Virus record (IMG/VR): IMGVR_UViG_3300028048_000050
Coordinates: 19,494-83,493 of that record
Strand: one strand, 5' to 3'
Length of the DNA: 64,000 nucleotides
Source: a virus
Taxonomy: Duplodnaviria > Heunggongvirae > Uroviricota > Caudoviricetes
In this document: positions 1 through 64,000 of the stretch, piece by piece
How the letters are laid out: each line of letters starts with the position of its first letter
Position numbering within the stretch: the stretch's first letter is position 1
Made by a program: the position numbers and the translations under genes
The notes under the pieces: generated by a model
What the model was told of the DNA's origin: nothing
Seen by the model: the letters and a program-made list of their open reading frames with translations, nothing else
The model's database searches: none

Positions 1-585
1 AGTAATTAGTTTATATTGCATCTTACCATCATCTCCTTCTTCTACTTTGGTACAGAAGATATAAGTAAATAGACCCTCAAGAGTTACTTTTTCTGCCAAA
101 AGCTTTCCAACAGTTTTAATAACATATTTAGGATCAATTTCCGTTCCAACATTCTCACTATGAGTTAAGAAACACATAGTACAGTCTTCACGCATTTGTT
201 CTGAATATCTTAAGATTTCCATGAGATGCTGAGCTAATTCACTAAACTTAGTATAACCAGTTTCCGTAGCTCTATCAACAAATTCATAACTCAATATATA
301 CTGCATATCATCAAGAACAACAGTTTTAATATGAGGCATTTTAGTGTTAATAATCTTTAGAATCTTAAGAATTTGTTCCCAATTAGAATGAACAAAATAA
401 TTACCAGAAATTTCCTTTGTTTCTTTATTAATGGTAAATTTCTTATATTTACTCTTCCAAGCTCTAAATGGGAGAGGTTTACCAGTTGTACTGATAATAA
501 AAGTAGTTTCAGGATTCATATTCCTTAAACTTGTACTTTTTCCAGTACCTGATTCTCCGTAAATACACAGAGTTTCACAAGCCAT
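1..585 (-). CDS. RecA-fold ATPase, 3' end cut by the window edge (possibly Sak4-like or an NTP-binding protein)
   Basis: Hand translation of the minus strand starting at the ATG at 585-583 gives MACETLCIYGESGTGKSTSLRN... with a Walker A motif (GESGTGKS) and a Walker B-like VVLDD. The reading frame is open to position 1. Confidence 0.55.
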   Translation of the reverse strand, partial: MACETLCIYGESGTGKSTSLRNMNPETTFIISTTGKPLPFRAWKSKYKKFTINKETKEISGNYFVHSNWEQILKILKIINTKMPHIKTVVLDDMQYILSYEFVDRATETGYTKFSELAQHLMEILRYSEQMREDCTMCFLTHSENVGTEIDPKYVIKTVGKLLAEKVTLEGLFTYIFCTKVEEGDDGKMQYKLIT

Positions 586-586
586 A

Positions 587-1690
587 TTAAATCATCAATT
601 TAAATTTATTATTTGTAGTATTATCTTCTTTAATTTCTATTTCATCTTCATCTTCTTTATTTTTTAGTAAATAATCTGGTGTTATGTATTTATCATAGTC
701 ATAAATATCATTAGGTAAAGGTAATTCTGCCCAAACATTAATTCCTCCATGATAATTAACAGCAACTTCTACATCTGAACTACCAAATCTTGTTTTTAAG
801 AATTGAATAATTCTAATGTGATCTCCTAATTTCTTTATATCATATCCTCGATAAGTATTAAGTTTATCTCTATTAGGACCATAAAGAGCCATAATTACTT
901 CAGCAGCATCAGCAATATCTCCAGTTTCTTTTAAATCAGATAATTGAATTCCAGTTCTACCTGCTTTAAATCTTTCAATATTACTTTGATCTCTATTAAT
1001 TTGCTGAATAATAGTTGGAGATATTCCACACATATTTCTTAAAGTTACTAAATATGCAGTAGCTGTATCCATTTCTCCTTTTTTATTTCTTCCATTAGAA
1101 GGTTTCAAAAGTCCGGCATGGTCTATTACTACTTCATACAGCATATCAGGATTATCAGGATAATATACTTTTCTGTTTTCTAATTCTTCAAAAGTTCCAA
1201 ACTTTTCAAGTTTCTGCATTAATATTGCATATAGTTTGTCAGCATTTAAAGATTTATCATAAACATGAATTTTCTTTTCAATTTTATTAAGCCATTCAAG
1301 AGAATCTAAAATTATCTGATAATTTTCATCATTTAAGATATATCCTTTCTTTCTAGAAAGAATTTCAGTAATAGTCAATTCTTTATGATATTTTTCAAAT
1401 ATATATGTGGAAAGTAATTTTCCAAATATAATAGTTGCAGGCATTTCTAAACTAAAATAGGAAACATAAAAGTTATCATCATCAAGATGTTCCATTAATG
1501 GGCGATATACATAAGAATATAAAACAAACGAGGATTTTCCTTGACCAGTACCAGAAGCTAGCACAGTCATAGTTCTTTTAGTTACTCCATCAATTATAGA
1601 TTCTGTTTTAGGTAATCCCATAGAATAACCTTGAGCTTTTCCCTCTCTACCTGAATCCACCTCTTTAAGAAGTGCTTCAGTTATTGTCAT
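587..1690 (-). CDS. DnaB-family replicative helicase (C-terminal RecA-like domain)
   Basis: 367-aa ORF. It has a Walker A motif ASGTGQGKSS, a Walker B motif VVIDHAGLL and the IIQQINRD motif, all typical of DnaB- and gp4-type helicases. Confidence 0.65.
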   Translation of the reverse strand: MTITEALLKEVDSGREGKAQGYSMGLPKTESIIDGVTKRTMTVLASGTGQGKSSFVLYSYVYRPLMEHLDDDNFYVSYFSLEMPATIIFGKLLSTYIFEKYHKELTITEILSRKKGYILNDENYQIILDSLEWLNKIEKKIHVYDKSLNADKLYAILMQKLEKFGTFEELENRKVYYPDNPDMLYEVVIDHAGLLKPSNGRNKKGEMDTATAYLVTLRNMCGISPTIIQQINRDQSNIERFKAGRTGIQLSDLKETGDIADAAEVIMALYGPNRDKLNTYRGYDIKKLGDHIRIIQFLKTRFGSSDVEVAVNYHGGINVWAELPLPNDIYDYDKYITPDYLLKNKEDEDEIEIKEDNTTNNKFKLMI

Positions 1691-1829
1691 AGTTCACTAA
1701 CCATGTCAATATGTACTATATTCCAATGTTCATCTTGAATATTCTGAGCAGCCTCTTCTTCTGAATTAGCATAACACCATTCTTTATCATAATCACCACT
1801 TTTAGTAGTAAATCTTACTAAATATTTTT

Positions 1830-2447
1830 TCATATTAATTGTGTGGCTTCAAGATTAATATTAATGGAATTACCTTCTTTAAAAGCCTTTAAAGCTTCAT
1901 ATGCTCTATCTACAATAAATCTATCAAGTGTAGTAAAATTATATCCATTTTCAATTCCCCATTTGATATTTTCAAGAATCTCTTGGTGAATTTCTGGATT
2001 ATTTTTAATCTGTTTGGTGTATTTAGCAAAAGCATCTTCTAAAGAATTAAACTTATGACTAACGCTTCTTAAATTAAATACTTGACCATTTACTACACAA
2101 GATTGTGGATAAGTATAAAATAATTCCTCTCCCATTTCATATGCACTTCTATAATATTTCTTGAGAAAGTTCTGATTAAATTGAACATCTTCCGGAATAA
2201 ACAGAGTTCCTTCCTTTGGAATTTTATATGCTTTAACAATAACTCCTTTAGATTGAATAGATTCTAATATTAATCTTAATTGTCCATTAAAAATTTCATT
2301 AAATTGTTGGAGATATATATAATCTCCATCTTGGGCTAATAATATAACCTTGATAACAAATAATTCTGTTGGATTTAATTTATAATCTCTCATTAAAATT
2401 AATTCATTATCAATGTTATGATTTAAATATTTCACAGCATAATACAC
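1830..2447 (-). CDS. hypothetical protein
   Basis: 205-aa ORF in the same-strand gene block. Confidence 0.4.
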   Translation of the reverse strand: MYYAVKYLNHNIDNELILMRDYKLNPTELFVIKVILLAQDGDYIYLQQFNEIFNGQLRLILESIQSKGVIVKAYKIPKEGTLFIPEDVQFNQNFLKKYYRSAYEMGEELFYTYPQSCVVNGQVFNLRSVSHKFNSLEDAFAKYTKQIKNNPEIHQEILENIKWGIENGYNFTTLDRFIVDRAYEALKAFKEGNSININLEATQLI

Positions 2448-2674
2448 TTATTAGCTGCTAATCGTGTTCTTCAGATTTCTCTGTGTTATTCAATGCATAT
2501 TTGTTAAGAAATTTATCTAATAGTTGTATGTATCTTTCATTAAACTTATCCAAATCATAACGCTCATTTAAATATTCATAAAATTGTCCTTTATCATCAG
2601 AACAATAACTTCTATTTTCTATTAAGAGCATTGTTTGGAGTTCTAAATACTCATTAGGAGTCATAGTAGGTTAA

Positions 2675-3937
2675 TTAAAATCTAAACATTAGTTCTCTAG
2701 GTTTTTGAACAGTAGTAGTAGGAATTTCTCCCCTAAGTACTTGATCTAAACCTTTTTCATCAATGGTTATATAGTTATCAGTTTTAGAATGAGAATCTTT
2801 AAACCATTTAGTTTCTTGTGTATTATTTAGAACTATGTAAAATATTTCAGCTACTTTGTCTTCAAATTTACGAACAACACGTCCTCTTCTTTGAGTAGAT
2901 TTTGTTTCAGAACTGTCAAATCCTAAAATTATAGCTACAGAAGCATCAGGACAATCAAAACCTTCATCAAGTTTTTTACAAGAATGTAATGTAGTTATAT
3001 TTCCAGTTATAAAATCTTCTAACATTACTCTTCCTTTCTTTTTTGAAGTTTTACCTGTATAAACATTTTGACCTCCTTCTATACTTTCTGCTATTTCGAC
3101 ACTATTACTAAAAGTTATAATTTTAGAACCTTGTTTAGCTTCTATTATTTTTCTAGCAACCTCTACTTTTCTTGGATGATTATATATAAAAGACTTTCTA
3201 GCAGTCATAGTTCTCATAAATTCTGCTGAATGATAATTAATAGATTGAAGAATTTGTTTCTTCATATTTTCATCATTACCTTTATATAATTCATCTCTAT
3301 ATTTTAATTTATTTTTCCAACCTTCTCCTTTTCTAACCATTGACATTGCTAAACCAAAATCAAATTGGAAAAATTCAAAATGTTTTAACCATTCTGTATG
3401 TAGAGATTTATAATAATCAATGTTATCAACATCAATAAGAACCTGATATTCCTTATATTGAGAAATCCATCCATTTACTAAACATTCTATTGTAGAAACT
3501 TCATCAGCTACTGGACAATATTTCTGTATAAGAGCGTGTTTACCGTCAAGTCTTTCAATAGTTGCTGTCAGTCCTAAAATTAATTTGTATTTTACTTGTT
3601 GAAATACTTTACTAAATTCGTCAGCTCCAGTTCTATGTATTTCATCTATTATTAACATATCACACATCCAAGAATGTTTAATACAAGTATTAATAATAAC
3701 TACTTCTACATTAAACTGGAATCCCCATTCGTCTATATGACCTAACCATTGAACTTTTAAAGCCTCAGTTGGAACGACAACAAGAATCCTAAATTGAGGA
3801 TATTTCTTTAATAAAGCCTTAATTGCTGTTAAAGCACATCTTGTTTTGCCATATCCTGTACTTCCTACAATAGTTCCTTTACCTTTGAGAGCTAACCATT
3901 TCTTTACAGATTCTCGTTGTCGTTCAGTTCTAGTCAT
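2675..3937 (-). CDS. SF2 DEAD/DEAH-box helicase
   Basis: 420-aa ORF. Motif I is GSTGYGKT and motif II is DEIH, followed by TAT-like and C-terminal helicase motifs. Confidence 0.65.
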   Translation of the reverse strand: MTRTERQRESVKKWLALKGKGTIVGSTGYGKTRCALTAIKALLKKYPQFRILVVVPTEALKVQWLGHIDEWGFQFNVEVVIINTCIKHSWMCDMLIIDEIHRTGADEFSKVFQQVKYKLILGLTATIERLDGKHALIQKYCPVADEVSTIECLVNGWISQYKEYQVLIDVDNIDYYKSLHTEWLKHFEFFQFDFGLAMSMVRKGEGWKNKLKYRDELYKGNDENMKKQILQSINYHSAEFMRTMTARKSFIYNHPRKVEVARKIIEAKQGSKIITFSNSVEIAESIEGGQNVYTGKTSKKKGRVMLEDFITGNITTLHSCKKLDEGFDCPDASVAIILGFDSSETKSTQRRGRVVRKFEDKVAEIFYIVLNNTQETKWFKDSHSKTDNYITIDEKGLDQVLRGEIPTTTVQKPRELMFRF

Positions 3938-4116
3938 GCTTTTCTAATGTATAAGGTCTTACGTTTAATCCTGTTAAAACGTAAACACCTTTATTTTCAT
4001 AAAATCCTTTTATATCAATTCTGTAAGGATTATTACCTAATATATAGGGCTGTTGTTCAGTGATACAAATAGGAGAATTATCTGGAACATCGGAAAGCAT
4101 CTCTATTAATTCTTTT

Positions 4117-4971
4117 TTAGTCATTTAAGTTTACTCCCTTATTTTTAGCAACAAGTTCGATTTGCTTTTGAAGTTTTCTCCAGCTATAAATATGACCATC
4201 AACTTCACGTTGGAATCTTAACAATACCTTATTTCTTAAAGTAGTAAGTTGTTCTGTAGTCATATCAGAATACTTCTGCTTTTTAGGTAAGATAAGAATA
4301 GCTCTCATTTCATGATAGGATAAACCTTTTTCACTAAATTTGAGGTTTAGTTTCTCTGGAAGATGTAACTTCTCTTTAGCAATCTTTAATCTTTCTGCAT
4401 TAGAATTACCTTTAAGTTCATTTTCTTCAGCCTTACTAAACCATAATCCCATCTTAGTAATAAAGGTCATTGTCAAGTGCTGCTTATTGAAAGCACCAAG
4501 ACAATCTAAACATCCATCCATTACTTCTGAAATATTAATGTCATCAAATTCAGAAGGAAGATCCGATGTAATATTAGTAATTGGTCCGTCTTCAATTTCT
4601 GGATTATTAGCTTTAAACTCTCTCAAAGCTAACCATAAAGACTTTCTACGTATATCATTTCTTCCATCCTTTAGATAACTGTTCTCAAAATACCTCAAAA
4701 GCAACTCCACATTACATTTATTAATTTGTTCCGTTACTTCATCTAATACATTATATCTACCAAGGTTTTTGGGATCATCGTTATGAAGCATCTTTTCACA
4801 ATGCTCATAACATTTTTTAAGTTGTTCTGGAGTCATATCGACTATTCTAATAGAATCCTGAACATATTTATCTCCTTCCTTTCTCTTTTCTCCTTTCCAG
4901 ACAAAAGATGAAAAGTCGTTCTTTTTAGCATTTAATGCCTTCTGTAAGGCATCTCCTAATACATTATTCAT
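4117..4971 (-). CDS. hypothetical protein
   Basis: 284-aa ORF that overlaps its neighbours by only a few nucleotides. The antisense ORF at 4340..4678 is rejected. Confidence 0.45.
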   Translation of the reverse strand: MNNVLGDALQKALNAKKNDFSSFVWKGEKRKEGDKYVQDSIRIVDMTPEQLKKCYEHCEKMLHNDDPKNLGRYNVLDEVTEQINKCNVELLLRYFENSYLKDGRNDIRRKSLWLALREFKANNPEIEDGPITNITSDLPSEFDDINISEVMDGCLDCLGAFNKQHLTMTFITKMGLWFSKAEENELKGNSNAERLKIAKEKLHLPEKLNLKFSEKGLSYHEMRAILILPKKQKYSDMTTEQLTTLRNKVLLRFQREVDGHIYSWRKLQKQIELVAKNKGVNLND

Positions 4972-4983
4972 TTAATAAATCTT

Positions 4984-5307
4984 TCATATAATAATATCTT
5001 TTTTAGAATTATCTTGTTCTTTTACAAATTTATTAAATATTAAATTAGTAAAATTATATTTTACAATAGAATCAGCAGATCTATCATAATATGTATCTAC
5101 TCCTCCTGTCACACTATCATATGTTAAATATCCAATATCACCTACTTCTGGAATATAAGATTCCCAATTAGGCCATACTGTAACCATACAATAGTTGCAA
5201 CCAAAAGGAGCTTTGTCTAGGTTTTTAAATACCAATGTTTGATAACTCATTATATCAGCTTCTTTTACTAGAAGCTCACAATGAATTGTCAAGGTATCCA
5301 TTACCAA
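4984..5307 (-). CDS. hypothetical protein
   Basis: 107-aa ORF. Confidence 0.35.
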   Translation of the reverse strand: MVMDTLTIHCELLVKEADIMSYQTLVFKNLDKAPFGCNYCMVTVWPNWESYIPEVGDIGYLTYDSVTGGVDTYYDRSADSIVKYNFTNLIFNKFVKEQDNSKKDIII

Positions 5308-5603
5308 CGTAATTTATTGGACGGAATGGTATCAAGTTCTGTTGGAATTACATACCATCTACACATATCTTCTATGTGCTCATCATATAAATCCTCTATA
5401 GAACGTCCTGTAATCTTGGATTCTTTACTAATAATATCAAATGAAGGCAAACCATATTTTCCTTCATTCTTATAATAGAATGATGTTACAGCGTTCTTAG
5501 CTATACGAAGAGCTTCTTGTTCTCCTCTATTACAATTTCTTGTAAAACGATATTTAACTCCGAGAGTTTTACCAATAGTTCCGTAATAAATATTATATGT
5601 CAT
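5301..5603 (-). CDS. hypothetical protein
   Basis: 100-aa ORF. Confidence 0.35.
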   Translation of the reverse strand: MTYNIYYGTIGKTLGVKYRFTRNCNRGEQEALRIAKNAVTSFYYKNEGKYGLPSFDIISKESKITGRSIEDLYDEHIEDMCRWYVIPTELDTIPSNKLRW

Positions 5604-6019
5604 AAAATTAAACCTAATATAAATAAAAGAATTCCACCAATAGAAGAACCTATAATGATTCTTTTTTGGTTCTTTTTAAGTTTTTTAATTTGTTCAGAAT
5701 TTTCCGTAACTTTATTATCATAAGTTTTTATTTCTACTTTTTGAATAGAATCTGTTTTGACATAAAGTTCATTTAATTCTTCCAATGATTTAATTTGTTG
5801 TTTTAGTAAAGGATTTTCATTACTCAATTTCTGATGTTCCAAGAATATGATAGCCGTGACTTGCTGCGTACTCAAGGATATACTGTCTTGTGAATGACTC
5901 ACTAAAGGAATCAGGTTGAGTGATAATAGTATTAACCCTTTCTTGATAATGTTTCTCATTTGTAATAATTTTAATATGAGTAGAATCAATAACAGTTCTA
6001 ATACTGTCTTTCTGATCAT
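5600..6019 (-). CDS. hypothetical membrane protein (overlaps 5820..6176 by 200 nt, so only one of the two is likely real)
   Basis: 139-aa ORF with a C-terminal transmembrane-like segment IIIGSSIGGILLFILGLIL. Confidence 0.25.
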   Translation of the reverse strand: MIRKTVLELLLILLILKLLQMRNIIKKGLILLSLNLIPLVSHSQDSISLSTQQVTAIIFLEHQKLSNENPLLKQQIKSLEELNELYVKTDSIQKVEIKTYDNKVTENSEQIKKLKKNQKRIIIGSSIGGILLFILGLIL

Positions 6020-6176
6020 TTAAAGAGTCAATCTTTAGTTCTAACTCAGTAATTTTTTTGTAAAATTTGTCATCATCTATTTTTGGAGTGGAGAAATCAG
6101 CAACTTTTATATAAAATCCTATTAACAACAAAACAATAATAATAATTATTATTATAGTTTTTTTATTGTCTTTCAT
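5820..6176 (-). CDS. hypothetical membrane-anchored protein
   Basis: 118-aa ORF with an N-terminal hydrophobic segment TIIIIIIIVLLLIGFYI. The overlapping 5600..6019 ORF is an alternative or spurious call. Confidence 0.35.
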   Translation of the reverse strand: MKDNKKTIIIIIIIVLLLIGFYIKVADFSTPKIDDDKFYKKITELELKIDSLNDQKDSIRTVIDSTHIKIITNEKHYQERVNTIITQPDSFSESFTRQYILEYAASHGYHILGTSEIE

Positions 6177-6481
6177 TCTCCTGTATCAAATTTTTCAGGT
6201 AATGTTTCTCTACAAAGTTTAACAATTTCTTTATAATTTTTTTGAAACTCTACTAAAAATTCTTTTAATGTAACATTATCTTCTTCCCACTTTTTAGCAG
6301 TTCTTTTATGTACTATTTTATTTAAACAATGTGAAAGTGTTAAACCATATAAAGTATTACCTGGTTCAATCTCATATTTACCTGTATCTCGTTTCTTTAC
6401 TCTTTTCATGAAAGTAAGATCATACTTTTCACTATCAGATCCAGAACGTTCCATTATAAAATCAGGTTCTACGATTTTCAT
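6173..6481 (-). CDS. hypothetical protein
   Basis: 102-aa ORF. Confidence 0.35.
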   Translation of the reverse strand: MKIVEPDFIMERSGSDSEKYDLTFMKRVKKRDTGKYEIEPGNTLYGLTLSHCLNKIVHKRTAKKWEEDNVTLKEFLVEFQKNYKEIVKLCRETLPEKFDTGE

Positions 6482-6577
6482 AGTTACTTATTAAGTGAGC
6501 CGGGCTTCATGTGTATATGACCACTTTCTTTATTTTGGCCTCCACGTGCTTCCCAAGCTTTAATTCGTGCTTCTAGA

Positions 6578-7084
6578 TTAAGCTTCCTCTTCTTGTACTT
6601 CATAGTCATCTAGATTTAATTCGTATCCATATTCATCAAGACGATTAAGATATTCTGGATTATGTTTGCGAATACCTTCTAAATCCATATAAATTTTATT
6701 ATCAATCTTATTTATTTCCTCAGCAACAGCATTTAAAGTAATACTAGCAGCTTTATAAAATTTATACAGAATGTTTCTCTTTTTGAAATTAGCATTAAGT
6801 TTAGCCTTCATGAAAGCGATATTGTTACCAACAGTTTCATCAAATGCATCCTTAATGTTAGGTTGAGATATTCCAGTACCAACAACTAGACATCCATTTA
6901 CGACGTTACCATCAACATCTTCAACATCCTTATCTAAGGACTCCCAAATTTCATTCCATTCCTTAGCACTACGCTCTTCAGCAGCACCAATACGATTAAT
7001 CATCTTGTAGATGTCCTCTACACATACCTTGGTAATCTTGTTACCTTCCCGACTTGTTCTAATCGGCAGTCTTACATTGTCCAT
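6578..7084 (-). CDS. hypothetical protein
   Basis: 168-aa ORF. Confidence 0.4.
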   Translation of the reverse strand: MDNVRLPIRTSREGNKITKVCVEDIYKMINRIGAAEERSAKEWNEIWESLDKDVEDVDGNVVNGCLVVGTGISQPNIKDAFDETVGNNIAFMKAKLNANFKKRNILYKFYKAASITLNAVAEEINKIDNKIYMDLEGIRKHNPEYLNRLDEYGYELNLDDYEVQEEEA

Positions 7085-7870
7085 AATACTATAAATTTAA
7101 TTAATTTTACTTAAACTGAATGTATCAGTTATTAATATATCTCTAGTTAAATATTTTTCATAGTTAATTTCTGTTAAATAAAAATTATTTACCAAAAATT
7201 ATCATTAGAGAAGCAGTAATTGTTCCACATATTACAATTAGCTCAAATATGTCTATTTCAAAGTTTTTACCTATTTTCATTATAACACATTTTTAAAATG
7301 TTCTTGTACTTTCTTATGAAATTTAAGATATTGATCCCATAAGCTTTTCTCTACATCTTCTAAAGAAGTATCTTTACCATAATAAGGAATTAATTCATTT
7401 CTTATGAAATCAAGTTTCCTAAGACATTGATTTTCTAAAGCAATTCCTTCTCGAACCTCTCTTTCTACATCTTTCATATTACAATATAAAATGAAATCCT
7501 ATTATTATTACTTATAACAAATCCTAAACTTGAATAATATTTTTGGTATTCTATTAAATAAGTAATATTTTCTTTAACTTCTTCTACTTCGTCAGGATCT
7601 ATTATCACATCAAAACATTTACCAGATTTATAAAACTCTGGTTTAACAGAATAACCACGTTCTTCTAACTCATATATTAAATCATTTACAATATTGAGTA
7701 GATTATAAGTATATATCCAATGATTATATAATCTATCTTCAAATGTCATAATTCTCCTCCTTCTTCTAAAATATCAACTTCACTAGCGTGTAAACCGTAC
7801 TTTCTCATTTTTTCTAAAGTTTCATTTTTCTCTTTAGTATGAAAATCAGGAAAGTTCCATTTTAATTTAA

Positions 7871-8305
7871 TCATAATATCATACTCGATTCATTAGCTGC
7901 TAATTTATCAACATAGTTATTCCAAACCATATCAGTATTTCCTTCTTTTTGGTGTCCATAAATATGACGATAACTAATAGGTTCTTTAACAAATTTTTGA
8001 GTTTCTTTTAATTGCTTTTTAATTGTTGCAATTAATTTTTTATTCTTTTTAGGATTCCAACTTTCATTAAATATACATCCTAAAGCATATTCGGAATCTG
8101 AAACAATTTCTAAAGAATCAATAGGTTTTTTAATAGCTCTAAGACTTATAAATATAGCAAACAATTCCATTATATTATTTGTTACATTTTTAAATGCCTT
8201 AGAATACTCTAAAACTTTCTTTCCATTCTTTAACCAAACTATTCCTATTCCTCCATTTTTGTTAGCTCTACAAGAACCATCTGTAAATATTTGATATGTA
8301 ATCAT
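7871..8305 (-). CDS. rnhA: ribonuclease HI
   Basis: 144-aa ORF. It carries the FTDGSC...GGIG...ELFAI...SDSEY...GHQ motifs of RNase H1. Confidence 0.65.
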   Translation of the reverse strand: MITYQIFTDGSCRANKNGGIGIVWLKNGKKVLEYSKAFKNVTNNIMELFAIFISLRAIKKPIDSLEIVSDSEYALGCIFNESWNPKKNKKLIATIKKQLKETQKFVKEPISYRHIYGHQKEGNTDMVWNNYVDKLAANESSMIL

Positions 8306-8727
8306 TTTAATAAATGTTTATAATAATAATTTCTCCAATTATTAACTCCATTTCTACTAATCCAATCAGCAAGACAATTAAATTTATATTTAAGTCCATT
8401 TCTATTTGAACAATGACCTTTTACATATATAAATTTAATATTTTTATACCCTTTCTTATTTTTAAATTTGCCTATTTGAAATCTATCATCAGTATGTACA
8501 ATGATATCAATGGCATTATATTTACTTCTTATATAGTATATAGATTCTTTTATTGCATCACGTTCTGCATAATAAGAATGAAAATATTTTTCTACCCTAT
8601 TATAATAAATATCTAGTATATGAGAATCAACAACAATTACTCCAACCTTAGTAGTGCGTTTAACTCCGTCTTTATATATAGAAGTATCTTTAGAAGAAGC
8701 ATCTGTATAAATATGAAAAGTTTTCAT
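8302..8727 (-). CDS. RNase H-like protein (second copy, in tandem)
   Basis: 141-aa ORF with IYTDAS...VGVIVV...AERDAI...HTDD...GH motifs. It overlaps the rnhA gene by 4 nt. Confidence 0.5.
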   Translation of the reverse strand: MKTFHIYTDASSKDTSIYKDGVKRTTKVGVIVVDSHILDIYYNRVEKYFHSYYAERDAIKESIYYIRSKYNAIDIIVHTDDRFQIGKFKNKKGYKNIKFIYVKGHCSNRNGLKYKFNCLADWISRNGVNNWRNYYYKHLLK

Positions 8728-8886
8728 CTAATTAATTTAATAATTAATCATATAAATTAGTTTTATACTCTTCCATATCCTCTGGAACAAACCAACAATT
8801 CTTTTGAGGATCAAAACCCACTTCTTCAGAATATCTAGGATTTAACATATAATCCTGGATTTCTGGCCATCCTACTTTAATATATT

Positions 8887-9219
8887 TCATATAAACGTAT
8901 CAACTTCAATAATTCTAGAAATAAAATACATGTTTTCTTCTTCATATTTAGAAGAATTTAACATATAACCTTCACTAGTTTTACCACAAGCTTCAGAATA
9001 TATTTCTCCTTTATTTACTTCTTGGAAATTATTATATTCTTTTTCATACTCATTTTTAGATACTTCTTCAGCTTCTTCTAAAGTATCATAATCTCCAATC
9101 AAAGTTCTTCCAGACTCTGTAGGATAATTCCATTCATTAACTACTATATAATATTTCATTTTTATTACGAGTTTCATAACCACAATTATCACATACATAC
9201 AAATCACAAAACATTCCAC
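8887..9219 (-). CDS. hypothetical protein
   Basis: 110-aa ORF. Confidence 0.3.
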   Translation of the reverse strand: MECFVICMYVIIVVMKLVIKMKYYIVVNEWNYPTESGRTLIGDYDTLEEAEEVSKNEYEKEYNNFQEVNKGEIYSEACGKTSEGYMLNSSKYEEENMYFISRIIEVDTFI

Positions 9220-9461
9220 ATTTTACGTGAATTGTATCTTTTTTACACTTAGGGCATTTCATAGGCACAAAAAAAGGTGGTCATTTCTGATCACCTACAA
9301 GATTTATAAATTTACGTTCACCTTTAAAATTCGTATACCATAATACAGTATGTTTTCCTCCTATATAATCTGTATAAGAGTCAATCCATGGATGTGTATA
9401 AGTTATCACAGCCCATAAAATAAGTAAAATTATCCAAACCATAATATTTAGTTTTAGTTAT

Positions 9462-9540
9462 GTGCGACCACTGGGAATCGAACCCAGGTCTTCGGATTAG
9501 AATGTTATATTTACCTAGTCATTTATAATACATTTATCAA
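9462..9540 (-). tRNA. tRNA-like 3' fragment (T-arm CTGGG-TTCGATT-CCCAG plus acceptor 3' strand; no matching 5' strand found)
   Basis: The reverse complement of gtgcgaccactgggaatcgaaccc shows a T-arm. No pairing 5' acceptor strand lies within 150 nt. Confidence 0.25.
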
Positions 9541-10597
9541 AGGAAAAATCATCTAAGTAATGTACTCCTTTTTGTTGATTATTTGAAGGAGGAGTTACTC
9601 TAACAGTCAAAGATTTTCTGCTTCCTATCTCTTCTATAGGGATTAATATACTTTTATTTAATGGTTGTATATAATAAGCAATATAATCTACATCATTTTC
9701 GTATGTAGTATAATGCTTATTCGTAGTATGATTAGTACTACTAGCACAAGGACATACAATAGAATTATTTTCAGTTACTTGTGCACAATATTTTATCTAT
9801 ATTTTGTTTAATTTACCATTAAACTCTGCTATTAAATCATATCTAGCTGTATCACCAAATGGTAATGAGCACTATACTCCTCTTTTAACAAATTCAGCTA
9901 ATATAACAGCTTCTCCAACATTTCCTTTTTCTTTTGAAATCATATTACATAAACATAATAAATACATGAGGTGCTTCCACACGGTACTGACCCGTATTCC
10001 CGAAATTAAAAGTTTCGTGCATCACCTTAATGCTTTGGAAGCTAAATTATCTATCACGGGCTTTACCCCTAAGCTATGGACGCAACAAGAAGAGAAGATA
10101 TACTTCTCTTTAATCTTAATGGATACTTATAGTATCAATTAATAAAGAATCAATAGAATCTGTAATTTCAACAGAATCAATTGAAATAGAATCAGACACT
10201 TCTGATTGCTTAGTAGAATTACCTCCACAAGCAAACATTAACATCATTGCTGCTAATATAAACAAAATTTTCTTCATTTTCTCTCAAATTTTAAATAAAA
10301 ATAATCATCTATTAAATAAATGGAAGTAATCCAGCATTAATTGCAGGACCATACATCTCCATAACACCCTCCATATAAGCGTGTCCAACTCTTTTAATGA
10401 AATTTTTTACTTTTCTAGCCATAATTTTATTACAAATTTAAAGTTTATAATTTAATTATCTAATTCAATTTAAATATATCATTTTAATCTAAAAATCAAA
10501 TGTGTACGAACACTTCTTGACATAGATCAATTGATATAAATCAAGTGAACTAATCTATAAACATTTAAGTTATGTAATATCATTATTTTAGGTTTTA

Positions 10598-10672
10598 GGG
10601 TGATTAGTGGGCCACGATCCCACGACCTACAGAGCCACAATCTGTTATTCTACCTACTGAACTATAACCACC
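10598..10672 (-). tRNA. tRNA-His (GUG)
   Basis: Hand fold: acceptor GGTGGTT/AATCACC, anticodon stem ACAGA/TCTGT, loop TTGTGGC. Confidence 0.55.
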
Positions 10673-10684
10673 ATATAATTATTG

Positions 10685-10756
10685 CGGGGATAGAGGGAAT
10701 CGAACCCACACCGAGTGGTTAACAGCCACCTGCTACGACCTTCGAGCTATATCCCC
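10685..10756 (-). tRNA. tRNA-Asn (GUU)
   Basis: Acceptor GGGGATA/TATCCCC. Anticodon arm GGTGG-CTGTTAA-CCACT. T-arm TGGG-TTCGATT-CCC. Confidence 0.6.
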
Positions 10757-10767
10757 AAATATTTTGT

Positions 10768-10838
10768 ACTCCTACAAGGACTCGAACCTTGATAGCCGGA
10801 TTAAGAGTCCGGTGCATAATCCCTTCTGCCATAAGAGC
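10768..10838 (-). tRNA. tRNA-Lys (CUU)
   Basis: Anticodon arm CCGGA-CTCTTAA-TCCGG. T-arm CAAGG-TTCGAGT-CCTTG. The acceptor has two G.U pairs. Confidence 0.5.
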
Positions 10839-10843
10839 ATTAG

Positions 10844-10915
10844 AGCAAGTAACCAGAATCGAACTGGCATCTTCAGTATGGCAAACTGAAGCACTAACCA
10901 TTGTGCTATACTTGC
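10844..10915 (-). tRNA. tRNA-Gly (GCC)
   Basis: Acceptor GCAAGTA/TACTTGC. Anticodon arm TTCAGT-TTGCCAT-ACTGAA. Confidence 0.6.
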
Positions 10916-10919
10916 ATAG

Positions 10920-10991
10920 AGCAGCATAAGAGACTCGAACTCTCTCCTTGACCTTGGAAGGGTTACATGCTACCATTAACACCAATGCTGC
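10920..10991 (-). tRNA. tRNA-Gly (UCC), tentative
   Basis: Acceptor GCAGCAT/ATGCTGC. Anticodon arm TAACC-CTTCCAA-GGTCA has one A.C mismatch. Confidence 0.45.
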
Positions 10992-11143
10992 ATTAAAAAC
11001 TATAGTATACCATTTAAAACAACTATTGAGAACTCTAGTTTAACGTTGTTTAGAGCTTTGGTACCCTCAACTCGGACATTAGTAATCTTGGTGAAGTTCT
11101 CATAAACGCAGTACACCTCAACTAACATAAACTATAGTTTTTG

Positions 11144-11223
11144 TAGGACTAAAGGGACTCGAACCCTCACTCCGTGGAATATGCTCCTAAGGCATACGTG
11201 TCTACCAGTTCCACCATAGTCCT
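11144..11223 (-). tRNA. tRNA-Leu (UAG), class II
   Basis: Anticodon arm TATGC-CTTAGGA-GCATA. It has a long variable arm and a T-arm GAGGG-TTCGAGT-CCCTT. Confidence 0.55.
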
Positions 11224-11231
11224 ATACCATT

Positions 11232-11483
11232 TTATTCTAAATTAAGTTTTAATCTACACCAATCACTAAATTTCATTGCTTTATCCAAACAGAAAATTTC
11301 AAAATCATTATCTACTGGATCATCACCAGTAATTATATAATATGCGAATCCCCATATTGGAGTAGTTGCAAGAAGAAATAATGTTCCTATAATTCCAAAT
11401 AATAGAGAACAAAAAGTTACTATACCAAATAAAAATCTTTTAAAATAAATCATTGTGGATAAATTATATCTGATTGTTTCCAA
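11232..11483 (-). CDS. small membrane protein (paralog of 17661..17867; shares the YYIITG(D/N)DP motif)
   Basis: 83-aa ORF with a hydrophobic core. The motif is shared with the ORF at 17661..17867. Confidence 0.4.
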   Translation of the reverse strand: METIRYNLSTMIYFKRFLFGIVTFCSLLFGIIGTLFLLATTPIWGFAYYIITGDDPVDNDFEIFCLDKAMKFSDWCRLKLNLE

Positions 11484-11929
11484 GTTAAATTTTCATATCG
11501 AAAAAGAATCTTTTTAGTAGGAGTTTTTTCAAAAGAAGAGATTTTTACAAAACCAAGATATTTCATTAAGAAATACTCTTCTTGTAACATACCTTGAGGC
11601 TTGTGGTCATAAAAAGCAGCAGGAACATTTCTATATCTCTTAAAATATTCCGGATTATCATATACAATACTACGAACTAAATCTTCGTGTTCGCAAGATT
11701 TACATTTATGAATAGTTCCATCAATTTCTACAAATCCTGTAAAAGGAAACCTATCTCCTAATTCAGTTTGAATTGGAATATCCCAAAGATTTTTTAATGT
11801 TTCTTCTGCTTTATCTGCTCTTTTACTAGCCTCTCTATAAGCTAAAGAATAATCTTCATCACCATAAGGAACATTATAACACAAATGTTGTTGATGGTTT
11901 AAAATTCTTTCTAATTTAAAAATATTCAT
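11450..11929 (-). CDS. hypothetical protein
   Basis: 159-aa ORF. Confidence 0.4.
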   Translation of the reverse strand: MNIFKLERILNHQQHLCYNVPYGDEDYSLAYREASKRADKAEETLKNLWDIPIQTELGDRFPFTGFVEIDGTIHKCKSCEHEDLVRSIVYDNPEYFKRYRNVPAAFYDHKPQGMLQEEYFLMKYLGFVKISSFEKTPTKKILFRYENLTWKQSDIIYPQ

Positions 11930-11941
11930 AATTAATTTTTC

Positions 11942-12289
11942 TTAAATTTTTTCTAATCTAACTTCAATTACTCCACCCTGCCAATTAGAGAGAAACATAT
12001 TTCCACCACATTTCTGTGATAACCATAATGGAGATTCATCAGTAAAAAATTCACTTCCAAATAAATCATTTAATTTCTTTTTAATGCTTTTTATTTCGGA
12101 ATTGAGTTCTTTTATCTTATCAGCATGTTTCTTTTTATTAAGAGTAGATACTTCTAATTCAAGTTCTTGTTTATTTTCATTCCATCTCTTATAAATATTT
12201 TCATAATCCGAATGTGCTATAAGATTCTTTACTTGAGATACTCCATATTTAGGATATGTAATCCTATAAATACCTAAAACTTTTTCCAT
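11942..12289 (-). CDS. hypothetical protein
   Basis: 115-aa ORF. Confidence 0.4.
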   Translation of the reverse strand: MEKVLGIYRITYPKYGVSQVKNLIAHSDYENIYKRWNENKQELELEVSTLNKKKHADKIKELNSEIKSIKKKLNDLFGSEFFTDESPLWLSQKCGGNMFLSNWQGGVIEVRLEKI

Positions 12290-12299
12290 ACATTAATAT

Positions 12300-12390
12300 T
12301 TTTAGCGGAGAGGCTGGGTTCCGACCCCAATCCAATAATTTGAACGTGAAGTTTAGCAGACTACCCCTACTCCTTGCAGGTTGCTCTCTC
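12300..12390 (-). tRNA. tRNA-like element, non-canonical (acceptor GGAGAGA/CCTCTCC, T-loop-like GGGTCGGAACCC)
   Basis: The two ends can pair and there is a T-arm-like hairpin. No standard anticodon arm was found. Confidence 0.2.
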
Positions 12391-12517
12391 CTTATTATAC
12401 TTACATTCCACTATCCCGTACAACTGTAATCTTTTAGCCTTGATTGGGTGATACTAAACTATTCGTTGCCTACGGTAACTTCTCCTAATTTAATAGGTGT
12501 TTCCTTCTGTATTAGAG

Positions 12518-12603
12518 CGGAAGCAGAGGGACTCGAACCCACAAGTCGTTTCACCGACCACTTGTTTTCAAGACAAGCCGACTACCAATTATCACATACT
12601 TCC
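12518..12603 (-). tRNA. tRNA-Ser (UGA), class II
   Basis: Acceptor GGAAGTA/TGCTTCC. Anticodon arm CTTGT-CTTGAAA-ACAAG. Long variable arm. Confidence 0.55.
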
Positions 12604-12735
12604 ATTTCTATTACTTTCAATAGGATTTCCTTTTTTAACAGGTATCAACAACTTCCTGTCCTATATCAATAAGTAATAGATTTTCAACAATTTTGTTTTA
12701 ACGTTAAAAATTGTGTAAAAAACGTGTTGAATTGG

Positions 12736-12807
12736 TACTCCTGATAGGATTCGAACCCATATTTCAAGATTCGTATTCTTGTGTCCTTTCCTTTGAACGA
12801 CAGGAGC
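12736..12807 (-). tRNA. tRNA-Arg (ACG)
   Basis: Acceptor GCTCCTG/CAGGAGT. Anticodon arm CAAGA-ATACGAA-TCTTG. Confidence 0.55.
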
Positions 12808-12808
12808 A

Positions 12809-13126
12809 TTAATAAGGAAATAATTGTTCTGGATCTTTAAAATCTTTTAATAAATAAGGAGAAACATAATATTTTCCTATTTTATAATCAGCATATTTAA
12901 CAGTTTTCTTTTGTAAATATACTTTAGTATCTTCATTAGTTTCTGGATATAACCACCAATAATATATATCTAAATCATCAGTTGGTTTATTTCCAAATTT
13001 AGAGATTAATTTAGGAACAATATGCTCCTCTTCAAATTCTACATAATCTCCTCTTTCACCATGAACTATTCTATTATAGCCATTGGCAAAGAGTGTACCA
13101 TTCTTTAAATATATATTTTGTTTCAT
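12809..13126 (-). CDS. hypothetical protein (start moved to the MKQNIYL... methionine because the upstream part of the ORF overlaps tRNA-Trp)
   Basis: The ORF at 12809..13174 minus its tRNA-overlapping N-terminus. Confidence 0.35.
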   Translation of the reverse strand: MKQNIYLKNGTLFANGYNRIVHGERGDYVEFEEEHIVPKLISKFGNKPTDDLDIYYWWLYPETNEDTKVYLQKKTVKYADYKIGKYYVSPYLLKDFKDPEQLFPY

Positions 13127-13128
13127 AG

Positions 13129-13202
13129 CACTCCGGGTACGAATCGAACATACGCTTTCTTGATTTGGAGTCAAGTTACACTTCCAATTATGCTACCGAA
13201 GC
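13129..13202 (-). tRNA. tRNA-Trp (CCA)
   Basis: Anticodon arm CTTGA-CTCCAAA-TCAAG. T-arm GTATG-TTCGATT-CGTAC. Confidence 0.55.
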
Positions 13203-13302
13203 GTTTATAATTACACCTTCCATCGTGTATAGCTTTCCTATACCTTACTTGGGCATTGAAACTGTTTAGCCGGCTTTCCCCGTTGACCAGTGTAATTATA
13301 GT

Positions 13303-13373
13303 TGGGCAATCTAGAGTCGAACTAGAATCTAAAGTTTTTCAGACTTCCGCATTGACCACCTCTGCCATTACCC
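13303..13373 (-). tRNA. tRNA-Phe (GAA)
   Basis: Acceptor GGGTAAT/ATTGCCC (perfect). Anticodon arm GAAGT-CTGAAAA-ACTTT. T-arm TCTAG-TTCGACT-CTAGA. Confidence 0.6.
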
Positions 13374-13582
13374 AATATTACGTAGATGTATCCATACCAT
13401 CTACTTATCCTTTTTTAGTTAGTTTTTCTTATAGATTCAAAAACTACCTACGGCGATTTCCTTTCCTTCAAAAAACTCATTAACATTCGGTAACACGGAT
13501 CCTTAGTACCTATCACTTCTTATAGCCAAGTGAGAATCACTATAACAGCATTAATGTCTCGTTACCAGACAAGTTTGGATAG

Positions 13583-13664
13583 TGGGAAGAAGAGGACTCG
13601 AACCTCTGAACCTCGAAAGGAGGAGATTTACAGTCTCCAGCAATTGCCACTATGCGACCTTCCC
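13583..13664 (-). tRNA. tRNA-Tyr (GUA), class II
   Basis: Anticodon arm GGAGA-CTGTAAA-TCTCC. Long variable arm. T-arm AGAGG-TTCGAGT-CCTCT. Confidence 0.6.
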
Positions 13665-14118
13665 AATCTAGATTGTTAGTTACTAAGTACAATCTAGAAA
13701 ACTTATAATCTACCACCTTTCTCCTGGTTGATTAGTACAGATAGAATAAGATTAACAGCGCTCCTATGGAATTACCCAATGGTCTGTCACCTACATTTAT
13801 CTTAAAGATATTGGCGAACCTGACTGTAGAATCTCACTACAGAACCTTGACTCCCATCTTGCGACTGTCAATGCTTTATATAAGCTACCCATACTTGCAG
13901 GTTCAGGGTTTCTGATTCTTATTCTTATACCTACTACAAACCCTTTTTCAGTAACACGACAAATTGTATTTTCGAGATTCCTCGATCTTCCAGTAAACTA
14001 CTAAACTAACGGACTATCTTTTGTCGTACAAGATAGTGAACTTACGATTTCCCTAGAAAGCCGAAGTTTCTAGCCTTACGTCTATATAGCATTTGCAACT
14101 ACTATATAGCCAACAGTG

Positions 14119-14191
14119 AGCTTCCTGCCGGACTTGAACCGACGACTTCAGGATTACAAATCGAGCGTTCTACCAACTGAACTAAGGAAGC
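14119..14191 (-). tRNA. tRNA (anticodon loop TTTGTAA suggests Thr-UGU, but the anticodon stem does not pair, so it may be a pseudogene)
   Basis: Acceptor GCTTCCT/AGGAAGC and D-arm GTTC/GAAC are perfect. The anticodon stem CTCGA/TCCTG is non-complementary. Confidence 0.35.
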
Positions 14192-14288
14192 AAAAGGAGC
14201 TAACTCGTAGCTCCAATAATTAAAATTTAAACTATGCAAAAAATCAATTTACATGCCAGTTTCCCAACTAGCTCACAAAATGAAATAG

Positions 14289-14364
14289 TAGCGTAGACAA
14301 GACTCGAACTTGCACAGACTTCATCCCAAATGAAGGCGGATACCTATTACCGTTATACTACGCT
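14289..14364 (-). tRNA. tRNA-Pro (UGG)
   Basis: Acceptor AGCGTAG/CTACGCT. Anticodon arm CTTCA-TTTGGGA-TGAAG. Confidence 0.5.
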
Positions 14365-14371
14365 ATAATAG

Positions 14372-14445
14372 AATCCAGTGTTGGATTTGAACCAACGAAT
14401 ACTTGTTTTGCAGACAAGCCCTATAGACCACTCAGGCAACTGGAT
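14372..14445 (-). tRNA. tRNA-Cys (GCA)
   Basis: Acceptor ATCCAGT/ACTGGAT. Anticodon arm CTTGT-CTGCAAA-ACAAG. T-arm GTTGG-TTCAAAT-CCAAC. Confidence 0.55.
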
Positions 14446-14450
14446 ATATG

Positions 14451-14524
14451 TGGTGGCCGTGGGAGTTGAACCCACTATCTCCAGCTTATAAGGCTGGTGC
14501 TTATACCAGTTAAGCTTCGCCACT
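14451..14524 (-). tRNA. tRNA-Ile (UAU), tentative (AUA decoder)
   Basis: Anticodon arm CCAGC-CTTATAA-GCTGG. D-arm GCTT/AAGC. Both terminal acceptor pairs are mismatched. Confidence 0.4.
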
Positions 14525-14529
14525 ATTAG

Positions 14530-14602
14530 TTCTGACACCTGGGTATGATCCAGGGACCTCAATCTTATCAGGATTGTGCTCTACCTACTGAGCTATGTCA
14601 GA
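14530..14602 (-). tRNA. tRNA-Ile (GAU)
   Basis: Acceptor TCTGACA/TGTCAGA. Anticodon arm CAATC-CTGATAA-GATTG. The T-loop ATCATAC is unusual. Confidence 0.5.
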
Positions 14603-14724
14603 ATATGCTAGGACTTCCTCTACCTAGCTTTGCAGATTTTCCAATTTTGGCTGGAAGGTTTACCTACACTTATGCAGTAGGTCGCACGCAGGTTCTGCTT
14701 AACCTTACCCGAAAAGGATTATAG

Positions 14725-14797
14725 TGCTCGTAGAGGGATTCAAACCCCCGGCACACTGTTTTGAGGACAGCTGTTCTGATCGCTGAACTATACGAGC
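14725..14797 (-). tRNA. tRNA with anticodon UCA (opal/UGA-reading; suppressor- or Sec-like; C33 instead of U33)
   Basis: Canonical 73-nt cloverleaf: acceptor GCTCGTA/TACGAGC, D-stem GTTC/GAAC, anticodon arm GCTGT-CCTCAAA-ACAGT, T-arm GGGGG-TTTGAAT-CCCTC. Confidence 0.5.
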
Positions 14798-14841
14798 AAA
14801 AACCCTCTCACTAGGAGAGGGAAAAATTCAAATTATGAAAG

Positions 14842-15216
14842 TTACTTTATGAGTTGTAACTTTTTAAAAAGTTTATCATTATTCAAAACTGCTAGAGCAG
14901 TGATTTGATTATTCAAATCCGGTTCTTTAAATTCTGTATAATCGACTTCGAGAATATCTAATTTATCTTTCCATTTATTTATATCTACTGATAAATATAT
15001 TAAATAACTATTATTCCAGGTTTGTTTAGGATGATTAAGTAACCATTGAGCTACTACATGACCACCTTGAACACAACCATAAATAGAATTTAACTCTTTA
15101 TTAATCAGAACATACAGCCTACTCTCCGTAGTGGATGTAGTAGTCTTCGACTTTCTTTTGAAAAGCTTTCTTAGAATATTCATCGGGTAATGCTTTATAG
15201 GATTTCTTAATATCAT
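14842..15216 (-). CDS. hypothetical protein
   Basis: 124-aa ORF. Confidence 0.35.
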   Translation of the reverse strand: MILRNPIKHYPMNILRKLFKRKSKTTTSTTESRLYVLINKELNSIYGCVQGGHVVAQWLLNHPKQTWNNSYLIYLSVDINKWKDKLDILEVDYTEFKEPDLNNQITALAVLNNDKLFKKLQLIK

Positions 15217-15370
15217 CTTGAATAAACTTATCTATTTCCTGCACATTATGTTTTAGTAAATAATAAGCACAATACATTGGATGCATCCATACTCCGCAAT
15301 CACCAGTTTTCTTTTGTTCTGCAACTAAGTCTTTAATATTACTTTTAAATTTTAATACATTAGGTTTCAT
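15119..15370 (-). CDS. hypothetical protein
   Basis: 83-aa ORF that partly overlaps the previous one. Confidence 0.3.
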   Translation of the reverse strand: MKPNVLKFKSNIKDLVAEQKKTGDCGVWMHPMYCAYYLLKHNVQEIDKFIQDDIKKSYKALPDEYSKKAFQKKVEDYYIHYGE

Positions 15371-15563
15371 AATACAATAAATTAATTAAGTTAAAAAATA
15401 CTATCTACTTTAATATTCCGCTTAATTAATTATTGTCTGGACCTTTGTTACGAGTTCATATACGTTTCATAATCATTAATTTTAATAAATTTTAACTAAA
15501 TATCTCCCTTACTTGGGATTATAAATATATATTTCTTTGTTAGAAATCAAAAGTTAAAAATTG

Positions 15564-16142
15564 TTAATTAAACTTTCTATTTTTAAATCTTTTAACAATA
15601 TTTCTAGATGGAAGCTGTCCGCCCTGTTTCATCCATCTTTTCTATAAAGATAAAGCAAGTTTACCAATATTTGTTCCTTTATTAATTTTAATATTAGCTC
15701 CAGGAATAATATATCCTTCTGGAACGATATTTTTAGCATAAGATATAGGCTAACTTCTATCAATATAATAATATTCTCCTGTAGAATGATTTTGTCTCAT
15801 CCAATATTTTTTTCCATCTCTTCCAGTATATTCAATAGCACCCATTGGAACATTATATACAACATTATATTGAACCTTAGATTGAGGTTTTATTGTTTTT
15901 TTATTTTTTGATTTATTTAAAGATCCTGTTATAATAGGTTCTTTAACAGTATTTTCTGTTCCTCCTATTTTATTTCCCATAATTCTATCATTTCCACGAA
16001 TTTCATTAGAAGTAGGATTATTTCTTTCCCAACCTAAATGCTTTGGAGAATTATCTGTTGGTAATAGTGCAGACATTTCATTCATGTTATCCACAAATGA
16101 TTCATATGCAGAATCGTTTCCGGCTGCCTTAGAATTATACAT
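15564..16142 (-). CDS. hypothetical protein with two in-frame TAG codons (candidate TAG read-through; hexapeptide-repeat-like C-terminal extension)
   Basis: The 130-aa ORF ends at a TAG at 15750-15752. Hand translation continues in frame as PISYAKNIVPEGYIIPGANIKINKGTNIGKLALSL-TAG-KRWMKQGGQLPSRNIVKRFKNRKFN-TAA. Confidence 0.35.
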
Positions 16143-17041
16143 TCTTGTTACCCCATTAGCATCCGTCCAATTAAAATATCTCTATTTTTTATTACGAGCA
16201 TCATTCCACGCCTATTTAAATGATATTCCGTTCTAAGCCTTTAATAGTTTTTTACCCTATTTAAATCTCTATACAGGGTTTCTTGAAATTAATTTGTTCA
16301 TCTTAAATAAATTTTAACGTTAAAATAAAGAATTATCTACTTTAACTACTAATTTACTTATAAATGTTAAAATTTCAAAATTTTAATCTTCACATAAAGA
16401 TTCTATAAATTTCTTTACTCTTGGTCCTAATCTTCCCCATTTATTTATCTTAACAACAATAATATCAGGAATTAGTTCGTCTTCAGATTTTAAAGAACTA
16501 AATAATTCAACACCTTCTTTAAAATATTGTTCTAAAGAACGTATTTCTAATATTTCAATACTCTTCATATTCCTATATGTTTTTTACACGATTCTATATA
16601 ATAATTTTTTATTGTTTTGTATTCTCCATCATAATGTTTCCACTCAATTAGATGTTTTATCCATATTCTGTCTAATTTAGATGGATGTTTCTTTTTTAAC
16701 ACTCTTAATTTCATATTGTTAATTGTTTAAATTAAACTGGAGGTAGTCTCCAGTTAAATACTTGTGCATAAATTCCAGTCATGCCTTTGACTCTTCTCAA
16801 TTTTGTTAAGAGTTGCCCCAATCACCGATCGATTTAGTAATGATAGGCCAGTTTTCACTAGCCGGGACTAAAACCCTATTTTGTAATTATTACCAGGTTG
16901 GTCGGACACAACCTTATATAATTTTTCCATCAACAAATACAATGTTATGTGGAAAATCATATAATAAACTGAGAATATCATCATTATCATTTAATTGATA
17001 GTTATTAGGAACATTTACTTCTATTTGTAATTTTACTGTTT

Positions 17042-17428
17042 TCATTTAATTCCCAATTCTTCCTTAAATATTTCAAGAGCCTCTTTAGCATCTTTTTCTC
17101 TAAGGAAATAAGCTATACCAGGATATAAAACACTAGCATGTTTAATTATAGTCCACCCATCATAAGAATTTTTTCCTATAAAATATTTATCTTGATCAGG
17201 ATAAAACTTATCACTAGGTTTCTTATAAAATTCTGCTAATGTTTTTAAAATACCTTCTTCTTTAGGGATTTTAAATGAACCAACTATTAAAGATATTTCA
17301 GAATAAGATAGTCTATTTAATTCTTTTTCAGTAAAAGCTTGTAAAGCTAATTCTTTTAAAGTTGGATTATTACTAATATACCACTCTTTAGCTTTAAACA
17401 AAGATACTTTGATATTTCTTGTTTCCAT
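17042..17428 (-). CDS. hypothetical protein
   Basis: 128-aa ORF. Confidence 0.4.
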   Translation of the reverse strand: METRNIKVSLFKAKEWYISNNPTLKELALQAFTEKELNRLSYSEISLIVGSFKIPKEEGILKTLAEFYKKPSDKFYPDQDKYFIGKNSYDGWTIIKHASVLYPGIAYFLREKDAKEALEIFKEELGIK

Positions 17429-17430
17429 AT

Positions 17431-17664
17431 TTAAGAATTTAATAATGATGTAACAGTTACTACTTTAGTAGTTTCTTTAATTGCTCCAAATTTAGATTCA
17501 TAGTTTTCTGTAGCATCTGTAGAGGTCCAATCTACGGTATTAATATCAATACCAAAATGTCCTAGTGCATTAGCTACTTCCAAACCTTTTTTAATTGGTT
17601 CATCAATCATTCCTTGTTGATAAATACCATCTTTTACATTGATTACCTGTACAAAAATTTTCAT
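17431..17664 (-). CDS. hypothetical protein
   Basis: 77-aa ORF. Confidence 0.3.
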   Translation of the reverse strand: MKIFVQVINVKDGIYQQGMIDEPIKKGLEVANALGHFGIDINTVDWTSTDATENYESKFGAIKETTKVVTVTSLLNS

Positions 17665-17867
17665 AATTTTCTATCTATAAAATCAGTTATATTTTCACCT
17701 ACATTAAAGAAGAATGATGATATATCTTCACATAAAGGATCATTACCAGTAATTATATAATATATAGGTCCCCATAATAATGAAGATATTACAAAAGCAA
17801 TATTCAACATAATACATATAATAAATATAGGGCAACATATAAAAACTTCTATAAATCTTTTAAACAT
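17661..17867 (-). CDS. small membrane protein (paralog of 11232..11483)
   Basis: 68 aa. Shares the motif WGPIYYIITGNDP with the 11232..11483 ORF. Confidence 0.35.
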   Translation of the reverse strand: MFKRFIEVFICCPIFIICIMLNIAFVISSLLWGPIYYIITGNDPLCEDISSFFFNVGENITDFIDRKL

Positions 17868-18473
17868 CTTTATATTCGTTTTTTAATCTACAAAATATTC
17901 TTCTATCATCCATCTGAAGTTCAGGTTTTAAATCACAATTCCAAGGAAACCAATCAGTCCAAACCTTTCCTTCTTTTGACCAATATTCATATCGTTTTAA
18001 TGTCATTTACTTTTTCAAATATTACATATTTTTTATCCTTTCTATAAAAAGGAGTACAAACATGTCCATGATAGTAACAGGAAGAAGTATAATTTCTTTC
18101 TCTTCTATTCTTCCATCCGTTATACCAGCAACCTTTACAGGTTACTCCTAAATCTTTACTTTCTTTTACTAAAAGAACATTGGAACCTTCTTGAAAGGTC
18201 GAACCTATTGGATTAAACTTCATGCTTACTAAATTTCTTATTTTATATTAATTAGTCGTCTATGAAAAATAATAGCAAGGAGAAATACTAATCCAAGCCA
18301 ATGCCAGAAATCAGTAAAGAAAAATTCACATAAATATCTAGTTATTTCCATTTTTTATTGTTTTCTTCCATTACAAAAAATAGTCCTACAACGGTAATAA
18401 CCATTATAATACACATTAATACAAACCACATAATTAATTATTCATATATTTTTTAAATTCTTCTTATAGTTCT

Positions 18474-18866
18474 TTAAACATTGGAAAGATTTAGTGTGTC
18501 GAGTATTTCATTGATTCCATGCTTATAAGAAGCTAAACACATATCAATAAGAGAACTATTCTTCATACCATTAGCTTGTGATATTAGCCTTTGTTTGTAC
18601 GATTCAATCATCGATTCTGTATTCAAAAACTCGCTTAAAGGCTCTTCTTTTTGCCTCTTCTCATAAAGTCTGCCATCAGAAAATCCTTTAACATAATCAT
18701 AAGGTGGAGCATCTACTATTACAGGCTCTTCTTGCAAGGATTCTATATAAGATTTTAATTCATTCAACGTTTTAATCCTTCCAAGAACTTCATCAGTAAA
18801 GGGTTCATAATTTATTTCATTAAGCAACAATTCAATCTTTGCCAAGATTTTTTCTTTGTCTGTCAT
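18474..18866 (-). CDS. hypothetical protein
   Basis: 130-aa ORF. Confidence 0.4.
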   Translation of the reverse strand: MTDKEKILAKIELLLNEINYEPFTDEVLGRIKTLNELKSYIESLQEEPVIVDAPPYDYVKGFSDGRLYEKRQKEEPLSEFLNTESMIESYKQRLISQANGMKNSSLIDMCLASYKHGINEILDTLNLSNV

Positions 18867-19117
18867 ACTTCTTCTTTTTTCTGTACTTATTTAATTATTG
18901 GTTGAAATATCCAATATCCTAGCCCCATTATTATAGTAGTACAAATACCTACTATATCAATAAATAAGATAAAATAGGTAATATAAAACATACCATTGTT
19001 CTTAAAACCATACCATGACTAATTGCTATGCTTGTATCTATACATCTCAACAAAGAAAAGTATTATATGTAGTGTAATCCACACAACAATAAATCTAAAT
19101 AATACAATCTCCATAAA

Positions 19118-19432
19118 TTATTCTTCTTTCTGTGCTTTATTACTTACTGACATACCAAGCTCAAAGAAATGTTCCGCAATTTTATAAAAATCATTGAGGT
19201 AGATGTTCCCTCTTATATCACTTGTAAGTGTTCCCCAATAATTATCAGCATCTTCATACAAGTCCACCTCTTTCACTTCAAGGGTGTCGATATAATCAAG
19301 CAGCCTTCTTAATGTTAAGTCTTTGCCAACATTAACTATTACACTCTGTTCTGTAGTGTAACCATACTCAAGACTTATATTCTTTAGCTTGTTTATCTCT
19401 GCTACTAAAGCGTCTTTGTCTATCAGTCTCAT
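19118..19432 (-). CDS. hypothetical protein
   Basis: 104-aa ORF. Confidence 0.35.
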   Translation of the reverse strand: MRLIDKDALVAEINKLKNISLEYGYTTEQSVIVNVGKDLTLRRLLDYIDTLEVKEVDLYEDADNYWGTLTSDIRGNIYLNDFYKIAEHFFELGMSVSNKAQKEE

Positions 19433-19436
19433 AACA

Positions 19437-19739
19437 TTATAAGTTTAATATTTGTACGATATGAAGATTTTTAAGCATTTGCTTATGAGTTTTACCTTCC
19501 TCATCAGTCCATTGTAAAAGTTTGAAAAGTTTATTTGGTTTTCTGCCATGAGGATGAGGTGCTTCAATAACAATTCCTATAACTTCTGTTCCTTTTTGTT
19601 CTGGAACAATTTCGTTCCAACCACCAATATCGTCAGCCTGAATACCCTGACTATTAAAGAGATGGTATTTAGTCTTTACTGGCTTATAGCCAATAATAGC
19701 TTTAATTTTAGTCCCTATAGGAATTTCGTTTATTTTCAT
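19437..19739 (-). CDS. hypothetical protein
   Basis: 100-aa ORF. Confidence 0.35.
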   Translation of the reverse strand: MKINEIPIGTKIKAIIGYKPVKTKYHLFNSQGIQADDIGGWNEIVPEQKGTEVIGIVIEAPHPHGRKPNKLFKLLQWTDEEGKTHKQMLKNLHIVQILNL

Positions 19740-19762
19740 AGAAGTATTTATACTATTGTTTC

Positions 19763-20041
19763 TTATTCCTTTAAGTTATCTATGATTTCCTGAAAAGCCT
19801 CATAAGCCATGTCTAAAGCCCCAAGTTCTGCTCCTTCCTCAGATACTTCAAGACCAGTTGAATCATCGAACCACTTATGATATAGCTTATCAAGTTCTGT
19901 TTGAATTTTATAAATAAAGGCATCCTTGCGGACATACTCAATGTCACTATTAGTTATCTTTTTACCATGCCATGTTGTGCCAAGTTCTTTATTGGCTCTA
20001 ACATGAATATAAATATTTTCTGGTGCTTCGTTTGCTTTCAT
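19763..20041 (-). CDS. hypothetical protein
   Basis: 92-aa ORF. Confidence 0.35.
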   Translation of the reverse strand: MKANEAPENIYIHVRANKELGTTWHGKKITNSDIEYVRKDAFIYKIQTELDKLYHKWFDDSTGLEVSEEGAELGALDMAYEAFQEIIDNLKE

Positions 20042-20043
20042 AA

Positions 20044-20436
20044 TTATTCTCCTCTTAGTTTCTTCAAATCAGATAGCAACTTATTCAAGATTTGTTTCAT
20101 ACGAGAGTCTTTACTGGCGTCATCTGCTGCTCGATATAACCATGTAATCTGCTCTTCACTTGGCTTCCATCTAGATTCAAGAGATTTTAGCCAATCAGTT
20201 GTGAACCAATCATCATCATCGACAATCATTGGTTTAGGACTCCATTCTCCTGTTTTTCCTTCAACAACATTACCCATATAAAGGTTAAGAATCTTACCAC
20301 CAAATGATAGAATAAGAGTTAAATCGTGTTCTGCTTGCTCCAAAGTTAATACTCTGTCATATCTAATATTTATACTTCCATTGTCACGTAACGGATGCCT
20401 TGGATTTACATATTCAATACAAAATCTTGTTTCCAT
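20044..20436 (-). CDS. hypothetical protein
   Basis: 130-aa ORF. Its C-terminus resembles the C-terminus of the GNAT protein at 20444..21412. Confidence 0.4.
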   Translation of the reverse strand: METRFCIEYVNPRHPLRDNGSINIRYDRVLTLEQAEHDLTLILSFGGKILNLYMGNVVEGKTGEWSPKPMIVDDDDWFTTDWLKSLESRWKPSEEQITWLYRAADDASKDSRMKQILNKLLSDLKKLRGE

Positions 20437-20443
20437 AATTTTA

Positions 20444-21412
20444 TTATTTTAGTTTCTTTAAATCATTATAAAGCGAATTGAGTCTTGCTCCCATAGACAT
20501 AGCATTCTCTAATGCCTTCATCTGTTCATCACTTGGCTTCCAAGAGTATTTTTCTTTAAGGGATTCTAACCATTCCACATATACATCATTACCTAATCTC
20601 TTTAAATAAGAAGTCAAGCGTGAAATCTTATATTTATCTTCTTCACTCCAAGCAGGCTTTTGTCTAACAGGTTCATAAAGTTCCCAATTATCTTGTTCTG
20701 TAATATCACATATAATTCTGTCATTATACCAATACTTTCCACCTGTAATATCAGTAATTGTAAATGAGCCGAAATCATGTATATCAGAATTATTCTTTTC
20801 AGCAATAGTATCACCAACCTTAAACTTTGGTTCAGCTTTATCATCAGAATTCTGCTCACCTTGCTTTTCAAGCCAAATCTCATCTTTATCTTTGGTTGCT
20901 AAACTATTATACCCATATGTTCTGTATAATCTTTCAGCATCACTATCCTTTTTAGTTTTTAACCTAATAGCATAACAATTCAGACTCTTTGCTACTTCAT
21001 CTGTAACTTCAAGTATCTTAGTCCCGATTCCTTTATTACGGTATTCTTCGTTTACATAAAATCCTGACAAATATAGAACATTAGGTTCATCTTTATATGA
21101 ATAAAAACTAAACCTATACAATATATCTACATCTTCATCATTATTTTGACTAACCTGCTTTTCAAGCCAAGTCTGTACTTCTCCTATTGACACATTAGCC
21201 TTACACCATTCTATCTTAGAGGCGCAGCCAATAAGGTGTAGGATACCTTTTCTTATCCTTTCATCAGTTCTAGACTCTGCAAGTTCTGGGAATAAAGATT
21301 CAACACAGTCTACAATATCAGGAATTGTTTGATTAACCTCTATCGTATTCTTAGCACTTGTTAAAAGCTCATCATATCGTTTTGCTTTTTCTTCTATACT
21401 AAGTTCTTTCAT
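20444..21412 (-). CDS. GNAT-family N-acetyltransferase domain protein
   Basis: 322-aa ORF. It contains the GNAT acetyl-CoA motif segment VNEEYRNKGIGTKILE...AIRLKT.... Confidence 0.5.
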   Translation of the reverse strand: MKELSIEEKAKRYDELLTSAKNTIEVNQTIPDIVDCVESLFPELAESRTDERIRKGILHLIGCASKIEWCKANVSIGEVQTWLEKQVSQNNDEDVDILYRFSFYSYKDEPNVLYLSGFYVNEEYRNKGIGTKILEVTDEVAKSLNCYAIRLKTKKDSDAERLYRTYGYNSLATKDKDEIWLEKQGEQNSDDKAEPKFKVGDTIAEKNNSDIHDFGSFTITDITGGKYWYNDRIICDITEQDNWELYEPVRQKPAWSEEDKYKISRLTSYLKRLGNDVYVEWLESLKEKYSWKPSDEQMKALENAMSMGARLNSLYNDLKKLK

Positions 21413-21562
21413 AATTATTTTTCTTTATAATAATTCAAATCTTTTTTGTATTGTGAACTATTACGATATTTTTCGTAAGATTCTTTATAAGTATAAGAAG
21501 CTGCTCGTATTGTACCTCTATAAAACTTTTCCATAATGACAACAAATTTAATTCGTATATAG

Positions 21563-21847
21563 TTAATAATTAGGGTCAAAACAACTTCTCATATCTGCTT
21601 CATAATCAGGAGAGTAACCTTCAATATCGTCATAATCGTCATACATTTGTTCTCTAAGACCTAAACAATATTTGTAAGGACGATATATTTCTTTAACATT
21701 CTTAATACATTGATTATGTTGTTCTGGTGTTAAAGTAAAGTATGATACATTCTTTTCTGCCCATAATACATATTTAGGATTTATAGATATAATCGCATCT
21801 ACATCTTTTCCTTTATACATTCCAAAAGTAAATGTAGTCATAATCAC
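21563..21847 (-). CDS. hypothetical protein
   Basis: 94-aa ORF. Confidence 0.3.
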   Translation of the reverse strand: MIMTTFTFGMYKGKDVDAIISINPKYVLWAEKNVSYFTLTPEQHNQCIKNVKEIYRPYKYCLGLREQMYDDYDDIEGYSPDYEADMRSCFDPNY

Positions 21848-22275
21848 AACAAATTTAATTCTTTAAGTTTGAGTATCATTTCATAACAAGCATCAACAAA
21901 ATGCTCATACCTATTAGTTTCTATATTTTCAAATTCCCTGTAAGGATCAGCATATACAAGCTGGTACACATCGTCCTCTTTATTCATTTGCAAGTATGTT
22001 GAATAACCATCATCATCACACACTTCATAATGAAGTTGTTCTAGCAATGCTGCAAGGCTCCAAGCAGGAATAATATTTAAATATTTATTATTATAATCAG
22101 AGTCTTCATAAGGTATAGCCTTTATAGCTGGCAAATCAGGATTTTCTAAAATCCAAATCATATCCGCACTTTCAAGTGGCAGTATCTCTGCCAACTTCTT
22201 ACTCTGAGAAATGTCTGTATAACTCTTAATTGTTGCCATAATATTAATATGATCTACGTTTAAAATATTTATCAA
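21844..22275 (-). CDS. hypothetical protein (paralog of 41289..41609)
   Basis: The segments KSYTDISQSKKLAEILPLESADM and WSLAALLEQL are shared with the 41289..41609 ORF. Confidence 0.45.
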   Translation of the reverse strand: MINILNVDHINIMATIKSYTDISQSKKLAEILPLESADMIWILENPDLPAIKAIPYEDSDYNNKYLNIIPAWSLAALLEQLHYEVCDDDGYSTYLQMNKEDDVYQLVYADPYREFENIETNRYEHFVDACYEMILKLKELNLL

Positions 22276-22519
22276 TATATCCTTTTAATTCTTCTTCTGT
22301 AAATAAAGCCTCATCATTAATTCTATGTTGAGTATTAAACTTAGCATCGGTAGTTGTTGCTAAATATACAATCTTATTATTTTGAATTGGATTATTTTTT
22401 CCAAACCTCTCAATACTGATTTCAATTCTGTCAATGACAAGATTATGTATTTCTCCATCAACGAATCCAAATACTGAATCTCCAATATCGAACTTTGTTT
22501 TTACATTAATTATTGCCAT
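22244..22519 (-). CDS. hypothetical protein
   Basis: 91-aa ORF. Confidence 0.3.
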   Translation of the reverse strand: MAIINVKTKFDIGDSVFGFVDGEIHNLVIDRIEISIERFGKNNPIQNNKIVYLATTTDAKFNTQHRINDEALFTEEELKGYIDKYFKRRSY

Positions 22520-22525
22520 AGTTAT

Positions 22526-22957
22526 TCAAATTAAATTTTCTAAACAATACTTTATAGCTTCTTCACAAGCTGTTTCATATTTATCATAGAATATTTCGCA
22601 ATCACCTACACCATCATAATTAGAATCAAATATTTGCCAGATAAAATGTATTGTTTTCTCTACCTCACTATATGTTGGAGAAAGGTCAATATAAATATGA
22701 TGTACTTCTCTCAGCCACTTCATAACCACTGCTTGAGAGGGGCAATAACATTTAGGTTCAGGCACTCCTACTGGATATGAAGATATTGTTCCTGCTTTTA
22801 CAAGTTTGGTTTCTAATACCATTCTTTGAATTTCATACTCATCTTCATAGTCCTCTTCATTATATACTAATGAATGATATATATCATATTCTTGAGGAAA
22901 TCCTTTCTTTTTCAATAGTTTTGCTGTCTCAAAACTAACGTAATCTTCCGTAACCAT
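22526..22957 (-). CDS. hypothetical protein
   Basis: 143-aa ORF. Confidence 0.4.
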   Translation of the reverse strand: MVTEDYVSFETAKLLKKKGFPQEYDIYHSLVYNEEDYEDEYEIQRMVLETKLVKAGTISSYPVGVPEPKCYCPSQAVVMKWLREVHHIYIDLSPTYSEVEKTIHFIWQIFDSNYDGVGDCEIFYDKYETACEEAIKYCLENLI

Positions 22958-23249
22958 AACTTATATTTTTATTTCTATATATTTAATAACAATATTTAAA
23001 TTTTGCTTCACACCCATAAACTTTTTTATAATCTTTTCGTGTTATAGTTTCAACTCTATTGGGTCCGAAAAAATAGCAATATATAGAATCATTATGTGCC
23101 ACACGAACTTTCTTCAACACATAGAATATGTATACTCGTTTCAAATAATGTATAAATGGGGCTATTATCGTTATCCATAATAAAAGTAAAATAACTATAG
23201 CCCCTACTATTGCACAAATACTTACTATTAAAAACATATCATTCCATAG

Positions 23250-23606
23250 TTAATTATACATTCCTTCAGGTGCTTCTAATGCAAGATTCATAGGAATAAG
23301 ACCACGATAATCAAAATGATGAGCATTAAGCCAATCAATCTCATCCCACGCATCACAATCTTTTGTAAGACAGCAGTTAATATCTCTATATTCTTTCCAT
23401 TCTTCCTCAGTCATACTTGACATTGGTCGGAAATAGGGTTTTATGCTTTCTATACGAAATGAGTCTGAATCAACATCTAAATATACTTCATTCCCATCAA
23501 TACCCATTAAAATGCATGTCTCTTTTCCATAGAGACAAACTTTTACTTTATATGGCAATCTTGCACAAAGGTCTTTTATCAATAATTCTTTATCTTCTTG
23601 TGTCAT
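23250..23606 (-). CDS. hypothetical protein
   Basis: 118-aa ORF. Confidence 0.35.
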   Translation of the reverse strand: MTQEDKELLIKDLCARLPYKVKVCLYGKETCILMGIDGNEVYLDVDSDSFRIESIKPYFRPMSSMTEEEWKEYRDINCCLTKDCDAWDEIDWLNAHHFDYRGLIPMNLALEAPEGMYN

Positions 23607-23782
23607 AATTATTAATTCCCTTACTTATCAGAATCAAATTTAGTTCCAGTTAAAAGTTCCCAACAACATTTGAAACCTTCTTGATAAACATCCATAATTA
23701 ATTCAGTTACAGCATTTGTCTTAGGAATAACTTTCATAAGACCTTCATGCATTTTATTTCTTAATTCTTGTTCTGTCATAAT

Positions 23783-24085
23783 TTAATCAAGTTCGTCTTC
23801 AAAAAATATTTCTTCAACACTTATTATACCATTACACTCTTGAAGTGTTTCTTCATCTTTCCAAGCCATTATACTAAACACAACTTGGGTTTTATTTCTT
23901 ATTACATTTCGTGGAGTAATTTCTAATATAGGTTCTTTTAGATTACACCAATCTACTATATTAGAAAATATACAATCTATTTTTTCAATAGCTTTTTCTT
24001 TTGAATGATAATAAAATGGACCCCAAGTAAGAAATGTATGGTCAGGATAAATTATATCTCCTTCTACTTTAAAATATCTATTCAT
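23783..24085 (-). CDS. hypothetical protein
   Basis: 100-aa ORF. Confidence 0.35.
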   Translation of the reverse strand: MNRYFKVEGDIIYPDHTFLTWGPFYYHSKEKAIEKIDCIFSNIVDWCNLKEPILEITPRNVIRNKTQVVFSIMAWKDEETLQECNGIISVEEIFFEDELD

Positions 24086-24392
24086 CTTTTATTTCTTTAT
24101 AATAAAAATTCTCATAACCACAAGGAACAATATTTAACCAACGTACTCCACAATCTTGATGTCGAGAATCAAAGAAAGCACATTCATTACAATTCTTTCC
24201 TTCAACCATTCTAAACTTTTTACCAAATATTTTAATAGTACTAAAGGCTTCTTTAAGAGGTTCTTCAAGAGGTTTTAATAATTCATTTATTCCTTCTTCT
24301 ATAGTTTTATTTAATTTCTCCTCCATTTCTTTATTTATTCTTCCTTGTTCAAAAATTTCTTCCAAAGACGGAGGTAAAAATATTGCGTTCAT
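24078..24392 (-). CDS. hypothetical protein
   Basis: 104-aa ORF. Confidence 0.35.
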   Translation of the reverse strand: MNAIFLPPSLEEIFEQGRINKEMEEKLNKTIEEGINELLKPLEEPLKEAFSTIKIFGKKFRMVEGKNCNECAFFDSRHQDCGVRWLNIVPCGYENFYYKEIKDE

Positions 24393-24417
24393 ATATTTAA
24401 AGCTTTAAATTTTTTTA

Positions 24418-24684
24418 TCATTCCATAAAATCTATAGTTTTTATAGGTTGTCTAATAAAAGAATTGGTATATCCAGATTCTTTTTTAATAATATAAGGTT
24501 CTCCACAATTAGGACAATCTACAGATTCTTGATAACAATAATAATGTGTACCACCTATACGTCCGTTAGCATCACTATTACTGCGTTTAATTATATCTCT
24601 TTCTGTATATTCAAATTTACAGCCACATTTTTCACAAGTATGTATAGTACTTGGAATAGGATTAGGGTTTTCTAATATTTTCAT
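24418..24684 (-). CDS. small zinc-ribbon protein
   Basis: 88 aa with cysteine pairs CEKCGC...CPNCG. Confidence 0.35.
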   Translation of the reverse strand: MKILENPNPIPSTIHTCEKCGCKFEYTERDIIKRSNSDANGRIGGTHYYCYQESVDCPNCGEPYIIKKESGYTNSFIRQPIKTIDFME

Positions 24685-24839
24685 AATTCACTTAAATCTT
24701 TCTTAGCAAATTCTTTTAATTCCAAAATAGCTTTTTCTAATTTTTCTTCTTTTTCTTCTAATTTAGATCTTAAAGATTCTGGAATATTATTTATATTTAA
24801 TTTTTCCATAATTTTAATTATTTTAAAAAATTTTAAGGG

Positions 24840-24880
24840 AAGCCTAACCTCACGGTTTGACTTCCCTCACTTACACTTTT
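24840..24880 (-). terminator. hairpin GGGAAG-(loop)-CTTCCC followed by a T-rich run, downstream of the tRNA sub-cluster on the minus strand
   Basis: The sequence gggaagcctaacctcacggtttgacttccc is flanked by an A/T run. Confidence 0.3.
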
Positions 24881-24911
24881 AAATCTATTAAATTACAAAG
24901 ACATACGTCGT

Positions 24912-24984
24912 AGTTCCATCCAGATTCGGACTGGAGATCTTCACTTTGTAGGAGTGACGTGTTTGACCAGCTACACCATGGAAC
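24912..24984 (-). tRNA. tRNA-Val (UAC), with C33
   Basis: Acceptor GTTCCAT/ATGGAAC. D-stem GTGT/ACAC. Anticodon arm TCACT-CCTACAA-AGTGA. T-arm TCCAG-TCCGAAT-CTGGA. Confidence 0.5.
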
Positions 24985-25003
24985 TATAAAAGAGATACTT
25001 TGG

Positions 25004-25077
25004 TAATCAATGTTGGAATCGAACCAACTACTTTCGGTTTAGCAAACTGATGTTCTAACCTAATGAACTAAATGATT
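25004..25077 (-). tRNA. tRNA with anticodon GCU (AGY-reading) but a class-I fold; a 3'-CCA is encoded
   Basis: Acceptor AATCATT/ATTGATT. D-stem GTTC/GAAC. Anticodon arm TCAGT-TTGCTAA-ACCGA. T-arm GTTGG-TTCGATT-CCAAC, then A-CCA. Confidence 0.4.
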
Positions 25078-25089
25078 GAAACATTATTG

Positions 25090-25135
25090 TGAGTATCTCG
25101 TTGTGGAGTCAGAGGGAGTTGAACCCTCGTCCAAA
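25090..25135 (-). tRNA. tRNA 3'-half-like fragment (T-arm GAGGG-TTCAACT-CCCTC plus TGACTCC); no partner 5' half found
   Basis: Reverse complement of ggagtcagagggagttgaaccctc. Confidence 0.2.
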
Positions 25136-25436
25136 TAGAGTTTATTCTATAAGAATTATACAAGCTTCTGTGTATTTTTACTAATCAGTCAATTAGAAGG
25201 ACCAACACTTCCTTGTTTTAAGACTTTAAAAGAGATCTTTGCTAATGTCTTGCTTGAAACTTTTAATAACTGAGTAAGTTTCCAACTCAGGCAGCCATTA
25301 ATTCTTTAGAATTAAAAGCTACAATTTTAATGTTTAATAAGTCGCCTTTTATTCTTTTATAGGTCTCTCCCTATTGTCAGTGCTTGTTCTTATTACCTTC
25401 ATCTATTGTCTATTTTCCTTTTGACCCCAAGTATTG

Positions 25437-25510
25437 CGGGATGTATGGGATTTGAACCCATGATATCTGCCGTGACAGGGCAGCGCCTTAGACCACTAGA
25501 CGAACACCCC
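25437..25510 (-). tRNA. tRNA-Asp (GUC)
   Basis: Acceptor GGGGTGT/ACATCCC. Anticodon arm CTGCC-CTGTCAC-GGCAG. T-arm ATGGG-TTCAAAT-CCCAT. Confidence 0.55.
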
Positions 25511-25612
25511 AAGTGGAGGATTAACTAGAATCTCCTCCTGTCCTGTATTATGTATGAAAAAATTTTTTGTAAACTAAGAAGCCGTTATGAACTTATCTAG
25601 TATTATTCATAG

Positions 25613-25685
25613 TACTCCCAGTAGGGATCTAACCTACGACCTGAATCTTAGAAGGATCCTGCTCTATACACTGAGCTATGGGAGC
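25613..25685 (-). tRNA. tRNA-Arg (UCU)
   Basis: Acceptor GCTCCCA/TGGGAGT. D-stem GCTC/GAGC. Anticodon arm GGATC-CTTCTAA-GATTC. Confidence 0.55.
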
Positions 25686-25689
25686 ATTT

Positions 25690-25755
25690 AAGATACTAAT
25701 TAAAACCTATTACCTTTATAAATTGTTTTGTTTTAATATTGTAAGTATCTTAACC
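25690..25755 (-). promoter_or_regulatory. imperfect inverted repeat (AAGATACTAA ... TTGTAAGTATCTTAA) directly upstream of tRNA-Arg(UCU); copy 1 of 3
   Basis: Arms aagatact and agtatctt enclose about 45 nt of AT-rich sequence. The same architecture occurs at 26150-26215 and 29448-29515. Confidence 0.35.
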
Positions 25756-25784
25756 TTTAAAACTTGGAATTAGTCAAAATGACC

Positions 25785-25857
25785 GTGGACCCACTGGTAG
25801 TCGAAACCAGATTCTCAGTGTGCAGAACTGAAGTAATAGCCGTTATACTATGAGCCC
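25785..25857 (-). tRNA. tRNA-Ala (UGC), with C33
   Basis: Anticodon arm TCAGT-TCTGCAC-ACTGA (perfect). T-arm CTGGT-TTCGACT-ACCAG. Confidence 0.5.
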
Positions 25858-26064
25858 AAACAACCTTATAGTGAGTAGAAATATATAGTCATTTTTCTAA
25901 TATATAAGGTTCTACTAGATGCTATCTAGGAATTTATTTGGACCTCACCATGCTCGTCACCAGAGTTATTTTCTCAATATAAGCCTACAGCTTTTACCAT
26001 TATAAACTGTTAAGGGGAATGCATCTATCTTTTACAACCTATGCTCCTATAAGGTTGGACTATG

Positions 26065-26139
26065 TCATCGGTAAGGGATTCGAACCCTTGATCTCCAGGA
26101 TGAAAACCTGACGTCCTAGGCCAACTAGACGAACCGACG
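26065..26139 (-). tRNA. tRNA-Glu (UUC)
   Basis: D-stem GTCT/GGAC. Anticodon arm TCAGG-TTTTCAT-CCTGG. T-arm AAGGG-TTCGAAT-CCCTT. Confidence 0.5.
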
Positions 26140-26149
26140 ATATTACAAG

Positions 26150-26215
26150 ATACTAAATCTAATAATTCAAACGAGCTACAAATATGAATAAAATTAAAGT
26201 TGTAAGTATCTTAAT
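26150..26215 (-). promoter_or_regulatory. inverted-repeat element upstream of tRNA-Glu (copy 2 of 3)
   Basis: caagatactaaat ... gttgtaagtatctta. Confidence 0.35.
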
Positions 26216-26246
26216 TTTAAAATTATGCCACGTTCCGAAAGATAGA

Positions 26247-26882
26247 TTATGCTGGTTCAGGCATATATTTCCAAATATAACCAAAAGCTTCTTGTTGTAT
26301 TCCATTACAACATCTTGTTATACCTACATGTGCTCCAGAGTTTTGTGTAATGTTATTTTCCTATAACCATTTCTAAGCTTCTCTAGAACCATAAAAAATT
26401 TGAATAAAATTACCAGCTAAATCATATTGAGCTATTAATTTAGAGTGTGCGTTACGGAGTTTTATTCCATGAGCTTTTAATACTTTGCTAATAGTTTCTT
26501 TAATACACCCCAATTTTTTAGAAATCTATTCTCTTGTATACCCTAATCTAGCTAATTCTATTATTTCATTGTGATCATACAATATTTTTCCGTCACCACC
26601 TTTAGTAGCATTATATCCGTTATGACCATAAGTCTATAATTCGTTTATCCAATAAACCTCCCTTTCAGATAATTTAGAATCATCTTCTATGTATTCAATT
26701 TCTTCTATCTTAAAATTTTCTATACCATATTTATTCATGGCATCATATAGAGGACGTTTTTCACATCTACTTCTCTAATAATCGTTTTGATGTTCCCTCC
26801 ATCTTTCATCTAAACTATTTATAGTTTTTCCTATATACCTTTTACTATTAATTAAGTTAGTAATACAATAAATATATCCCAT
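26247..26882 (-). CDS. GIY-YIG homing endonuclease with four in-frame TAG codons
   Basis: Hand translation of the minus strand starting at the ATG at 26882 gives MGYIYCITNLINSKRYIGKTINSLDERWREHQNDY-TAG-..., which is the classic GIY-YIG motif. It continues about 212 codons to a TAA. The ORF track splits it because of the TAGs. Confidence 0.6.
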
Positions 26883-26901
26883 TTTTTTAAATTTTTATTA
26901 G

Positions 26902-26974
26902 TCCCGAAAAAGAGAATCGAACTCCTGTCTCAGCATTATGAGTGCTGCGCTTTAGGCCGCTAAGCTATTTCGGA
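26902..26974 (-). tRNA. tRNA-Met (CAU), elongator-type (could also be Ile2/lysidine-type)
   Basis: D-stem GCTT/AAGC. Anticodon arm CAGCA-CTCATAA-TGCTG. T-arm GGAG-TTCGATT-CTC. Confidence 0.5.
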
Positions 26975-27061
26975 ATCTGTTCCACTGAACATTTTTCTCT
27001 AAAGGATACGCAGTTACTCGTCACGAGCTTCCGCAATTACTAATTAAATATTATTAAGGAG

Positions 27062-27136
27062 TTGCGAGGGTTGGAATCGAACCAACGTAGACCAGCTTAT
27101 GAGACTGGGCTGGCACCATCTCCAGTCTACCTCGCG
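27062..27136 (-). tRNA. initiator-like tRNA-fMet (CAU) with a C1xA72 mismatch
   Basis: Acceptor CGCGAGG/CCTCGCA (position 1 is unpaired). Anticodon arm CCAGT-CTCATAA-GCTGG. T-arm GTTGG-TTCGATT-CCAAC. Confidence 0.5.
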
Positions 27137-27139
27137 ATA

Positions 27140-27385
27140 TTATCTATTAAATGGATACCAATACCTAAATTCATCATTAAATGGATATTTCTTATCTATT
27201 AAGTCAGATTTCTTTAGTTTTCTTCCTAATGCTTTTTCCATACATTTATAACAAACAAACGTATTTCTTTTATTTTTAATATTAAAATAATTTAATACTT
27301 GTAACCATTTATCATTATTAAGCATTGGAGAAATGGAACTTGAATAATGCCAAGTTTCGTTACATATTTTACATTTACATATCAT
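27140..27385 (-). CDS. small Cys-rich (zinc-finger-like) protein
   Basis: 81 aa with the spacing CKCKICN...CYKC. Confidence 0.35.
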   Translation of the reverse strand: MICKCKICNETWHYSSSISPMLNNDKWLQVLNYFNIKNKRNTFVCYKCMEKALGRKLKKSDLIDKKYPFNDEFRYWYPFNR

Positions 27386-27558
27386 AATAATTAAACATTA
27401 AAGAAAGAATATTTAAGTCGAAGGAAGGCAGACTGTTACTTACTTTCGCTCCCATCTATATCCAAGACTAACTTTTTATTGTGCACTTCGTCTTGCAGTC
27501 AAGTTTACAGGTTTTCCCTGAATTCGCTCTTAACTACTATTCTTTCTTTTTATCTTTT

Positions 27559-28749
27559 TTAAAAAAGATTTCTTAAAACCATTGAGCTATATAAAGAAGG
27601 TTTATTATCAGCGTTTGTTATATAATAGTAATAATAACAATCATCATCAGCAGTAACAATAATCTTTTTCTTAAAGTCAATAGAAACTATTTCATCTTCG
27701 TTAAATTCGTCTCCAATTTTTAAGTTTTTAAACTTAATAGAGGAATCTACATATTCTCTTTGAACTGAATAGAAACTTCTACAGTTACTTAATTTATATT
27801 CTTCAAGTTCTCTCTTTTGTTCTTCAGATAATTGATCATAAGGAACTCCAGGACAAGGATGAGGCATAGGATTTAATACTCTTTCTGCTTCTTTAGCAAA
27901 ATTATTTATAGAGAATTTTTCTTTGTTTTCCAACACCTCGTCTTTATACATATAACCACGAATACATGTATATTCATAATTACATACACTAACATTAAAG
28001 AACTCTTTAGCTTTAGTTAATCCATCCATTCCATGAATATTAACTTCATTAACAATAGTCTTTAAAATATCAATAGTTGATATAGTTAAAGTATCTATAT
28101 AATCAATAAGTTCTTGACGAGCTTCTGGAACATGAAGATTATCATCAAGATATTCTTCAACTGTTTTTAACTCTAAGTTTCCAAACTTCCTAACATAACG
28201 AAGTCTTGAAGGTCTTCCAATAAGATTTTCGTTAATATTCATTTCATTAGAAGTAAGAAGGAATATCTTTCTATAAATAGAATTATATACTCCATCCATT
28301 ATTTGAAGAATTGTAGAATCAGCTTCTTTAAAATTTTTCTCGAATTCGTCAAAGAAAAGAACACAATCAAAATTAAATTTACCAATAAATTCAATCATGT
28401 CCTGATTCTGATCTCCCATATCTTTAACAATAATAATTGGAAGATTAAAATCATTTGCTAGAGTTTTAGCTGTAACAGTTTTACCTGTTCCTTTAGTTCC
28501 CGTTAACATAATACCAAAGTTTCCAGTGGTATTCTCATAGGTCTTTAAAACGTGTTTACAAAACTCTGTTTGAAGACCATACATTTTATAATCAAAGGTA
28601 AACTTATCAGCATATCTGTCAAGATACCATCCTGTCATTGATACTTCAATATTGTAAATACCTACAGGAATTTGTTTAACAGTACTAAAATTACCTTCTA
28701 CTCTTTGATAAGAGTTGTCTCTTTTTAACCAGCTTACTATTGTTTCCAT
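27559..28749 (-). CDS. AAA+ family ATPase
   Basis: 396-aa ORF. Walker A motif LTGTKGTGKT and Walker B motif VLFFDEF. Confidence 0.55.
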   Translation of the reverse strand: METIVSWLKRDNSYQRVEGNFSTVKQIPVGIYNIEVSMTGWYLDRYADKFTFDYKMYGLQTEFCKHVLKTYENTTGNFGIMLTGTKGTGKTVTAKTLANDFNLPIIIVKDMGDQNQDMIEFIGKFNFDCVLFFDEFEKNFKEADSTILQIMDGVYNSIYRKIFLLTSNEMNINENLIGRPSRLRYVRKFGNLELKTVEEYLDDNLHVPEARQELIDYIDTLTISTIDILKTIVNEVNIHGMDGLTKAKEFFNVSVCNYEYTCIRGYMYKDEVLENKEKFSINNFAKEAERVLNPMPHPCPGVPYDQLSEEQKRELEEYKLSNCRSFYSVQREYVDSSIKFKNLKIGDEFNEDEIVSIDFKKKIIVTADDDCYYYYYITNADNKPSLYSSMVLRNLF

Positions 28750-28772
28750 TTCGTTTTAAAATTGTTTATTTG

Positions 28773-28843
28773 TTGGGGCACCGAGACTCGAACTCAGTCA
28801 AACAGAGCCAAAACCTGTTGTGCTACCATTACACCATGTCCCA
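28773..28843 (-). tRNA. tRNA-Gln (UUG)
   Basis: D-stem GTG/CAC. Anticodon arm ACAGG-TTTTGGC-TCTGT. T-arm CTGAG-TTCGAGT-CTCGG. Confidence 0.5.
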
Positions 28844-28885
28844 ATATGCTACCTTTTTGTCCCCAGAGTAGGTAGCAACTCTGTA

Positions 28886-29386
28886 TTAATTAGTGATAAA
28901 ACCTGAATCCTTTAGAAGATCTTTAACAGCCTCTTCAACATCTAATTCTTTTTCGAGTTCTTTATACTCGTCAGTTGTTCTAAGGAGAATTGTTTTTAAC
29001 CCTTCTAAAGATTTTATGGCTAATTTATCCATAATATCAGGTACATTATTTTCTTTATGACTCTTTAATATTTCATATTCCATAGAATCAATAATAGAAT
29101 CAATCAATTTTGGACTTTTAATAAAACTATTACAAGTTTGTTGTAACATTGGATCAGTTCCATCAATATATACAGATCCTAAATAAGTGTCAGGTTCACT
29201 TATAATATCTGATGAAATACACATACCTGCACCAATAATACAACTAAACTCTGGACCATACTTTGCTTTTAAAGCATCAGCTAAATCCTTTAACCTATCA
29301 AGGTCTGCTTTAATTTCGTCATTTGTATACATACTATCTACTTTTTTAGTTAATAACTGTACCTCGAACAAGAATCGAACTTGCAC
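28886..29386 (-). CDS. hypothetical protein (its N-terminal region overlaps the tRNA-Leu 3' end by about 27 nt, so the true start may be downstream)
   Basis: 166-aa ORF. Confidence 0.35.
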   Translation of the reverse strand: MQVRFLFEVQLLTKKVDSMYTNDEIKADLDRLKDLADALKAKYGPEFSCIIGAGMCISSDIISEPDTYLGSVYIDGTDPMLQQTCNSFIKSPKLIDSIIDSMEYEILKSHKENNVPDIMDKLAIKSLEGLKTILLRTTDEYKELEKELDVEEAVKDLLKDSGFITN

Positions 29387-29445
29387 GTCCTTTTCAGGAC
29401 ATCGGATTTTAAGTCCGATGCGTCTACCTATTCCGCCATCGAGGC
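29360..29445 (-). tRNA. tRNA-Leu (UAA), class II
   Basis: Acceptor GCCTCGA/TCGAGGT. Anticodon arm CATCGGA-CTTAAAA-TCCGATG. Variable arm TCCTGAAAAGGACG. T-arm GCAAG-TTCGATT-CTTGT. Confidence 0.6.
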
Positions 29446-29447
29446 AC

Positions 29448-29515
29448 TTAAAGATACTTAAGATCCAACAAAAACATTATCAACAGAATTAAGAAAACTT
29501 TATTTTCATTGTAAG
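29448..29515 (-). promoter_or_regulatory. inverted-repeat element upstream of tRNA-Leu(UAA) (copy 3 of 3)
   Basis: aagatacttaagatcc ... cattgtaagtatcttgaa. Confidence 0.35.
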
Positions 29516-29569
29516 TATCTTGAATTGTAAAGTTATTAATAAGTTTTTTAAATTTACAGTTAAAAAATG

Positions 29570-29794
29570 TTAAGAATTCTTTGTAATATTTTTCTTGAGA
29601 TTTTCAATCTCTTCTTTCATTCTTTGACATTCTTCATTGTAAGTTCGACCTCTATGATAGATTTCTCTACCATTTCTGGTTGAATACCAAGGTTTCTTAT
29701 CTTCACCAGCTGCCTTAAACTTTTCATAAGCAGCCTCCAACCTTTTGAGCACAGCTTTTTCACGTGCTACTAATGAACCTTTTCCTTTTCCCAT
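29570..29794 (-). CDS. hypothetical basic protein
   Basis: 74-aa ORF. Confidence 0.35.
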   Translation of the reverse strand: MGKGKGSLVAREKAVLKRLEAAYEKFKAAGEDKKPWYSTRNGREIYHRGRTYNEECQRMKEEIENLKKNITKNS

Positions 29795-29799
29795 AATCT

Positions 29800-30315
29800 T
29801 TATTTATTTAATTGAAATTTATTATCAAATTCTTCTTTTTTATTTTCCCAATATTTAACCAAAGATTTAGCAGATTCTAATTCTTTATTAACATTTTTTG
29901 TTGCTTTCTCATAAAGTTTATTTTGAATAATTTCCCAAACATAATCAGGAACTTCTGAATATTCAATAAAATGATGATATGGACTATCTTTATATTCTTT
30001 ATACAAATAAGTATTTTTTAAGTCAGGATCATTAAAATAATATGATTCTAAATAATCTCCATCTCTATCGCTGTCATAACAATATTCTATACTTATTGTT
30101 GTTCCGTGAGTTTTAAAATCTTTATTTAAATGTTCAGTTAAATATATACGAGGGTAAAGATGATCATAATGTGATTTTGTAAAACGACCATCATTATTAA
30201 AAAAGTTAGCAAAAAACAAACCAACCTTTTCTTCAACAATAAATACATCATTAGTTGAATTTGGACAATACTTAAGTAATGTCTTAATGTTTTGTATTCT
30301 ATCTTTTATTTTCAT
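29800..30315 (-). CDS. hypothetical protein
   Basis: 171-aa ORF. Confidence 0.45.
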   Translation of the reverse strand: MKIKDRIQNIKTLLKYCPNSTNDVFIVEEKVGLFFANFFNNDGRFTKSHYDHLYPRIYLTEHLNKDFKTHGTTISIEYCYDSDRDGDYLESYYFNDPDLKNTYLYKEYKDSPYHHFIEYSEVPDYVWEIIQNKLYEKATKNVNKELESAKSLVKYWENKKEEFDNKFQLNK

Positions 30316-30329
30316 AATAATAAAAATTA

Positions 30330-30448
30330 GTCAGGAGGCCAGGATTCGAACACTGGGATACAGGCACCATAAGCAACGTTAAAATAGTATTATAAGTATC
30401 AATAATGATACTCTAAAACTACTGCGTGTTACCACTACACTACCTCCT
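30330..30448 (-). tRNA. 119-nt tRNA gene carrying a hairpin insertion of about 46 nt (AGAGTATC...GATACT-TATAATACTAT...) after an intact D-arm; the anticodon may be UAG (Leu-like) but the T-arm is degenerate
   Basis: Acceptor CAGGAGG/CCTCCTG. D-arm GTGT-AGTGGTAAC-ACGC. The insertion belongs to the conserved family described in the findings. Confidence 0.35.
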
Positions 30449-30545
30449 GGTAAATTAGGGTGTTTCACAACAGCCTAATCTTAAGAACTTTTCATTCGAC
30501 TTTTTAAAAATAACAACGATAACTAACTTATTGTAACAAGTAATG

Positions 30546-30678
30546 TTGGGGGACTGGGATTCGAACCCAGGACTTAGATTTATGAGATCCTTATTTTATT
30601 ATGCTTTAAGATGTTGTAGGTATCAAAATGATACTAATGCTTTTATTTTCTTACATGTTACCACTACACCATCCCCCA
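30546..30678 (-). tRNA. 133-nt tRNA gene with an insertion of about 59 nt between the D-arm and a Met-type anticodon arm (AGGAT-CTCATAA-ATCTA)
   Basis: Acceptor TGGGGGA/TCCCCCA (perfect). D-arm GTGT-AGTGGTA-ACAT. T-arm CTGGG-TTCGAAT-CCCAG. The insertion contains AGTATCATTTTGATAC-CTACAAC. Confidence 0.4.
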
Positions 30679-30707
30679 TATAAAAGATACTTAAGTATTT
30701 ATTTATC

Positions 30708-30782
30708 GAAGAAAGATTTTCAGTCTTTTGCGTTTACCATTCCGCCACATTTCCAATCGGAAAAGAAGGGATTCGAACCCCT
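30708..30782 (-). tRNA. candidate circularly permuted tRNA-Phe(GAA)-like gene: T-arm plus acceptor 3' strand (30758-30782) sit directly upstream of acceptor 5' strand, D-arm and anticodon arm (30708-30754)
   Basis: Sense order: AGGGG-TTCGAAT-CCCTT CTTTTCC G ATT GGAAATG TG GCGG-AATGGTAAA-CGC A AAAGA-CTGAAAA-TCTTT. The 3' strand pairs 6 of 7 with the downstream 5' strand. No T-arm follows the anticodon arm. Confidence 0.3.
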
Positions 30783-30863
30783 ATTTCATTCATACGAATG
30801 AGATTGTAAGTATCTTATATTACTAATACGTTAGAAAGTTTTCTAAAAAAGGTTACTAAATGA

Positions 30864-30943
30864 TTACGTCAAATTACAAATTTGATGCTCTACCATTGAG
30901 CGATTCTGGCAAAAATGGAGCCCGAACTAGGAATCGAACCTAG
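30864..30943 (-). tRNA. candidate circularly permuted tRNA-Thr(UGU) gene: 3' half including an encoded CCA (30911-30943) lies upstream of the 5' half (30864-30910)
   Basis: Sense: CTAGG-TTCGATT-CCTAG TTCGGGC T CCA TTTTT GCCAGAA TC GCTC-AATGGTA-GAGC A TCAAA-TTTGTAA-TTTGA CGTAA. The reassembled 76-nt cloverleaf is canonical with a 6 of 7 acceptor stem. Confidence 0.35.
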
Positions 30944-31001
30944 AATGTATATATATTATTGTAAGTAACCTATTCACTTATGAAACGAAACTAAAACAGA
31001 T

Positions 31002-32984
31002 TTATTTCACTTCTTCAAAGGTTTTATTATCCTCTGTTTCCTCCGGTTTAGGAAGTTCTTCAGTCTTCTTATCGAGACCAAATACTTCTTTGAATTTGTC
31101 TTTGAAACCATTCTGAACGATGTCAAGACCAGGAGTAAACATTTCAACAAAACTCTTAGCAAACTTTGCACCAGTTGTAGCATCACCATAAACAGTGACA
31201 TTACCAAGTTGGATATGTTCAAGCATCTTCTCAGAAGCTTCAGCAATACCCTTATACTGGTCAACCATCTTGTATTGAACAAGTAAGTCGGGATTACCAC
31301 CGAATGATTCAACCATCTTCTGCAAAGCAAGTGCTGGAGCCATTTCTCTCTTAGTAAGAGCATCAGCTTCTGCAAACAACAGAGCCTTTTGACCTTCAGC
31401 TTCAGCTAACTTGATATTCTTGGTACCTTCAGCCTCAGCATTTTTCTTAATACGAATAGATTCTGCTTCAGCTTCTGCCTCTTTAAGAATACGCTGTTTC
31501 TCAGCTTCAGCCTCAAGAATTGCTTTCTCTTTAACAGCTTCAGCTTCGATGATGGTCTTCTTCTTAGCCTGCTCAGCAGGAATAACTTGTTCAGCATTTA
31601 ACTTAGCTTCATTAGCTTTAGCTTCAGCCTGATTAACTTCCAACTGACGTTCTTGTTTAGTCTTAGCAGCTTTCATATCTGCTTCAATCTTAGCAACCTG
31701 AACAGTCTTATCAGCATCAGCTTCTGCTTGACCTGCTTTAGCTCTTGCTTGAGCCACCAGAATCTTTGCATTTTGTTCTGCTACACCAGCATCCTGATCA
31801 GCTTTAGCTTTACGAATCTGCTTTTGTGATTCAAATTCAGCTTGCTTAGCTTCCTTTTCCTGAGTTGCCTTAACAATCTCAGCTTCCTTCTGCTGATTAG
31901 CTTGAGCAATACGAGTCTGCTTTAAAGCTTCCTTCTCATTCTCAGTAGCTTCTGCATCAGCATTAGCCGTAGCTACAGCTTTACGCCATTCAGCTTCAGA
32001 TTCAGCTTTAGAAGATTCTCCTAATGCTTGCTGCTTTGCCACTGCTGCAACTTTTCTTGCTTCGGCTTCTGCTTTCTTAGATTCAGCATCTGCATCAGCA
32101 TTTGCTACAGCTGCCGTCTGAAGAGCCTTCTGATTAGCAATACCAGTCTGCTTGTCCTTCTCAATTTCAGACAATTGAACCTCCTTAGCTTTCTGAGTTT
32201 CAGCAATCTGAGTCTCCTGTTCTTTCTCAATTTCTGCTACTCGAACAGCCTGCTCCTGCTTAGTCTGAGATACAGTAGTCTCTCTTTCCTTATCAGCCGT
32301 TGCTACTTGAATTTCTTGTTCTTTACGGATCTTAGCCTTTCTAATAGCTCCATCCTTCTCCTTATCAGCAATATCAGCCTCTGCATTTGCACGAGCCTCG
32401 GTTTCCTTCTTCTTACTTAAGTTCTTGATATAGTCTTGTTCATCAGTAATTTCCTGAATATTAATATTAGTTATATCATAACCAATCTTATTCAATTCAG
32501 TACCAAGACTATCCTTAACCTTAGTCTTAAAGGCATCTCGATTTGAGTTAATATCTTCAATAGACATTGAAGCAATAATCAATCTTACTTCACCTTCTAG
32601 AATAGTCTTAATTTGTCTAACAATTTCATCAGCGTTAGCACTTAAGAAACGAGCCGCGGCGTTTTGTTGAATATTAGGATCTTGAGAAACAGCAGTAGTT
32701 AAAGCCACTTTAACGTGAGTTTGAATCATACCACTATCAGGACCAACAACTTCTGAGTTAATTTGGAAAGGTCTTAATGACATTGTTTTATAATCCTGAA
32801 TAACAGGCCACACAAATACACCTCCACCTGGATAAATCTTAGCAGCAGATTTACCACTAACTTTACCAAATACAACTAAAAGTTGATCACTTGGACATTT
32901 GCGATAACGAGACAAAAGCCCAATAATAGTTAAAATCACTAGGAGTACAACAACTCCCACGATAATTAATGTTGTTAATGTCAT
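31002..32984 (-). CDS. flotillin-like SPFH/band-7 domain protein (YqiK-like) with a long Glu/Ala/Lys-rich coiled-coil
   Basis: 660-aa ORF. N-terminal transmembrane segment LIIVGVVVLLVILTIIGLL, an SPFH-like domain, then about 350 aa of AEAEAKK repeats. There is no TAG codon in 660 codons. Confidence 0.55.
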   Translation of the reverse strand: MTLTTLIIVGVVVLLVILTIIGLLSRYRKCPSDQLLVVFGKVSGKSAAKIYPGGGVFVWPVIQDYKTMSLRPFQINSEVVGPDSGMIQTHVKVALTTAVSQDPNIQQNAAARFLSANADEIVRQIKTILEGEVRLIIASMSIEDINSNRDAFKTKVKDSLGTELNKIGYDITNINIQEITDEQDYIKNLSKKKETEARANAEADIADKEKDGAIRKAKIRKEQEIQVATADKERETTVSQTKQEQAVRVAEIEKEQETQIAETQKAKEVQLSEIEKDKQTGIANQKALQTAAVANADADAESKKAEAEARKVAAVAKQQALGESSKAESEAEWRKAVATANADAEATENEKEALKQTRIAQANQQKEAEIVKATQEKEAKQAEFESQKQIRKAKADQDAGVAEQNAKILVAQARAKAGQAEADADKTVQVAKIEADMKAAKTKQERQLEVNQAEAKANEAKLNAEQVIPAEQAKKKTIIEAEAVKEKAILEAEAEKQRILKEAEAEAESIRIKKNAEAEGTKNIKLAEAEGQKALLFAEADALTKREMAPALALQKMVESFGGNPDLLVQYKMVDQYKGIAEASEKMLEHIQLGNVTVYGDATTGAKFAKSFVEMFTPGLDIVQNGFKDKFKEVFGLDKKTEELPKPEETEDNKTFEEVK

Positions 32985-33005
32985 AAAAGTTTTTAATTAA
33001 TGTTA

Positions 33006-33524
33006 TTATGAAATAATATAATACGCTCCAAAATAATCAGTAATAGTTACCATGTCGCCAACACTGTGATAATGATTGGATTTAGCATCATATTCTAATG
33101 TACCATTACCATTATATACAGTAATTATAGATTTATAATATTCTCCATCTTTACCTTTAGTAGCATAAATTTTAGCGGCTCTTCCTACCAAATCTTTACC
33201 AGAATATATAGTAGGTTTATGCTCTAATTTCATCATAAACTTATATACAAAGAGTAACATTATGAAGAATATTAAACCTACTACAAATGCTATAATATAA
33301 TCATACCATACTATAACATGAGCAGTCATTAATTTAGTTGATAACCAACTGAAAAATCCCATTAAGAAATGAGTAGCACCTTTAAATGACACAACATCAC
33401 CTAAATCAACATCTCCATCAGCATCCATATCTAAATCAAAATCTCCGCCTACCCAACTAAGGATAAAACGGATTATGAATACTGCATAGAGAACAATTGT
33501 AATTCCATAAATAATTTGTTCCAT
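33006..33524 (-). CDS. YqiJ/NfeD-like membrane protein (partner of the flotillin-like gene)
   Basis: 172-aa ORF. N-terminal transmembrane segment plus an acidic DFDLDMDADGDVDLGD segment. It sits immediately upstream of the flotillin-like gene, as in the bacterial yqiJK operon. Confidence 0.45.
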   Translation of the reverse strand: MEQIIYGITIVLYAVFIIRFILSWVGGDFDLDMDADGDVDLGDVVSFKGATHFLMGFFSWLSTKLMTAHVIVWYDYIIAFVVGLIFFIMLLFVYKFMMKLEHKPTIYSGKDLVGRAAKIYATKGKDGEYYKSIITVYNGNGTLEYDAKSNHYHSVGDMVTITDYFGAYYIIS

Positions 33525-33549
33525 ATTGTTAAATTAAATTAAACATTTG

Positions 33550-33625
33550 TGAAGGGTAAAGGAATCGAACCTCTGTCCTCTATGCCGAAGCAGTCGAATA
33601 ATCCTAACCACTAGACGAACCCTTC
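33550..33625 (-). tRNA. tRNA-like gene with a non-canonical anticodon region (a UUCG-type hairpin instead of a 7-nt loop)
   Basis: Acceptor GAAGGGT/ACCCTTC. T-arm AGAGG-TTCGATT-CCTTT. Confidence 0.3.
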
Positions 33626-33779
33626 AAATAGATGTGAATTCCACTTCACATCTGTTACTACTTTTAACTGTTATTCGTCAATAACATCCACTCAGTAGCC
33701 CTCAATTTTTTCTTTAACGGAATCAAAAACATATAAAACAACCGAAAGCTGCTTACATCGAACTTTTAGATGGGAATTG

Positions 33780-33904
33780 TGGGGGAGGCTGGACTCGAAC
33801 CAGCGAACCTTTTCTTTCAACAAAAATGCTATACCTGTAATTTATATTATAGTATTGTAAGTAACTTAAGTTACTAGAAAATTCTCTAACTTAGCTACTC
33901 CCCC
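33780..33904 (-). tRNA. 125-nt tRNA gene with a family insertion of about 45 nt (AGTAACTTAAGTTACT-TACAATACTATAATAT...) lying between D-stem strands GCTA...TAGC
   Basis: Acceptor GGGGGAG/CTCCCCC (perfect). Downstream arm TTTTT-GTTGAAA-GAAAA. T-arm GCTGG-TTCGAGT-CCAGC. Confidence 0.4.
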
Positions 33905-34101
33905 AATTAAAAAGTCACAGATTCCACTCTATGACTGTTGTACACAACACTCGAGTTACATGTACCTCCACCCATTACAACTTATTGAAGGGCTTCTCAA
34001 GTCACGACCATTGAGTCGATCATTTTGTTCTATCTTTAACGTGATTAACAAACAAATCACGGGGCATTTATTTTACATCGGATGGGTCCAAACGATGGGA
34101 G

Positions 34102-34211
34102 CGGCGAGGGTGGGAGTCGAACCCACTTTTTCAAATTTGACATATTTGCGTTAATAAATTTGATGTTGTAAGTAACTAAACAGATACTCATTTCCGTTTA
34201 ACTACCTCGCC
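34102..34211 (-). tRNA. 110-nt tRNA-Asp(GUC)-like gene with a family insertion between the D region and the anticodon arm
   Basis: Acceptor GGCGAGG/CCTCGCC. Anticodon arm CAAAT-ATGTCAA-ATTTG. T-arm GTGGG-TTCGACT-CCCAC. The insertion contains GAGTATCTGTTTAGTTACTTACAAC. Confidence 0.4.
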
Positions 34212-34287
34212 AAATGCCTGTCTATTCCAGGCTGTCACTAAATCAAGTGGTTAATTACATAAACTAACATAAAGTCTCACGACTTGG

Positions 34288-34412
34288 TGCCAGGGGTTGG
34301 AATCGAACCAACAACACTTTGTTTCATAGACAAATACTCTATCCTTTTGAAAATTATAGTATTATAAGTAACTAATAAAATTACTAAAATCAATTTATTG
34401 AGTTACCCTGGC
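34288..34412 (-). tRNA. 125-nt tRNA gene with a D-loop insertion (AGTAATTTTATTAGTTACT-TATAATACTATAATTTTCAAAAGGATA) flanked by a perfect D-stem ACTC/GAGT; the anticodon loop reads CTATGAA (AUG?); 3'-CCA encoded
   Basis: Acceptor GCCAGGG/CCCTGGC (perfect). Anticodon arm TTTGT-CTATGAA-ACAAA. T-arm TGTTG-GTTCGATT-CCAAC. Confidence 0.4.
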
Positions 34413-34565
34413 AATTTAATCCAAACTCTCTAGAGAATAACAATTCATTACTTAGTAATAGGTCTACTATTATCCTATCATTCGGCTTGTCAATTTGAAT
34501 ACCTACGTTTATTCTAAATTACAAACTTAGTACGTCAATACTTCTTGTTATAGTTTGGATTAATG

Positions 34566-34685
34566 CGGCGGAGGCCGGATTCGAACCGACTATTTTAATT
34601 TATCAGATTAATTTTTTACCTTGAAATTATATGATAATATTGTAAGTAACTTGAGTTACTCTAAATTTACCATAAACTTCTCCGC
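34566..34685 (-). tRNA. 120-nt tRNA-Ile(GAU)-like gene with a family insertion on the 5' side of the anticodon arm
   Basis: Acceptor GGCGGAG/CTCCGCC (perfect). Insertion AGTAACTCAAGTTACT-TACAATATTATCATATAATTTCAAGGTA. Anticodon arm TTAAT-CTGATAA-ATTAA. T-arm GTCGG-TTCGAAT-CCGGC. Confidence 0.4.
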
Positions 34686-34749
34686 CAATTTGTCCAGAAC
34701 GCTTTCTGGACTTTCAATAACTAAAAACTTAAAACTATGAAATCTACTA

Positions 34750-34873
34750 AAAAGATTGCGGGGAGTGGAGGATTCAAACCTTCACTTCTGGATTGTGTCC
34801 CAGAAAATTGTAAAATATGATTTTGTAAGTAATAAATTCTGTTACTAAATACAATCGAGCCTAATCAATGCTC
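34750..34873 (-). tRNA. 124-nt class-II tRNA gene with a family insertion of about 32-39 nt inside the anticodon loop (stem ATTGT/ACAAT); anticodon identity ambiguous
   Basis: Acceptor GGGGAGT/ACTCCCC. D-arm GAGC-ATTGATTAG-GCTC (perfect). Insertion AGTAACAGAATTTATTACT-TACAAAATCATATTTT. Long variable hairpin TTCTGG...CCAGAA. Confidence 0.4.
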
Positions 34874-35014
34874 AAACTCCCCAAATGAGTACCTATTTTC
34901 ACAAACCGGTACTCTAAATACTAATTATATAAATACATTTGTTAAACATTATAATAGCTTATGAATATTATCATAAAATAAGTACTATTTTCACAAACCA
35001 GTACTTTTTAACTA

Positions 35015-35129
35015 GGAGGCCTGTAGGATTCGAACCTACACTATTAGTCTATCCTAAGGGAACACTTTCTAACCCGAAGCTTATTTACCTTTAAAGATAG
35101 TTGTGCTACCCGATTAACACTAAGACCTC
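35015..35129 (-). tRNA. 115-nt tRNA gene with a different insertion of about 40 nt (contains GCTTCGGG) enclosed by stem CTATC/GATAG; the loop begins TTTAAAG (UAA-like)
   Basis: Acceptor GAGGTCT/AGGCCTC. D-stem GTG/CAC. T-arm GTAGG-TTCGAAT-CCTAC. Confidence 0.3.
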
Positions 35130-35144
35130 AAATAAATATTTGAG

Positions 35145-35262
35145 TGGAGGGAGCTGGAATCGAACCAACATTATACTTTTTTACGCAAAGTTTTTTATTT
35201 AAATTAAAGATATTGTAAGTACATAAAAATATACTCATTTTAACCAATATTTTAATCCCTCC
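35145..35262 (-). tRNA. 118-nt tRNA gene with a family insertion (GAGTATATTTTTATGTACT-TACAATATC...)
   Basis: Acceptor GGAGGGA/TCCCTCC (perfect). Downstream arm ACTTT-GCGTAAA-AAAGT. T-arm GTTGG-TTCGATT-CCAGC. Confidence 0.35.
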
Positions 35263-35281
35263 AAATAAAGATACTAAATAT

Positions 35282-35353
35282 TCTACATGATGGAATCGAA
35301 CCACCTACACTCAGAATGAAAATCTAATGCTCTACCTAATGAGCTAATGTAAT
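35282..35353 (-). tRNA. tRNA-Glu (UUC) second copy; its 5' acceptor strand lies inside the conserved tail of an upstream family element (AAGATACTTATAATATTATAAATTACAT)
   Basis: D-arm GCTC-ATTAGGTA-GAGC. Anticodon arm TTAGA-TTTTCAT-TCTGA. T-arm GGTGG-TTCGATT-CCATC. Confidence 0.4.
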
Positions 35354-35403
35354 TTATAATATTATAAGTATCTTTAAAGACATTAAGATGAGTAAAGTAA
35401 TAG

Positions 35404-35480
35404 TGGAGAAGGAAAGACTCGAACTTCCAAACACTTATACCTAGAATTTTAAGCTGCTATACCATTTCGCATACTTCTCC
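35404..35480 (-). tRNA. tRNA (the loop CTTAAAA suggests a Leu-UAA type; the anticodon stem is unclear)
   Basis: Acceptor GGAGAAG/CTTCTCC (perfect). T-arm TGGAAG-TTCGAGT-CTTTCC. Confidence 0.35.
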
Positions 35481-35556
35481 AATTATGAATACCTATTCTC
35501 ACGAACTAGTATTCATTAAATAATTTTAAAAAATAAAAAAACATGATTAATATGTA

Positions 35557-35626
35557 GCGGAGGAGATAGGATTCGAACCTATGTTTTATGATTTGTGATC
35601 ATTGTTTTACCACTTAACTACTCCCC
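35557..35626 (-). tRNA. short (70-nt) tRNA, anticodon uncertain (loop TCACAAA)
   Basis: Acceptor GGGGGAG/CTCCTCC (one G.U pair). T-arm ATAGG-TTCGAAT-CCTAT. Confidence 0.35.
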
Positions 35627-35689
35627 CTAGGATTAGCGACAAACCCGTCTTACTAACCCATAGACTTTTGTATATTACATTTTACTATT

Positions 35690-35840
35690 TTAAACTAAAG
35701 CTATTTCAACCTCATGTACTGATCCACTATACTATATCCCCAAGTAGAATAGCTATTTTCACAAACCGCTATTCTCAATTTACAAATAATTCATTATCAA
35801 CTTCTTTTGCAATCTACAAGAGGGGATAAGGAGATTCGAA
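35690..35840 (-). tRNA. possible permuted or split tRNA locus: a 3' half (T-arm AGGAG-TTCGAAT-CTCCT plus TATCCCC, 35824-35840) sits about 75 nt upstream of a 5' half (GGGGATA TA GTAT-AGTGGATCA-GTAC..., at or below 35745) that pairs 7 of 7
   Basis: The acceptor strands are perfectly complementary but arranged in the reverse of the normal gene order. No anticodon arm was identified. Confidence 0.2.
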
Positions 35841-36018
35841 CTCCTGTTACAAGGTTTATCATAAAACATGATCGTAGAATAGTAAGTAACATACAGTAAA
35901 GCTGACCTATAAAGCTTTTGACCACGACATTAAAGCTAAACATCTAGGATTGAAGTAAAGCTAAATCATAAATCTAAAGCTACGGTCAATATAAAAATGT
36001 TATTTAGATTTCTATCTA

Positions 36019-36810
36019 TTATTTTTGTCCATAGATAAGATGTTTGAATAGATCGTCAACATTACATTCAACAGCTTCTCTATCATTAACCTTCTGTAAT
36101 GCTATATTAATAGCATCAATTAAAGATGAACGTCTCTTTAAGAGATTAGCACGCTGTTGATGTGTCCACTCACCAGTAAAGAACTGAGTAGTATAATCAC
36201 CAGTCTTAACCGTCTTCTTAATATCAGTTGTAATTGCACGATAATTAGAAGGAAGATGTTGAGGATCCAAATTAGGATCTTTTAAGATTTCCTGGTGTGT
36301 TTCAGTTGTACGAGTTTCACCTTCTTGACGTTCTGTCTCAAAGATATTACCTCTCTTAATATAATCCTCTTCAGTAGTTGGAACCCATACCTTAGTTTCC
36401 TCACGTACTGGGATTAAACTCAACATTGTAGCTAACTTATCATTCTCTACAATACCACGTAAACGAAGAAGAACTGTAGCAGAGAAAGGACCATATTCTT
36501 TTCCTTCAAAAACTAAAGGAACCGTTGGAGCATTTTCACCATTAGAAGCTTCAATAGCCAGTGTAGTATTAATATACTCAGAAGCTTCCTTTAAGAACCA
36601 ATCCATCTTCTCATTAACAGTAGTTACAATTCTCTCGTTAGCTACTTTGGTTTGGTCTACTTGATAACCATCAAGAGGTGAATGAGTCTTCAAAACTCCT
36701 CTAAAGGCTCCTTGTTTATTTTTAAAGAATGAAGTGTAATCTCCAATCATTGCAGCATAACGATTTGCTAACTTTTCTCGTAATGCTAATAGTGTATTTA
36801 ATTTATTCAT
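36019..36810 (-). CDS. hypothetical protein
   Basis: 263-aa ORF. Confidence 0.5.
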   Translation of the reverse strand: MNKLNTLLALREKLANRYAAMIGDYTSFFKNKQGAFRGVLKTHSPLDGYQVDQTKVANERIVTTVNEKMDWFLKEASEYINTTLAIEASNGENAPTVPLVFEGKEYGPFSATVLLRLRGIVENDKLATMLSLIPVREETKVWVPTTEEDYIKRGNIFETERQEGETRTTETHQEILKDPNLDPQHLPSNYRAITTDIKKTVKTGDYTTQFFTGEWTHQQRANLLKRRSSLIDAINIALQKVNDREAVECNVDDLFKHLIYGQK

Positions 36811-36862
36811 ATATTTTAAAAGTAATAATTAAAAAATGTTAAAAAATACAAGATACTAAAAC

Positions 36863-36933
36863 AAAATATTGTCGGGATTGAACCGACTCCCTAAAATTAA
36901 CAGTTTTATGCTCTACCCATGAGCTAAATAAAT
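36863..36933 (-). tRNA. tRNA-Asn (GUU) second copy, with a family element abutting its 5' end
   Basis: D-arm GCTC-ATGGGTA-GAGC. Anticodon arm TAAAA-CTGTTAA-TTTTA. T-arm GTCGG-TTCAATC-CCGAC. Upstream: AAGATACTTACAAAAATAAAGTTACAATTTATT. Confidence 0.4.
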
Positions 36934-36975
36934 TGTAACTTTATTTTTGTAAGTATCTTAGAGTCTATGTGCTAA

Positions 36976-37347
36976 CTATTCAACAGAATCTTTTTCTTCT
37001 ATACTCCAACTATCAACCCATTTGTCTAATGCTTTTATACATTTATCAGGAAGTTTCTGTGCTGTTGGATTTTCTTGTAAATAATCTATGGTTCCACCAA
37101 CTCCCCAAATAAGTAAAGCTTCTTTAGAAGTTGGAATAAATATTTTAAATATTAAACCACAAATAAAAATAGGAAAAGAAACTTTAAAAAATTTTACACC
37201 TACTTTTCTTACATCAGAATCTCCTTCTTCTAAACTTACTATCATTATAAAAATAGAAACAATAATAGCTATTATTCCTACAATAAATGTAGCAGTAGCA
37301 CAAGAACAAATAGAATCAAATCGAGTTATCCAATATAATTCATTCAT
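36976..37347 (-). CDS. hypothetical membrane protein
   Basis: 123-aa ORF with two hydrophobic segments. Confidence 0.4.
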   Translation of the reverse strand: MNELYWITRFDSICSCATATFIVGIIAIIVSIFIMIVSLEEGDSDVRKVGVKFFKVSFPIFICGLIFKIFIPTSKEALLIWGVGGTIDYLQENPTAQKLPDKCIKALDKWVDSWSIEEKDSVE

Positions 37348-37601
37348 ACTTCCATATCTCCTTCTTTCATCTTTTCAGTTTCTTTTTCTTTAGAGGAAGC
37401 TGCAGCTTTGTGTGCACGAGCAATAGCTTGTAGAAGTTTTCCCACAGGTTTAGAACCAATATGTCTTCCAGCTACACTAAGAGCACGAGCCTCTCTTAAA
37501 ACATGAGTAACTTTATTGATTCTTGAATTTATTCTATCAGGAGTTTTTGAATAATCTCCATAAGGTGTTTTCTTTTCCCAGTGTTGTTTTATTTTTGCCA
37601 T
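37344..37601 (-). CDS. hypothetical basic protein
   Basis: 85-aa ORF. Confidence 0.35.
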   Translation of the reverse strand: MAKIKQHWEKKTPYGDYSKTPDRINSRINKVTHVLREARALSVAGRHIGSKPVGKLLQAIARAHKAAASSKEKETEKMKEGDMEV

Positions 37602-37676
37602 TTCAAATTATTAATTAATGTTTAATAAAAGGATGGAAGGATTTCTCCTCCCATCCACACTAATAAGCAGTTATCA

Positions 37677-39488
37677 TTAGAGCGTATTCTTACGAACAAG
37701 CTCGTAACGATTTGAGCGATATATACTCTGTAAAGGAGTATAAACATCAAAGATATCCATATCCTTGAAGTTCACTAAGAACTGTTCAATTTGAGCAGGA
37801 TTGGCGGGAATATAAATCATATTCTCTATTCCTTCAAAATGGTTAGCCTGAGGAGAACCATAATTAGGAATTTCAATCATTACTATAAATGGAACAAATC
37901 CCATGATACGGCGGCAAGCGTTCTGGAAATCTAACATACTGCTACGAGCATTGTAACTGTTGTTAAGATCACCATCACTACAAATTGTCCAAATAGGATA
38001 GTTCTTGAGTTCATCAAGCATATCAGGATTCTCGTGAATAATATACTCAATACCTTCAGGAATAGAATTCAGTCTGGTTCCACCTCCCTGGAACACCGCA
38101 TCACAAAAATTAGAAATTCTCTTATAATTGTCATAGAAACTCAGAGTTCCATCGACAAGAGGCTTTCTATTAGTCTGAGCAACAGTAGTTCTTAAGAGAC
38201 TATTGGTCTTACGTCCTGTCTGGTCAATGAAAGAGTGCCAATGTGAATGGCTATTAAAGAAGCCAATCAGATTTCTAGCATCATCATCAGGATTCTTTAC
38301 AAGACATACTGAAGCAATGAACTTGGCAAAGTTGAAGGGAGCTCCACTCATAGAACCTGAATCATCAATGATGACCAGACTATTGTATGGAAGATTTACT
38401 CTATTCTGAATGAAAGACTCTAGTTTCAACTTATCTATATTACCTCTAAGAATATTGTCATAAATATCCTTGAAGTTAATAGCACCAGTTGTTACCTTGG
38501 CTTCTTTCTTCACCTTCTCAAGTTTAACCTTATCCTCTTCAGATGCTTGTCCTTGACGAACCTTCTCTTCGAGAACACGCTGTTCAGCTTGCTTCTGCTC
38601 CTTATAAGTTTCCCACTCCTTTACCCAAGGCTGGAACTTCTCCCACTTAGGAAGCATGTTAGAAAAAGCGTGTTCACTCTCCTTCTCTATTGTAGAATAA
38701 AGAATACGATTCTTTACTCTGAAACGAGCCTGTGCTGGAAGCTGATCAAACCACTTTAAGAACTCGTCTTTAGTGAATTCATTAATCTTTCCGGTAGTGA
38801 ACAGTACACTCTCAAGATCACCGTTGTATTGCTTACGCCACTCACGATAACCTTTAAAGAAAGCTACATCCCAACCCATCATTTTAGAGAGTTCAGCAAT
38901 AAATGCTGCTTTCTCTGCCATGATTTTCTTAGTCTCAGGAAGAATCTTCTTGTGACCTTGTCTCTTTGACATACGAGGAATAGTAAGGAACTTAGCAATG
39001 AGCAACTTATTAAATGGATTGGTTCCATTAATTACAGAATAAGTATACTCAAGAAGAGCCTTAGCATATTCTTTATCAGAGAAAGCGGAGTAAATCTTGA
39101 GAACCTTGTTACCCCTTGTCTGAACACGATTACGGAACAGAACATCAAAACATGAGTACTCATTAAAGAGCTGAGCATTCATGAATTTGATGAACTGATC
39201 TTTGTCGTGCTTCCACATCCATTGAACAATAAGGAAGAAAGCTTCACGATTAGCATTACCTCCATTGTCTACCTTCTGATTGTGGAAGATATTGTGTTGT
39301 CTGTTAGTAATGTCTCCAATACTAAAGAGAATAGTATAAAATAGTTCACGCTTCTCTTTAGAATCCTTTACTTCTGCCCATGCTCTATCAAGATAAGCAA
39401 TAGGACCATTACTCTGGAATAGATCCAGACAATTCTTCATTCCAAAGAATGGATTGTTATTTTCTTTGTTTAATTTTACTTCTACCAT
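37677..39488 (-). CDS. large protein with a C-terminal von Willebrand factor A (vWA) domain
   Basis: 603-aa ORF. It has the MIDAS-type motif VIIDDSGSMSG. There is no TAG codon in 603 codons. Confidence 0.5.
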   Translation of the reverse strand: MVEVKLNKENNNPFFGMKNCLDLFQSNGPIAYLDRAWAEVKDSKEKRELFYTILFSIGDITNRQHNIFHNQKVDNGGNANREAFFLIVQWMWKHDKDQFIKFMNAQLFNEYSCFDVLFRNRVQTRGNKVLKIYSAFSDKEYAKALLEYTYSVINGTNPFNKLLIAKFLTIPRMSKRQGHKKILPETKKIMAEKAAFIAELSKMMGWDVAFFKGYREWRKQYNGDLESVLFTTGKINEFTKDEFLKWFDQLPAQARFRVKNRILYSTIEKESEHAFSNMLPKWEKFQPWVKEWETYKEQKQAEQRVLEEKVRQGQASEEDKVKLEKVKKEAKVTTGAINFKDIYDNILRGNIDKLKLESFIQNRVNLPYNSLVIIDDSGSMSGAPFNFAKFIASVCLVKNPDDDARNLIGFFNSHSHWHSFIDQTGRKTNSLLRTTVAQTNRKPLVDGTLSFYDNYKRISNFCDAVFQGGGTRLNSIPEGIEYIIHENPDMLDELKNYPIWTICSDGDLNNSYNARSSMLDFQNACRRIMGFVPFIVMIEIPNYGSPQANHFEGIENMIYIPANPAQIEQFLVNFKDMDIFDVYTPLQSIYRSNRYELVRKNTL

Positions 39489-39759
39489 AAAATTTTAATC
39501 TGTTTTGTTTGTAAGTAAAAAAGTAAATTATCCTACCAAGTACTTTTTACGATCGAATTATTAGTACCTCCTCCACACCATTTAACTTGTCTTAAACCTT
39601 CTATGTTTCTTTAATACTGGCGATTTGTTTAGCCTCGGATAATTATATAAAAAGAAAGGAAGGGATTCACGTGGATTTATCTTTAGGATTAGAGTGCCTT
39701 CACTAGTAACCACGCATCGCACCACACTCCTGGTTTCCCTTCTACGAATCTTCTTTCTA

Positions 39760-40197
39760 TTAATTGAATTCCTCGACAGAATCCATTGCAGCAAGCTCAG
39801 CTTCCATCTCCTTGATACGATCTTCAGGTGTCTTGGTAGACTCCTTCAGAGCAGCAAGTTTCTTGGTAAGTTCAGCTTTCTTCTGCTTGTTAGCTTCAAC
39901 TTCCAGAGTCCAGCGCTTCCAACCCACAATTAGGTTGACAAGTTCCTTCTGAGCCTTAATACCTTCAAGAGCTTCGGTATCAGCCTCAATCCACTCATCT
40001 CTATCTTCGATATTACGAATTTTCTGAGTAAGAGAGGCTTTGATATTGTTCAAAGTCGTTATGCTGGTTGTATGGAGAAGCTCCACAATATTTAACTGCT
40101 GACCCATCTTAGTGGGAATTGTAACGTTGTTCATGGCAGCTTGTGCCACTAAATTTACGAGCTTACTAAAATGCTCCTTGGTGAAATTAATCTTCAT
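39760..40197 (-). CDS. coiled-coil protein
   Basis: 145-aa ORF. Confidence 0.4.
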   Translation of the reverse strand: MKINFTKEHFSKLVNLVAQAAMNNVTIPTKMGQQLNIVELLHTTSITTLNNIKASLTQKIRNIEDRDEWIEADTEALEGIKAQKELVNLIVGWKRWTLEVEANKQKKAELTKKLAALKESTKTPEDRIKEMEAELAAMDSVEEFN

Positions 40198-40398
40198 TTT
40201 TGTAATGTTTTTTAAATGTTTTTACTACTTCTTCGTTTGTTGTGTTACACTTTCGTGCAATATCTGGAATACATCTTTCAATGTACCCTATAAGTTCTTT
40301 GTTACTTGTAGCTGACTTGTTCATACAAGATACCTCCATGTTCTTGTTTAAACAATAAAGCTTCTGAATAAGATTCAAATTTATGAACCTTAAAATCG

Positions 40399-40638
40399 TT
40401 AGTACGGACTCGGTATCTCATAAAGCAATTCAGCTAATTCAGGGATTATAGCGAATCCTACCACTATTGATATTTCAGCTACAAAATCGTCTTCACCTTG
40501 AATAAAACCTTTGACAATACGATTTTGAGCGTAACACAGAACCTCTTCACCTCCCGCAATTAAAGGTTTGCGGGAGATAATAACGCAATCTAACTCCAAG
40601 TCGTTGGAAGTTAGTAATTTAGATCTTTTAAAATCCAT
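40399..40638 (-). CDS. hypothetical protein
   Basis: 79-aa ORF. Confidence 0.3.
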   Translation of the reverse strand: MDFKRSKLLTSNDLELDCVIISRKPLIAGGEEVLCYAQNRIVKGFIQGEDDFVAEISIVVGFAIIPELAELLYEIPSPY

Positions 40639-40886
40639 TTCAAATTGAATGTTTGTTTTGAATACTTGTTAATACGTTTAATACATGTTCTACAAGTTCA
40701 TCATCATAGAGATCACTTGTATCCACGAGATAGTCTTCAGCTTCAGATATAGTATCTGTAGCTACGGCATTAGCAACCAATGAGATTAGGTTGCACACAT
40801 TTTTTCTTTCGAATGGTTTCATAAATTTTAGTTATTAAAATATATATAAAATATTCCCCAGCAATTTAGCTGGGGCTATAAGAGAT

Positions 40887-41270
40887 TCAGAATAATTTAC
40901 ATTCTTTCGGAACAAGATAGTTATTGTTTCCTATCTTTTTCCACTTCCAATCAAAGTCTGCATTGTTTGGAAATTTGGGTTTCCAAGCATCAGAGATATC
41001 ACCACCACACCAAAGATTTGTAGTAGTAACTTCTCTACCATCTTTAAAACGGATAACAAACTTATCACCTCCAAATCCACGGAGAGGAGATGGATCATCT
41101 TCATCACCAATGGTATAGAAAGTACCATCGATAATTGCAACATCAGGATTACCTACTAAAGGTAACCTCTCACGCCATAGAGAACATTCAAAACATTCTC
41201 CATGCTCTTTCATACTGTTTTCATCAGACCGGGATTTACCTAGCTCCTGACCACAAATCGGACATTTCAT
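40887..41270 (-). CDS. hypothetical protein with an N-terminal zinc-ribbon-like motif CPICG...CFEC
   Basis: 127-aa ORF. Confidence 0.4.
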   Translation of the reverse strand: MKCPICGQELGKSRSDENSMKEHGECFECSLWRERLPLVGNPDVAIIDGTFYTIGDEDDPSPLRGFGGDKFVIRFKDGREVTTTNLWCGGDISDAWKPKFPNNADFDWKWKKIGNNNYLVPKECKLF

Positions 41271-41288
41271 ATCATTAATATTATAACT

Positions 41289-41609
41289 TTAAATTTCATT
41301 ATTTTCTTTTAACCAACAAACCATTTCAAATGCAGCATCAACTAAGTCCCAAGCTTTATCTATTAAATGATTAGTAGTTTCTATTCTACATTCAATTGTC
41401 CGTTTATACATATTAAAATTTGGTATCAATTTTAATAATGCAGCAAGACTCCAACAAGGTAAATCGTTTTCCATAGCAGGTGCACATATAGCAAAGTCTT
41501 GGTATTCCTTATCCTTTGCACCTAGATACATATAGCACATATCCGCACTTTCAAGTGGCATTATCTCTGCCAACTTCTTTGACTGTTCTATATCTGTGTA
41601 ACTTTTCAT
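41289..41609 (-). CDS. hypothetical protein (paralog of 21844..22275)
   Basis: Shares KSYTDIEQSKKLAEIMPLESADM and WSLAALLKL with the 21844..22275 ORF. Confidence 0.45.
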   Translation of the reverse strand: MKSYTDIEQSKKLAEIMPLESADMCYMYLGAKDKEYQDFAICAPAMENDLPCWSLAALLKLIPNFNMYKRTIECRIETTNHLIDKAWDLVDAAFEMVCWLKENNEI

Positions 41610-41772
41610 AATTCAAATTGTTTTGTTTGTTAATAAAAAGTTCAAGAGTAAAGCCTACTGGGCACAAACCTCTTGACCTTTCTCAAGTTGCGATCTTGGA
41701 AAGTTTTTCGGATAATCTAAATTTTAACCTCTTAATACCCGCCCAATAAGAGGACTTGCAAGTATGGATTGG

Positions 41773-42207
41773 TTACCAATTTCGAACTTTTAATGGTAAT
41801 ATATGATCACTTACATATTCACCTTCTTCATTCAAAAAATACACACTGTCTTTTGGAATTATACATTCCAGCATACATGTATCATTTCTTTCATAACAAT
41901 CTACTGCTACTAAATTGTCATTAAGTTTTAATATTCTAACATATAAAGAAGTTTGACCTTTTACTAGATTTACTTTACAATTCATAGAATATGAATGAAA
42001 TCCTGAACGTATTTTCCAATCTTCTGCACCACTCAAATATTTTGTGTGAGAAGGATTATCTAATTCTGCTATACGAACTTCATTCAATATATATGAATAG
42101 TTTTTATAATAAGATAGTAAAGATTTTCTAACTACTTTATATACAGGAATATCTTCAATTGCTCGTCTTAATCGTGCGTTTTCTTTATTTTGAGTTACCC
42201 AACACAT
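41773..42207 (-). CDS. MCW-family paralog 3 of 3
   Basis: 144 aa. Starts MCWVTQ...EDIPVYKVV. Third member of the tandem triplet. Confidence 0.45.
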   Translation of the reverse strand: MCWVTQNKENARLRRAIEDIPVYKVVRKSLLSYYKNYSYILNEVRIAELDNPSHTKYLSGAEDWKIRSGFHSYSMNCKVNLVKGQTSLYVRILKLNDNLVAVDCYERNDTCMLECIIPKDSVYFLNEEGEYVSDHILPLKVRNW

Positions 42208-42614
42208 TTTACTTTTACTGGTTTAATTTTGTTACTAACATACTCACCCTTATGGTTTAAATAATATATAGAACCTTTCGGGATTACGCACTCTAATATA
42301 CAAGCATCCATGTATGCATCTAATCTATATAATTCACCATGAAACATATGAAATACCGTAATAATTGGTTCGGATAATGTTTCTGTGATTGCAGTTTTAC
42401 ACTCTTGATTAGAATAAGAATGGAATCCTTCCTCTATGTAAAATACTTTACACGGACTATACATAGGAACACTTATTTCAGTCTTAAACACTTCTCCAAT
42501 TGAATAGTGAAAATTTCGGTAATAAGCCGTAAGATTTCTTTTCACTATTTTAAATACGGGAATATCTTCCTCAGCTAATTTAGACTGAGGTGTCATACTT
42601 ACTGTCCAACACAT
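42195..42614 (-). CDS. MCW-family paralog 2 of 3
   Basis: 139 aa. MCWTVS...EDIPVFKIV...EGFHSYS...CVIPKGSIYYLNHKGEYVSNKIKPVKV. Confidence 0.45.
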   Translation of the reverse strand: MCWTVSMTPQSKLAEEDIPVFKIVKRNLTAYYRNFHYSIGEVFKTEISVPMYSPCKVFYIEEGFHSYSNQECKTAITETLSEPIITVFHMFHGELYRLDAYMDACILECVIPKGSIYYLNHKGEYVSNKIKPVKVKCVG

Positions 42615-43009
42615 ATCGGCTTAATTTTATTACTTACATACTCACCCCGGTTATTCAAATAATATTGAGCACCTTTTGGGATCACACATTTCATAACAGT
42701 AGCATTTACATAATGGTCTAATCTTATATTATTATAAAGTACTGAAATGTACGTATTAATAGAATCACCATTTAATGTTATTACTTTACATTTTTCAGTG
42801 GAATAAGAATGAAACCCTTCATTTATTTGATATTGACACATCCATATATAACCTAAAGGTGTTCCTAAATTGGTTGTATAAACCATATTTAATGAGTAAT
42901 AATAAAAGGGTTGATAATAAGCACTATGATCCTTTTTTACTACTTTAAATACTGGTATATCTTCGGAAGCAATTTTTAGCTCCGGTATTGAATGAGATTC
43001 CCAACACAT
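42599..43009 (-). CDS. MCW-family paralog 1 of 3
   Basis: 136 aa. MCWESH...EDIPVFKVV...EGFHSYS...CVIPKGAQYYLNNRGEYVSNKIKPICV. Confidence 0.45.
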   Translation of the reverse strand: MCWESHSIPELKIASEDIPVFKVVKKDHSAYYQPFYYYSLNMVYTTNLGTPLGYIWMCQYQINEGFHSYSTEKCKVITLNGDSINTYISVLYNNIRLDHYVNATVMKCVIPKGAQYYLNNRGEYVSNKIKPICVGQ

Positions 43010-43213
43010 AATTTCAAATTGTTTAAAGTTTGTTAATTGTTTGTTTAAAAATATTGGAGTATCTCAGTGAAGAGGTCTTCTTATATAGGTATTCTATTAA
43101 GCCTAATCAATTTTATATTATGTTTAGGCTTTAAAATTTCTATATATCTACAAAGCTACCAAACATGCTATCCGGACATACCGGTCCAATATTATAAGTG
43201 TAGATTCTTATTG

Positions 43214-43317
43214 TGGATAAGAGAGGATTCGAACCTCTAACCTCCTAGTAAAATCTAGGGCTCTACCCGACAAAAACAAGGTGCGAAGGATAGTCGGAGC
43301 CGTTGAGCTACTTATCC
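43214..43317 (-). tRNA. tRNA-Lys (UUU) with a GC-rich hairpin insertion of about 33 nt in the D-loop
   Basis: Acceptor GGATAAG/CTTATCC (perfect). D-stem GCTC/GAGC encloses AACGG-CTCCGAC...GTCGG-GTA. Anticodon arm CCTAG-ATTTTAC-CTAGG. T-arm AGAGG-TTCGAAT-CCTCT. Confidence 0.45.
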
Positions 43318-43330
43318 GTTAGAAGACAAA

Positions 43331-43398
43331 CAGGACTCGAACCTATACTAAAACCTTTCGGTCTTGTGCTACCAATTACACTATTGTCCAACTTTAGA
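43331..43398 (-). tRNA. tRNA-like gene (D-stem GTG/CAC, T-arm ATAGG-TTCGAGT-CCTGT; the anticodon region is a GAAA tetraloop hairpin)
   Basis: Hand fold. The acceptor stem pairs 6 of 7. Confidence 0.25.
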
Positions 43399-43644
43399 AT
43401 CCTGATAGCTATCGTTTCCTTCTTCTATCTTCATATGGTCTAAAGTTTTAAATAAAAATTGGCACTAAGATATTGCATGAGTTGCCAAGTCATACGTCAC
43501 CATCACTTCACCTAGGATGGAAGGTATTAGTAGGGAAGCAGTTTGTACCTGCATTCTGTAATAGTCTATCCTAAAGAAAGTTGGATCAGCTAATCCTGCT
43601 TGCTAGGCACTTCTTTAGGCTATCAGCGTTCTAACATTTAAACT

Positions 43645-43718
43645 ATTCCCTAAAGTAGCCAGAGTTGGATTCACACCAACGACCTTTCAACCTCCCGTTG
43701 AACGCTCTTATAATATCT
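43645..43718 (-). tRNA. tRNA-like gene (acceptor AGTCAGA/TCTGGCT, D-arm GCTC/GAGC, loop CGGGAGG, T-arm GTTGG-TGTGAAT-CCAAC)
   Basis: The cloverleaf is canonical except that G33 and the T-loop are unusual. Confidence 0.3.
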
Positions 43719-43952
43719 GAGCTATCTGACTAAAATGAAGACATAAAAGATTTTGAGGAAAACTGTCTTCTACTCTCTACAAGATTTAGAGTCAAGTGAG
43801 TGGTATTTTCCAAAGATTAGTTATCTGGTTTCATCGGACGTCTAATGCTTTATATCCAGATATACTGAAGACCTACTAACTAGTATTCGAATATAGGAAC
43901 TTATCAGTCTGTACTTATCTCGTATTATCGGAGAACTCAACAGCTAATCTTT

Positions 43953-44264
43953 TTATTTTAAAAGTTTTTCCGTTTCTTCTTTTGTAAGTTCTTTTACGAA
44001 AATACCTGCTATTTCGTAATAGACATAGGTATTTCCATTTTCTTCAACTATAAGGTTCCATTGAGGAGCCTTACAATCAATAGAAGGATGTTTAATCACT
44101 TCTTTAATGGTAACCACATTGGAAAATATATCTACCACTTTTTGACCAACTTCGAAGAGATATGGTCTATTTATCATATCTTCGAAATCTTCAGTATGGT
44201 TCCAGAAGTCTCTGGCTATTACTGAAGAACCGTCTTTCTTCATATTAATTGTATATTCTTTCAT
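43953..44264 (-). CDS. hypothetical protein
   Basis: 103-aa ORF. Confidence 0.35.
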   Translation of the reverse strand: MKEYTINMKKDGSSVIARDFWNHTEDFEDMINRPYLFEVGQKVVDIFSNVVTIKEVIKHPSIDCKAPQWNLIVEENGNTYVYYEIAGIFVKELTKEETEKLLK

Positions 44265-44311
44265 ATTGTTATCGTTATTAGTTATTAAAAAATGTTCAGT
44301 AAAAGCATCGG

Positions 44312-44797
44312 CTAATCTTTTAGTTTATAAGGATTTTTTGGAGGATTTAATTCCTCATATTCCTCTACTAATGTTTTAGCTTCCTTGTAAATAGCTTTCA
44401 CATTATAATGAAGAACTCTCTTGTATTGATTAAGAACTATATCATAAACTGATATGTCTTTATCATACATTTGAGTTTTTTGGTCCTCCCATTTAGGCAT
44501 GGGAAAAGTCCAAAGTCCATAGACATTCCCTAAAAAGACTTCATCTGGAGTCATTTTAGAAATATCTTTAGTTCTAAACATTCCCCACTCACATGGAGCA
44601 AGATTGTTATTTTGATAACCTAAACCCCAAGCTTTTTTATGAAGTTCCAATACTCTTTCTAGAGATTTGGATGCACTAATGCGTTCATCCAATTCTGGAA
44701 AATGTCCAACAAGGGACTTACATCTCTCATATTTTTCTTTTTCTTCTTTAAGAACTTCTTTAAAGAAGAATCTATTAAAAATGTTATTCTGTTTCAT
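44312..44797 (-). CDS. hypothetical protein
   Basis: 161-aa ORF. Confidence 0.4.
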   Translation of the reverse strand: MKQNNIFNRFFFKEVLKEEKEKYERCKSLVGHFPELDERISASKSLERVLELHKKAWGLGYQNNNLAPCEWGMFRTKDISKMTPDEVFLGNVYGLWTFPMPKWEDQKTQMYDKDISVYDIVLNQYKRVLHYNVKAIYKEAKTLVEEYEELNPPKNPYKLKD

Positions 44798-44971
44798 ATT
44801 GTTATTTGTTTGTGGCTATTAATAAAATTGTTCAGTAAAAGCAGCACGCCGAAAACCTGAACTCTCATTGACTAGAGTAGCTAATTCTAGTTTGAGATTT
44901 TTGAACCTTTGCATTTTTTAGTTCCTGCAATGATTTAATAGGAACACTCTAGAGTTCGGATTGGTTACCGA

Positions 44972-45220
44972 TTATGTTACTTGGAACTCTATTACTAGAG
45001 ATCCTTTAGTTCCATCTTCATTTACAAAAAAAGGACTAAACATATAACTGAGCTGTGTTAACTCAAAATGATCAGAAATGGTTAGACCGTCTTTACTTTT
45101 AAGTCTAACTTTTACCTCATGATTAAGAATATCTTTTAAAAGACCTCTTGCTCCTTCTACCTTTTTAAGAAATTCCTCGTTTGTCATAATATCCATTCCA
45201 ATAATAAGACAGATCATCAA
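44972..45220 (-). CDS. hypothetical protein
   Basis: 82-aa ORF. Confidence 0.3.
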   Translation of the reverse strand: MMICLIIGMDIMTNEEFLKKVEGARGLLKDILNHEVKVRLKSKDGLTISDHFELTQLSYMFSPFFVNEDGTKGSLVIEFQVT

Positions 45221-45359
45221 TATCTGTCTCTGATTCAGAGTAAAGATCCATCATAATATATCCCATTCCTCCAAAGCTTGCTCAGGAGTTAATCCTGAAG
45301 CTAGTTCTTGACGAACTTCAGCTTCAAGATTATACTTCCTTGCTATTTGGACTGCTTCT

Positions 45360-45830
45360 TTAGATGTTAGCATATCTCATGTATTTAGATTCTAACTCAG
45401 GATGATCCTTAAGTAACTGCTTGACATCTAGTCCTAAAGGACGAGATACTTTGTATCCTTTACTGAGAAGCAAATGAATTGCATCATTCACTTCTTTAGC
45501 TTCTGCAAAATTGTCCACTATTGGAGTTTTTATCTCCTTAGCAGATTTCTTAGAAGCTTTTCTAGAGGAGTTTTTATATCCTCTAGCGGTCTTGTAGCAA
45601 CCCTCAATGACACCTTTGTAAATGGGATCCTTAGGAATCCCATACAAACGAGATGTTCCCATTTTCTCATATGGGAACAATTTCGGGACAATAATCCCAG
45701 TTACCTGGGGATTGAATCCTAACTCTGCCATTTTCTCACCAATTTCCTGGCGAGTGAATGTTCTGTTTTTGTTTGACTGAATAAACTCATTTAAGTTCTT
45801 TGTCAACTCTTCAACGTTTACCTTTTTCAT
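45360..45830 (-). CDS. hypothetical basic protein
   Basis: 156-aa ORF. The antisense ORF at 45474..45722 is rejected. Confidence 0.4.
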   Translation of the reverse strand: MKKVNVEELTKNLNEFIQSNKNRTFTRQEIGEKMAELGFNPQVTGIIVPKLFPYEKMGTSRLYGIPKDPIYKGVIEGCYKTARGYKNSSRKASKKSAKEIKTPIVDNFAEAKEVNDAIHLLLSKGYKVSRPLGLDVKQLLKDHPELESKYMRYANI

Positions 45831-45971
45831 ATTGTTTTTTGTTTTTAAAAGTTAATAATAAAATTATTTGTTATATGAATAAACTAGTGAAATATATCCA
45901 CATCATAGCACACAATGTGAATAATACACCCCAAAAGTAATCTTGGGTACGGTTTGATAATCTAAACTTTT

Positions 45972-46211
45972 TCATAATGGAGTTTGACAAGTTGAATCAT
46001 AACTATCCGCAATTATAGCAGATATTCTAAATTCTTTTATTGCATCTTGAGGAGATAGCTTGGGATATTTCAATAATAAATATTGAATACCCTTTTGTGT
46101 TTTTAAAAAATCATTACATTGAGCGTTGATTTCTTCATAAACCTGAGATATTGGCTTAGCCAACATATTAGGTTCCATTCTTGGAATGTTTTTTAAAAAA
46201 TCTTTTTTCAT
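45972..46211 (-). CDS. hypothetical protein
   Basis: 79-aa ORF. Confidence 0.3.
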   Translation of the reverse strand: MKKDFLKNIPRMEPNMLAKPISQVYEEINAQCNDFLKTQKGIQYLLLKYPKLSPQDAIKEFRISAIIADSYDSTCQTPL

Positions 46212-47389
46212 ATTGTTATTCGTTTTAATATTTCATATTGTTTAGTTTTAAAAATCTCTCCATCCACCCCTACATGGATGGAGAGCAAACAAACTAACAA
46301 TTTCTCCCACTTATTTATACTCGTTTCTGGGCTACCTATATAGTATTACACTATTATGGCAAATCTGGACTTATTAGAACCTCCAGTAATCATCAGTGAA
46401 ATTCCGAGTTTTCAAATTGTTATGTTTCAGATTGTTAATTAAAATTTGCCGTCTATTCCGAGCTGCCAACACGTTTGACTTATTTTACTTCTCGTTGTGT
46501 GCTGAGAATTACCTTAATCTTGTTCAAGGATTTTGTTTTAACTTTGTTTCCCTCACTACGAATTCCAAGATGTCACGTAAGAATGGATGATCTATTTATA
46601 CTCTATCATCTTCGAGCAATTTTTGGAATCAGACATCAACACTTACTAGTCTTTCATCCTACTTTTCGTGTTCGCCATGTGTGCAACGACCAACTGCCTC
46701 CTCCTAGCCATATGAACTCCACCATTCAGTTGGTAACGAATGAAGTTCGGCTCGCCTTAATTTAAACTTAAAACTGAAAAATTCATATTAAAAAAATTAA
46801 TCCTCTCACGATTTTGAGGGTTAAAGCCTAATATTTCGACAGAGCCTCCTCGGATGTAAATAGGTCATTAATATTATCTTCTCACATATTGAAGATCGAG
46901 CTTAACATTCTAATGACCTCTTTTAGGTAGTTAAGTCTACTTACGTCAATCGATAGTGCCAGCTATCAACGATACGGAACACAACATACTGGCATATATT
47001 GTGAACATTCGCTAAGTATTTTCATGTGCATTTTATCGCATGCTGCTTTGTTCGCCCTTAGCTTCTAAAGCCTTTTTCATCTGCTTACCTAGTACGCAGT
47101 CCTAGAGCTTAAGTATATTAAATATTTTACATCGGATATACCTCGATGTCACAACCTATAGATTGTGAATTGTACCGATTTCCCCTCGCTACCACAAGGT
47201 CAGAGCTTTTTATTTATACTCCCTTCTCTGATTATAGGAGTTTAAGATATAGTCATCGCCGCAGCGAAGAATACCAAACCAAGCATTAAAAGAATCCAGG
47301 TAATACCTGTATATTTCCAGGTATCTGGAGTTCTTGACCCTACAATGACAGCTACGGCAAAAATTGCCATAGCTATCAATACTAGAATA

Positions 47390-47653
47390 TTACCAACTTG
47401 CATACCTACAAAGACCTTTGTTATACAAATCTTTCAGGAATTCAGCAGTCTTATCCTGCTGTTCCTTATTCTGATATGTAATTGGCCACTCCCAGCAGCC
47501 AAAACTTGCAGAGATACGAGGTTGTGGTTCACAACCTACGATATTTTTACAGATATGCTCATAATGGTCTTGTTGACGACCCATACCCGTCCATGGATCG
47601 CAATCAATTTCAATCGTAGTCTTATACGGGAAGACCTTTTCATTTTCTTTCAT
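47390..47653 (-). CDS. hypothetical Cys/Trp-rich small protein
   Basis: 87-aa ORF. Confidence 0.35.
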   Translation of the reverse strand: MKENEKVFPYKTTIEIDCDPWTGMGRQQDHYEHICKNIVGCEPQPRISASFGCWEWPITYQNKEQQDKTAEFLKDLYNKGLCRYASW

Positions 47654-47894
47654 ACTGTTGTTTGTTTATTTACTTCAGTTAATAACTCTCTAGCTTGTCC
47701 AACTGCGTTTATAACAGCATAGCCATTATCTTTATGTGGCATGCTTGCATAAATAATAGCGGACATAACGCCTAACAATTCCACTTTAGGTGGAATAGGC
47801 AAAAGTTCCTCAGGATAATTATTATTCATATTGCTTTGTTTGTTTTGTTAAAAAGGTGTCCCACACTTTGTATAACGTGGTGGGACTTTACGTT

Positions 47895-48239
47895 TTATGC
47901 TATATTAAGTTTAGGCATATCCCATTGATTGATACCATGAGGATTTTGTTCAAACCCTTTGTATTCCCATTCCCAAGGATCCTCAGAAACTTCTCTCCAA
48001 GGCTGTGCAATACCATACTTTTTAGCTAACTTATTAGCGTGACGTTCAAAAGGAGATGTATGGATATACTTGCGTTGCATTTCTGGATATAACTTACAGA
48101 AATACTTATTAAAAAGTTCTCCAGCAATATCATTTTCTCCTTCAATGAAATCTGCACACAAAGTATGCATAATTTCTACTACTGTGTTAACTGCTTGCTC
48201 ATTAAGAGCAATAATTAATAATCTTTCTAATTGTCTCAT
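47895..48239 (-). CDS. hypothetical protein
   Basis: 114-aa ORF. Confidence 0.4.
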   Translation of the reverse strand: MRQLERLLIIALNEQAVNTVVEIMHTLCADFIEGENDIAGELFNKYFCKLYPEMQRKYIHTSPFERHANKLAKKYGIAQPWREVSEDPWEWEYKGFEQNPHGINQWDMPKLNIA

Positions 48240-48806
48240 AATTGTTAAGTTTATTTGTTTGTACGAATATATTTTTCGTTTCGTTCTGGCCTCATCAGCA
48301 AACCTTTTTTACGTCTTCCAGAATGACGGGAATTTTTAAGGATTTTAAATCCTTAGGATAATTCTCAACCAAATATTTTTTTAAAATTATAAAGGGTATT
48401 AGAATTAAATGGTTATACATTAGAATAATGTTACCAAACTTAAACTCGGTCAAAATCACCCTTTTTGAGATGATGTTGGTTTAAGTTTTGCAAGTTTGGG
48501 TGGGTTCGACGCCTGTGCCCGAGAGCATATCTCCCATAACAATTTTTTCAACAAATCATTATGTGAGAAACGTATTTTACCCACTAAACCCTTGTTATGA
48601 AGAAAGAAGACAGCTCATTCAAATCCCCTAAAATTTGAGTTGAACTGCCTTCATAATTCTCCACGGATAACACCTGGTCTGAATGAGAAATACATACTCT
48701 ATACCTATTTTATAAAAGGTTTCTGGAGCAACTTGTATTTCTCCTTCTTTAGAAAGTAGCTTAGTGGGAGATAGTAACCTCCCACGTAAGCATACTAAAC
48801 CGTTCA

Positions 48807-49373
48807 TCAAGCAGATGTCCAGTTAGCTGGCTTGTTCTCACCAACAAGACTCCACTTACCAATGTTGTTGTACTCAACATCCTTCTTAGTAGCCTTGTCA
48901 TTAGGAACACCGAAAGCACGAACAGGAACCTTGTCGTACTCTTCGCACTTAATAGTGCAGCCCTGAAGAGCCTTCATTGTCTCAGTCATGTCAGGATGAG
49001 CCTTACAATAATCGACAATGTCACCCGTTGGACGAACGATACGATCGCTTGTTACGTCCTTACCAGTCTCAGGATCAACTCGGAAAGCGAGCTTAGTCAG
49101 ACTGCTCGGGAAGAAGTTAACAATACGATTCTTTGAGGTGAGACACTTGATGTACTCAGCCACAACAGGCTTACCATCACGATCAACAACTGGCTGACCA
49201 CCACGCATAATACGCTGCTGCCAAATCTTGTAATCAGCACCTGTAGGAATTGTGAACTCCTCACCAGCCTCAATGTTGTTCAGCGTGTCGATTCTGAACG
49301 CTTTGCTGAACTTCTCAACTTCCTGCACATTGGAATTACCATTCTCAATGGCAAATGACTCTTGTAATGTCAT
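48807..49373 (-). CDS. hypothetical protein in the GC-rich island (start set at MTLQESF...)
   Basis: ORF with local GC of about 45%, compared with about 28% elsewhere. Confidence 0.45.
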   Translation of the reverse strand: MTLQESFAIENGNSNVQEVEKFSKAFRIDTLNNIEAGEEFTIPTGADYKIWQQRIMRGGQPVVDRDGKPVVAEYIKCLTSKNRIVNFFPSSLTKLAFRVDPETGKDVTSDRIVRPTGDIVDYCKAHPDMTETMKALQGCTIKCEEYDKVPVRAFGVPNDKATKKDVEYNNIGKWSLVGENKPANWTSA

Positions 49374-49476
49374 ACGCTTAAAAAATTTAAGTTTTGTCCC
49401 TTGAAAGGTGCCTGTAGTACACACCTTCCTTAGGACGATTTTGCTCTTTTTCTCTTGTTTACTACAGTAGTATAGA

Positions 49477-49935
49477 TTATAAAATCTCTACGTCTAACCA
49501 CTTCTCTGAGATGGACACACTATCAGAAGAACTTGAAGTGTACACACCTTTAAACTGATGCTCTTCATCCATCTCCTTCACACCATCCTCAGAATATCCA
49601 CGAGAGTAACGATCTGCTTTCTCCTGAGTAGAGAACCACTTTGGAGGATTAGCATACTTATACTGGACAGACACACGATCGGGATCATTTACCAGACTTA
49701 TACCGGTAATCTCGAGAATTGTCCAACCATTACGACTGTTACGATTAGTGAGATATTCCAAAGCAGCCTTCTCATCATTGATAGTAGCATCGGTAACAAT
49801 ACCATCAGCTAACTGCTTCAGAACTTCGTCACGACCACGCTCGATAATAACACTGAGACGATTAAGGAACAACTCCTGATCTTCAGCAAGTAAGCCTCGC
49901 AATACAAGCTGATTAATTTTTGAAACCTTTTTCAT
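49477..49935 (-). CDS. hypothetical protein in the GC-rich island
   Basis: 152-aa ORF. It has a long 5' leader carrying repeats of the GGCTTAGGTTT motif. Confidence 0.45.
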   Translation of the reverse strand: MKKVSKINQLVLRGLLAEDQELFLNRLSVIIERGRDEVLKQLADGIVTDATINDEKAALEYLTNRNSRNGWTILEITGISLVNDPDRVSVQYKYANPPKWFSTQEKADRYSRGYSEDGVKEMDEEHQFKGVYTSSSSDSVSISEKWLDVEIL

Positions 49936-50234
49936 TTTTAATTTCTCCTATTATTAAGTTTGTTTATGCCGCCAATACATGGCATACCATTGGTGACGTT
50001 ATTGGTTGTATGCCTACGGCTACATAGCCCTTTATACATTTGGCTTAGGTTTTTATAGGAAGGCAATTTTTCTTACTCCTTGCCCAAGGGAAGCCACTCT
50101 TTCGCATTGCGGACACCGTGGTTTTCGTCCATAGTAACATAGCCATTTATATAATTGGCTTAGGTTTAAAATATCCTCAAAGGATTAATAAAAGGTCAGC
50201 CCACCGTTAGGTGAGCCGACCGAAGAGAGACAGG

Positions 50235-50759
50235 CTATGCCTGGAACTCGATGGTGATAAACGGCGAGATGCGGTCGACCAACTTGCCTTTGTCATCCTT
50301 CGCGAATCCAGGGTTCTCTCGACAGATGAGAACTCTGGTGCCAAAGAAGGTGACGGCATGTTTGGCGACGCTTTCGACAGAGCCATTCAGCATAGCCGAG
50401 TCGTCAGTACGGCGCCCAAGTTTCAGGAGATGTTCTGTAAGAGCAGCCCTGAAATTGGAACCGTAGACGACCTTAGCCTCGCCTTTGGCATTGTAAAGAA
50501 CGTCCTTCTTGTGGAGAAGACGGTTCAAAGGCAAGTCTTCGCCGACAGAAGTGGTCAGAAGAATATTCTGAGCACTGTCAGCGTACTTGGTCTTTGAGAC
50601 CGAGCCGTCTTTACCGACTACCTCATAGGAGCCGAGTTTGTAACCTGTGACGGTGAACGTCACGTTATTCTGGAACACGCTCTGAGCGTGTCCAATGCGG
50701 AAGCCCTTGTTGGGGTCCGCAGGCGCTTCAACGAAGCGGATTTCTTGAACGTCTGCCAT
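50235..50759 (-). CDS. hypothetical protein in the GC-rich island (start set at MADVQEI...)
   Basis: ORF with a GC-rich codon bias. The antisense ORFs at 50211..50597 and 50251..50466 are rejected. Confidence 0.45.
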   Translation of the reverse strand: MADVQEIRFVEAPADPNKGFRIGHAQSVFQNNVTFTVTGYKLGSYEVVGKDGSVSKTKYADSAQNILLTTSVGEDLPLNRLLHKKDVLYNAKGEAKVVYGSNFRAALTEHLLKLGRRTDDSAMLNGSVESVAKHAVTFFGTRVLICRENPGFAKDDKGKLVDRISPFITIEFQA

Positions 50760-50897
50760 ATTATAGGGATTTAGACAGACCCGTGATGCGCACGTACGCA
50801 CGGTTACGATAACTATATAGTGTAACCGCAGAGTTACCCATAATATTTTATATATAGTATAGGCTTAGGTTTAAAAATAAAAGGGATAAAATCCCTT

Positions 50898-51140
50898 TTA
50901 AGCGAAGCAATTATGGATAGATTCTTCTTTCCATATCTTAATTGCTATGTTCACTATGGAACTCTTTGTTGGTCCTTTTTCATTAGGACTAACAAAGAAG
51001 TAAGCCTTAGCCTTACTAACTAAGTTGTTCCACTCTTTTTCTGGAATAACTACACCAGCACGAAGTGCTAAGGTGTGCATCTCAGAATCAGATAAATTCC
51101 AGAACGACTTTTTCTGAGACTGCTTGAAAATCTGTTTCAT
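50898..51140 (-). CDS. hypothetical protein (first gene of the minus-strand block, adjacent to the control region)
   Basis: 80-aa ORF. Confidence 0.35.
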   Translation of the reverse strand: MKQIFKQSQKKSFWNLSDSEMHTLALRAGVVIPEKEWNNLVSKAKAYFFVSPNEKGPTKSSIVNIAIKIWKEESIHNCFA

Positions 51141-51784
51141 ATGCTAAATAATTTAATAAATAAAGGACTGAGGAATTAACCTCAGTCCAAGAGCCCTATC
51201 TTTGCTACCCTCTCTCCGAATTCCAGGGACCGTCACGGAGGAATGAGGAAGATGGAACTGAAACTATTTCAGTTCTACTTATCTCCTAAATATATAATAA
51301 TTCTTTAGATTTACTTCTCAGGATGAGAAGTGGTGGCTTAGGTTTTCATTTTCCCACGCGTGACCACAGGGGGAGCCGAGGGGTAGTGTACCCCCTCCCT
51401 CACAACAAAAAAAATTTCAAAAAAATTTTAGAAAAAATTTTAGAAAATAAAAACCCTTATAAAAAATATAGGGGGGGGAATATAAAAATAACTTTCAAAA
51501 AATAAAAAAAAATAAAAAATTTTTATAGAGGTGTTAAACTCGAAAGGAAAAATTCAAGCCGGAAGGCCAATTAATTATAGTTATTTAATTATAGTATTAA
51601 TTATAGTTAGTGTCGAATTTTTTAATAGACCCATAGGTATTTTTTAACTAACCCATATTTATTTTTTAATTTACCCGTTGGATTTTTTAATTTAGTCCTA
51701 AAATTTTGAAATTTTCATAGAGGTGGATATTTTTAATATAAATAAAATTATAAAAATATGTAGTATGAATAGAATAAATAGTTT
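51141..51784. promoter_or_regulatory. divergent intergenic control region between the minus-strand block and the plus-strand late block: GGCTTAGGTTT motif (51335-51345), GC hairpin GAGGGG-tagtgtac-CCCCTC (51378-51397), G8 run, three TTAATTATAGT repeats (51569-51610), four direct repeats of about 21 bp NNNNATTTTTTAA(C/T)TA(A/G)CCC (51613-51698)
   Basis: No credible ORF. It is very AT-rich apart from the GC hairpin. The iteron-like direct repeats were seen directly in the sequence. Confidence 0.5.
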
Positions 51785-52321
51785 GTGATACTTCCAAATG
51801 AGGTAGTAGATTGTGAAGAAATTAGTCCAAAAACTTTGGTAGTTTATTGTGCTATAAAACAACATATGAATAAAGATACTTTAGAAGCTTTTCCTGGAAT
51901 TAAAACTATTGCTAAAGAAGCGGGATGTGGAGAAGATGCTGTAAGAAAAGCAATTAAAGAATTGGTAGATAATAAGTTTATACAACAAATAATAAGACCA
52001 GGTCAAAGTACAATTTATAAATTCTCTACAACAAAAAGTTTTGAACCTTTCTCATATGATTTTTTAAAAGATGATAAAATAAAGATTAGAGAAAAAGCAT
52101 ACCTTATGATGAATCAAAAAGATATGTATAATAAAGGAACTGGAATAGGAACAATTTCTTTCTCTACAAAAGAAGTGGCAAAAAGAACTAGAATGTCTGT
52201 TCCTACAGTATTAGCTTGTGAAAACACTTTAATAAAAGCTGGATATTTATCTAAACCTGATTCAAAATTAATAGATACAGAATCTGGAACACATCAAGAT
52301 TTAAGAATGTATTTATTATAG
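51785..52321 (+). CDS. putative winged-helix / HTH DNA-binding protein (regulator or replication-initiator-like)
   Basis: 178-aa ORF. It is the first gene in the plus direction after the control region and has no TAG codon. Confidence 0.4.
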   Translation: MILPNEVVDCEEISPKTLVVYCAIKQHMNKDTLEAFPGIKTIAKEAGCGEDAVRKAIKELVDNKFIQQIIRPGQSTIYKFSTTKSFEPFSYDFLKDDKIKIREKAYLMMNQKDMYNKGTGIGTISFSTKEVAKRTRMSVPTVLACENTLIKAGYLSKPDSKLIDTESGTHQDLRMYLL

Positions 52322-52525
52322 TTATATAATATGGCTGCTGTCACATATAGATAGACACAATAGAATACAGAGGATATACAAGAATTACAAAAAGATAATG
52401 CCATAATGAAAAAACAAATTGAAATATTAACCAGAGCTATATTTAAAGAAGAAAAAACTCCAGAAATTAAGATTTAACATTTTTTAAATTTGTCTTTTTA
52501 AAATAACAAATATATTAGTATTGTT

Positions 52526-52891
52526 ATGAAACAGGAAGAAATATTAAAAGCTCTCATAGAAGAGCTATTCGCAATGGACACACTACATCAAGAATATCAA
52601 GATAATGATTCTCATTTTGTAGTAGATTCAACAAGAGAAGGAAATACTTTAACTATTAAAGTACAACTTTTAGAAAATAAAGATAAGAAAGAATTTGAAA
52701 ATTGGTTACAACAAGTTGATGATGACCTTTTCCAAGAAGTTTTAGAGGAACTTGCAGAGAGAGAAGGTCTTACAGATTTAGACTCTCTTTACAAGACTGA
52801 AAATTACCAAAAAGTAATTGACAAAGTAAAAGCTAAAACTAAAGAAATAGCTGCTCGTAAGATTAAAAATCTTAAAAAGTTACTTTCTTAA
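52526..52891 (+). CDS. acidic hypothetical protein
   Basis: 121-aa ORF. Confidence 0.4.
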   Translation: MKQEEILKALIEELFAMDTLHQEYQDNDSHFVVDSTREGNTLTIKVQLLENKDKKEFENWLQQVDDDLFQEVLEELAEREGLTDLDSLYKTENYQKVIDKVKAKTKEIAARKIKNLKKLLS

Positions 52892-52907
52892 TAAGTAACT
52901 AGAGATT

Positions 52908-52995
52908 GCTCTGTGGTGTAATGGTTTAGCACAGCGGACTCTAAATCCGTAGCCCTCTGAAGGCGTAAGTGTGGGTTCGAATCCTACCAGGGCAA
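52908..52995 (+). tRNA. amber suppressor tRNA, anticodon CUA, class II (long variable arm; closest in arm sequences to this window's own tRNA-Leu(UAA))
   Basis: Acceptor TGCTCTG/CAGGGCA. D-arm GTG-TAATGGTTTAG-CAC. Anticodon arm GCGGA-CTCTAAA-TCCGT. Variable arm AGCCCTCTGAAGGCGTAA. T-arm GTGGG-TTCGAAT-CCTAC. Confidence 0.6.
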
Positions 52996-53196
52996 CAACA
53001 TTAATACAATTTTAGAATGGATACAAAATTATTTAAAGATTTATATCAAGCAAATATTGATGAAATTAAAGCTATAGAACAATTATCTATAGAACATAAT
53101 ATGTTAGATAATGGATATTACTTAAACTGGAAAGATAATTTAAATAAACTATCTATAGATTTAGATAGAGAATAATAATTAAATTTTAATGGGTGT

Positions 53197-53228
53197 AAAA
53201 AATTAAAGGCTCCTCAGGAAACTGAAGA
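53197..53228 (+). terminator. rho-independent terminator-like hairpin followed by a T-run
   Basis: aaaggctcctcaggaaactgaagagccttttttt. Confidence 0.45.
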
Positions 53229-53244
53229 GCCTTTTTTTGTTGTT

Positions 53245-53921
53245 GGTTTATAATTTAATGCTATATCAAATCCAGTCTAAAGAGTATTAGTAAGTGCGTT
53301 AGTAATATAATTAGTTTTTCGCTATTTTACTTGTTCATCTAAAAACTTTTTATAATTGTCATTAAATTCTTTCTATTTTGCTGCTATAGGAGCTTGTGCT
53401 AAATAATTAACATGATTTTTTACAATGGAACCTCCATTAGCATTAGGATTATCTGGATCAAAATGTAATTTAGACATTATTTTATCATAATTACTCTAAA
53501 CCTCATTTTCCTATTGTTGATTCTACATATACTACAAAGCAGTATTTGTCATAATATCTGAATAATTATTATTATAAGAAGATTCAGAATTACTTCCTCC
53601 TAACATAGAACTTATTCCACTAGCTGCTAATTTACCCCAATCACTGTTTAAAAAATTTCCAACTTTTCCTAAACTATTTGATATCCAATTAGTTTTAGTT
53701 CCATCAGAAGCTTTAATAATACCGCCTTCTTTATGCTTCCATTTTCTAGCATTAGCAGCAAATGTAGCTTTCTTTCTTATCTTTGGGTTAGAACTATTCT
53801 TACCTCTCTAAATACATTCATCTGTAACATTTCCTCCACACCATTTAGTAAATGTTCCTTTCTAAGACTCTTTGATATGGATTTTATGTCCTTTTTTAAA
53901 AATTTTTACGACGTCGTTCAT
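53245..53921 (-). CDS. minus-strand gene(s) with multiple in-frame TAG codons (hypothetical; possibly two genes)
   Basis: Hand translation starting at the ATG at 53921 gives MNDVVKIFKKGHKIHIKES-TAG-KGTFTKWCGGNVTDECI-TAG-RGKNSSNPKIRKK.... It continues through MSKLHFDPDNPNANGG... (second ATG at 53477) with further TAGs. The boundaries are uncertain. Confidence 0.3.
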
Positions 53922-54050
53922 AATTTAAAATATTTTTTAAGCTTAAAATTTAATTTTTTGTTATGTTAAATATTATTTATTTTGACATTACTAAATATAC
54001 TAATACCTTTGGATAAATACAAATATTTTTATATTACTACTAATTAAAAA

Positions 54051-54728
54051 ATGAATTTAAATTATTTTAACAGTGTGTGGAGAATGATTAACAGAATACA
54101 TCCAGAAACAAGGAGTATAATTATTATTTTACTATTTGGTTGGATTCTTTATTCTCAGATAACTGGAGTAACTGGTCAACAAATACATGACAGGTTTGAA
54201 CAAGAGATTGTTAGTAATAAAAAAGCTGAACAATACTCTATGGAAACCGGAGTTGAAATAAACCAGTAGGTCCAAGAAATAGCAGAAATAGATAAGGACG
54301 CTTTTGATGTATTACTTTTAAATTATCATAATAATACTCAAAGTTTGCAAGGTTATAAATATTTGTATTTATCTTGTCTCACAGAAGCTCCAAGATCATT
54401 AGATACTCCTACTTTACAAAAGTAGTGGAATAAATTAGATTATATATATTATGCAGATGAATTAGCTAAACTTCATAGACAAAGCTTTGTTTCTTTCTCT
54501 GATATAGAACAAATGGGATTGTAGTTACCTAAAATGTATAGATTAGTAAAAGCTAGTGATGCAAAAGCAATATCTTTCTTTACAATTGAAGGACATGATA
54601 ATCCAATAGGTTTAATTGTAGTATTTTATAGAGAGCCAAAGGTTTATGATAAACTTTATGCAGGGAGAATTCTTCCACACATTTAGAAACTAGCTTTGTT
54701 ATTAGACTATGAAAAAGCATAGAAATGA
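54051..54728 (+). CDS. hypothetical membrane protein with five in-frame TAG codons (holin-like position upstream of the endolysin)
   Basis: N-terminal transmembrane segment IIIILLFGWILYSQITGVTG. The frame stays open through TAGs to the TGA at 54726 and overlaps the amidase start as ATGA. Confidence 0.4.
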
Positions 54729-55339
54729 TTACAATTATTTTAGGTACAGCTCATTAGAAAAGCATCTAGGGTAAAAGTTCTCCAGATGGAAAATTTAAAG
54801 AATATAAATATTCTAGAGAAATATGCAAGGCTGTATGTGATATTCTACAAAGTATGGGTTATAGAACTATAATTGACATTGAAGATGACGACCTAGGACT
54901 ATCCCAATCTAGAGAATTATCACTAAGATGTAGTATTGTTAATGAATTAGTGAAACAGTATAAAAATTGTATATATGTTTCAATACATGTGAACGCAGCT
55001 GCTTCAGATGGTAAGTGGCATAATGCAACAGGTTGGGAAGTTTATACATCGGTTGGAAAAACAAAATCAGATGAACTTGCAACCTGTTTATATAATGCAG
55101 CAAAGTATAATGCAGAAAATAAGAAAATGCGTACCGATTACTCAGACGGAGATCCAGATAAAGAAGCTCATTTATATGTTCTTAAACATACTAATTGTCC
55201 TGCGGTATTAACCGAGAACTTCTTTTAGGATAACCAAAAAGATGTAGATTATTTAACTAGTGATGAAGGTTTTCATGCAATAGTTAGGCTTCATGTTGAA
55301 GGAATATTAAATTATATAGTAATAGAAGATAAATCTTAA
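54725..55339 (+). CDS. N-acetylmuramoyl-L-alanine amidase (Amidase_3 family endolysin) containing three in-frame TAG codons
   Basis: Hand translation gives MITIILGTAH-TAG-KAS-TAG-GKSSPDG...CIYVSIHVNAAASDGKWHNATGWEVYTS...NCPAVLTENFF-TAG-DNQKD.... This matches the Amidase_3 motifs SIHANA, GxEVYY and PAVLvElgFlsNpeD. The ORF track sees only 54854..55228. Confidence 0.65.
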
Positions 55340-55352
55340 AAATTTATGTTAT

Positions 55353-56264
55353 ATGGAAATGAATTATGATAAAATTAATGGTTCAGTAGGGTTTAGAGAA
55401 GCTGACCATTATTATGGAAATTTAAACGACCCTTCTATCAAGTATATTTCTGTTACTACTTTAATAGAAAAGTATGGAAAAGAATTTGATAGAGAATTTG
55501 TTAGTGCATATAAAGCACTAGAAAAGATAATGGATCCAGCAGACTGGAAAAAAGAAAAAGGTGGTATTTGGAAAAACCATAAGATTCCTGATGATTTCTT
55601 AGATGTATATAATATAACTAAAGAAGAGTTGAATAAAGTACAACAAGATATTTTAGATGATTGGGATAATACCAATAGAATAGCTTGTGAACGTGGAACT
55701 AAGATTCATGCTCAATTAGAGAATTCTTTTTATAATATAGGTAGTAATATTACTTTAAAGAAATTTGGAATCGGAGGAAAATTTGAATGTAAAAAAGATT
55801 ATAGTGAATTAGATTTAGAATATGGAGTTTATCCAGAATATCTAATATACTATGATAATGCTAAAATAGATTTACATCTTGCTGGACAAATAGATCTTAT
55901 AGTAAAGAATGGTAATGATATTTATATTATAGACCATAAGACTAATAAGAAGATAGATTTAAAAGGATTTTATAACAGTGCTAATCGTTCAACGGACAAA
56001 ATGAAATATCCATTAGGACATTTAGATGAATGTAATTTTAATCATTATCAATTACAATTATCTACCTATGCCTGGATGCTTCAGAAACTTAATCCAAAAT
56101 TTGTTATAAAAGATTTGATTCTTAATCACTATGATCATGATGGAAAGAATACTTTATATCATTGTTCATATTTAAAAGATGATGTTGAAAAAATGCTTAA
56201 GCACTATGCTAAGCAACAAAAACTTGAAAAACAAAAAGCTAAATATGCAAGAATACAGTATTGA
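55353..56264 (+). CDS. PD-(D/E)XK nuclease of the RecB/Cas4/YqaJ-like family
   Basis: 303-aa ORF. Motifs GQIDLIV, IIDHKTNKK and QLQLSTYAWM (a QxxxY motif). Confidence 0.5.
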   Translation: MEMNYDKINGSVGFREADHYYGNLNDPSIKYISVTTLIEKYGKEFDREFVSAYKALEKIMDPADWKKEKGGIWKNHKIPDDFLDVYNITKEELNKVQQDILDDWDNTNRIACERGTKIHAQLENSFYNIGSNITLKKFGIGGKFECKKDYSELDLEYGVYPEYLIYYDNAKIDLHLAGQIDLIVKNGNDIYIIDHKTNKKIDLKGFYNSANRSTDKMKYPLGHLDECNFNHYQLQLSTYAWMLQKLNPKFVIKDLILNHYDHDGKNTLYHCSYLKDDVEKMLKHYAKQQKLEKQKAKYARIQY

Positions 56265-56550
56265 TGAACGTAGAGCTATATGTTAGAAATGTCCTATCTT
56301 TAGTCCAGCTAGAGCTATATGTAATCCTAATTTATATTTAAATCCTGATACTAACGAAGTAAGTACCAGTCCTAAGGCAGGATATATTAGAGGATGTAAT
56401 TGCCACGTTTTGATAAAGATGAGGAATTTACATAATCATTGTATAGCGGGAAAATGGTAATAAAATATAAAGATACAAAAGGAGTTATTTATTATAAAAC
56501 ATTTGATGAATATAATAAATACTTAAAAGAGTTAGAAGCTCTTAAATAGA

Positions 56551-56766
56551 ATGAATCTCTTTACGAAGTTATTGAATATTATTGTTGGTAACTGGAGAAA
56601 TTTAACCGGTTATACTTCAGATGAACAAAAAAGAAGACTAGATATATGTAACAAATGTGAACACAAAATGAAATATATGGGTTCATATATATGTGATCAA
56701 TGCGGCTGTATATTAAAATCAAAAGCTAGTGTTGAATCAGAAAAATGTTTAATGAATAAATGGTAA
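56551..56766 (+). CDS. small zinc-ribbon protein
   Basis: 71 aa with CNKCEH...CDQCGC. Confidence 0.35.
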   Translation: MNLFTKLLNIIVGNWRNLTGYTSDEQKRRLDICNKCEHKMKYMGSYICDQCGCILKSKASVESEKCLMNKW

Positions 56767-56767
56767 T

Positions 56768-57352
56768 ATGGAACATCCAATTTTAAGCGAGAATGAAAAA
56801 ATAGCTATGAGAATGGCTGGTGAAAGTACAAGTAGAATTATGACTTTAGATGGTAGAAGTGCAGAAGAAATTATTGAAGAAAGAAATGCTAAAAAGGTTA
56901 ATGAAGAAATTGATTCTTTTGCAGAGAAATTTGAAAAGCACTCAACTAATTTAACAGAGTTTGCTGATAAGGTAAATAAGAATGTTGAAAACATTGAAAT
57001 TATGCCTATTGGTAATTATGTTCTTTGTAAACAATTTGATGAAAATCCTTTCCAAAGAATTGTACGTGATTCTAAGTCTGGACTTATTCTTGATTTAGGT
57101 GGAATGAAACCTGAATATAAGAATACAGACAATGGACAAATTGAAGAAGAAGAACAATTTATAAAGGTTGGTGTTATCCAAGAAGTTGGTCCAGAATGTA
57201 AATGGTGTAAACCTGGAGATACAATTTTCTACACTAAGCCTAGTGCAGTACCTGTTCCTTTCTATAAGCAAGGTCTACAGCTTGTATGTGAAAATAGAGT
57301 TCTTGCAGTTGTTAATGAAGGTTTAACTGAAAGATTTAGTAAATGTAAATAA
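56768..57352 (+). CDS. protein with a C-terminal GroES/Cpn10-like co-chaperonin domain (gp31-like)
   Basis: 194-aa ORF. The segments IMPIGNYVLCKQFDENP...SGLILD...KVGVIQEVGPEC...KPGDTIFY...RVLAVV follow the GroES fold pattern. Confidence 0.4.
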   Translation: MEHPILSENEKIAMRMAGESTSRIMTLDGRSAEEIIEERNAKKVNEEIDSFAEKFEKHSTNLTEFADKVNKNVENIEIMPIGNYVLCKQFDENPFQRIVRDSKSGLILDLGGMKPEYKNTDNGQIEEEEQFIKVGVIQEVGPECKWCKPGDTIFYTKPSAVPVPFYKQGLQLVCENRVLAVVNEGLTERFSKCK

Positions 57353-57354
57353 TT

Positions 57355-57573
57355 ATGGATGAAAAGATTTATTTTGTTCCTGGTTAGAAGGTAACCCTTC
57401 GCCAGGACATACCAAATAAACCTATTATGTTGGTACATAGAGTTGAACGCTCTATAATTAGAAATGAAGATAAGAATGCCTTACTTAAAGGAGTAAAGGT
57501 AAGATGGTTTACAGAAAACGGTTTCTTACAAGAAGCTGTATTCTCAACAAAAGATTTAATCTTAGTCGATTAA
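57355..57573 (+). CDS. small hypothetical protein with one in-frame TAG
   Basis: MDEKIYFVPG-TAG-KVTLRQDIPNKPIMLVHRVERSIIRNEDKNALLKGVKVRWFTENGFLQEAVFSTKDLILVD-TAA. Confidence 0.4.
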
Positions 57574-57575
57574 CT

Positions 57576-58355
57576 ATGGACACAAAAAAGAGTAAAAATT
57601 TAAAGAATGATTTTTATAATTGGTGTGAAAGAAATAATAAACAACCTAAATCTTAGGAAGAGGTTCAAGATTTATTAGTGACTTTTATAACTGAAAATAA
57701 AGAGAAATATCCAGAAGAATATGCTAAAATTCAAACTGCATAGAAAAAAACAACAAGAGCTCTTCATGGTGCTAAATTAAATTATTTTAAATCTTTAAAA
57801 CATCAATGTGCTGAAGATGAAGAAGTAGTTTATTACAAGAAAGGTGGTTCTGTAACTTGTGGTTGTAAAAAGAAAGAACAAGGAGGAGAAGTTCCTTCAG
57901 CTAAAGATGGTGCTGTAGCAAAATTTAAGAATAGAAAGAATATTCCAGCTCCTCAACAACAAATAAATCCTAATGATACTATTCATGTAAATGGACAAAT
58001 TAAAAGTTTAACTAATGAACCTATTAAAGATAAGAACAATACTTATAAACCTCTAACTCCAGAAGAATATAAAAAACTTAAGGATAAGGATAAGAATAGA
58101 GTGGATGAAAAAGATGCCGCTCGTGGAAGACAAGTACATAAATGTGGAGGTAAAGTAAAGAAAGGAGAAGACGGACTTCTTCCTATAAAGAATCCTAAAG
58201 GAAAACCTTCTAAGAATATTAATAGAGGAGGAACTAAAAGTAAACTTCCTGTTCAATCTAAAGGTTCAAAAATAAATAAAGATTGTGGAGGTTCTTCTAT
58301 TGTTTCTCAATTTAAGAAACATTTCTGGGGAGGAAAACTTGGACTTAAAAAATAA
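57576..58355 (+). CDS. lysine-rich basic protein with two in-frame TAGs (virion-internal or DNA-binding candidate)
   Basis: The frame is continuous from the ATG at 57576 through TAGs at about 57654 and 57741 to the TAA. The C-terminal part is the ORF at 58101..58355. Confidence 0.45.
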
Positions 58356-58387
58356 GAAATAAAAAAAAATAAAATGTTAATGTAAAT

Positions 58388-58963
58388 ATGAATATATGGG
58401 ATTATAATTAGAAAACTGGAAGAGCACAATTATTAACTGCTGATTTAGTTTTAATTGATGAATTTAAAAAATTATTAGAACCTTCCAGAAATAAATGTAA
58501 TGAGGATCCTTCTGGACTAGAACACATTAGAGCTGATAGAGAGTTTACTTATATATATTTAGCAATAGATTGGAAATCTCCATATGCTAATTATAGCAAT
58601 TAGGAAAAACATGAAGCTGCTTTAAAAGATGCTCATATTTCAGAAGAAGAATGGAATAACCCTGAATTTCGTGCTGCTTGTAGAAAGTATGTATCAATTC
58701 AAGATTCCAATAGATATGTAAGATTACTTCAAGCTGCTTAGGAGGTAACTGATAAGATTATTGATTATTTCCATAATGTGGATTTACAAGAACAAGATGA
58801 ACAAGGTAAATATCTTGTTAAAGTTAAAGATGTTCAAGCTGCTATGAAAGAGGCTGCTGATCAAATTGAAACTTTGAAACAAATTGAATCTCTTGTTAAG
58901 AAAGAAGTTATGGAGCAAAGTCAAATACGTGGTGGAGCTGTTGAAGGATTTATGCCTGATTAA
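58388..58963 (+). CDS. hypothetical protein with three in-frame TAGs (possible small terminase subunit, by position only)
   Basis: MNIWDYN-TAG-KTGRAQLLTADL...ANYSN-TAG-EKHEAALKD...LQAA-TAG-EVTDKII... then the ORF at 58778..58963. Confidence 0.4.
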
Positions 58964-61239
58964 TGGAGGAAATTAAAAAGAAAAGAGGTCGTCCACGTAA
59001 GAATCCTATACCAGAAGTTCCTGAGGAAGTTTAGTCTATAATTACTGAGGTTCAACAAAAACAAGAGGAACTTCAACAGCAAATAGAAGAAATAAAGCCT
59101 TAGGTTGTAGAACACAAAGAAGGTGAATGGGATGTCAAAATAGGAGACCCGATACCTTACTTTGATAAAAGACTTTCCTATGAATTAACTGGATATAGAC
59201 CTATTACAGAAACAGAAGGATTAGATTTTGATCCTTCTTGGTTTACTGAAGCTAGAGAAATATTCTTAAAGACAGAACAATATTGTTCTTATTATCCAGG
59301 CTCAAAACTTTATAGAGATTTCTGGAATGAAGAATATAGAAGATGTAAGGAAGGAATGACAGTTAATGGTTATACTATTACTGGATTTAACTATTACTTT
59401 CTTAATTATTATCAATTACCTAATACAGAACAAGATGTAGCCGGTGATAGCCGTTCTATTATATTTCCAAGATTCTTTGTATATCAATACGAATTCTTTC
59501 ATTACTTTGAATTATGTAGAAAGTTAAGAAAGAATATGACTGTAATGAAAAACAGAGGATGTGGATTTTCTGAGATACATGCTTCTATATTTGATAATTT
59601 CTTTAACTGTTTTAAAAATAGTATATGTCTTCTTACTGCTTTCGATGATAACTATGTTAAAAAAACTCTTGATAAAATTAATGCAGGAATAACTTTTACT
59701 GATGATAATACTCAAGGAGGAATGTTAAAACTTAGACAAGTTATTAATACAGCAACTAAGAAAAGAGCTTCTCACTATAAAGTAGTAAATGGTCAAAAAA
59801 TTGAAACAGGTTTCATGTCCCAAATTGAAGGAATTGTTGTAGATAAGGATAGAAAGATGAGAGGTGACCGTGTAGGTTTCTTATTTCTTGAAGAATCAGG
59901 TTCTAATCCTATACTTGAACGTTCCTTTATTAAAGCAGAAGAACTTGTAACTGTTGGTGGTAATAAAATTGGTATTATAGCAGCAGTAGGAACAGGTGGT
60001 GATGCCGGTCCTAATCTTGAAGGTTTAAGAAAAGTATATTATAATCCTAAAATGTTCCAAGTGCTTCCATTTAAACATAATTATACAGAAGATGGAGATT
60101 GGGTTGAAACTGCTTATTTTATACCTGCATATATTTCAATGAATAACTCAAAATTTGTTGGAAGTCGTGGTGAATATCTCATGGAAAAACAAAGAGAACA
60201 TTATGAACAAAGACGTGCAGATATAACTGATCCTAAAACTTTATTAGACCATAAAGCAGAGCAATGTTTCACAGCTGAAGAAGCCTTTGCAGCGGAAGGT
60301 GTAAATAAATTTAATAAACTTAAAATAGCTGAACAAATTATAGCTATTAGAATTAAAAAACAAGCTCCTCCTATTCAAAGAGGATATATGGAGTTTGTAT
60401 ATTCTGGTCCAGAAAGAAAAAGAGAAAATATTATCGGAGTTAGATTTAAACCTAATCCGAATGGGCCTGTTAGAATATTAGAAGAACCTTTATGGGAAGA
60501 CGGAAGTCCTATAATCCAAAATCTTTATGTAGCAGGAATTGACGGTATTGATATTGGACAAGCAGAAACTTCTAAAGAAACTAGAGATCCTTCTAAATTT
60601 TGTACTATGATAAAACGTAGAGTACATGGAATGAAGGAACCTATGTATGTGGCATATTATTTAGATAGACCTAATGATATTAGAGAAGCATACAAACAAA
60701 CAATGGCTTTATTATGGTATTATCAAGCCAAAGCTAATATAGAAGCAACTCGTTTGTCTGTTCTTACATACGCTCGTGATAATAAGTTTGCACATTTCTT
60801 TATGAAACGTCCTAGAGCTTGTTATGGAGGAGACGAAAGAAGAAGAACTAATGGACAATACGGTACTACAGCTACTACAGCCATGATTGAACATGGCACT
60901 GATTTAGTTGCTTCGTATGTAGAAGATTACTGTCATAATATATGGTTTATAGAATTTTTAGAATAGTTAAATCTTTATACTGATGAAAATAAAGGTAAAT
61001 TTGATATGGTTGCAGCGTGTCAAATGGCAGAAGTTGGAGATGAAGAGTTAAGTGATATTATTCCAAGAGAATATAAACCAGTTTCTAAGGAATTTAAAGA
61101 TATAGGATATTACACCGACGAAAATGGACATAAAAAATTTGGTGTAATACCAAAACAAAATGAAAACTCTGTTAGAGGACATATAAATACAGGATATGTC
61201 GAGGGTTATAATATAACAAGTAATTCAAGATATAGATGA
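58963..61239 (+). CDS. terminase large subunit-like protein (about 758 codons, three in-frame TAGs)
   Basis: The ATG at 58963 overlaps the upstream TAA. The N-terminus is MEEIKKKRGRPRKNPIPEVPEEV-TAG-..., with a second TAG at 59101. The body is the ORF at 59356..60966 (Walker-like VMKNRGCGFSE and LLTAFDD, plus an RNase-H-like nuclease motif LYVAGIDGIDIGQAETSKETRDPS). A TAG at 60964 joins it in frame to 61006..61239, which ends at a TGA. Confidence 0.5.
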
Positions 61240-61535
61240 ATGATATGGAAAAAGCCATTTTAGATATGATAGAGTGTAAATACAAATGTAAATATACTGG
61301 ACATATTAAAGTGACTAAATTAGGGAAGGGTGGGACTGGATATAAAGTTGTATTAGACTTTGACAATCTAGACAAACCTATATTACAAATATCTGCAGAT
61401 TTAAATGCAGAAGATTTTTTAAAATTTGTTGAACAAGAACTCGTCTCTAGACAATTACATAGAGTAAAATTCTTTAGGGGAGTTAAAATTTATCCGGAAG
61501 ATGAAGAAAGAAGAACTTGTTAGCAAAACTAATTT
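61236..61535 (+). CDS. small hypothetical protein (terminal TAG followed by Q-N-TAA)
   Basis: The ORF at 61236..61523 plus a TAG-readthrough of two codons. Confidence 0.35.
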
Positions 61536-63678
61536 AGCTATTTCTGAACTTGTTTAGGAAAAGACAGCTATATAGAAAGCATATAACTATTATAACTGTA
61601 AACGAGATAAGGAATAGTTTAAATACTTAGAAGAGAACTTTGGTATTGGGTAGCCAACAGCGGTTGAGTTTATTCCTTTAATCAGGAAACATATAGACGC
61701 TTTAGTAGGAGAATATTTAGATGTTCCAATTCTTCCAAAGGTTTCTTGTAAAGATACTGAAACTATTAATAATATATTTAGAGAGAAACAAGTAAAGATT
61801 GCTACAGAATGTTATAATCTCCTACAAAATAATCTCAAAAATAATCTCTTACGAATACTAGGTAGCAAAGATATGTAGGATCTAAATATAAAAGAATAGT
61901 TGGATAAACTTATAGAAGATATTAATGAAAACTTTATTTCGGAATATGAAATAGCTGGATAGAATGTTATAGAATATATAATTCAATCTAGAAATATTGA
62001 TTTAGTAACTAAATTAAAACAATTATTTATTGATTTATTAGTTTCTGGATTTACTTTTTATAGAGTTCTTCCTTCTTCTTCTGGACATAATATAAACATT
62101 TAGTGTTTAAATCCATTAGATGTTTTTCCAGATTTAAATTATGATTCTCCTTATATTAATGAATCATATAGAATAGTAGTTAGAAGTTTCTTAACTCGTA
62201 ACTAGATTCTTAGTAAATATGGAAAGGATTTATCTAAAGAAGACATTTCTAAAATAGAAGAAATGTGGACAGACTCTTTAGAAACTACTGGTTCTTATTT
62301 TGTAAGAAGTTGTAACCCAGATGGTACTCCTGCAACTGATGGTATAAGAGCTGGTGAAGAAGTTACTCCAGGTTTTCCTGAATATAGTTATTATAAAAGA
62401 GATCTTATTCCTGTATATGAAGTTGAATGGATCGAAACAGATAAGAAATTTGTAGAACAAAGATATTCTACTGTAAGAATTGGTTCTGAAATTTATATAC
62501 TAAAAGGAATAGATGAAAATGTAGTAAGAACTAAAGATGCACCAAATAAAGCAACACTTAGTGTTAATGGTGTATGGTTTAATAATAGAGGTAGAGAACC
62601 TTTCTCTATGGTTCAAAAATGTATGGTACTTCAAGACCGTTATGACCTATTACATTTTTATAGAGATAATTTAATAGCTCAATCTGGTTCTGTTGGTGAT
62701 TTTATTAATTTACCTACTTTACCAACTATTCTAGGAGATGATTTATCAGAAAGATTAATGAAGTGGAAAGCTTATAAGAAACAAGGTATGGCTTTAATTG
62801 ATACTTCTCAAGAAGGTCAAATAGGAACAGGTCAAGCTCCTTTAACTACTATATATAATGGGTATGACGATACTGTTAAAGTTCAAGCTATTCAAGCTAT
62901 TCAATTAGCTATTGATTCTGTAGAGCAAACAACTTCTTCAATCACTGGAGTATTTAGAGAAAGATTAAACGGAATATAGCAACGTGATGCTGTAACTAAT
63001 ATCCAAACAGGTATTAATAATTCATTTATAGTAACTAAACAATGGCATTATCAAATGGATTTAATAACAAGAGAAATTTTATTAGATTCTTTAAATTGTG
63101 CTAAAATAGTTTACAAGGACGGATTAACTGGAACATTAATATTAGGTAATAAGTTACAAAAAATATTTACTGCTTTACCAAAATATTTTACAGTTACAGA
63201 TCACGATATACATATAATTACTTCATCAGAAGTAGTAAAAGAAATGGAACAAATTAAGGCTGTTGTTCCAGAATTTATAAAGGGAGGAATTGTTTCTGCT
63301 GATATATTAATGGATATTATGACTGCTAAGAGTTTATCAGAAATGAAACTAAAAGTTAATAAAGCTATTAAGAAATAGAAAGCAGAAAATAATTAGATAC
63401 AACAACTTACATAGTAGGTTGAAGAATTACAGAATAATTTACAGCAAGCTCAACAACAACTTCAACAAGCATAGAGTAAAGTTGAATCTCTTAATGAAGC
63501 TAAACTTCAAATAGAAAGAGAAAAGAATCAAATGCAATTCTAGCTTGATGATTATAAGAATAAGACTGATAGAACATTTAAGGAAAGTCAAGCTGAAAAT
63601 GATACTAAACGTACTGAAATTGAGCTTATGTAGTTATATGATGGAAATCCTTATAATGATGAAGTTAAAAACGTATGA
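61501..63678 (+). CDS. portal-like large structural protein (about 725 codons with about 17 in-frame TAGs; the call is by position and size only)
   Basis: One frame runs from the ATG at 61501 (MKKEELVSKTNLAISELV-TAG-EKTAI...) through the ORFs at 62263..62979 and 63055..63378 and a Gln-rich C-terminal coiled-coil to the TGA at 63676. The only stops in the frame are TAGs. Confidence 0.45.
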
Positions 63679-63704
63679 ACTGCAAAAGTGTAATAACTTA
63701 TGAT

Positions 63705-64000
63705 ATGGATTGTAACACTATTATACATGATGTAAACTTTGATGAAAATTATGTATATATTTATGTGTTACAATTAAATAAATCTAATGAAATAATAACT
63801 TAGGTTGCTAAAAGAGAAAATATAGAGGATTAGGTTGTATTTGATATAGGTCAAGATGGATTTTATACTTTAATTACAGTAAAAGTTCCAAGAGATCCTA
63901 GTAAAGAATATTATTATAGAGACGGAAAAGTTTATCATATAAATGAAGAAGTTGATTTAGCTCTATTGTTAGAACTTAATCCTGAAGTTTCAGGACTTAT
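63705..64000 (+). CDS. hypothetical protein, 3' end cut by the window edge, with in-frame TAGs
   Basis: MDCNTIIHDVNFDENYVYIYVLQLNKSNEIIT-TAG-VAKRENIED-TAG-VVFDIGQDGFYTLITVKVPRDPSKEYYYRDGKVYHINEEVDLALLLELNPEVSGL.... Confidence 0.4.

What the first reader, a model, noticed from the sequence alone, without database searches (positions are those of the whole stretch)
9462..14797. Large tRNA complement of about 50 genes, including an initiator tRNA, Ile(UAU), C33 variants and encoded 3'-CCA ends
tRNAs occur at 10.6-11.2, 12.3-14.8, 24.9-27.1, 28.8-29.4, 30.3-31.0, 33.5-36.9 and 43.2-43.7 kb, all on the minus strand except the suppressor. They include fMet with a C1xA72 mismatch (27062-27136), an elongator Met, Ile(UAU) (14451-14524), and two copies each of Asn, Glu, Asp, Gly and Phe. 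There is a class-I tRNA with anticodon GCU (25004-25077) whose 3' CCA is encoded, and several tRNAs with C33 instead of U33 (Val, Ala and the UCA tRNA). This is consistent with a phage that re-tools translation, possibly against a host with different codon usage or a different code.
Basis: partly seen in the sequence, partly recalled or inferred. Interest (0 to 1): 0.6.

Follow-up and report, generated by a model that had tools for sequence, protein, structure and literature searches.

The report
Phage tRNAs plus Ro60-linked tRNA mimics
A very large gut or rumen phage carries about 31 ordinary tRNA genes, including a glutamine amber suppressor for its recoded late genes, but about 19 more "tRNA genes" are interrupted or circularly permuted look-alikes built around one conserved RNA helix next to a Ro60-like protein gene, which may explain the "enigmatic tRNA introns" of Lak megaphages.

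Summary
The tRNA complement is real. ARAGORN finds 33 genes and Rfam finds 36 tRNA hits above threshold. All lie on the minus strand except tRNA(CUA) at 52907-52996. "About 50" is reached only by counting non-standard loci. My tally is 31 ordinary tRNAs covering all 20 amino acids, 5 atypical contiguous ones, 10 interrupted ones, 1 fragment pair and 3 circularly permuted ones, plus a tmRNA.

The re-tooling idea holds. TAG aligns with CAA/CAG in homologues, so it encodes Gln. It is concentrated in plus-strand late genes, and the suppressor has a Gln-type body. The anticodon set matches the phage's A/U-ending codons. TGA remains a stop codon.

The non-standard loci are not debris. Permuted acceptor, T and D helices covary across up to 19 related phages. 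Nearly all are tied to a conserved helix, AAGWYACUU(ACAAU) paired with AAGURWCUU, which covaries within each unit.

The same helix encloses the start codon of one protein gene only, ORF 37677-39488. Its predicted fold matches Ro60/TROVE best. One permuted element lies 1.7 kb away and has the topology of YrlA-type Y RNAs.

My best reading is an ordinary tRNA toolkit plus an expanded family of Ro60-linked tRNA mimics. Splicing, or a promoter function for the motif, is not excluded.

The parts
9972..10042 (-). tRNA-Lys(UUU). It lies inside what ARAGORN -i called a 551-nt intron.
   Evidence: Rfam RF00005 39.1 bits
10598..11223 (-). Six ordinary tRNAs: His GUG, Asn GUU, Lys CUU, Gly GCC, Gly UCC and Leu UAG.
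   Evidence: ARAGORN; Rfam 48.7-67.5 bits
12517..12807 (-). tRNA-Ser(UGA) at 12517-12603 and tRNA-Arg(ACG) at 12733-12807. The Arg tRNA has an encoded CCA.
13128..13664 (-). tRNA-Trp(CCA) at 13128-13202, Phe(GAA) at 13301-13374 and Tyr(GUA) at 13582-13664.
14118..14602 (-). tRNA-Thr(UGU) at 14118-14191, Pro(UGG) at 14289-14364 (Rfam only), Cys(GCA) at 14371-14445, Ile(UAU) at 14450-14524 and Ile(GAU) at 14529-14602.
14724..14797 (-). tRNA with anticodon UCA and C33. It is an opal-reading type. TGA is nevertheless used as a stop codon in this window.
   Evidence: 61 bits; anticodon loop CCUCAAA; stop-codon usage
24910..24985 (-). tRNA-Val(UAC) with C33.
24992..25099 (-). Helix-flanked cassette. 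GAGATACTC-ACAAT is followed by a class-I tRNA with anticodon GCU and encoded CCA (25001-25077), then AAGTATCTC.
25101..25428 (-). tmRNA. It has a G3:U70 pair, and its tag reading frame ends ...NSKELMAA followed by TGA.
   Evidence: Rfam RF00023 32.7 bits, E 1.3e-11, below the gathering score; sequence
25436..25857 (-). tRNA-Asp(GUC) at 25436-25510, Arg(UCU) at 25612-25685 and Ala(UGC, with C33) at 25785-25857.
25690..25751 (-). Helix unit with a short 44-nt payload. It ends 4 nt before tRNA-Arg(UCU).
26064..26139 (-). tRNA-Glu(UUC).
26147..26212 (-). Helix unit with a short 48-nt payload. It ends 6-7 nt before tRNA-Glu.
26901..27136 (-). tRNA-Met(CAU) at 26901-26974 and an initiator-like tRNA(CAU) with a C1xA72 mismatch at 27061-27136.
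28772..28843 (-). tRNA-Gln(UUG).
29359..29445 (-). tRNA-Leu(UAA).
29451..29521 (-). Helix unit with a short 53-nt payload. It ends 5 nt before tRNA-Leu(UAA).
30331..30449 (-). Interrupted tRNA-like gene. ARAGORN -i reads anticodon UUA, a long variable arm and a 36-nt insert after the 5' strand of the anticodon stem. The insert carries the hairpin AGTATC..GATACT followed by TATAAT. It probably corresponds to the "TTA suppressor" tRNA reported in all Lak genomes.
   Evidence: Crisci 2021, PMC8346664
30547..30678 (-). Interrupted tRNA-like gene with a 7/7 acceptor stem. The insert follows the D arm and carries the motif. The anticodon loop reads CAU.
30684..30816 (-). Permuted unit B1. The order is AAGATACTT-ACAAT, T arm plus 3' acceptor strand (30786-30759), 3 nt, then 5' acceptor strand plus a Leu-like D arm plus an anticodon arm reading GAA (30754-30700), then AAGTATCTT.
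30850..30971 (-). Permuted unit B2, a tRNA-Thr(UGU) mimic. The order is AGGTTACTT-ACAAT, T arm, 3' acceptor strand, U-CCA, UUUUU, 5' acceptor strand, D arm, anticodon arm, then TAGTAACCT.
   Evidence: Covariation in 7 phages: 95% of cells paired and 5 of 7 acceptor pairs changed on both sides. Sub-threshold YrlA hit, 26.7 bits.
33550..33625 (-). tRNA-like gene whose anticodon arm is replaced by a UUCG-tetraloop hairpin, so it has no anticodon.
   Evidence: Rfam 37.8 bits; sequence
33781..33904 (-). Interrupted tRNA-like gene. The D loop carries an insert with the hairpin TAGTAACTT/AAGTTACTT followed by ACAAT.
34103..34211 (-). Interrupted tRNA-like gene with anticodon GUC (Asp type) and a 40-nt D-loop insert. 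It is conserved in 5 phages with acceptor covariation. The anticodon differs among them (GUC, GCU, AUC).
   Evidence: Rfam 50.7 bits
34289..34412 (-). Interrupted tRNA-like gene with a D-loop insert and an encoded A-CCA. The anticodon varies among orthologues (AUG, GUU, GCU).
34567..34686 (-). Interrupted tRNA-like gene with a D-loop insert carrying the hairpin AGTAAC-tcaa-GTTACT followed by TACAAT. The anticodon loop reads GAU.
34759..34882 (-). Interrupted tRNA-like gene with the insert after the D arm and an 8-nt anticodon loop. A motif-2 hairpin lies upstream of it.
35016..35129 (-). Interrupted tRNA-like gene with a 38-nt insert in the anticodon region. This insert lacks motif 1.
   Evidence: Rfam 33.9 bits
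35145..35262 (-). Interrupted tRNA-like gene with a D-loop insert carrying the motif.
35268..35374 (-). Helix-flanked cassette. AAGATACTT-ATAAT is followed by tRNA with anticodon UUC (35281-35353), then TAGTATCTT.
35403..35480 (-). tRNA-like gene with a 12-13-nt anticodon loop containing AAUUCUAGG. It is conserved in L002 with acceptor covariation.
   Evidence: Rfam 38.3 bits
35557..35627 (-). tRNA-like gene with a shortened or atypical anticodon loop. The L002 orthologue has G33 and reads CCA.
   Evidence: Rfam 60 bits, with 2 loop deletions
35631..35990 (-). Permuted element P1, which has YrlA-like topology. In order it has a conserved structured leader, the 3' strand of the anticodon stem, a variable loop, the T arm, the 3' acceptor strand and U73 (35856-35821). 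A 79-nt linker with a motif-2 hairpin follows. Then come the 5' acceptor strand, the D arm, the 5' strand of the anticodon stem and a 7-nt loop (35741-35703), and finally a trailer. Leader and trailer pair over 16 bp.
   Evidence: Found in at least 21 loci. In 19 sequences the acceptor, T and D helices are 100% paired with double changes, and no shuffle of 500 reaches the observed score. RNAalifold finds the leader-trailer helix with covariation. A YrlA hit lands on the L172 orthologue.
36850..36959 (-). Helix-flanked cassette. AAGATACTT-ACAAA is followed by tRNA with anticodon GUU (36862-36934), then TAGTATCTT.
37677..39488 (-). Ro60/TROVE-like protein gene (603 aa). It has a helical region and a vWA domain with the MIDAS-like motif DDSGSMSG.
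39473..39521 (-). Motif-1 helix around the start codon of the Ro60-like gene. TTTTTACTT-ACAAA is followed by 19 nt, the ATG at 39488, and then AAGTAAAAT at codons 3-5.
   Evidence: In 11 phages the only protein gene preceded by the motif is this one. The partner strand covaries.
43215..43317 (-). Interrupted tRNA-like gene with a roughly 30-nt hairpin insert in the D loop. The insert lacks motif 1. The anticodon loop reads UUU.
43322..43390 (-). Atypical tRNA-like gene with a Gln-like D arm and a malformed anticodon loop.
   Evidence: ARAGORN labels it "???"; Rfam 39 bits
43655..43731 (-). Atypical tRNA with anticodon GGA, G33 and an irregular T arm.
   Evidence: no Rfam hit at the gathering score
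52907..52996 (+). Amber suppressor tRNA(CUA). It has a Gln-type body (U1-A72, A73 and a D arm identical to tRNA-Gln(UUG)) plus an unusual variable arm of about 18 nt. It sits at the head of the TAG-rich plus-strand late genes.
   Evidence: 58.8 bits
9462..10083 (-). A fragment pair: acceptor plus D arm at 10083-10043, and anticodon loop to 3' end at 9510-9462. It flanks tRNA-Lys and a PD-(D/E)XK homing-endonuclease ORF (9497-9967, with 3 in-frame TAG). No group I intron was detected, and the joined product lacks an anticodon stem.

Best explanation
The window comes from a very large, AT-rich phage distantly related to Prevotella Lak megaphages. It holds two different things that look alike.

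(1) An ordinary translation toolkit
- There are 31 contiguous tRNAs covering all 20 amino acids, mostly with U34 or G34 anticodons that fit the phage's A/U-ending codons.
- The toolkit also includes an initiator-like tRNA, tRNA-Ile(UAU), a tmRNA, and a Gln-type amber suppressor placed at the start of late genes in which TAG encodes Gln.

(2) About 19 tRNA-like genes that are probably not ordinary decoders
- These are tRNA scaffolds joined to one conserved RNA helix: 5'-AAGWYACUU followed by ACAAU, paired with AAGURWCUU.
- The helix appears in several forms. It can be a closed hairpin inserted in the D loop, at position 26 or in the anticodon region (the "interrupted" genes). It can be an open-ended helix with a closed acceptor stem (the "permuted" genes). 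It can also be a leader-trailer clamp around a whole tRNA (the "cassettes").
- I infer that this helix is the binding site of the Ro60/TROVE-like protein encoded at 37677-39488. On this reading the RNAs are an expanded family of Y-RNA-like tRNA mimics, related in design to bacterial YrlA. Some of them may be opened by RNase P and carry CCA.
- I also infer that the same helix around the start codon of the Ro60-like gene gives feedback control of that gene.

What is shown and what is inferred
- Shown: the tRNA inventory, TAG = Gln, the permuted and interrupted architectures with their covariation, the helix covariation, the motif's exclusive link to the Ro60-like gene, and the Ro60-like fold.
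- Inferred: that the protein binds the helix, that the inserts are not spliced out, and what the complexes do.
For: Toolkit
- ARAGORN and Rfam detect the tRNAs.
- Codon usage shows ATA at 30-37, AGA at 21-32, TTA at 36-44 and CAA at 20-39 per 1000 codons, each with a matching isoacceptor.
- TAG aligns with CAA/CAG. The TAG distribution separates early from late genes.
- The suppressor body is Gln-like.

The non-standard loci are functional RNAs
- P1 is present at the same position in at least 21 loci. In 19 distinct sequences the upstream 3' acceptor strand pairs with the downstream 5' strand in 100% of cells. 5 of 7 pairs changed on both sides. The whole structure is 93% paired against 74.5% in shuffles, with 0 of 500 shuffles reaching it. 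Slid controls give 38-54%.
- The permuted Thr(UGU) unit is 95% paired in 7 phages.
- The D-loop-interrupted Asp-type gene keeps its insert and shows acceptor covariation in 5 phages.

The helix
- Among 138 sites defined only by the constant part of the motif, the variable 5-mer finds a perfect partner downstream in AAGAT 28/28, AAGTT 12/15, GAGAT 5/5, AGGAT 5/5, AGGTT 4/4 and AAGTC 2/2. The rate for non-cognate partners is 1.0%.
- U.G wobbles occur on the sense strand.

Link to Ro60
- Of 193 motif sites, 12 precede an ORF of at least 100 aa, and 11 of those 12 are orthologues of ORF 37677-39488.
- The partner strand lies within the first ~20 codons and covaries.
- P1 lies 1.7 kb away on the same strand and has the YrlA order: stem, V loop, T arm, acceptor hairpin, D arm, stem. 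Sub-threshold YrlA hits of 26.7-30.3 bits fall on permuted elements.
- Chen et al. 2014 (PMC4201824) found YrlA within 4 kb of Ro60 and on the same strand in bacteria and 22 phages. They also showed that M. smegmatis YrlA, which has a 7-bp acceptor stem, is cut by RNase P and receives CCA.

Anticodon loops
- In the non-standard genes they vary among orthologues or are malformed. P1 reads GAA, UUU, UCU, UAA, UAU and others. Cassette orthologues read UUC versus UUG.
Against: - No binding or expression data exist.
- The YrlA covariance model scores far below its gathering score of 69 bits.
- The YrlA/Ro60 motif GNCGAAN0-1G is absent. The nearest match is GACGAC in some P1 leaders.
- The Ro60 fold match has low TM scores (0.32-0.36) and 10-12% identity. 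Pfam TROVE was not detected.
- In P1 the leader-trailer helix is only partly the same sequence as the unit helix.
- The permuted Thr(UGU) unit keeps a strictly conserved anticodon loop and an encoded U-CCA. That would equally fit a real two-piece or spliced tRNA.
- The motif ends in TACAAT and sits 4-20 nt upstream of RNA or ORF starts, as a promoter would.
- Three interrupted genes lack the motif altogether.
Confidence: 0.5

Rival explanations
1. The interrupted and permuted loci are true tRNA genes with a new kind of intron. The conserved helix plus ACAAU marks the cut sites. A phage or host endonuclease and an RNA ligase (RtcB or Rnl type) remove the insert. For permuted genes the same enzymes circularise the precursor, and RNase P and 3' trimming then open the acceptor end. 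The products decode codons. This extends the published reading of "tRNA introns" in Lak phages.
For: - Devoto 2019 (PMC6784885) and Crisci 2021 (PMC8346664) annotate introns in Lak tRNAs, including a universal UUA tRNA. Its counterpart here, 30331-30449, has the insert between the stem and the loop of the anticodon arm, which would block decoding unless it is removed.
- The same helix is a hairpin in colinear genes and a long-range helix in permuted genes. That is the relation seen between intron-containing and permuted tRNA genes of Cyanidioschyzon, which share one splicing motif (own knowledge).
- The permuted Thr(UGU) unit has a conserved anticodon loop and an encoded CCA.
- Jumbo phages often encode RNA ligases (Iyer 2021, PMC7824862).
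Against: - No ligase or splicing endonuclease was found among the 27 window ORFs scanned.
- No group I intron was detected.
- The helix is a continuous 9-bp stem, not a bulge-helix-bulge.
- The distance from the helix to the exon boundary is not fixed (4 to about 20 nt).
- Anticodons vary among orthologues, and several loops have 5, 8 or 12-13 nt.
- The same helix also flanks uninterrupted tRNAs and the start codon of a protein gene, where splicing makes no sense.
Confidence: 0.25
2. The motif (A)AGWTACTTACAAT is a promoter for a phage-directed RNA polymerase, and the complementary AAGTWWCTT plus a T-run is its terminator. Cassettes are then single transcription units. "Interrupted" and "permuted" genes are split tRNAs whose halves are made as separate transcripts and assemble in trans.
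For: - The motif is a compact, highly conserved 14-mer ending in a -10-like TACAAT.
- It lies 4-20 nt upstream of tRNA 5' ends, of 3' halves, and of the ATG of the Ro60-like gene.
- The partner strand is usually followed by T-rich sequence.
Against: - Within-unit covariation of the two strands, including U.G wobbles, implies that both strands are present in one RNA. A promoter upstream of the start site would not be transcribed.
- In the Ro60-like gene the partner strand lies inside the coding region, at different codons in different phages.
- There is no excess of sigma-70-type promoters (55 found against 54.5 expected). This test does not cover phage-specific promoters.
Confidence: 0.15
3. 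The non-standard loci are decaying tRNA pseudogenes and fragments. They were produced by homing endonucleases, duplications and a small mobile inverted-repeat element, and they have no function.
For: - Two homing-endonuclease genes sit among the tRNAs: PD-(D/E)XK at 9497-9967 and GIY-YIG at 26247-26882.
- The fragment pair 9462-10083 lacks an anticodon stem.
- Several loci have mismatched stems or aberrant loops.
Against: - Compensatory changes maintain the acceptor, T, D and anticodon stems and the helix across phages whose neighbouring protein is only 49-88% identical.
- Inserts are retained at the same position with diverged sequence.
- Independent assemblies from many samples share the architecture.
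Confidence: 0.05

Closest known systems
tRNA complement, TAG-to-Gln recoding and "enigmatic tRNA introns" of Prevotella Lak megaphages (Devoto et al. 2019, PMC6784885; Crisci et al. 2021, PMC8346664; Borges et al. 2021 preprint 10.1101/2021.08.26.457843)
   Same: - The genome is AT-rich and very large.
- It has dozens of clustered tRNAs and a CUA suppressor.
- TAG is used as Gln, mainly in late or structural genes, and early regions are TAG-free.
- Some tRNAs carry inserts, including a UUA-type one, and a tRNA sits inside an apparent "intron".
   Different: - The window is only distantly related to Lak: about 70% identity over 200 nt of one gene, and 30% GC against 26%.
- The papers I searched do not report permuted genes, the conserved helix, its link to a Ro60-like gene, or the variability of anticodons.
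YrlA-type bacterial and phage Y RNAs with their Ro60 (Rsr/TROVE) partner (Chen et al. 2014, PMC4201824; Rfam RF02553)
   Same: - The tRNA-like module has the order V loop, T arm, acceptor hairpin, D arm, closed by a stem made from the 5' and 3' regions.
- It is encoded within 4 kb of a Ro60-like gene and on the same strand.
- It has a 7-bp acceptor stem that could be opened by RNase P, with CCA encoded or added.
- More than one such RNA occurs per genome.
   Different: - The covariance-model score is 26-30 bits against a threshold of 69.
- There is no GNCGAAN0-1G motif. A different conserved helix plus ACAAU takes its place.
- There are many more copies.
- The helix joins the tRNA scaffold at several positions (D loop, position 26, anticodon region, variable region), either closed or open.
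- Some copies keep a full anticodon arm.
- The Ro60-like protein is highly diverged, and the same helix sits on its own mRNA.
Circularly permuted tRNA genes of Cyanidioschyzon merolae, some green algae and Thermofilum (own knowledge: Soma et al. 2007; Chan et al. 2011)
   Same: - The 3' half is encoded upstream of the 5' half.
- The acceptor strands are joined by a short linker.
- The structure that flanks permuted genes also occurs in colinear insert-bearing genes of the same genome.
   Different: - Those systems depend on a bulge-helix-bulge motif, the archaeal/eukaryal splicing endonuclease and ligation through a circular intermediate.
- Here the flanking structure is a 9-bp sequence-conserved helix in a phage, presumably of a bacterium, and ligation is not shown.
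Two-piece tmRNA from permuted ssrA genes in alpha-proteobacteria and cyanobacteria (own knowledge: Keiler et al. 2000; Rfam RF04321)
   Same: A permuted tRNA-like domain is processed at the acceptor end into two base-paired pieces.
   Different: - P1 has a normal D arm, G3-C70 rather than G3:U70, and no convincing tag reading frame.
- A separate one-piece tmRNA is present at 25101-25428.

Membership tests
Ordinary bacterial-type tRNA genes | Score at or above the Rfam RF00005 gathering score and/or an ARAGORN call, with a contiguous cloverleaf and a 7-nt anticodon loop carrying U33. | tested here: met
   - This is met for 31 loci. Three of these, plus one atypical locus, have C33.
- It is not met for about 19 further loci, which are interrupted, permuted or have malformed loops.
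Code-15 (TAG = Gln) recoded phage with suppressor tRNA | In-frame TAG in conserved genes aligns with Gln codons in homologues. | tested here: met
   Window TAG faces CAA 14 times and CAG 2 times. Homologue TAG faces window CAA 30 times and CAG 2 times.
Code-15 (TAG = Gln) recoded phage with suppressor tRNA | A tRNA with anticodon CUA is encoded by the phage. | tested here: met
   The tRNA at 52907-52996 scores 58.8 bits and has a Gln-type acceptor stem and D arm. Charging with Gln has not been tested.
Code-15 (TAG = Gln) recoded phage with suppressor tRNA | Release factor 2 is encoded by the phage, as in Lak. | not tested
   It was not found among the 27 window ORFs scanned. The rest of the genome is not available.
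Bacterial initiator tRNA | C1xA72 mismatch. | tested here: met
   The tRNA at 27061-27136 has C1 opposite A72.
Bacterial initiator tRNA | Three consecutive G-C pairs at the bottom of the anticodon stem. | tested here: not met
   The stem is C-G, C-G, A-U, G-C, U.G.
Group I intron in a tRNA gene | A ribozyme core detectable in the insert. | tested here: not met
   - No RF00028 hit appears at E up to 5 in 9300-10250.
- Nearly all of that 551-nt insert is taken up by a tRNA and an endonuclease ORF.
- The other inserts are 30-80 nt, too short for a ribozyme.
YrlA-type Y RNA (Rfam RF02553; Chen et al. 2014) | Encoded within about 4 kb of a Ro60/TROVE gene and on the same strand. | tested here: met
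   P1 (35990-35631) lies 1.7 kb downstream of ORF 37677-39488 on the same strand. That ORF's model matches Ro60 best.
YrlA-type Y RNA (Rfam RF02553; Chen et al. 2014) | A tRNA-like module in the order V loop, T arm, acceptor hairpin, D arm, closed by a stem formed from the 5' and 3' regions. | tested here: met
   The covariation counts and RNAalifold support this for P1. The consensus-structure line of the YrlA model shows the same order.
YrlA-type Y RNA (Rfam RF02553; Chen et al. 2014) | Reaches the family's gathering score of 69 bits. | tested here: not met
   Scores are 26.7 bits (window 30860-30969), 27.3 bits (L172 P1) and 30.3 bits (L174). There is no hit on the window's P1.
YrlA-type Y RNA (Rfam RF02553; Chen et al. 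2014) | A GNCGAAN0-1G motif near the 5' end, thought to be the Ro60 contact. | tested here: not met
   Only GACGAC occurs, in some P1 leaders. The conserved element here is AAGWYACUUACAAU.
YrlA-type Y RNA (Rfam RF02553; Chen et al. 2014) | Bound by the Ro60 orthologue. | not testable with these tools
   This needs immunoprecipitation or gel-shift experiments.
Ro60/TROVE protein | A helical-repeat ring plus a vWA domain with a MIDAS motif, and structural similarity to Ro60. | tested here: inconclusive
   - Foldseek's top hit, and its only hit at E up to 1e-3, is Ro60 (9nfa_A) over the full length.
- A DDSGSMSG motif is present.
- Against this, TM scores are 0.32-0.36, identity is 10-12%, and there is no Pfam TROVE hit.
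BHB-dependent permuted or intron-containing tRNA genes (archaeal/eukaryal type) | A bulge-helix-bulge motif (3-nt bulges around a 4-bp helix) at the junctions. | tested here: not met
   The junctions are flanked by a continuous 9-bp helix of conserved sequence. The single-stranded spacers are unequal: 9-25 nt on one side and 0-10 nt on the other.
tmRNA | A tRNA-like domain with G3:U70, a tag reading frame, and a match to RF00023. | tested here: inconclusive
   - The locus at 25101-25428 matches the full-length model at 32.7 bits, E 1.3e-11, below the gathering score of 47.
- It has G3:U70 and a frame ending ...ELMAA followed by TGA.
- ARAGORN finds tmRNAs at the matching place in L004 and L006.

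The most novel reading that the evidence does not exclude
A clade of very large gut or rumen phages has turned the Ro60-Y RNA system into a multi-copy family of tRNA chimeras. One protein-binding helix is grafted onto tRNA scaffolds at any solvent-exposed position, either closed (seen as an "intron") or open (seen as a permuted gene). On this reading the long-unexplained "introns" of Lak-type phage tRNAs are not introns at all. The fast-changing anticodon loops suggest that these RNAs act as baits or adaptors in a conflict over tRNAs. They might act as decoys for host anticodon nucleases. Alternatively, they might direct a Ro60-exonuclease complex to particular tRNAs. The protein would also control its own translation through the same helix.
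Probability: 0.3. Interest if true: 0.85.

Novelty: new variant of a known kind. Interest (0 to 1): 0.72.

Why it matters
**What is already known.** Large tRNA sets and TAG-to-Gln recoding are established for Lak-type megaphages. That part of the finding adds only a new member.

**What I could not find in the literature I could search**
- tRNA-like genes in a phage that are circularly permuted, with strong covariation support.
- One conserved helix that unites the "interrupted", permuted and cassette forms.
- The link of that helix to a Ro60-like gene.

**If the Ro60/Y-RNA reading is right**
- It explains the "enigmatic introns" reported in 2019.
- tRNA counts for these phages, which come from tRNAscan in eukaryotic mode, would mix decoders with mimics.
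- It would be the largest and most varied set of Y-like RNAs in any genome.

**If the splicing reading is right instead**
- It would be a protein-dependent tRNA splicing and permutation system in the bacterial world.

Either outcome can be tested directly with small-RNA sequencing and one binding experiment.

Tried and rejected
- **Group I intron for the 551-nt "intron" at 9462-10083.** There is no Rfam hit. Nearly all of the insert is taken up by a complete tRNA-Lys and a PD-(D/E)XK endonuclease ORF. The joined exons lack an anticodon stem.
- **TGA reassignment to explain tRNA(UCA).** TGA ends 25 of 88 ORFs, so I rejected it. The apparent gain in ORF length when TGA is read through is no more than expected for AT-rich DNA.
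- **A class-II (Leu, Tyr or Ser) identity for the long-armed CUA suppressor.** I rejected this because TAG aligns with Gln codons and the body is Gln-like.
- **Exact 14-mer scan of viral contigs.** It returned only single chance matches and wasted one scan. Gapped helix-to-helix patterns worked.
- **Fixing insert boundaries by alignment with the uninterrupted Asp and Ile tRNAs of L004-L006.** Those genes are not close orthologues.
- **Sigma-70-type promoter and terminator scan.** There was no enrichment. The test is uninformative for phage-specific signals.
- **P1 as a second, two-piece tmRNA with a mini tag (GCN-YUA-GNN-UAA).** I set this aside. The AGCWTYA element recurs 4-5 times in the leader, where it pairs. 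G3:U70 is absent, and a normal D arm is present.
- **Search for an RNA ligase or splicing endonuclease.** None was found among 27 window ORFs scanned with Pfam or PHROGs. The rest of the genome is not in the window.
- **Direct sequence match of ORF 37677-39488 to solved structures or Pfam.** There was none. Only the fold comparison pointed to Ro60.

Full report
**1. The observation**

ARAGORN finds 33 tRNA genes in the window. Rfam's tRNA model gives 36 hits at or above its gathering score. All are on the minus strand except a 90-nt tRNA(CUA) at 52907-52996.

The individual claims hold up as follows.
- The CAU tRNA at 27061-27136 has C1 opposite A72. It lacks the three G-C pairs of a bacterial initiator and has an odd D arm.
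- tRNA-Ile(UAU) at 14450-14524 is real (53.6 bits).
- The tRNA at 25001-25077 has anticodon GCU, no long variable arm and an encoded CCA.
- C33 is present in the Val(UAC), Ala(UGC) and UCA tRNAs.

Three further contiguous tRNA-type loci were found only by Rfam.
- Lys(UUU) at 9972-10042. It lies inside what ARAGORN -i had called a 551-nt intron.
- Pro(UGG) at 14289-14364.
- A tRNA-like gene at 33550-33625 whose anticodon arm is a UUCG hairpin.

**2. The count**

"About 50" is reached only by adding loci that are not standard tRNAs. My tally is:

| Class | Number |
|---|---|
| Ordinary contiguous tRNAs (all 20 amino acids covered) | 31 |
| Atypical contiguous tRNA-like genes | 5 |
| Genes interrupted by 30-80-nt inserts | 10 |
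| Fragment pair (9462-9510 with 10043-10083) | 1 |
| Circularly permuted genes | 3 |

There is also a tmRNA at 25101-25428 that both programs missed at default thresholds (RF00023 32.7 bits, E 1.3e-11, G3:U70).

The inserts are not in the canonical 37/38 position. They lie in the D loop, after the D arm, in or next to the anticodon stem, or in the variable region.

**3. What the window is**

The DNA has about 30% GC. Genes run on the minus strand up to about 50 kb and on the plus strand after that. The only nucleotide similarity to annotated phages is about 70% over 200 nt to Prevotella Lak megaphages.

The portal-like protein has more than 3000 close homologues in public assemblies, on contigs of up to 361 kb. 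Lak phages are known for 24-56 tRNAs, TAG read as Gln, a CUA suppressor and "enigmatic" tRNA introns (Devoto 2019; Crisci 2021).

**4. The recoding**

With TAG read through, in-frame TAGs are nearly absent from minus-strand genes. They are frequent in plus-strand genes: 17 in the portal-like ORF at 61501-63678 and 3 in the terminase-like ORF. The minus-strand exceptions are three ORFs, two of them homing endonucleases.

In codon-level alignments with two homologous loci, window TAG faces CAA 14 times, CAG 2 times and TAG 26 times. Homologue TAG faces window CAA 30 times and CAG 2 times. So TAG encodes Gln.

The plus-strand tRNA(CUA) sits at the head of the recoded block. It shares U1-A72, A73 and the D arm of the phage's tRNA-Gln(UUG), and it has an unusual variable arm of about 18 nt.

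TGA ends 25 of 88 ORFs, so it is still a stop codon. The role of tRNA(UCA) remains open.

The phage's codons are strongly A/U-ending. ATA, AGA, TTA, GGA, CAA, AAA and GAA are all abundant, and each has a matching phage tRNA.

**5. A conserved helix ties the odd loci together**

The inserts share the motif (A)AG-W-Y-ACTT-ACAAT. The motif is one strand of a helix. Its partner, AAGT-R-W-CTT, usually followed by T-rich sequence, lies in one of two places.
- Just upstream, giving a hairpin inside colinear "interrupted" genes.
- 44-115 nt downstream, enclosing a payload.

The payload takes one of three forms.
- A whole tRNA. These are the cassettes at 36959-36850, 35374-35268 and 25099-24992.
- A permuted tRNA, at 30971-30850 and 30816-30684.
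- A short spacer ending 4-7 nt before an ordinary tRNA.

The two strands covary within units: GATACT/AGTATC, GTTACT/AGTAAC, GTCACT/AGTGAC, AGG/CCT, GAG/CTC and ATG/CAT. I took 138 sites defined only by the constant part of the motif, in the window and ten related loci. The variable 5-mer found a perfect downstream partner in 28/28, 12/15, 5/5, 5/5, 4/4 and 2/2 cases for the six main variants. Non-cognate partners matched in 1.0% of cases. U.G pairs occur on the sense strand. This points to an RNA helix.

A second hairpin type has the same AGTAYC/GRTACT stem with a conserved loop, GGTYTGTGARAATAG. It precedes tRNA 5' ends in the window and in more distant relatives.

**6. The permuted genes are real and conserved**

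Related loci were fetched with the neighbouring DUF7873 protein and with helix-to-helix patterns.

*Element P1 (window about 35990-35631).* It lies directly downstream of the DUF7873 gene in at least 21 loci, where that protein is 49-99% identical to the window's.
- The T arm and 3' acceptor strand come first.
- The 5' acceptor strand, D arm and 5' strand of the anticodon stem follow, after a linker of 20-102 nt.
- In 19 distinct sequences the acceptor helix is 100% paired, with 5 of 7 pairs changed on both sides. The T and D stems are also 100% paired.
- The whole structure is 93% paired against 74.5% in shuffles (0 of 500 reach it) and 38-54% when partners are slid.
- RNAalifold independently finds a 16-bp bipartite leader-trailer helix with many compensatory pairs.

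*The permuted Thr(UGU) unit.* It is 95% paired in 7 phages. It has 5 of 7 acceptor pairs changed on both sides, a conserved anticodon loop, and U-CCA encoded before a T-rich linker.

*The interrupted Asp-type gene.* It keeps its 40-nt D-loop insert in five phages while its acceptor stem covaries.

These loci are therefore functional RNAs. They are not debris or assembly artefacts.

**7. They do not behave like decoders**

Anticodon loops of the non-standard genes vary among orthologues.
- P1 reads GAA, UUU, UCU, UAA, UAU, AAA and AGU, although U33 is conserved.
- The Asp-type gene reads GUC, GCU or AUC.
- Orthologous cassettes read UUC versus UUG, or UUU versus GAU.
- Several loops have 5, 8 or 12-13 nt, and one gene has no anticodon loop at all.

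The permuted Thr unit is the exception.

**8. The Ro60 link**

Rfam gave a sub-threshold hit of the Y-RNA-like family YrlA on exactly the permuted Thr unit (26.7 bits). It gave further hits on permuted elements in relatives, including the P1 orthologue in L172 (27.3-30.3 bits). The consensus structure of the YrlA model runs outer stem, V loop, T arm, acceptor-like hairpin, D arm, closing strands. That is the same order as P1.

Chen et al. 2014 (PMC4201824) reported three relevant points.
- YrlA RNAs lie within 4 kb of a Ro60 gene, on the same strand, in bacteria and 22 phages.
- Ro60 mainly contacts the 5' strand of the stem.
- M. smegmatis YrlA, which has a 7-bp acceptor stem, is cut by RNase P and receives CCA.

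ORF 37677-39488 lies 1.7 kb upstream of P1 on the same strand. It has no Pfam or PDB sequence match, but other evidence points to Ro60.
- It hits the PHROG family "RNA-binding protein" (E 1e-6).
- It has a vWA MIDAS-like motif.
- Its AlphaFold model (pLDDT 73.5) matches Ro60 best. Foldseek E is 2.5e-5 over the full length, and this is the only hit at E up to 1e-3.

Finally, of 193 distinct motif sites, 12 precede an ORF of at least 100 aa, and 11 of those 12 are orthologues of this one gene. There the partner strand lies within the first ~20 codons, at different places in different phages, and it covaries. The helix therefore encloses the start codon.

**9. Interpretation**

The simplest account that covers all forms is this. 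The helix is a protein-binding element, most likely for the Ro60-like protein. It is attached to tRNA scaffolds at exposed positions. Whether it is closed (an "intron") or open (a permuted gene) does not matter for binding, and no splicing is needed. The same element on the protein's own mRNA would give feedback control.

This reading is an inference. I give it about 0.5 overall, higher for P1 alone.

The main rival, at about 0.25, is that these are real introns and permuted genes processed by cutting and ligation. That is how Lak tRNA inserts have been annotated. It is favoured by the insert that splits the anticodon arm of the UUA-type gene and by the conserved anticodon and CCA of the Thr unit.

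A promoter-plus-terminator reading of the motif, at about 0.15, fits its position and its TACAAT end. It does not fit the covariation of the two strands.

Pseudogene debris is largely excluded.

**10. Novelty and limits**

The large tRNA set, the recoding and inserts in tRNAs are known for Lak phages. I found none of the following in the literature I could search: permuted tRNA-like genes in a phage, the unifying helix, its exclusive link to a Ro60-like gene, or the anticodon variability.

There are several limits.
- There are no expression or binding data.
- The host was not identified here.
- YrlA membership fails on score and on the GNCGAA motif.
- The Ro60 assignment rests on a moderate-confidence model.
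- The window covers only part of the genome, so the absence of RNA ligases is not informative.

Noticed in passing
25101-25428 (-): A tmRNA missed by ARAGORN and below Rfam's gathering score. It has G3:U70, and its tag frame ends ...NSKELMAA followed by TGA. It lies between tRNA-Asp and the GCU cassette. ARAGORN calls tmRNAs in relatives L004 and L006.
   Followed up: partly
9497-9967 (-), 26247-26882 (-), 15564-16301 (-): Two homing-endonuclease genes lie among the tRNAs: PD-(D/E)XK PF11645 (E 2e-31) and GIY-YIG. A third ORF is of unknown function. They carry 3, 5 and 7 in-frame TAG codons, although they sit in the otherwise TAG-free early region. They can therefore be made only when the suppressor is active.
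   Followed up: partly
52907-52996 (+): The Gln-type amber suppressor has a variable arm of about 18 nt, which normal tRNA-Gln lacks. I did not examine whether this arm is conserved, removed or tolerated by GlnRS.
   Followed up: no
35773-35747, 35513-35487, 35005-34979, 34913-34887 (-); also L004-L006: Motif-2 hairpins. They have a covarying 5-7-bp stem of the AGTAYC/GRTACT type around a conserved 15-nt loop, GGTYTGTGARAATAG. They end 4-10 nt before tRNA 5' ends, including in relatives that lack motif 1.
   Followed up: partly
35990-35870 (-) and the P1 trailer 35700-35631: The element AGCWTYA recurs 4-5 times in the conserved 165-nt P1 leader and once after the 5' half. There it reads GCN-YUA-GNN-UAA, a three-codon frame. 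Part of the leader forms a helix, TTGACC...GGTCAA. The function of this domain is unknown.
   Followed up: partly
13380-13580, 13670-14110, 14605-14720 (-): GC-richer intergenic stretches between ordinary tRNAs look structured and contain no ORFs. Lak phages are reported to have highly expressed intergenic regions. I did not analyse these stretches.
   Followed up: no
14724-14797 (-): A high-scoring tRNA (61 bits) with anticodon UCA and C33 is present although TGA is used as a stop codon. Crisci 2021 likewise reports suppressor-type tRNAs in Lak phages with no matching reassignment.
   Followed up: partly
about 50000-52500: Gene orientation and GC skew both switch sign here, and cumulative skew reaches its minimum near 50 kb. 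This marks the boundary between TAG-free and TAG-rich genes. It could be a divergent promoter region or an origin or terminus of replication.
   Followed up: no
36019-36810 (-): A DUF7873 protein gene always lies between the Ro60-like gene and P1 in relatives. It is the only part of the window with nucleotide similarity to Lak genomes. It may belong to the same system.
   Followed up: no
31002-32984 (-): A 660-aa SPFH/Band-7 protein with a long Ala/Glu/Lys-rich repeat region is inserted between two groups of tRNA-like genes. L002 has no such insertion at this place.
   Followed up: no
L132 5950 versus L139 9862; L139 12024 versus L132 7031: Orthologous cassette tRNAs in closely related phages differ only in the anticodon: UUC versus UUG, and UUU versus GAU. 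This suggests rapid anticodon turnover.
   Followed up: partly

What the first reader, a model, noticed from the sequence alone, without database searches (positions are those of the whole stretch)
14725..14797. Canonical 73-nt tRNA with anticodon UCA (UGA-reading), although TGA appears to terminate the recoded genes
The cloverleaf is textbook apart from C33, and its anticodon stem and loop (GCTGT-CCTCAAA-ACAGT) give anticodon UCA. The D-arm and acceptor resemble the window's tRNA-Arg(UCU). A bona fide tRNA-Trp(CCA) exists separately at 13129-13202. However, the terminase-like and portal-like genes end in TGA, and the membrane-protein gene's TGA overlaps the amidase ATG. This looks paradoxical unless suppression is weak, timed, or directed at host mRNAs.
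Basis: seen in the sequence. Interest (0 to 1): 0.7.

Follow-up and report, generated by a model that had tools for sequence, protein, structure and literature searches.

The report
Unused-looking UGA suppressor tRNA in phage
A large crAss-like phage that reads the stop codon TAG as glutamine also carries a well-conserved tRNA for the stop codon TGA, which the phage still uses as a stop; this tRNA always sits beside a small peptidyl-tRNA-hydrolase-like gene, a pairing found in many phages.

Summary
A 73-nt cloverleaf tRNA with anticodon UCA and C33 lies at 14725-14797 on the minus strand. The window is part of a ~180-kb crAss-like phage with about 38 tRNAs and a tmRNA. Its late genes are TAG-recoded to Gln and are served by a separate Gln-like tRNA(CUA). 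TGA is a true stop: 24 of 81 ORFs end in it, 16 of them as ATGA overlaps. No in-frame TGA survived testing in the window or in the late genes of four relatives. The paradox is therefore real, but the literature already tabulates it for Zeta crAss-like phages (Lera; ctkor1).

What I add:
- The tRNA is under structural selection; 10 of 21 pairs show compensatory changes.
- It is neither a Sec tRNA nor the Trp-type (G73) tRNA that truly TGA-recoded relatives use.
- It belongs to a lineage of suppressor tRNAs, often with C33, encoded immediately downstream of a PTH2-fold hydrolase-like gene. In a motif-selected sample, 32 of 61 family members have a suppressor within 200 nt and 48 of 61 within 1.5 kb.
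- TGA-recoded relatives show the mirror arrangement, with a CUA tRNA in the cassette.

Its function is inferred, not shown. The most likely role is low-level UGA read-through acting in trans, probably on host translation.

The parts
14725..14797 (-). tRNA with anticodon UCA (opal-suppressor type). C32-C33 in the loop, G1-C72, A73, 5-nt variable loop, no encoded CCA.
   Evidence: ARAGORN; Rfam 61 bits; cloverleaf MFE; covariation in 8 homologues, with 10 of 21 pairs compensatory and 95.8% of cells paired.
14803..14821 (-). Terminator-like hairpin CCCTCTCCTAGTGAGAGGG followed by a T-run that abuts tRNA position 1. It lies between the hydrolase-like gene and the tRNA.
   Evidence: Terminator scan; fold. 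A comparable hairpin occurs at the same place in L107, L127, L138, L139, L144 and L147. A similar hairpin precedes tRNA-Thr at 14196-14214, so it is not specific to this tRNA.
14842..15183 (-). PTH2-fold peptidyl-tRNA-hydrolase-like gene (113 aa from MNIL...). The longer ORF to 15246 contains one in-frame TAG. It is the conserved upstream partner of the suppressor tRNA.
   Evidence: phrog_3668 'hydrolase' E 4.5e-9; family profile vs PDB hits Pth2 2zv3/24bt at E 3e-4; AF2 pLDDT 91; Foldseek top-10 hits all in the Pth2 family, prob 1.0, TM about 0.6. There was no Pfam hit at E<=0.01.
52907..52996 (+). Gln-like tRNA(CUA): U1-A72, a D-arm like the window's tRNA-Gln(UUG), and an insertion in the variable region. 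It sits at the head of the late plus-strand block and is the cognate suppressor for the phage's TAG->Gln recoding.
   Evidence: ARAGORN; Rfam 58.8 bits; sequence comparison. Homologues lie upstream of TerL in L002-L066.
13128..13202 (-). Ordinary tRNA-Trp(CCA) with G73.
58963..61239 (+). Terminase large subunit. It has 3 in-frame TAG and ends in a TGA that overlaps the next ATG. The TGA stop is at the same place in five relatives.
   Evidence: phrog_6681 E 2e-67.
61501..63678 (+). Portal protein. It has 17 in-frame TAG and ends in TGA. The TGA end is at the equivalent position in L003, L006 and L023, but not in L007, whose portal ORF has no TGA at all.
   Evidence: phrog_6547 E 4e-49. TAG columns align mainly with Gln.
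54051..55339 (+). Membrane protein gene (54051-54728, 5 TAG, TGA stop) overlapping the endolysin/amidase gene (54725-55339, 3 TAG) by ATGA.
   Evidence: phrog_435 endolysin E 2e-42.
25101..25428 (-). Phage tmRNA (context: translation-rescue toolkit). Its tag ORF GDLLNIKIVAFNSKELMAA ends in TGA.
   Evidence: Rfam tmRNA 32.7 bits, E 2e-9, below the gathering score; 77% identical to the ARAGORN-called tmRNA of relative L107. The G3.U70 pair and the tag ORF were read from the alignment.

Best explanation
The feature is a genuine, selectively maintained phage tRNA gene with anticodon UCA.

What is shown:
- It belongs to a lineage of phage nonsense-suppressor tRNAs (G1-C72, A73, often C32-C33). These are encoded directly downstream of a small PTH2-fold peptidyl-tRNA-hydrolase-like gene.
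- In most phages that slot holds a CUA tRNA. In this clade of rumen crAss-like ~180-kb phages it holds UCA.
- The phage recodes TAG to Gln in late genes, using a different, Gln-derived tRNA(CUA) at the head of the late block.
- The phage keeps TGA as an ordinary stop. The tRNA(UCA) is therefore non-cognate to the phage's own code and is not needed to read the phage ORFs that I could inspect.

What is inferred:
- The tRNA is transcribed with the early minus-strand block and charged by a host synthetase. The amino acid is unknown; the tRNA is not the Trp-type.
- It competes with RF2 at UGA at modest efficiency. C33 replaces the U-turn nucleotide, which in my recollection of E. coli suppressor work lowers efficiency.
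- The result would be read-through of UGA-terminated mRNAs in the infected cell, chiefly host ones, as part of host takeover or anti-defence.
- The co-encoded PTH2-like enzyme and the phage tmRNA would recycle the peptidyl-tRNA and stalled ribosomes that such interference creates.
- Phage genes would tolerate this because the extensions are short or read-through is partial.
For: Reality and selection:
- tRNA calls.
- Syntenic homologues in L080, L107/L126, L127 and L128-L137.
- 10 of 21 pairs have compensatory changes, with 0 of 500 shuffles reaching the observed score.

The phage is crAss-like and TAG->Gln recoded:
-.
- TAG columns align with Q (121) or TAG (120) in portal.

TGA is a stop:
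- 24 of 81 ORFs end in TGA, 16 of them in ATGA overlaps. This is close to the 1:2 TGA:TAA ratio expected from the G/A composition.
- There is no excess of back-up stops, p = 0.6.
- The TerL TGA stop is at the same place in all five relatives examined; the portal TGA end in L003, L006 and L023.
- Long late ORFs in relatives that carry the UCA cassette have up to 27 TAG and 0 TGA.

Cassette:
- PTH2 fold.
- 10 of 10 looked-up places have a suppressor tRNA right after the gene.
- In a motif-selected IMG/VR sample, 32 of 61 have a suppressor within 200 nt and 48 of 61 within 1.5 kb. The first downstream tRNA is a suppressor in 32 of 33 cases, binomial p 3e-31.

Lineage:
- The anticodon arm AGCTGTCC-NNN-AAACAGT is identical to that of a cassette CUA tRNA (L184).
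- The odd D-loop and T-loop are shared with cassette CUA tRNAs L200 and L225.
- C33 is found in 18 of 55 suppressors against 15 of 490 other tRNAs, p 2.5e-11.

Mirror case:
- In L204, L208 and L253 the family's conserved Trp is encoded by TGA.
- In L208 and L253 a Trp-type tRNA(UCA) with A1-U72 and G73 lies upstream; none was found near L204.
- In all three the cassette tRNA is CUA. This matches Lera in PMC12386605.

The host-directed idea was proposed for crAss-like phages in PMC7886860 and PMC12386605.
Against: - No experiment or expression data were available. Charging, amino acid and suppression efficiency are all unknown.
- Only 64 kb of a ~179-kb genome was seen, so in-frame TGA could exist elsewhere.
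- A host-directed suppressor would also hit the 30% of phage genes that end in TGA. The genome shows no compensating adaptation such as back-up stops or TGA avoidance, which fits 'weak or irrelevant' as well as 'useful'.
- One close homologue (L107) has U33, so C33 is not obligatory.
- C33 also occurs in the window's tRNA-Val and tRNA-Ala.
- 13 of 61 PTH2-like genes have no detectable suppressor nearby.
- Distant homologues in cultured standard-code phages have none.
- The link between the hydrolase and the tRNA is by position only.
Confidence: 0.42

Rival explanations
1. Code-switch capacitor or compatibility device. Carrying both suppressors is an intermediate or standing state. It lets this phage lineage tolerate, acquire or express genes, introns and homing endonucleases from TGA-recoded relatives, and eventually switch codes. 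The tRNA would be kept for evolvability rather than for an immediate effect on the host.
For: - Zeta crAss-like phages switch between TAG, TGA and standard code at short phylogenetic distances, and suppressor presence does not match recoding (PMC7886860; PMC12386605).
- Borges et al. saw a TGA suppressor acquired by a standard-code relative.
- The same cassette slot holds CUA in TGA-recoded phages and UCA in this TAG-recoded clade.
- The window contains mobile endonuclease genes: GIY-YIG at 26247-26882 and PD-(D/E)XK at 9497-9967.
Against: - Evolvability is a weak selective force.
- The tRNA is conserved with compensatory changes across phages whose TerL is only 47% identical, with no TGA codons accumulating.
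- PMC12386605 makes the same objection for diverged phages that keep 'unused' suppressors.
- The endonuclease genes seen here carry in-frame TAG, not TGA.
Confidence: 0.2
2. Cognate decoder after all. Some genes in the roughly 115 kb of the genome outside the window, or a few programmed read-through sites, contain in-frame TGA that this tRNA reads.
For: - Only about one third of the genome was inspected.
- Two same-frame gene pairs separated by a single TGA exist: 22526-22957 with 22244-22519, and 9281-9442 with a 41-aa zinc-ribbon ORF.
Against: - All 18 homologous matches to the 143-aa protein end at residue 142-143.
- The apparent 'W' in the fused homologue P0270 is a TGA translated by a code-4 gene call.
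- The sequence after that TGA is a conserved intergenic element. A 2-nt indel in L152 breaks the frame, and the downstream genes differ between phages.
- More than 60 kb of late and early regions in four relatives that carry the same tRNA have no in-frame TGA.
- The tRNA lacks the Trp-type identity (A1-U72, G73) seen in the truly TGA-recoded relatives L208 and L253.
Confidence: 0.12
3. Not a working suppressor. It would be either a decaying or neutral passenger of the cassette, or an RNA with a non-decoding role. Examples of such a role are a decoy for a host anticodon nuclease, or a substrate or regulator of the PTH2-like enzyme.
For: - C33, a D-loop without G18-G19 and a T-loop with U56 are departures from canonical elongator tRNAs.
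- Phage tRNAs with altered anticodon loops that evade tRNA-targeting defences are documented (PMC10264068).
- There is no detectable use of TGA as sense.
Against: - Strong structural covariation and a strictly conserved anticodon loop CCUCAAA in 6 of 7 family sequences argue against decay.
- Homologues in L127 and L128 have canonical D- and T-loops with the same anticodon loop.
- No nuclease is known that targets a tRNA(UCA), which hosts do not have.
Confidence: 0.12
4. An extra sense-codon tRNA. Charged with Trp (or Arg), its U34 would read UGG by wobble as well as UGA, as in Mollicutes and mitochondria. It would serve mainly as a second tRNA-Trp.
For: - U34 can pair with G.
- tRNAscan-SE isotype models scored the Lera tRNA(UCA) as Trp or Arg (PMC12386605).
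Against: - The phage already has a tRNA-Trp(CCA).
- The discriminator is A73 and the first pair is G1-C72. By contrast the phage Trp tRNAs have G73, and the Trp-type UCA tRNAs of L208 and L253 have A1-U72 and G73.
- Its position in a slot otherwise held by CUA suppressors points to stop-codon reading.
Confidence: 0.06
5. A selenocysteine tRNA, as the ARAGORN label suggests.
For: ARAGORN prints 'tRNA-SeC' for the anticodon tca.
Against: The tRNA is 73 nt, with a 7-bp acceptor stem, a 4-bp D stem and a 5-nt variable loop. Bacterial tRNA-Sec has an 8/5 acceptor/T architecture, a 6-bp D stem and a long extra arm (established knowledge). No in-frame TGA or SECIS-dependent genes were seen.
Confidence: 0.01

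Closest known systems
'Unused' (non-cognate) suppressor tRNAs of Zeta crAss-like phages. Examples are Lera/ct1yV3 (TCA + CTA, opal recoding) and ctkor1 (187.6 kb, 32 tRNAs, 'CTA, TCA', amber recoding). Sources: PMC12386605, Table 1; mismatch first noted in PMC7886860.
   Same: - A large (~180 kb) low-GC crAss-like genome with a block of about 30 tRNAs.
- One stop codon is recoded in late genes.
- A second suppressor tRNA exists for a stop codon that the phage still uses as a stop.
- Lera also encodes an 'aminoacyl-tRNA hydrolase' in the tRNA block.
   Different: - The TerL here is less than 48% identical to anything in the annotated phage collection, and its relatives come from other metagenomes, probably rumen (my inference).
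- The papers do not report that the non-cognate suppressor sits directly behind the hydrolase-like gene.
- They also do not report its C33, or that it is a different tRNA lineage from the cognate suppressor.
Code 15 (TAG->Gln) phages with Sup-tRNA(CUA) placed at the start of the late block. Sources: Ivanova 2014; Borges et al., 10.1101/2021.08.26.457843; Mgcod, 10.1101/2022.06.29.495998; Peters et al., PMC9523058.
   Same: - The window's tRNA(CUA) at 52907-52996 lies at the 5' end of the TAG-rich plus-strand block of lysis, terminase and portal genes.
- Early genes are largely free of in-frame stops.
   Different: The finding concerns the other suppressor (UCA). It lies in the early block and has no matching sense codons.
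Trp-type tRNA(UCA) of TGA->Trp (code 4) phages. Literature examples are Jade, Agate and Lera. Examples here are L208 and L253, and the separate family in L081/L082.
   Same: The UCA anticodon, and being encoded by a phage.
   Different: - Those tRNAs carry bacterial Trp identity marks: A1-U72 or G1.U72, and G73.
- Their genomes have TGA at conserved Trp positions.
- The window tRNA has G1-C72 and A73, and its genome has no in-frame TGA.
Pth2 / PTRH2 (Bit1) peptidyl-tRNA hydrolase family of archaea and eukaryotes (PDB 2zv3, 3erj, 1wn2, 1rlk, 1q7s).
   Same: - The predicted fold of the upstream protein, with the conserved Q..H of the first helix (QGGH here).
- The size of about 95-115 aa.
   Different: - Only 8-16% identity, and no Pfam PF01981 hit.
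- The second conserved motif is F-E-P-D-L..(T) rather than the D-A-G..T that I recall for canonical Pth2.
- Activity and substrate are untested.
Theta (HDV-like) ribozymes flanking phage suppressor tRNAs (PMC10879173).
   Same: Gut Bacteroidota phages, suppressor tRNAs without encoded CCA, and a proposed role in the code switch.
   Different: - No HDV-like match was found in the Rfam E-value scan of the window.
- The 3' trailer begins CTATAATCCTTTTC, with no G near the tRNA end.
- 99.7% of theta-associated suppressors are CUA.
Opal suppressors derived from tRNA-Arg(UCU) in phage T4 (Kao and McClain 1977; my own recollection, not checked here).
   Same: A single anticodon change from UCU to UCA would give this anticodon, and A73 is shared with the phage Arg tRNAs.
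   Different: Similarity to the window's tRNA-Arg(UCU) is only 69-73% and is not better than to cassette CUA suppressors. No A20 is evident.

Membership tests
Canonical elongator tRNA | Cloverleaf with 7-bp acceptor, 4-bp D, 5-bp anticodon and 5-bp T stems and a 7-nt anticodon loop | tested here: met
   Covariation on 8 sequences: 95.8% of cells paired and 10 of 21 pairs with changes on both sides.
Canonical elongator tRNA | U33, G18-G19 in the D-loop and T54-Psi55-C56 in the T-loop | tested here: not met
   The window tRNA has C33, D-loop AGCGATCA and T-loop TTTGAAT. Homologues L127 and L128 have canonical D- and T-loops but keep C33.
tRNA-Sec (selC) | 8/5 acceptor/T architecture, 6-bp D stem, long variable arm, about 90-100 nt | tested here: not met
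   73 nt, 7/5 architecture, 4-bp D stem, 5-nt variable loop.
Genetic code 4/25 (TGA as sense) in this phage | In-frame TGA inside conserved genes, at positions where homologues have Trp or Gly | tested here: not met
   None was found in the window's 81 ORFs. The candidates were rejected. There is none in TerL, portal or other long late ORFs of relatives. As a positive control, L204, L208 and L253 have TGA at the conserved Trp of the PTH2-like protein. About two thirds of the genome was not seen.
Trp-type opal suppressor tRNA | Bacterial TrpRS identity set: G73 and A1-U72 (or a weak first pair) | tested here: not met
   The window tRNA has G1-C72 and A73. The window and relatives' tRNA-Trp(CCA) have G73, and the L208 and L253 tRNA(UCA) have A1-U72 and G73.
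Genetic code 15 (TAG->Gln) phage | In-frame TAG in hallmark late genes aligning with Gln, plus a Gln-like tRNA(CUA) | tested here: met
   Portal has 17 TAG and TerL has 3. TAG columns align with Q 121 times and TAG 120 times; the next residue is E at 19. The tRNA(CUA) at 52907-52996 has U1-A72 and a Gln-like D-arm.
crAss-like phages (Crassvirales-related, Zeta-like by size and tRNA content) | crAss-type TerL and portal; for the Zeta group, a 145-192 kb genome with many tRNAs, introns and recoding | tested here: inconclusive
   TerL matches phrog_6681 and portal matches phrog_6547. The best annotated hits are crAss-like phages at 25-47% identity. The source contig is 179,115 bp, with relatives of 163-192 kb. 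No phylogeny against named Zeta genomes could be made because they are not in the collections.
Non-cognate suppressor tRNA of a recoded phage (as in Lera and ctkor1) | A suppressor tRNA for a stop codon that the same genome uses only as a stop | tested here: met
   for the parts of the genome available.
PTH2-linked suppressor-tRNA cassette (defined here) | A suppressor tRNA gene as the first feature within about 200 nt downstream of a PTH2-like gene, on the same strand | tested here: met
   In the window the gene ends at 14842 and the tRNA starts at 14797. The same arrangement is seen in L080, L107, L127 and L128-L148 and in 32 of 61 IMG/VR family members.
Pth2 peptidyl-tRNA hydrolase family (for the partner protein) | Pth2 fold | tested here: met
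   AF2 pLDDT 91. The Foldseek top-10 hits are all Pth2 or Bit1-type, prob 1.0. Profile vs PDB gives E 3e-4.
Pth2 peptidyl-tRNA hydrolase family (for the partner protein) | Catalytic residues and peptidyl-tRNA hydrolase activity | not testable with these tools
   Invariant H42 and E87, and near-invariant Q39, W56, N58, F85, P88, D89 and T95 suggest an active site. There is no Pfam PF01981 hit and no assay.
Theta-ribozyme-associated suppressor tRNA | HDV-like ribozyme with its cleavage site within 5 nt of the tRNA 3' end | tested here: inconclusive
   There is no HDV-like hit in the Rfam E<=1 scan, and no G in the first 13 nt of the trailer. I did not run the authors' own theta descriptor.

The most novel reading that the evidence does not exclude
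The tRNA(UCA) is one form of a portable two-gene 'stop-codon read-through module' of phages. The module consists of a PTH2-fold hydrolase and a dedicated suppressor tRNA, frequently with C33, whose anticodon toggles between CUA, UCA and perhaps UUA. In at least two lineages the module targets the stop codon that the phage itself does NOT recode: UCA in this TAG-recoded clade, and CUA in TGA-recoded Lera-like phages. On this reading the module is a host- or competitor-directed translational weapon, or the long-sought trigger or safety device of the code switch. The hydrolase would act specifically on the suppressor tRNA's acylated or peptidyl form.
Probability: 0.3. Interest if true: 0.75.

Novelty: new member of a known kind. 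Interest (0 to 1): 0.5.

Why it matters
How recoded phages switch codes inside standard-code hosts is an open question. So is why many of them keep suppressor tRNAs that they appear not to use (PMC7886860, PMC12386605, Borges et al.).

This locus does not overturn anything. It is one more TAG-recoded crAss-like phage with an 'idle' opal suppressor.

It does show that the idle suppressor differs from the working one in three ways. It is a separate tRNA lineage. It is physically coupled to a conserved PTH2-like enzyme across crAss-like phages and other phages. It is enriched for the rare C33.

That gives experimenters a defined two-gene unit to express, delete and assay. It also yields a prediction that can be checked across complete genomes: the cassette anticodon versus the genome's code.

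Tried and rejected
1. Nucleotide searches of the late region and of the tRNA region against annotated phages found no match. An exact 20-mer of the anticodon arm had no match in IMG/VR.

2. In-frame TGA candidate 22526-22957|TGA|22244-22519 was rejected. All 18 homologous matches to the upstream protein stop at residue 142-143, and the downstream ORF has its own ATG.

3. In-frame TGA candidate 9281-9442|TGA|zinc-ribbon looked promising, because P0270 is a 102-aa 'fused' homologue with W at the site. It was rejected for three reasons:
   - The W is a TGA translated by a code-4 gene call.
   - The conserved stretch after the TGA is nucleotide-level intergenic conservation.
   - The frame is broken by a 2-nt indel in L152, and the downstream genes differ.

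4. A test for selection of back-up stops after TGA showed no difference from TAA-terminated genes.

5. A search for a phage RF2, an aminoacyl-tRNA synthetase or other translation factors among 40 ORFs found none.

6. An automatic TAG/TGA code call for about 100 short loci was abandoned. Antisense frames of AT-rich genes mimic TGA recoding, so I make no general claim that the cassette is always non-cognate.

7. The search for related loci with the family alignment failed because no conserved 7-10-column stretch exists. It was replaced by a degenerate DNA motif for VQGGHAVA, which samples only part of the family.

8. An acetyltransferase-like neighbour used as an anchor did not retrieve the syntenic region of the closest 183-kb relative.

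9. The Sec-tRNA reading was rejected on structure.

10. An Arg(UCU) origin can be neither supported nor excluded.

11. A literature search for a reported link between peptidyl-tRNA hydrolase and phage suppressor tRNAs found nothing in the held library. That is not proof that it is unpublished.
Full report
OBSERVATION. ARAGORN reports 14724-14797(-) with anticodon tca at position 34. Rfam's tRNA model scores 61 bits at 14725-14797(-), E 9e-11. The thermodynamic fold of the region is a clean cloverleaf. Read from the sequence, it has a 7-bp acceptor stem (G1-C72), a 4-bp D stem, a 5-bp anticodon stem GCTGT/ACAGT, the loop C32-C33-U34-C35-A36-A37-A38, a 5-nt variable loop, a 5-bp T stem, discriminator A73 and no encoded CCA. 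It departs from the textbook in three ways: C33, a D-loop without GG (AGCGATCA) and a T-loop TTTGAAT. The 'SeC' label from ARAGORN reflects only the anticodon. Its size and architecture exclude a selenocysteine tRNA.

WHAT GENOME THIS IS. The window is about 30% G+C and carries 33 ARAGORN tRNAs plus several more found only by Rfam, nearly all on the minus strand. Genes run on the minus strand up to about 51 kb and on the plus strand from about 52 kb.
- The plus-strand block encodes a membrane protein, an endolysin, an exonuclease, a crAss-type large terminase (phrog_6681, E 2e-67) and a portal (phrog_6547).
- The minus-strand block encodes helicases, RNase H, an ATPase, an SPFH protein and others.
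- The best annotated relatives of the terminase are crAss-like phages at 25-47% identity.
- IMG/VR holds closer relatives with 91-97% TerL identity, on contigs up to 183 kb.
- A protein identical to one in the window sits on a 179,115-bp JGI contig, presumably the source.
- Late genes are full of in-frame TAG: 17 in portal, 3 in TerL and 3-9 in the lysis genes.
- Where one phage has TAG, its relatives have Gln (121 cells) or TAG (120 cells) far more often than anything else.

This is therefore a TAG->Gln (code 15) phage. Its cognate suppressor is a Gln-like tRNA(CUA) with U1-A72 and a D-arm like the window's tRNA-Gln. It lies at 52907-52996(+), at the head of the late block, as described for such phages (10.1101/2022.06.29.495998).

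IS TGA EVER SENSE HERE? I found no evidence that it is.
- Of 81 ORFs of at least 60 aa on the coding strands, 57 end in TAA and 24 in TGA. Sixteen of the TGA stops are ATGA overlaps with the next start codon.
- The TGA:TAA ratio is close to the 1:2 expected from the G/A content of the coding strand.
- TGA-terminated genes are not followed by back-up stops more closely than TAA-terminated genes, p = 0.6.
- The TerL TGA end is at the same position in five relatives. The portal TGA end recurs in L003, L006 and L023 but not in L007.
- Only two places have an ORF, a single TGA and a further open stretch in the same frame.
  - For 22526-22957, all homologous matches end at residue 142-143.
  - For 9281-9442, a database homologue seemed to be a fusion with Trp at the site. 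Its DNA has TGA there as well, so the 'W' comes from a code-4 gene call. The conserved stretch after the TGA is conserved at the nucleotide level, includes the next gene's ATG and is shifted by a 2-nt indel in one homologue. The downstream genes also differ between phages. It is a conserved stop.
- In the three relatives that carry the same tRNA and for which late or neighbouring regions are available, long ORFs have up to 27 in-frame TAG and no TGA.
- The limit of this test is that about two thirds of the genome was not visible to me.

CONSERVATION OF THE tRNA. Homologous tRNA(UCA) genes sit in the same context in several other phages:
- a phage whose TerL is only 47% identical (L080/L083);
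- one at 80% TerL identity (L107/L126);
- one at 91% TerL identity (L127);
- a set of ENA and Logan contigs up to 180 kb (L128-L137).

On eight sequences, 95.8% of cells pair. Ten of 21 pairs show changes on both sides. No shuffle out of 500 reached the observed covariation, and slid registers collapse to 34-55% pairing. The anticodon loop CCUCAAA is identical in six of seven UCA sequences; one has U33. The gene is clearly under purifying selection as a tRNA.

WHAT KIND OF tRNA. It is not the Trp-type opal suppressor. The phage's own tRNA-Trp(CCA) and those of relatives have G73. The tRNA(UCA) of truly TGA-recoded relatives has A1-U72 and G73. The window tRNA has G1-C72 and A73. Its similarity to tRNA-Arg(UCU), at 69-73%, is no greater than its similarity to certain CUA suppressors of other phages. 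With those CUA suppressors it shares specific oddities:
- The entire anticodon arm AGCTGTCC-NNN-AAACAGT is shared with the CUA tRNA of L184.
- The GG-less D-loop AGCGAT(C)A and the T-loop TTTGAAT are shared with the CUA tRNAs of L200 and L225.

All of these CUA tRNAs occupy the same genomic slot described next. I conclude, by inference from sequence, that the UCA tRNA is a member of that suppressor lineage in which the anticodon has changed. The amino acid it accepts cannot be deduced.

THE PARTNER GENE AND THE CASSETTE. Immediately upstream (14842-15183, minus strand) is a small protein. It has no Pfam hit but matches phrog_3668 'hydrolase'.
- The family has 507 cluster representatives at E<=1e-3.
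- A profile of 72 members hits archaeal Pth2 structures, E 3e-4.
- The AlphaFold model is confident, pLDDT 91.
- Its ten best structural matches are all Pth2/Bit1-type peptidyl-tRNA hydrolases, prob 1.0.
- H42 and E87 are invariant, and Q39, W56, N58, F85, P88, D89 and T95 are nearly so.

In every place I could look up by protein identity (10 of 10 distinct places with DNA), the gene is followed at once by a suppressor tRNA. This is UCA in the window's clade and CUA elsewhere, including one CUA tRNA with C33 that ARAGORN missed.

I then took a sample chosen without regard to tRNAs, using a degenerate DNA motif for VQGGHAVA in IMG/VR. It gave 61 informative distinct family members:
- 32 have a suppressor tRNA as the first feature within 200 nt downstream (30 CUA, 2 UCA).
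- 13 more have one within 700 nt, and 2 within 1.5 kb.
- 1 has tRNA-Met and then CUA.
- 13 have none detected.

The first downstream tRNA is a suppressor in 32 of 33 cases, against a 10% share of suppressors among all tRNAs in those loci (binomial p 3e-31). Lak megaphages have a homologue with a tRNA(UUA) about 600 nt upstream. Distant homologues in cultured standard-code phages have no tRNA nearby. Position 33 is C in 18 of 55 distinct suppressors from these loci, against 15 of 490 other tRNAs (odds ratio 15, p 2.5e-11). C33 is not exclusive to suppressors: the window's tRNA-Val(UAC) and tRNA-Ala(UGC) have it too.

THE MIRROR CASE. In L204, L208 and L253 the conserved Trp of the PTH2-like protein is encoded by TGA, and L227 and L242 likewise carry one in-frame TGA in the PTH2-like ORF. 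A neighbouring 903-aa ORF in L208 has eight TGA and no TAG. A Trp-type tRNA(UCA) lies 660-890 nt upstream in L208, L227, L242 and L253; none was found near L204. The tRNA right behind the hydrolase-like gene is CUA. This is the arrangement published for phage Lera: opal recoding, both suppressors, no amber suppression and an 'aminoacyl-tRNA hydrolase' in the tRNA block (PMC12386605). So in two lineages with opposite recoding, the cassette tRNA reads the stop codon that the phage does not recode. I could not establish how general this is. My automatic code call on short loci was unreliable, and at least one TAG-recoded locus (L184) has a cognate CUA cassette.

HOW IT MOST LIKELY WORKS.

Shown:
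- It is a conserved tRNA with a UGA-reading anticodon.
- It is non-cognate to the phage's own recoding.
- It is physically coupled to a PTH2-fold gene.
- It lies in the early-strand block, whereas the cognate Gln-type suppressor heads the late block.
- The phage also encodes a tmRNA at 25101-25428(-).

Inferred:
- The tRNA is charged by a host enzyme and competes with RF2 at UGA, probably inefficiently. That replacing U33 weakens suppressors is my recollection of E. coli work and was not checked here.
- It would then perturb termination on UGA-ending messages in the infected cell. The hydrolase-like enzyme and the tmRNA would clear the resulting peptidyl-tRNA and stalled ribosomes.
- Host-directed read-through was proposed for crAss-like phages by Yutin et al. 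(PMC7886860) and by the Lera authors.

The weak point is that 30% of the phage's own genes end in TGA, and nothing in the genome compensates for that. Rivals are set out with probabilities in the rival-explanations section of this submission:
- a standing dual-suppressor state that eases code switching or gene exchange with TGA-recoded relatives;
- real TGA sense codons in the unseen part of the genome;
- a non-decoding or decaying RNA;
- an extra Trp/Arg tRNA.

COMPARISON AND NOVELTY. As a phenomenon this is already known. Suppressor presence and recoding disagree in the Zeta crAss-like group (PMC7886860). Table 1 of PMC12386605 lists ctkor1 (187.6 kb, 32 tRNAs, 'CTA, TCA', amber), the same combination as here. 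The locus is therefore a new member of a known kind.

I did not find the following in the held literature, and these points may be new:
- the tight coupling of a PTH2-like gene with suppressor tRNAs across crAss-like, Lak and other phages;
- the enrichment of C33 in these suppressors;
- the observation that the non-cognate suppressor is a separate lineage from the working one.

These rest on positional and sequence statistics only.

OTHER POINTS.
- A terminator-like hairpin with a T-run abuts the 5' end of the tRNA (14803-14821), and comparable hairpins occur in other cassettes. A similar one precedes tRNA-Thr, so it may be a general processing or termination signal of the array.
- No HDV-like (theta) ribozyme was detected next to the tRNA.

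Noticed in passing
window 25101-25428 (-): A phage-encoded tmRNA lies between tRNA-Ser(GCU) and tRNA-Asp. Rfam scores it 32.7 bits (below gathering) with E 2e-9. It is 77% identical to the ARAGORN-called tmRNA of relative L107. Its acceptor stem has G3.U70. The tag ORF GDLLNIKIVAFNSKELMAA ends in TGA here but in TAA in L107.
   Followed up: partly
loci L128-L260 and window; window tRNA-Val 24910-24985 and tRNA-Ala 25785-25857: C33 instead of U33 is 15-fold enriched among suppressor tRNAs of PTH2-linked loci: 18 of 55 against 15 of 490, p 2.5e-11. In an earlier set of 169 tRNAs, 11 of the 12 with C33 had U34.
   Followed up: partly
L204, L208, L227, L242, L253 (IMG/VR contigs up to 176 kb): These are TGA-recoded relatives. 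The conserved Trp of the PTH2-like protein is TGA in L204, L208 and L253, and L227 and L242 also carry an in-frame TGA. A Trp-type tRNA(UCA) with a long insertion lies 660-890 nt upstream (not found near L204). A CUA suppressor sits directly behind the gene. This mirrors the window and matches the published Lera phage.
   Followed up: partly
L153/L154 (Prevotella phages Lak-B5, Lak-A1): Lak megaphages encode a homologue of the PTH2-like protein (45-51% identity). A tRNA with anticodon UUA (ochre-suppressor type) lies about 600 nt upstream.
   Followed up: partly
window 52907-52996 (+): The Gln-like tRNA(CUA) is 90 nt long, with an insertion of roughly 15-17 nt in the variable region. The same long form occurs upstream of TerL in L023 and L066, while other relatives have a 73-nt form.
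   Followed up: no
window 35403-35480 (-): A second, low-scoring tRNA(CUA) call (Rfam 38 bits) with the unusual loop TTCTAGG lies inside the early tRNA array. It is unclear whether this is a working amber suppressor.
   Followed up: no
window 34102-34211, 35015-35129, 30758-30910 (-), also 33550-33625, 34574-34627, 9972-10042: Rfam finds tRNA matches that ARAGORN misses. Three of them are 110-153 nt long, so they contain insertions, possibly introns. tRNA-Pro(UGG) at 14289-14364 is also missed by ARAGORN.
   Followed up: no
window 30860-30969 (-) and 37677-39488 (-): There is a weak YrlA (Y RNA-like) match of 26.7 bits. About 7 kb away is a 603-aa protein matching phrog_850 'RNA-binding protein', with a vWA-like C-terminal part. 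Together they may form a Ro/Y-RNA-like pair.
   Followed up: no
window 48257-48329 (-): A sub-threshold RAGATH-1 hammerhead ribozyme match (40.5 bits against gathering 56.3, E 0.003) lies in the G+C-richer 46-51 kb stretch, where ORF calls are poor.
   Followed up: no
window 14603-14724 (-): The 122-nt spacer between tRNA(UCA) and tRNA-Ile(GAU) is G+C-rich with several complementary segments. It is not conserved in the L128-type relatives, where the next tRNA follows after 16 nt.
   Followed up: no
window 9260-9285 (-) and L149-L152: A conserved intergenic element TGA-(CC/TT)(A/G)-CCTTTTTT-GTGCCT-ATG follows a small membrane-protein gene in four phages, although the downstream gene differs. 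The database protein P0270 is a false fusion created by a code-4 gene call on a short AT-rich contig.
   Followed up: yes
protein P0144: A 5594-aa predicted protein contains 13 stretches matching the PTH2-like family. Its origin is unknown.
   Followed up: no
window 41773-43009 (-): Three tandem paralogous genes of 136-144 aa, each starting MCW..., lie next to tRNA-like sequences at 43322-43731.
   Followed up: no
window 15564-16301 (-), 26247-26882 (-), 9497-9967 (-): A few genes inside the otherwise stop-free early block carry several in-frame TAG: a 245-aa protein with 7, a GIY-YIG endonuclease with 5 and a PD-(D/E)XK endonuclease with 3. In relatives, a 780-970-aa ORF with 24-27 TAG lies just upstream of the cassette.
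   Followed up: no

Follow-up and report, generated by a model that had tools for sequence, protein, structure and literature searches.

We find that the tRNA array of a gut phage, within a 64-kb stretch of its DNA (hereafter the window, meaning the whole stretch that was analysed), holds a GIY-YIG homing endonuclease gene whose reading frame is crossed by amber codons. The explanation that we favor, and that we hold to be fairly probable, is that this is an intact gene lying between tRNA-Met and tRNA-Glu, in which TAG is read as glutamine and in which the TAGs would both gate and attenuate expression by way of the code switch of the phage. GIY-YIG endonucleases in tRNA clusters are known already (SegB of phage T4), as is an endonuclease tied to a code switch (Borges et al., 10.1101/2021.08.26.457843), and the regulatory idea itself is not conceptually new. 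What is new is one quantitative observation, namely that the TAGs in this family of endonucleases are biased towards the N-terminal codons.

The ORF at 26247..26882 is on the minus strand and, translated from 26882 to 26247, comprises 211 sense codons and a terminal TAA. Its translation opens MGYIYCITNLINSKRYIGKT, and the stretch up to the first internal stop is MGYIYCITNLINSKRYIGKTINSLDERWREHQNDY. A preliminary description of this DNA had counted about 212 codons interrupted by four TAGs and nothing else. The translation bears out that TAG alone breaks the frame, since no in-frame TGA, internal TAA or frameshift is present over the 211 codons, but the number of TAGs has to be corrected to five, at codons 36, 83, 119, 170 and 174.

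For all searches with the endonuclease protein, TAG was translated as Gln. The Pfam GIY-YIG model PF01541 then matches residues 1–91, across two of the TAGs, with an E-value of 6e-13 and 49.3 bits against a cut-off of 22.6. The homing endonuclease families of PHROG match as well, the best being PHROG 314 (E 8e-31), and the best solved-structure match by sequence is the catalytic domain of I-TevI (1mk0, E 8e-8, residues 4–93). In 30 homologues there is no variation at eight residues, Y3, Y5, Y16, G18, R27, H31, E75 and N91. The GIY-YIG identity proposed in the preliminary description is thus upheld by the HMM and PHROG searches and by I-TevI, the latter in both sequence and fold. For the fold we used the AF2 model of P0001, a database protein 97% identical to the window protein (mean pLDDT 82), the N-terminal domain of which is matched by Foldseek to I-TevI 1ln0 with a TM score of 0.75 (on target) and an rmsd of 2.6 Å.

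The model lays out a GIY-YIG domain at residues 1 to ~90, a disordered flexible linker at ~87–101, a three-helix HTH bundle at ~104–137 and a C-terminal beta-beta-alpha (NUMOD1-like) module at ~149–206, and the bundle and the module are both modeled with pLDDT >90. C-terminal DNA-binding domains had also been expected, and here the profile searches stay short of significance: NUMOD1 reaches 19.8 bits, under its cut-off of 22.8, the HTH models of Pfam likewise fall below theirs, and Foldseek beyond the N-terminal domain gave a weak match to the DNA-binding region of I-HmuI (E 0.05). As modeled, the modular plan is that of free-standing and intron-encoded GIY-YIG homing endonucleases. The prediction of an intact, free-standing GIY-YIG homing endonuclease gene with an I-TevI-like catalytic domain is therefore well supported. 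No other GIY-YIG copy was found within the 64-kb window.

That TAG is a sense codon for Gln in this gene is well supported by comparison with its relatives. All five TAGs are retained in L053, a syntenic relative whose nucleotide identity is about 85–95% over 4 kb. The window gene differs from its copy by 28 synonymous and 7 non-synonymous codons, and over codons 37–211, that is past the first TAG, dN/dS is 0.048 at a dS of 0.3, a comparison that demonstrates purifying selection across the whole of the predicted ORF. In homologues 77–88% identical, TAG is swapped with CAA or CAG at codons 83, 119, 174, 152 and 161, and family-wide Gln is enriched 4.2-fold in the alignment columns that hold TAG. 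In the window gene itself 5 of the 11 Gln codons are TAG. Codon 36 (26775..26777, minus strand), which would be the first codon of the proposed gate, lies ahead of the catalytic Glu74/75; it is TAG in L053 and L013, and AGA in L054 and L055. Codon 83 (26634..26636, minus strand) is TAG in L053 and L055 and CAA in L054. Codon 119 (26526..26528, minus strand) stands at the start of the HTH in a nearly invariant Gln column (of 30 homologues, at least 90% have Gln) and is CAG in L054 and CAA in L055. Of the last two, codon 170 (26373..26375, minus strand) is TAG in L053, L054, L055 and L013, and codon 174 (26361..26363, minus strand) is CAG in L054.

A suppressor tRNA(CUA) is encoded on the plus strand at 52907..52996, at the head of the recoded plus-strand block, with a clean cloverleaf, a long variable arm and a score of 58.8 bits. 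Like the phage tRNA-Gln(UUG) it has U1-A72, and the D-arms of the two are nearly identical. From this likeness we infer that it carries Gln; it would then be the reader of the five endonuclease TAGs. An atypical tRNA-like gene with a CTA anticodon (35403..35480, minus strand, 38.3 bits) lies upstream of the endonuclease on the same strand.

The large terminase (TerL, 58963-61239) is 26–30% identical to crAss-like phage terminases, 44–47% identical to unannotated human faecal contigs and 91% identical to that of the 183-kb IMG/VR contig 3300028591_000001, the tRNA array of which also holds members of the endonuclease family. By these similarities the window phage is a divergent, large crAss-like gut phage. 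A megablast search of the deposited-phage collection with 24 kb found no close relative, and the endonuclease gene is covered by unannotated faecal contigs alone, at ~70% identity. In its shared features the phage resembles the large zeta/epsilon-type crAss-like phages, of which Lera is an example, with a big tRNA block and CTA and TCA suppressor tRNAs of which one is in use (PMC12386605). The likeness extends to a genome of ~180 kb (183 kb in the relative of the window, L059/L004), the large tRNA block with both suppressor tRNAs and one used, several homing endonucleases that vary between close relatives, and two gene blocks in opposite orientation. In Lera, however, it is TGA that is recoded, whereas in the window phage it is TAG.

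Among the minus-strand ORFs of at least 100 codons, ~38 of ~47 are without any TAG, and for this reason we take this strand to be “early”. On the plus strand, the block that starts at 51.7 kb and includes terminase, portal and amidase has 185 Gln codons, of which 40 are TAG. Recoding extends beyond this plus-strand packaging block, as had been pointed out earlier on the strength of the endonuclease: three further minus-strand ORFs are recoded, at 9497-9967, 15564-16301 and 53214-53921, the last two of them unassigned. The one at 9497-9967 encodes a predicted PD-(D/E)XK endonuclease (PF11645, E 2e-31) and has three TAGs; around it no Rfam match to a group I intron was obtained at E-values up to 10.

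The window contains 33 tRNAs called by ARAGORN and a few more Rfam tRNA matches, and the endonuclease ORF does sit inside this array. The 3′-end of tRNA-Met(CAT) (26901..26974, 62 bits) is 18 nt from its ATG, and tRNA-Glu(TTC) (26064..26139) follows 107 nt past its stop codon, all on the minus strand. The 18-nt spacer between tRNA-Met and the ATG (26883..26900, minus strand), TAATAAAAATTTAAAAAA, is A/T-rich, and neither a ribozyme nor, above chance, any site resembling a promoter or terminator was found in it. Promoter and terminator scans around the endonuclease were likewise at or below the shuffled expectation, with a consensus that covers neither Bacteroidota nor phage promoters. One base past the stop codon lies a degenerate direct repeat, CTATCTTTCGGAAC (26232..26245, minus strand), which agrees at 11 of 14 positions with the last 14 nt of tRNA-Met, CTCTTTTTCGGGAC (26901-26914). 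Such agreement was reached in 1 of 200 random windows, and several relatives have 13/14 tRNA-end repeats at the same place. A target-site duplication had been suggested as something to look for in the flanks, and this degenerate repeat is what they yielded, with nothing else of the kind.

The flanks of the gene vary among relatives. The module of tRNA-Met and endonuclease is also present in L054, where its flanks are unrelated to those in the window; in L055 the same endonuclease lineage adjoins a homologue of window 11528-11782; and in L004 and L015 the Met-Glu spacer holds an endonuclease lineage that is 41–43% identical. A search of IMG/VR with the exact 29-mer of the tRNA-Met 3′-end for an empty site gave no match, and the Met-Glu spacer was not encountered in any HEG-less form. 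Together, the tRNA-end repeat and the varied flanks are the footprint of a putative mobile cassette that inserts at the 3′-ends of tRNAs.

The endonuclease has more than 3,370 homologues in a metagenomic protein collection, mostly of ~211 aa and with Gln already in place at the TAG positions. For analysis at the DNA level we used a sample from IMG/VR and metagenomes of 162 full-length genes, corresponding to 127 unique proteins and 102 representatives at <80% identity. The gene starts no more than 100 nt downstream of a same-strand tRNA in 51 of 100 representatives and no more than 300 nt downstream in 72 of 100, and a tRNA is found within 1.5 kb in 86 of 100. At least 15 tRNA isotypes occur beside family members, an array often has several copies, and some relatives have the endonuclease directly behind tRNA(CUA). 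These counts demonstrate that a large family of predicted endonucleases colonises the tRNA arrays of gut phages. Roughly half of its members have no TAG. The TAG-bearing members cluster among the closest relatives of the window gene while the more distant members lack TAG, and at least eight of the distant TAG-free members appear to end on TAG as their own stop.

In the TAG-bearing genes the TAGs are concentrated early. Among the representatives at <80% identity, 50 bear TAG, and in 49 of these at least one lies in codons 1–40, where 29.0 would be expected if the TAGs were spread randomly over each gene’s own Gln codons (P < 5e-6); at <60% identity this holds for 27 of 28, with 15.8 expected, the clustering by identity correcting in part for shared ancestry. 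Control ORFs of 200–320 codons near TerL of related phages have no such bias (52 of 104 vs 49.5 expected). A single contig, IMGVR_UViG_3300028591_000001, contributed to both the endonuclease and the TerL samples. As a share of Gln codons, TAG amounts to 0.78 in codons 1–40 and to 0.26–0.34 in each later 40-codon window, and in ordinary recoded genes near TerL of related phages to 0.28. The early TAGs occupy 15 distinct N-terminal columns, with 71 TAG against 17 CAA/CAG, and must therefore have had many independent origins, while CAA/CAG predominates in the conserved Gln columns 119, 152 and 161. With its first TAG at codon 36, the window gene conforms to the rest of the family. In our view this is evidence of moderate strength for selection that keeps an early TAG in the endonuclease family. 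A more general claim would be that selection has made an amber codon among the first ~40 into a translational gate, one that ties tRNA-array endonucleases to the suppressor tRNA, such that selfish elements co-opt the code switch; we see the case for this claim as evenly balanced. Other nucleases of the same arrays, the PD-(D/E)XK gene at 9497-9967 and an HNH gene in L054, both with TAGs, may be gated alike.

We suggest that the gate works as follows. The endonuclease is probably co-transcribed with the tRNA array, as the scan described above found no promoter- or terminator-like signal in between, and its message would be freed by tRNA processing. Where amber suppression is lacking, the ribosome would halt at codon 36 and release a peptide of 35 residues without the catalytic Glu, and so an active enzyme would need the tRNA(CUA) of the phage. 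Since each of the five serial TAGs would be contested by release factor 1, output should be low and should depend steeply on the level of suppressor. In this way translation could be both gated and attenuated by the TAGs, which would link synthesis of the endonuclease to the code switch. In co-infecting relatives without the gene, the tRNA region is presumably cut by the enzyme, and repair would then copy the gene in. With a CTA tRNA-like gene upstream, and some relatives right behind tRNA(CUA), suppressor and endonuclease mRNA may arise together, which weakens a model of pure timing. We therefore consider a role for the TAGs in setting a dose or threshold at least as likely as a pure delay.

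Four other explanations were weighed against this proposal. Homing endonuclease genes often degenerate once fixed, and in a relative, L011, codon 43 is an in-frame TGA, so the gene could be thought of as a decaying pseudogene, a dead endonuclease whose TAGs are nonsense mutations. However, at 31.5% G+C accidental stops should be mostly TAA and should be accompanied by indels, whereas here five of five stops are TAG and there are no frameshifts; the catalytic residues are intact, homologues exchange TAG with CAA/CAG, and the five TAGs persist in L053 despite a dS of 0.3. The TAG-only stops, the conserved TAGs and the dN/dS of 0.05 past the first of them rule out decay, which we find hardly credible. 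If the gene is alive, its TAGs could still be synonymous Gln codons that have drifted in a dispensable selfish gene and regulate nothing, the gene merely being translated at a time when the suppressor tRNA is there anyway. Such drift would give just the agreement seen between the TAG share outside codons 1–40 (0.26–0.34) and that near TerL (0.28), and it sits well with the CTA tRNA-like gene at 35403-35480 upstream on the endonuclease strand, with the relatives right behind tRNA(CUA) and with the half of the family that has no TAG. It does not account for TAGs in codons 1–40 in 49 of 50 genes where 29 are expected while length-matched controls are unbiased, nor for the preference of TAG over CAA/CAG by 71 to 17 in 15 N-terminal columns, and the neighboring minus-strand genes are nearly all without TAG. 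Neutral recoding of this kind strikes us as unlikely, if still a serious contender.

The two remaining explanations grant the TAGs some effect. One is that they confine expression to genomes with a suppressor, leaving the gene inert in a standard-code phage or a bacterial chromosome. The TAG-bearing members do fall among the closest relatives, and the distant members are TAG-free, at least eight of them apparently stopping at TAG. Such confinement is, however, a consequence of recoding, a self-imposed limit on host range is hard to select, and the concentration of TAG at the N-terminus is left unexplained, which makes this a very improbable account. The other is that the endonuclease is domesticated and manages the tRNA array to the benefit of the phage, in the manner of T4/T6 SegB, either by excluding rival tRNA regions or by amplifying tRNA segments against tRNA-targeting defences, and that the TAGs just limit its dose. 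SegB homologues sit with tRNAs and amplify tRNA segments against Septu (PMC13096335), and in this family tRNA and endonuclease appear to move as a module, at least 15 tRNA isotypes are adjoined, often with several copies per array, and purifying selection on the endonuclease is strong. An actively homing selfish gene would equally be expected to show purifying selection, though, the window has a single GIY-YIG copy and no sign of amplified tRNA segments, and only the catalytic domain is common to SegB. We regard such a manager as distinctly doubtful, and continue to favor a translational gate and attenuator in a homing gene.

One of the closest known systems is SegB of T4, a GIY-YIG endonuclease in a tRNA cluster that recognises the T-psi-C motif of tRNA genes (PMC2330249) and the homologues of which co-localise with tRNAs in many phages, including those of Bacteroidota, and amplify tRNA segments to escape Septu (PMC13096335). 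The analogy to segB had been drawn in the preliminary description, and it holds for the position in a tRNA cluster but not as orthology: by BLASTP residues 3–107 align with 35% identity over 106 aa (E 1e-9), while the C-terminal half is unaligned. As only the catalytic domain aligns, we reject orthology to SegB. The two otherwise have much in common, since both are free-standing genes with a GIY-YIG domain, lie on the same strand as the tRNA genes that flank them, are embedded in polycistronic tRNA regions, and are of similar size (221 aa in SegB, 211 aa here). SegB is also restrained at translation. I-TevI, I-TevII, I-TevIII, SegB and MobE of T4 are all on early or middle polycistronic RNAs, where hairpins that sequester the RBS delay translation to late (PMC2988022). 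The difference is that SegB is delayed by such a hairpin, whereas the window gene would be blocked by in-frame TAGs, and the C-terminal DNA-binding part is unrelated by sequence.

I-TevI, from the td intron of T4, gives the best solved-structure match to the catalytic domain. In it, as predicted for the window protein, a flexible linker joins the catalytic domain to a DNA-binding domain that closes with an HTH. I-TevI is transcribed early and translated late, and we propose the window gene as the counterpart of I-TevI in this respect. Unlike I-TevI, which is intron-encoded, the window gene is free-standing in an intergenic spacer, no zinc finger of the I-TevI type was detected in its protein, and the mechanism of delay would be TAGs rather than an RBS hairpin. 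Another regulatory parallel is found in Borges et al. (10.1101/2021.08.26.457843), where in-frame recoded stops in an intron endonuclease of Agate phages are proposed to postpone its production until late. According to the same authors, that endonuclease lies in a group I intron among early standard-code genes and is itself rich in recoded stops. It differs in the recoding of TGA as Trp, in being intron-encoded and in belonging to another phage clade, whereas the window endonuclease has TAG as Gln and is free-standing in the tRNA array of a crAss-like phage. The accessible text of that study reports no bias of the recoded codon towards the N-terminus, and our literature search found no paper on recoded GIY-YIG genes in crAss-like tRNA arrays or on an N-terminal bias of recoded codons. 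The preliminary description had suggested that the gene stays silent until the suppressor tRNA is expressed, which could control toxicity. On sequence grounds, we consider a regulatory reading of the TAGs plausible, and the early TAGs of the family lend a selected gate indirect statistical support.

The common view is that stop-codon recoding serves to delay the late genes of gut phages, and the evidence for this consists mostly of which genes bear recoded codons. The endonuclease offers a compact and testable case, being a non-essential and potentially toxic nuclease in a block that is TAG-free and tRNA-rich. If the gate is real, it would mean that mobile elements inside recoded phages adapt to and exploit the code switch, and it would be a functional equivalent of the RBS hairpins of T4, with statistics that mark a reassigned stop codon as put to adaptive use. 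The gene would also provide a simple reporter for the onset and strength of amber suppression during infection. We point out that annotation with the standard code shatters recoded endonucleases, so that copies in tRNA arrays are easily overlooked, as is their association with tRNAs and theta ribozymes.

HDV-like theta ribozymes associated with tRNAs have been described (Kienbeck et al., 2024; PMC10879173). In many relatives of the window gene, the leader of 68–97 nt between tRNA and endonuclease is such a ribozyme, with G1 abutting the discriminator base of the tRNA and with covariation in helices P1 and P2. The window copy differs from these in having no ribozyme: its spacer measures 18 nt, and the best score in the window with a covariance model built from the relatives was 15 bits (E 0.66). 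Elsewhere, roughly a third or more of the family has a theta ribozyme exactly between the tRNA’s 3′-end and the start of the endonuclease. Across 100 endonuclease loci the covariance model found 54 copies, of which 53 are followed by an endonuclease start within 64 nt. These loci were selected by the endonuclease, however, and in a sample of ribozyme cores drawn regardless of endonucleases 9 of 49 precede a GIY-YIG gene, so we reject the idea that the theta ribozyme is exclusive to the endonuclease cassette. The link between the two is frequent, not exclusive.

The ORF at 9497-9967 on the minus strand of the window encodes a PD-(D/E)XK endonuclease (PF11645, E 2e-31) with three in-frame TAGs, and it begins just 3′ of a tRNA at 9972-10042 on the same strand, which matches the Rfam model at 39 bits with the anticodon loop CUUUUAA and was not called by ARAGORN. 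This unit of tRNA and endonuclease is itself flanked by what appear to be the two halves of another tRNA, a 5′ piece (GCGTCCATAGCTTAGGGGTAAAGC) near 10083 and a 3′ piece (CTGGGTTCGATTCCCAGTGGTCGCA) near 9489-9465, whose acceptor strands can form six of seven pairs. Judging from the sequence, it looks as if a tRNA gene at 9450-10085 (minus strand) has been interrupted by a cassette consisting of a tRNA and an endonuclease. A group I intron signal was looked for at this unit and none was found. A further nuclease ORF of the HNH type (PF13391, E 3e-10), which also contains an in-frame TAG, is located at positions 2-475 of L054, a related locus, 5′ of the module formed by tRNA-Met and the GIY-YIG endonuclease. 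As HNH, PD-(D/E)XK and GIY-YIG genes all carry TAG, three recoded nuclease families are found in the tRNA arrays of the window and its relatives.

Many relatives of the endonuclease have, as the leader that separates their ATG from the tRNA 3′-end, an HDV-like theta ribozyme in which P1 and P2 covary (for example L015:5632-5696, L001:3194-3258 on the minus strand and L141:2926-2991, with about 50 further loci). Beyond the endonuclease stop codon, the tRNA 3′-end is repeated with 13/14 nt matching. Endonucleases are not mentioned in the description of theta ribozymes (Kienbeck et al., PMC10879173). The pairing of ribozyme and endonuclease is frequent and not exclusive: in an unbiased sample of ribozymes a GIY-YIG gene follows in 9 of 49, and an HNH-like ORF in 2 more.

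Relative to the GIY-YIG protein of the window (26247-26882), the endonucleases of L054 and of another related locus, L055, are mosaics. The former is diverged over residues 1–85 and near-identical from residue 86 onwards, and the latter has the middle in common and not the C-terminal third, which suggests that lineages of this endonuclease have recombined at domain boundaries. The family member at L011:6001-6633 is interrupted by an in-frame TGA at its codon 43, which in the near-identical L010 encodes Arg; either the copy is decaying or the TGA is an error of sequencing.

The window also encodes a well-formed tRNA with the opal suppressor anticodon TCA (14724-14797, minus strand; labeled SeC by ARAGORN). 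No in-frame TGA was seen when conserved genes (the terminase, the portal and the long minus-strand ORFs) were inspected by eye, which agrees with the unused second suppressors reported for zeta crAss-like phages (PMC12386605). Two genes have the anticodon CTA, namely a tRNA at 52907-52996 (plus strand) with a long, type-II-like variable arm, a tRNA-Gln-like D-arm and U1-A72, and a tRNA-like gene at 35403-35480 (minus strand) with an oversized anticodon loop and a score of only 38 bits. Which of them decodes TAG, and the amino acid inserted, we can only infer. Six minus-strand Rfam tRNA matches have no ARAGORN call (34102-34211, 35015-35129, 30758-30910, 33550-33625, 34574-34627 and 14289-14364), and the three of 110–153 nt would be tRNA genes with sizeable insertions, possibly introns, or degenerate copies. 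In L053, the syntenic relative, ARAGORN called a tmRNA-like gene (2945-3269) in the 358-nt gap from tRNA-Asp to tRNA-Ser. This is probably a false positive; at the equivalent position of the window (~25080-25435) neither ARAGORN nor Rfam reported a tmRNA.

Two minus-strand ORFs rich in Lys and Gly, at 15564-16301 and 53214-53921, are heavily recoded, with 7 and 9 TAGs, respectively. Neither has a Pfam or PHROG match, and the short motifs KFKNRK and K..GG occur in both of them as well as in the plus-strand ORF at 57504-58355. The plus-strand block opens with a gene for a DnaD/replication-initiator-like protein (51758-52477, plus strand; PHROG 270/186), and as this gene contains six in-frame TAGs, recoding extends beyond the structural and lysis genes to a replication-type gene.
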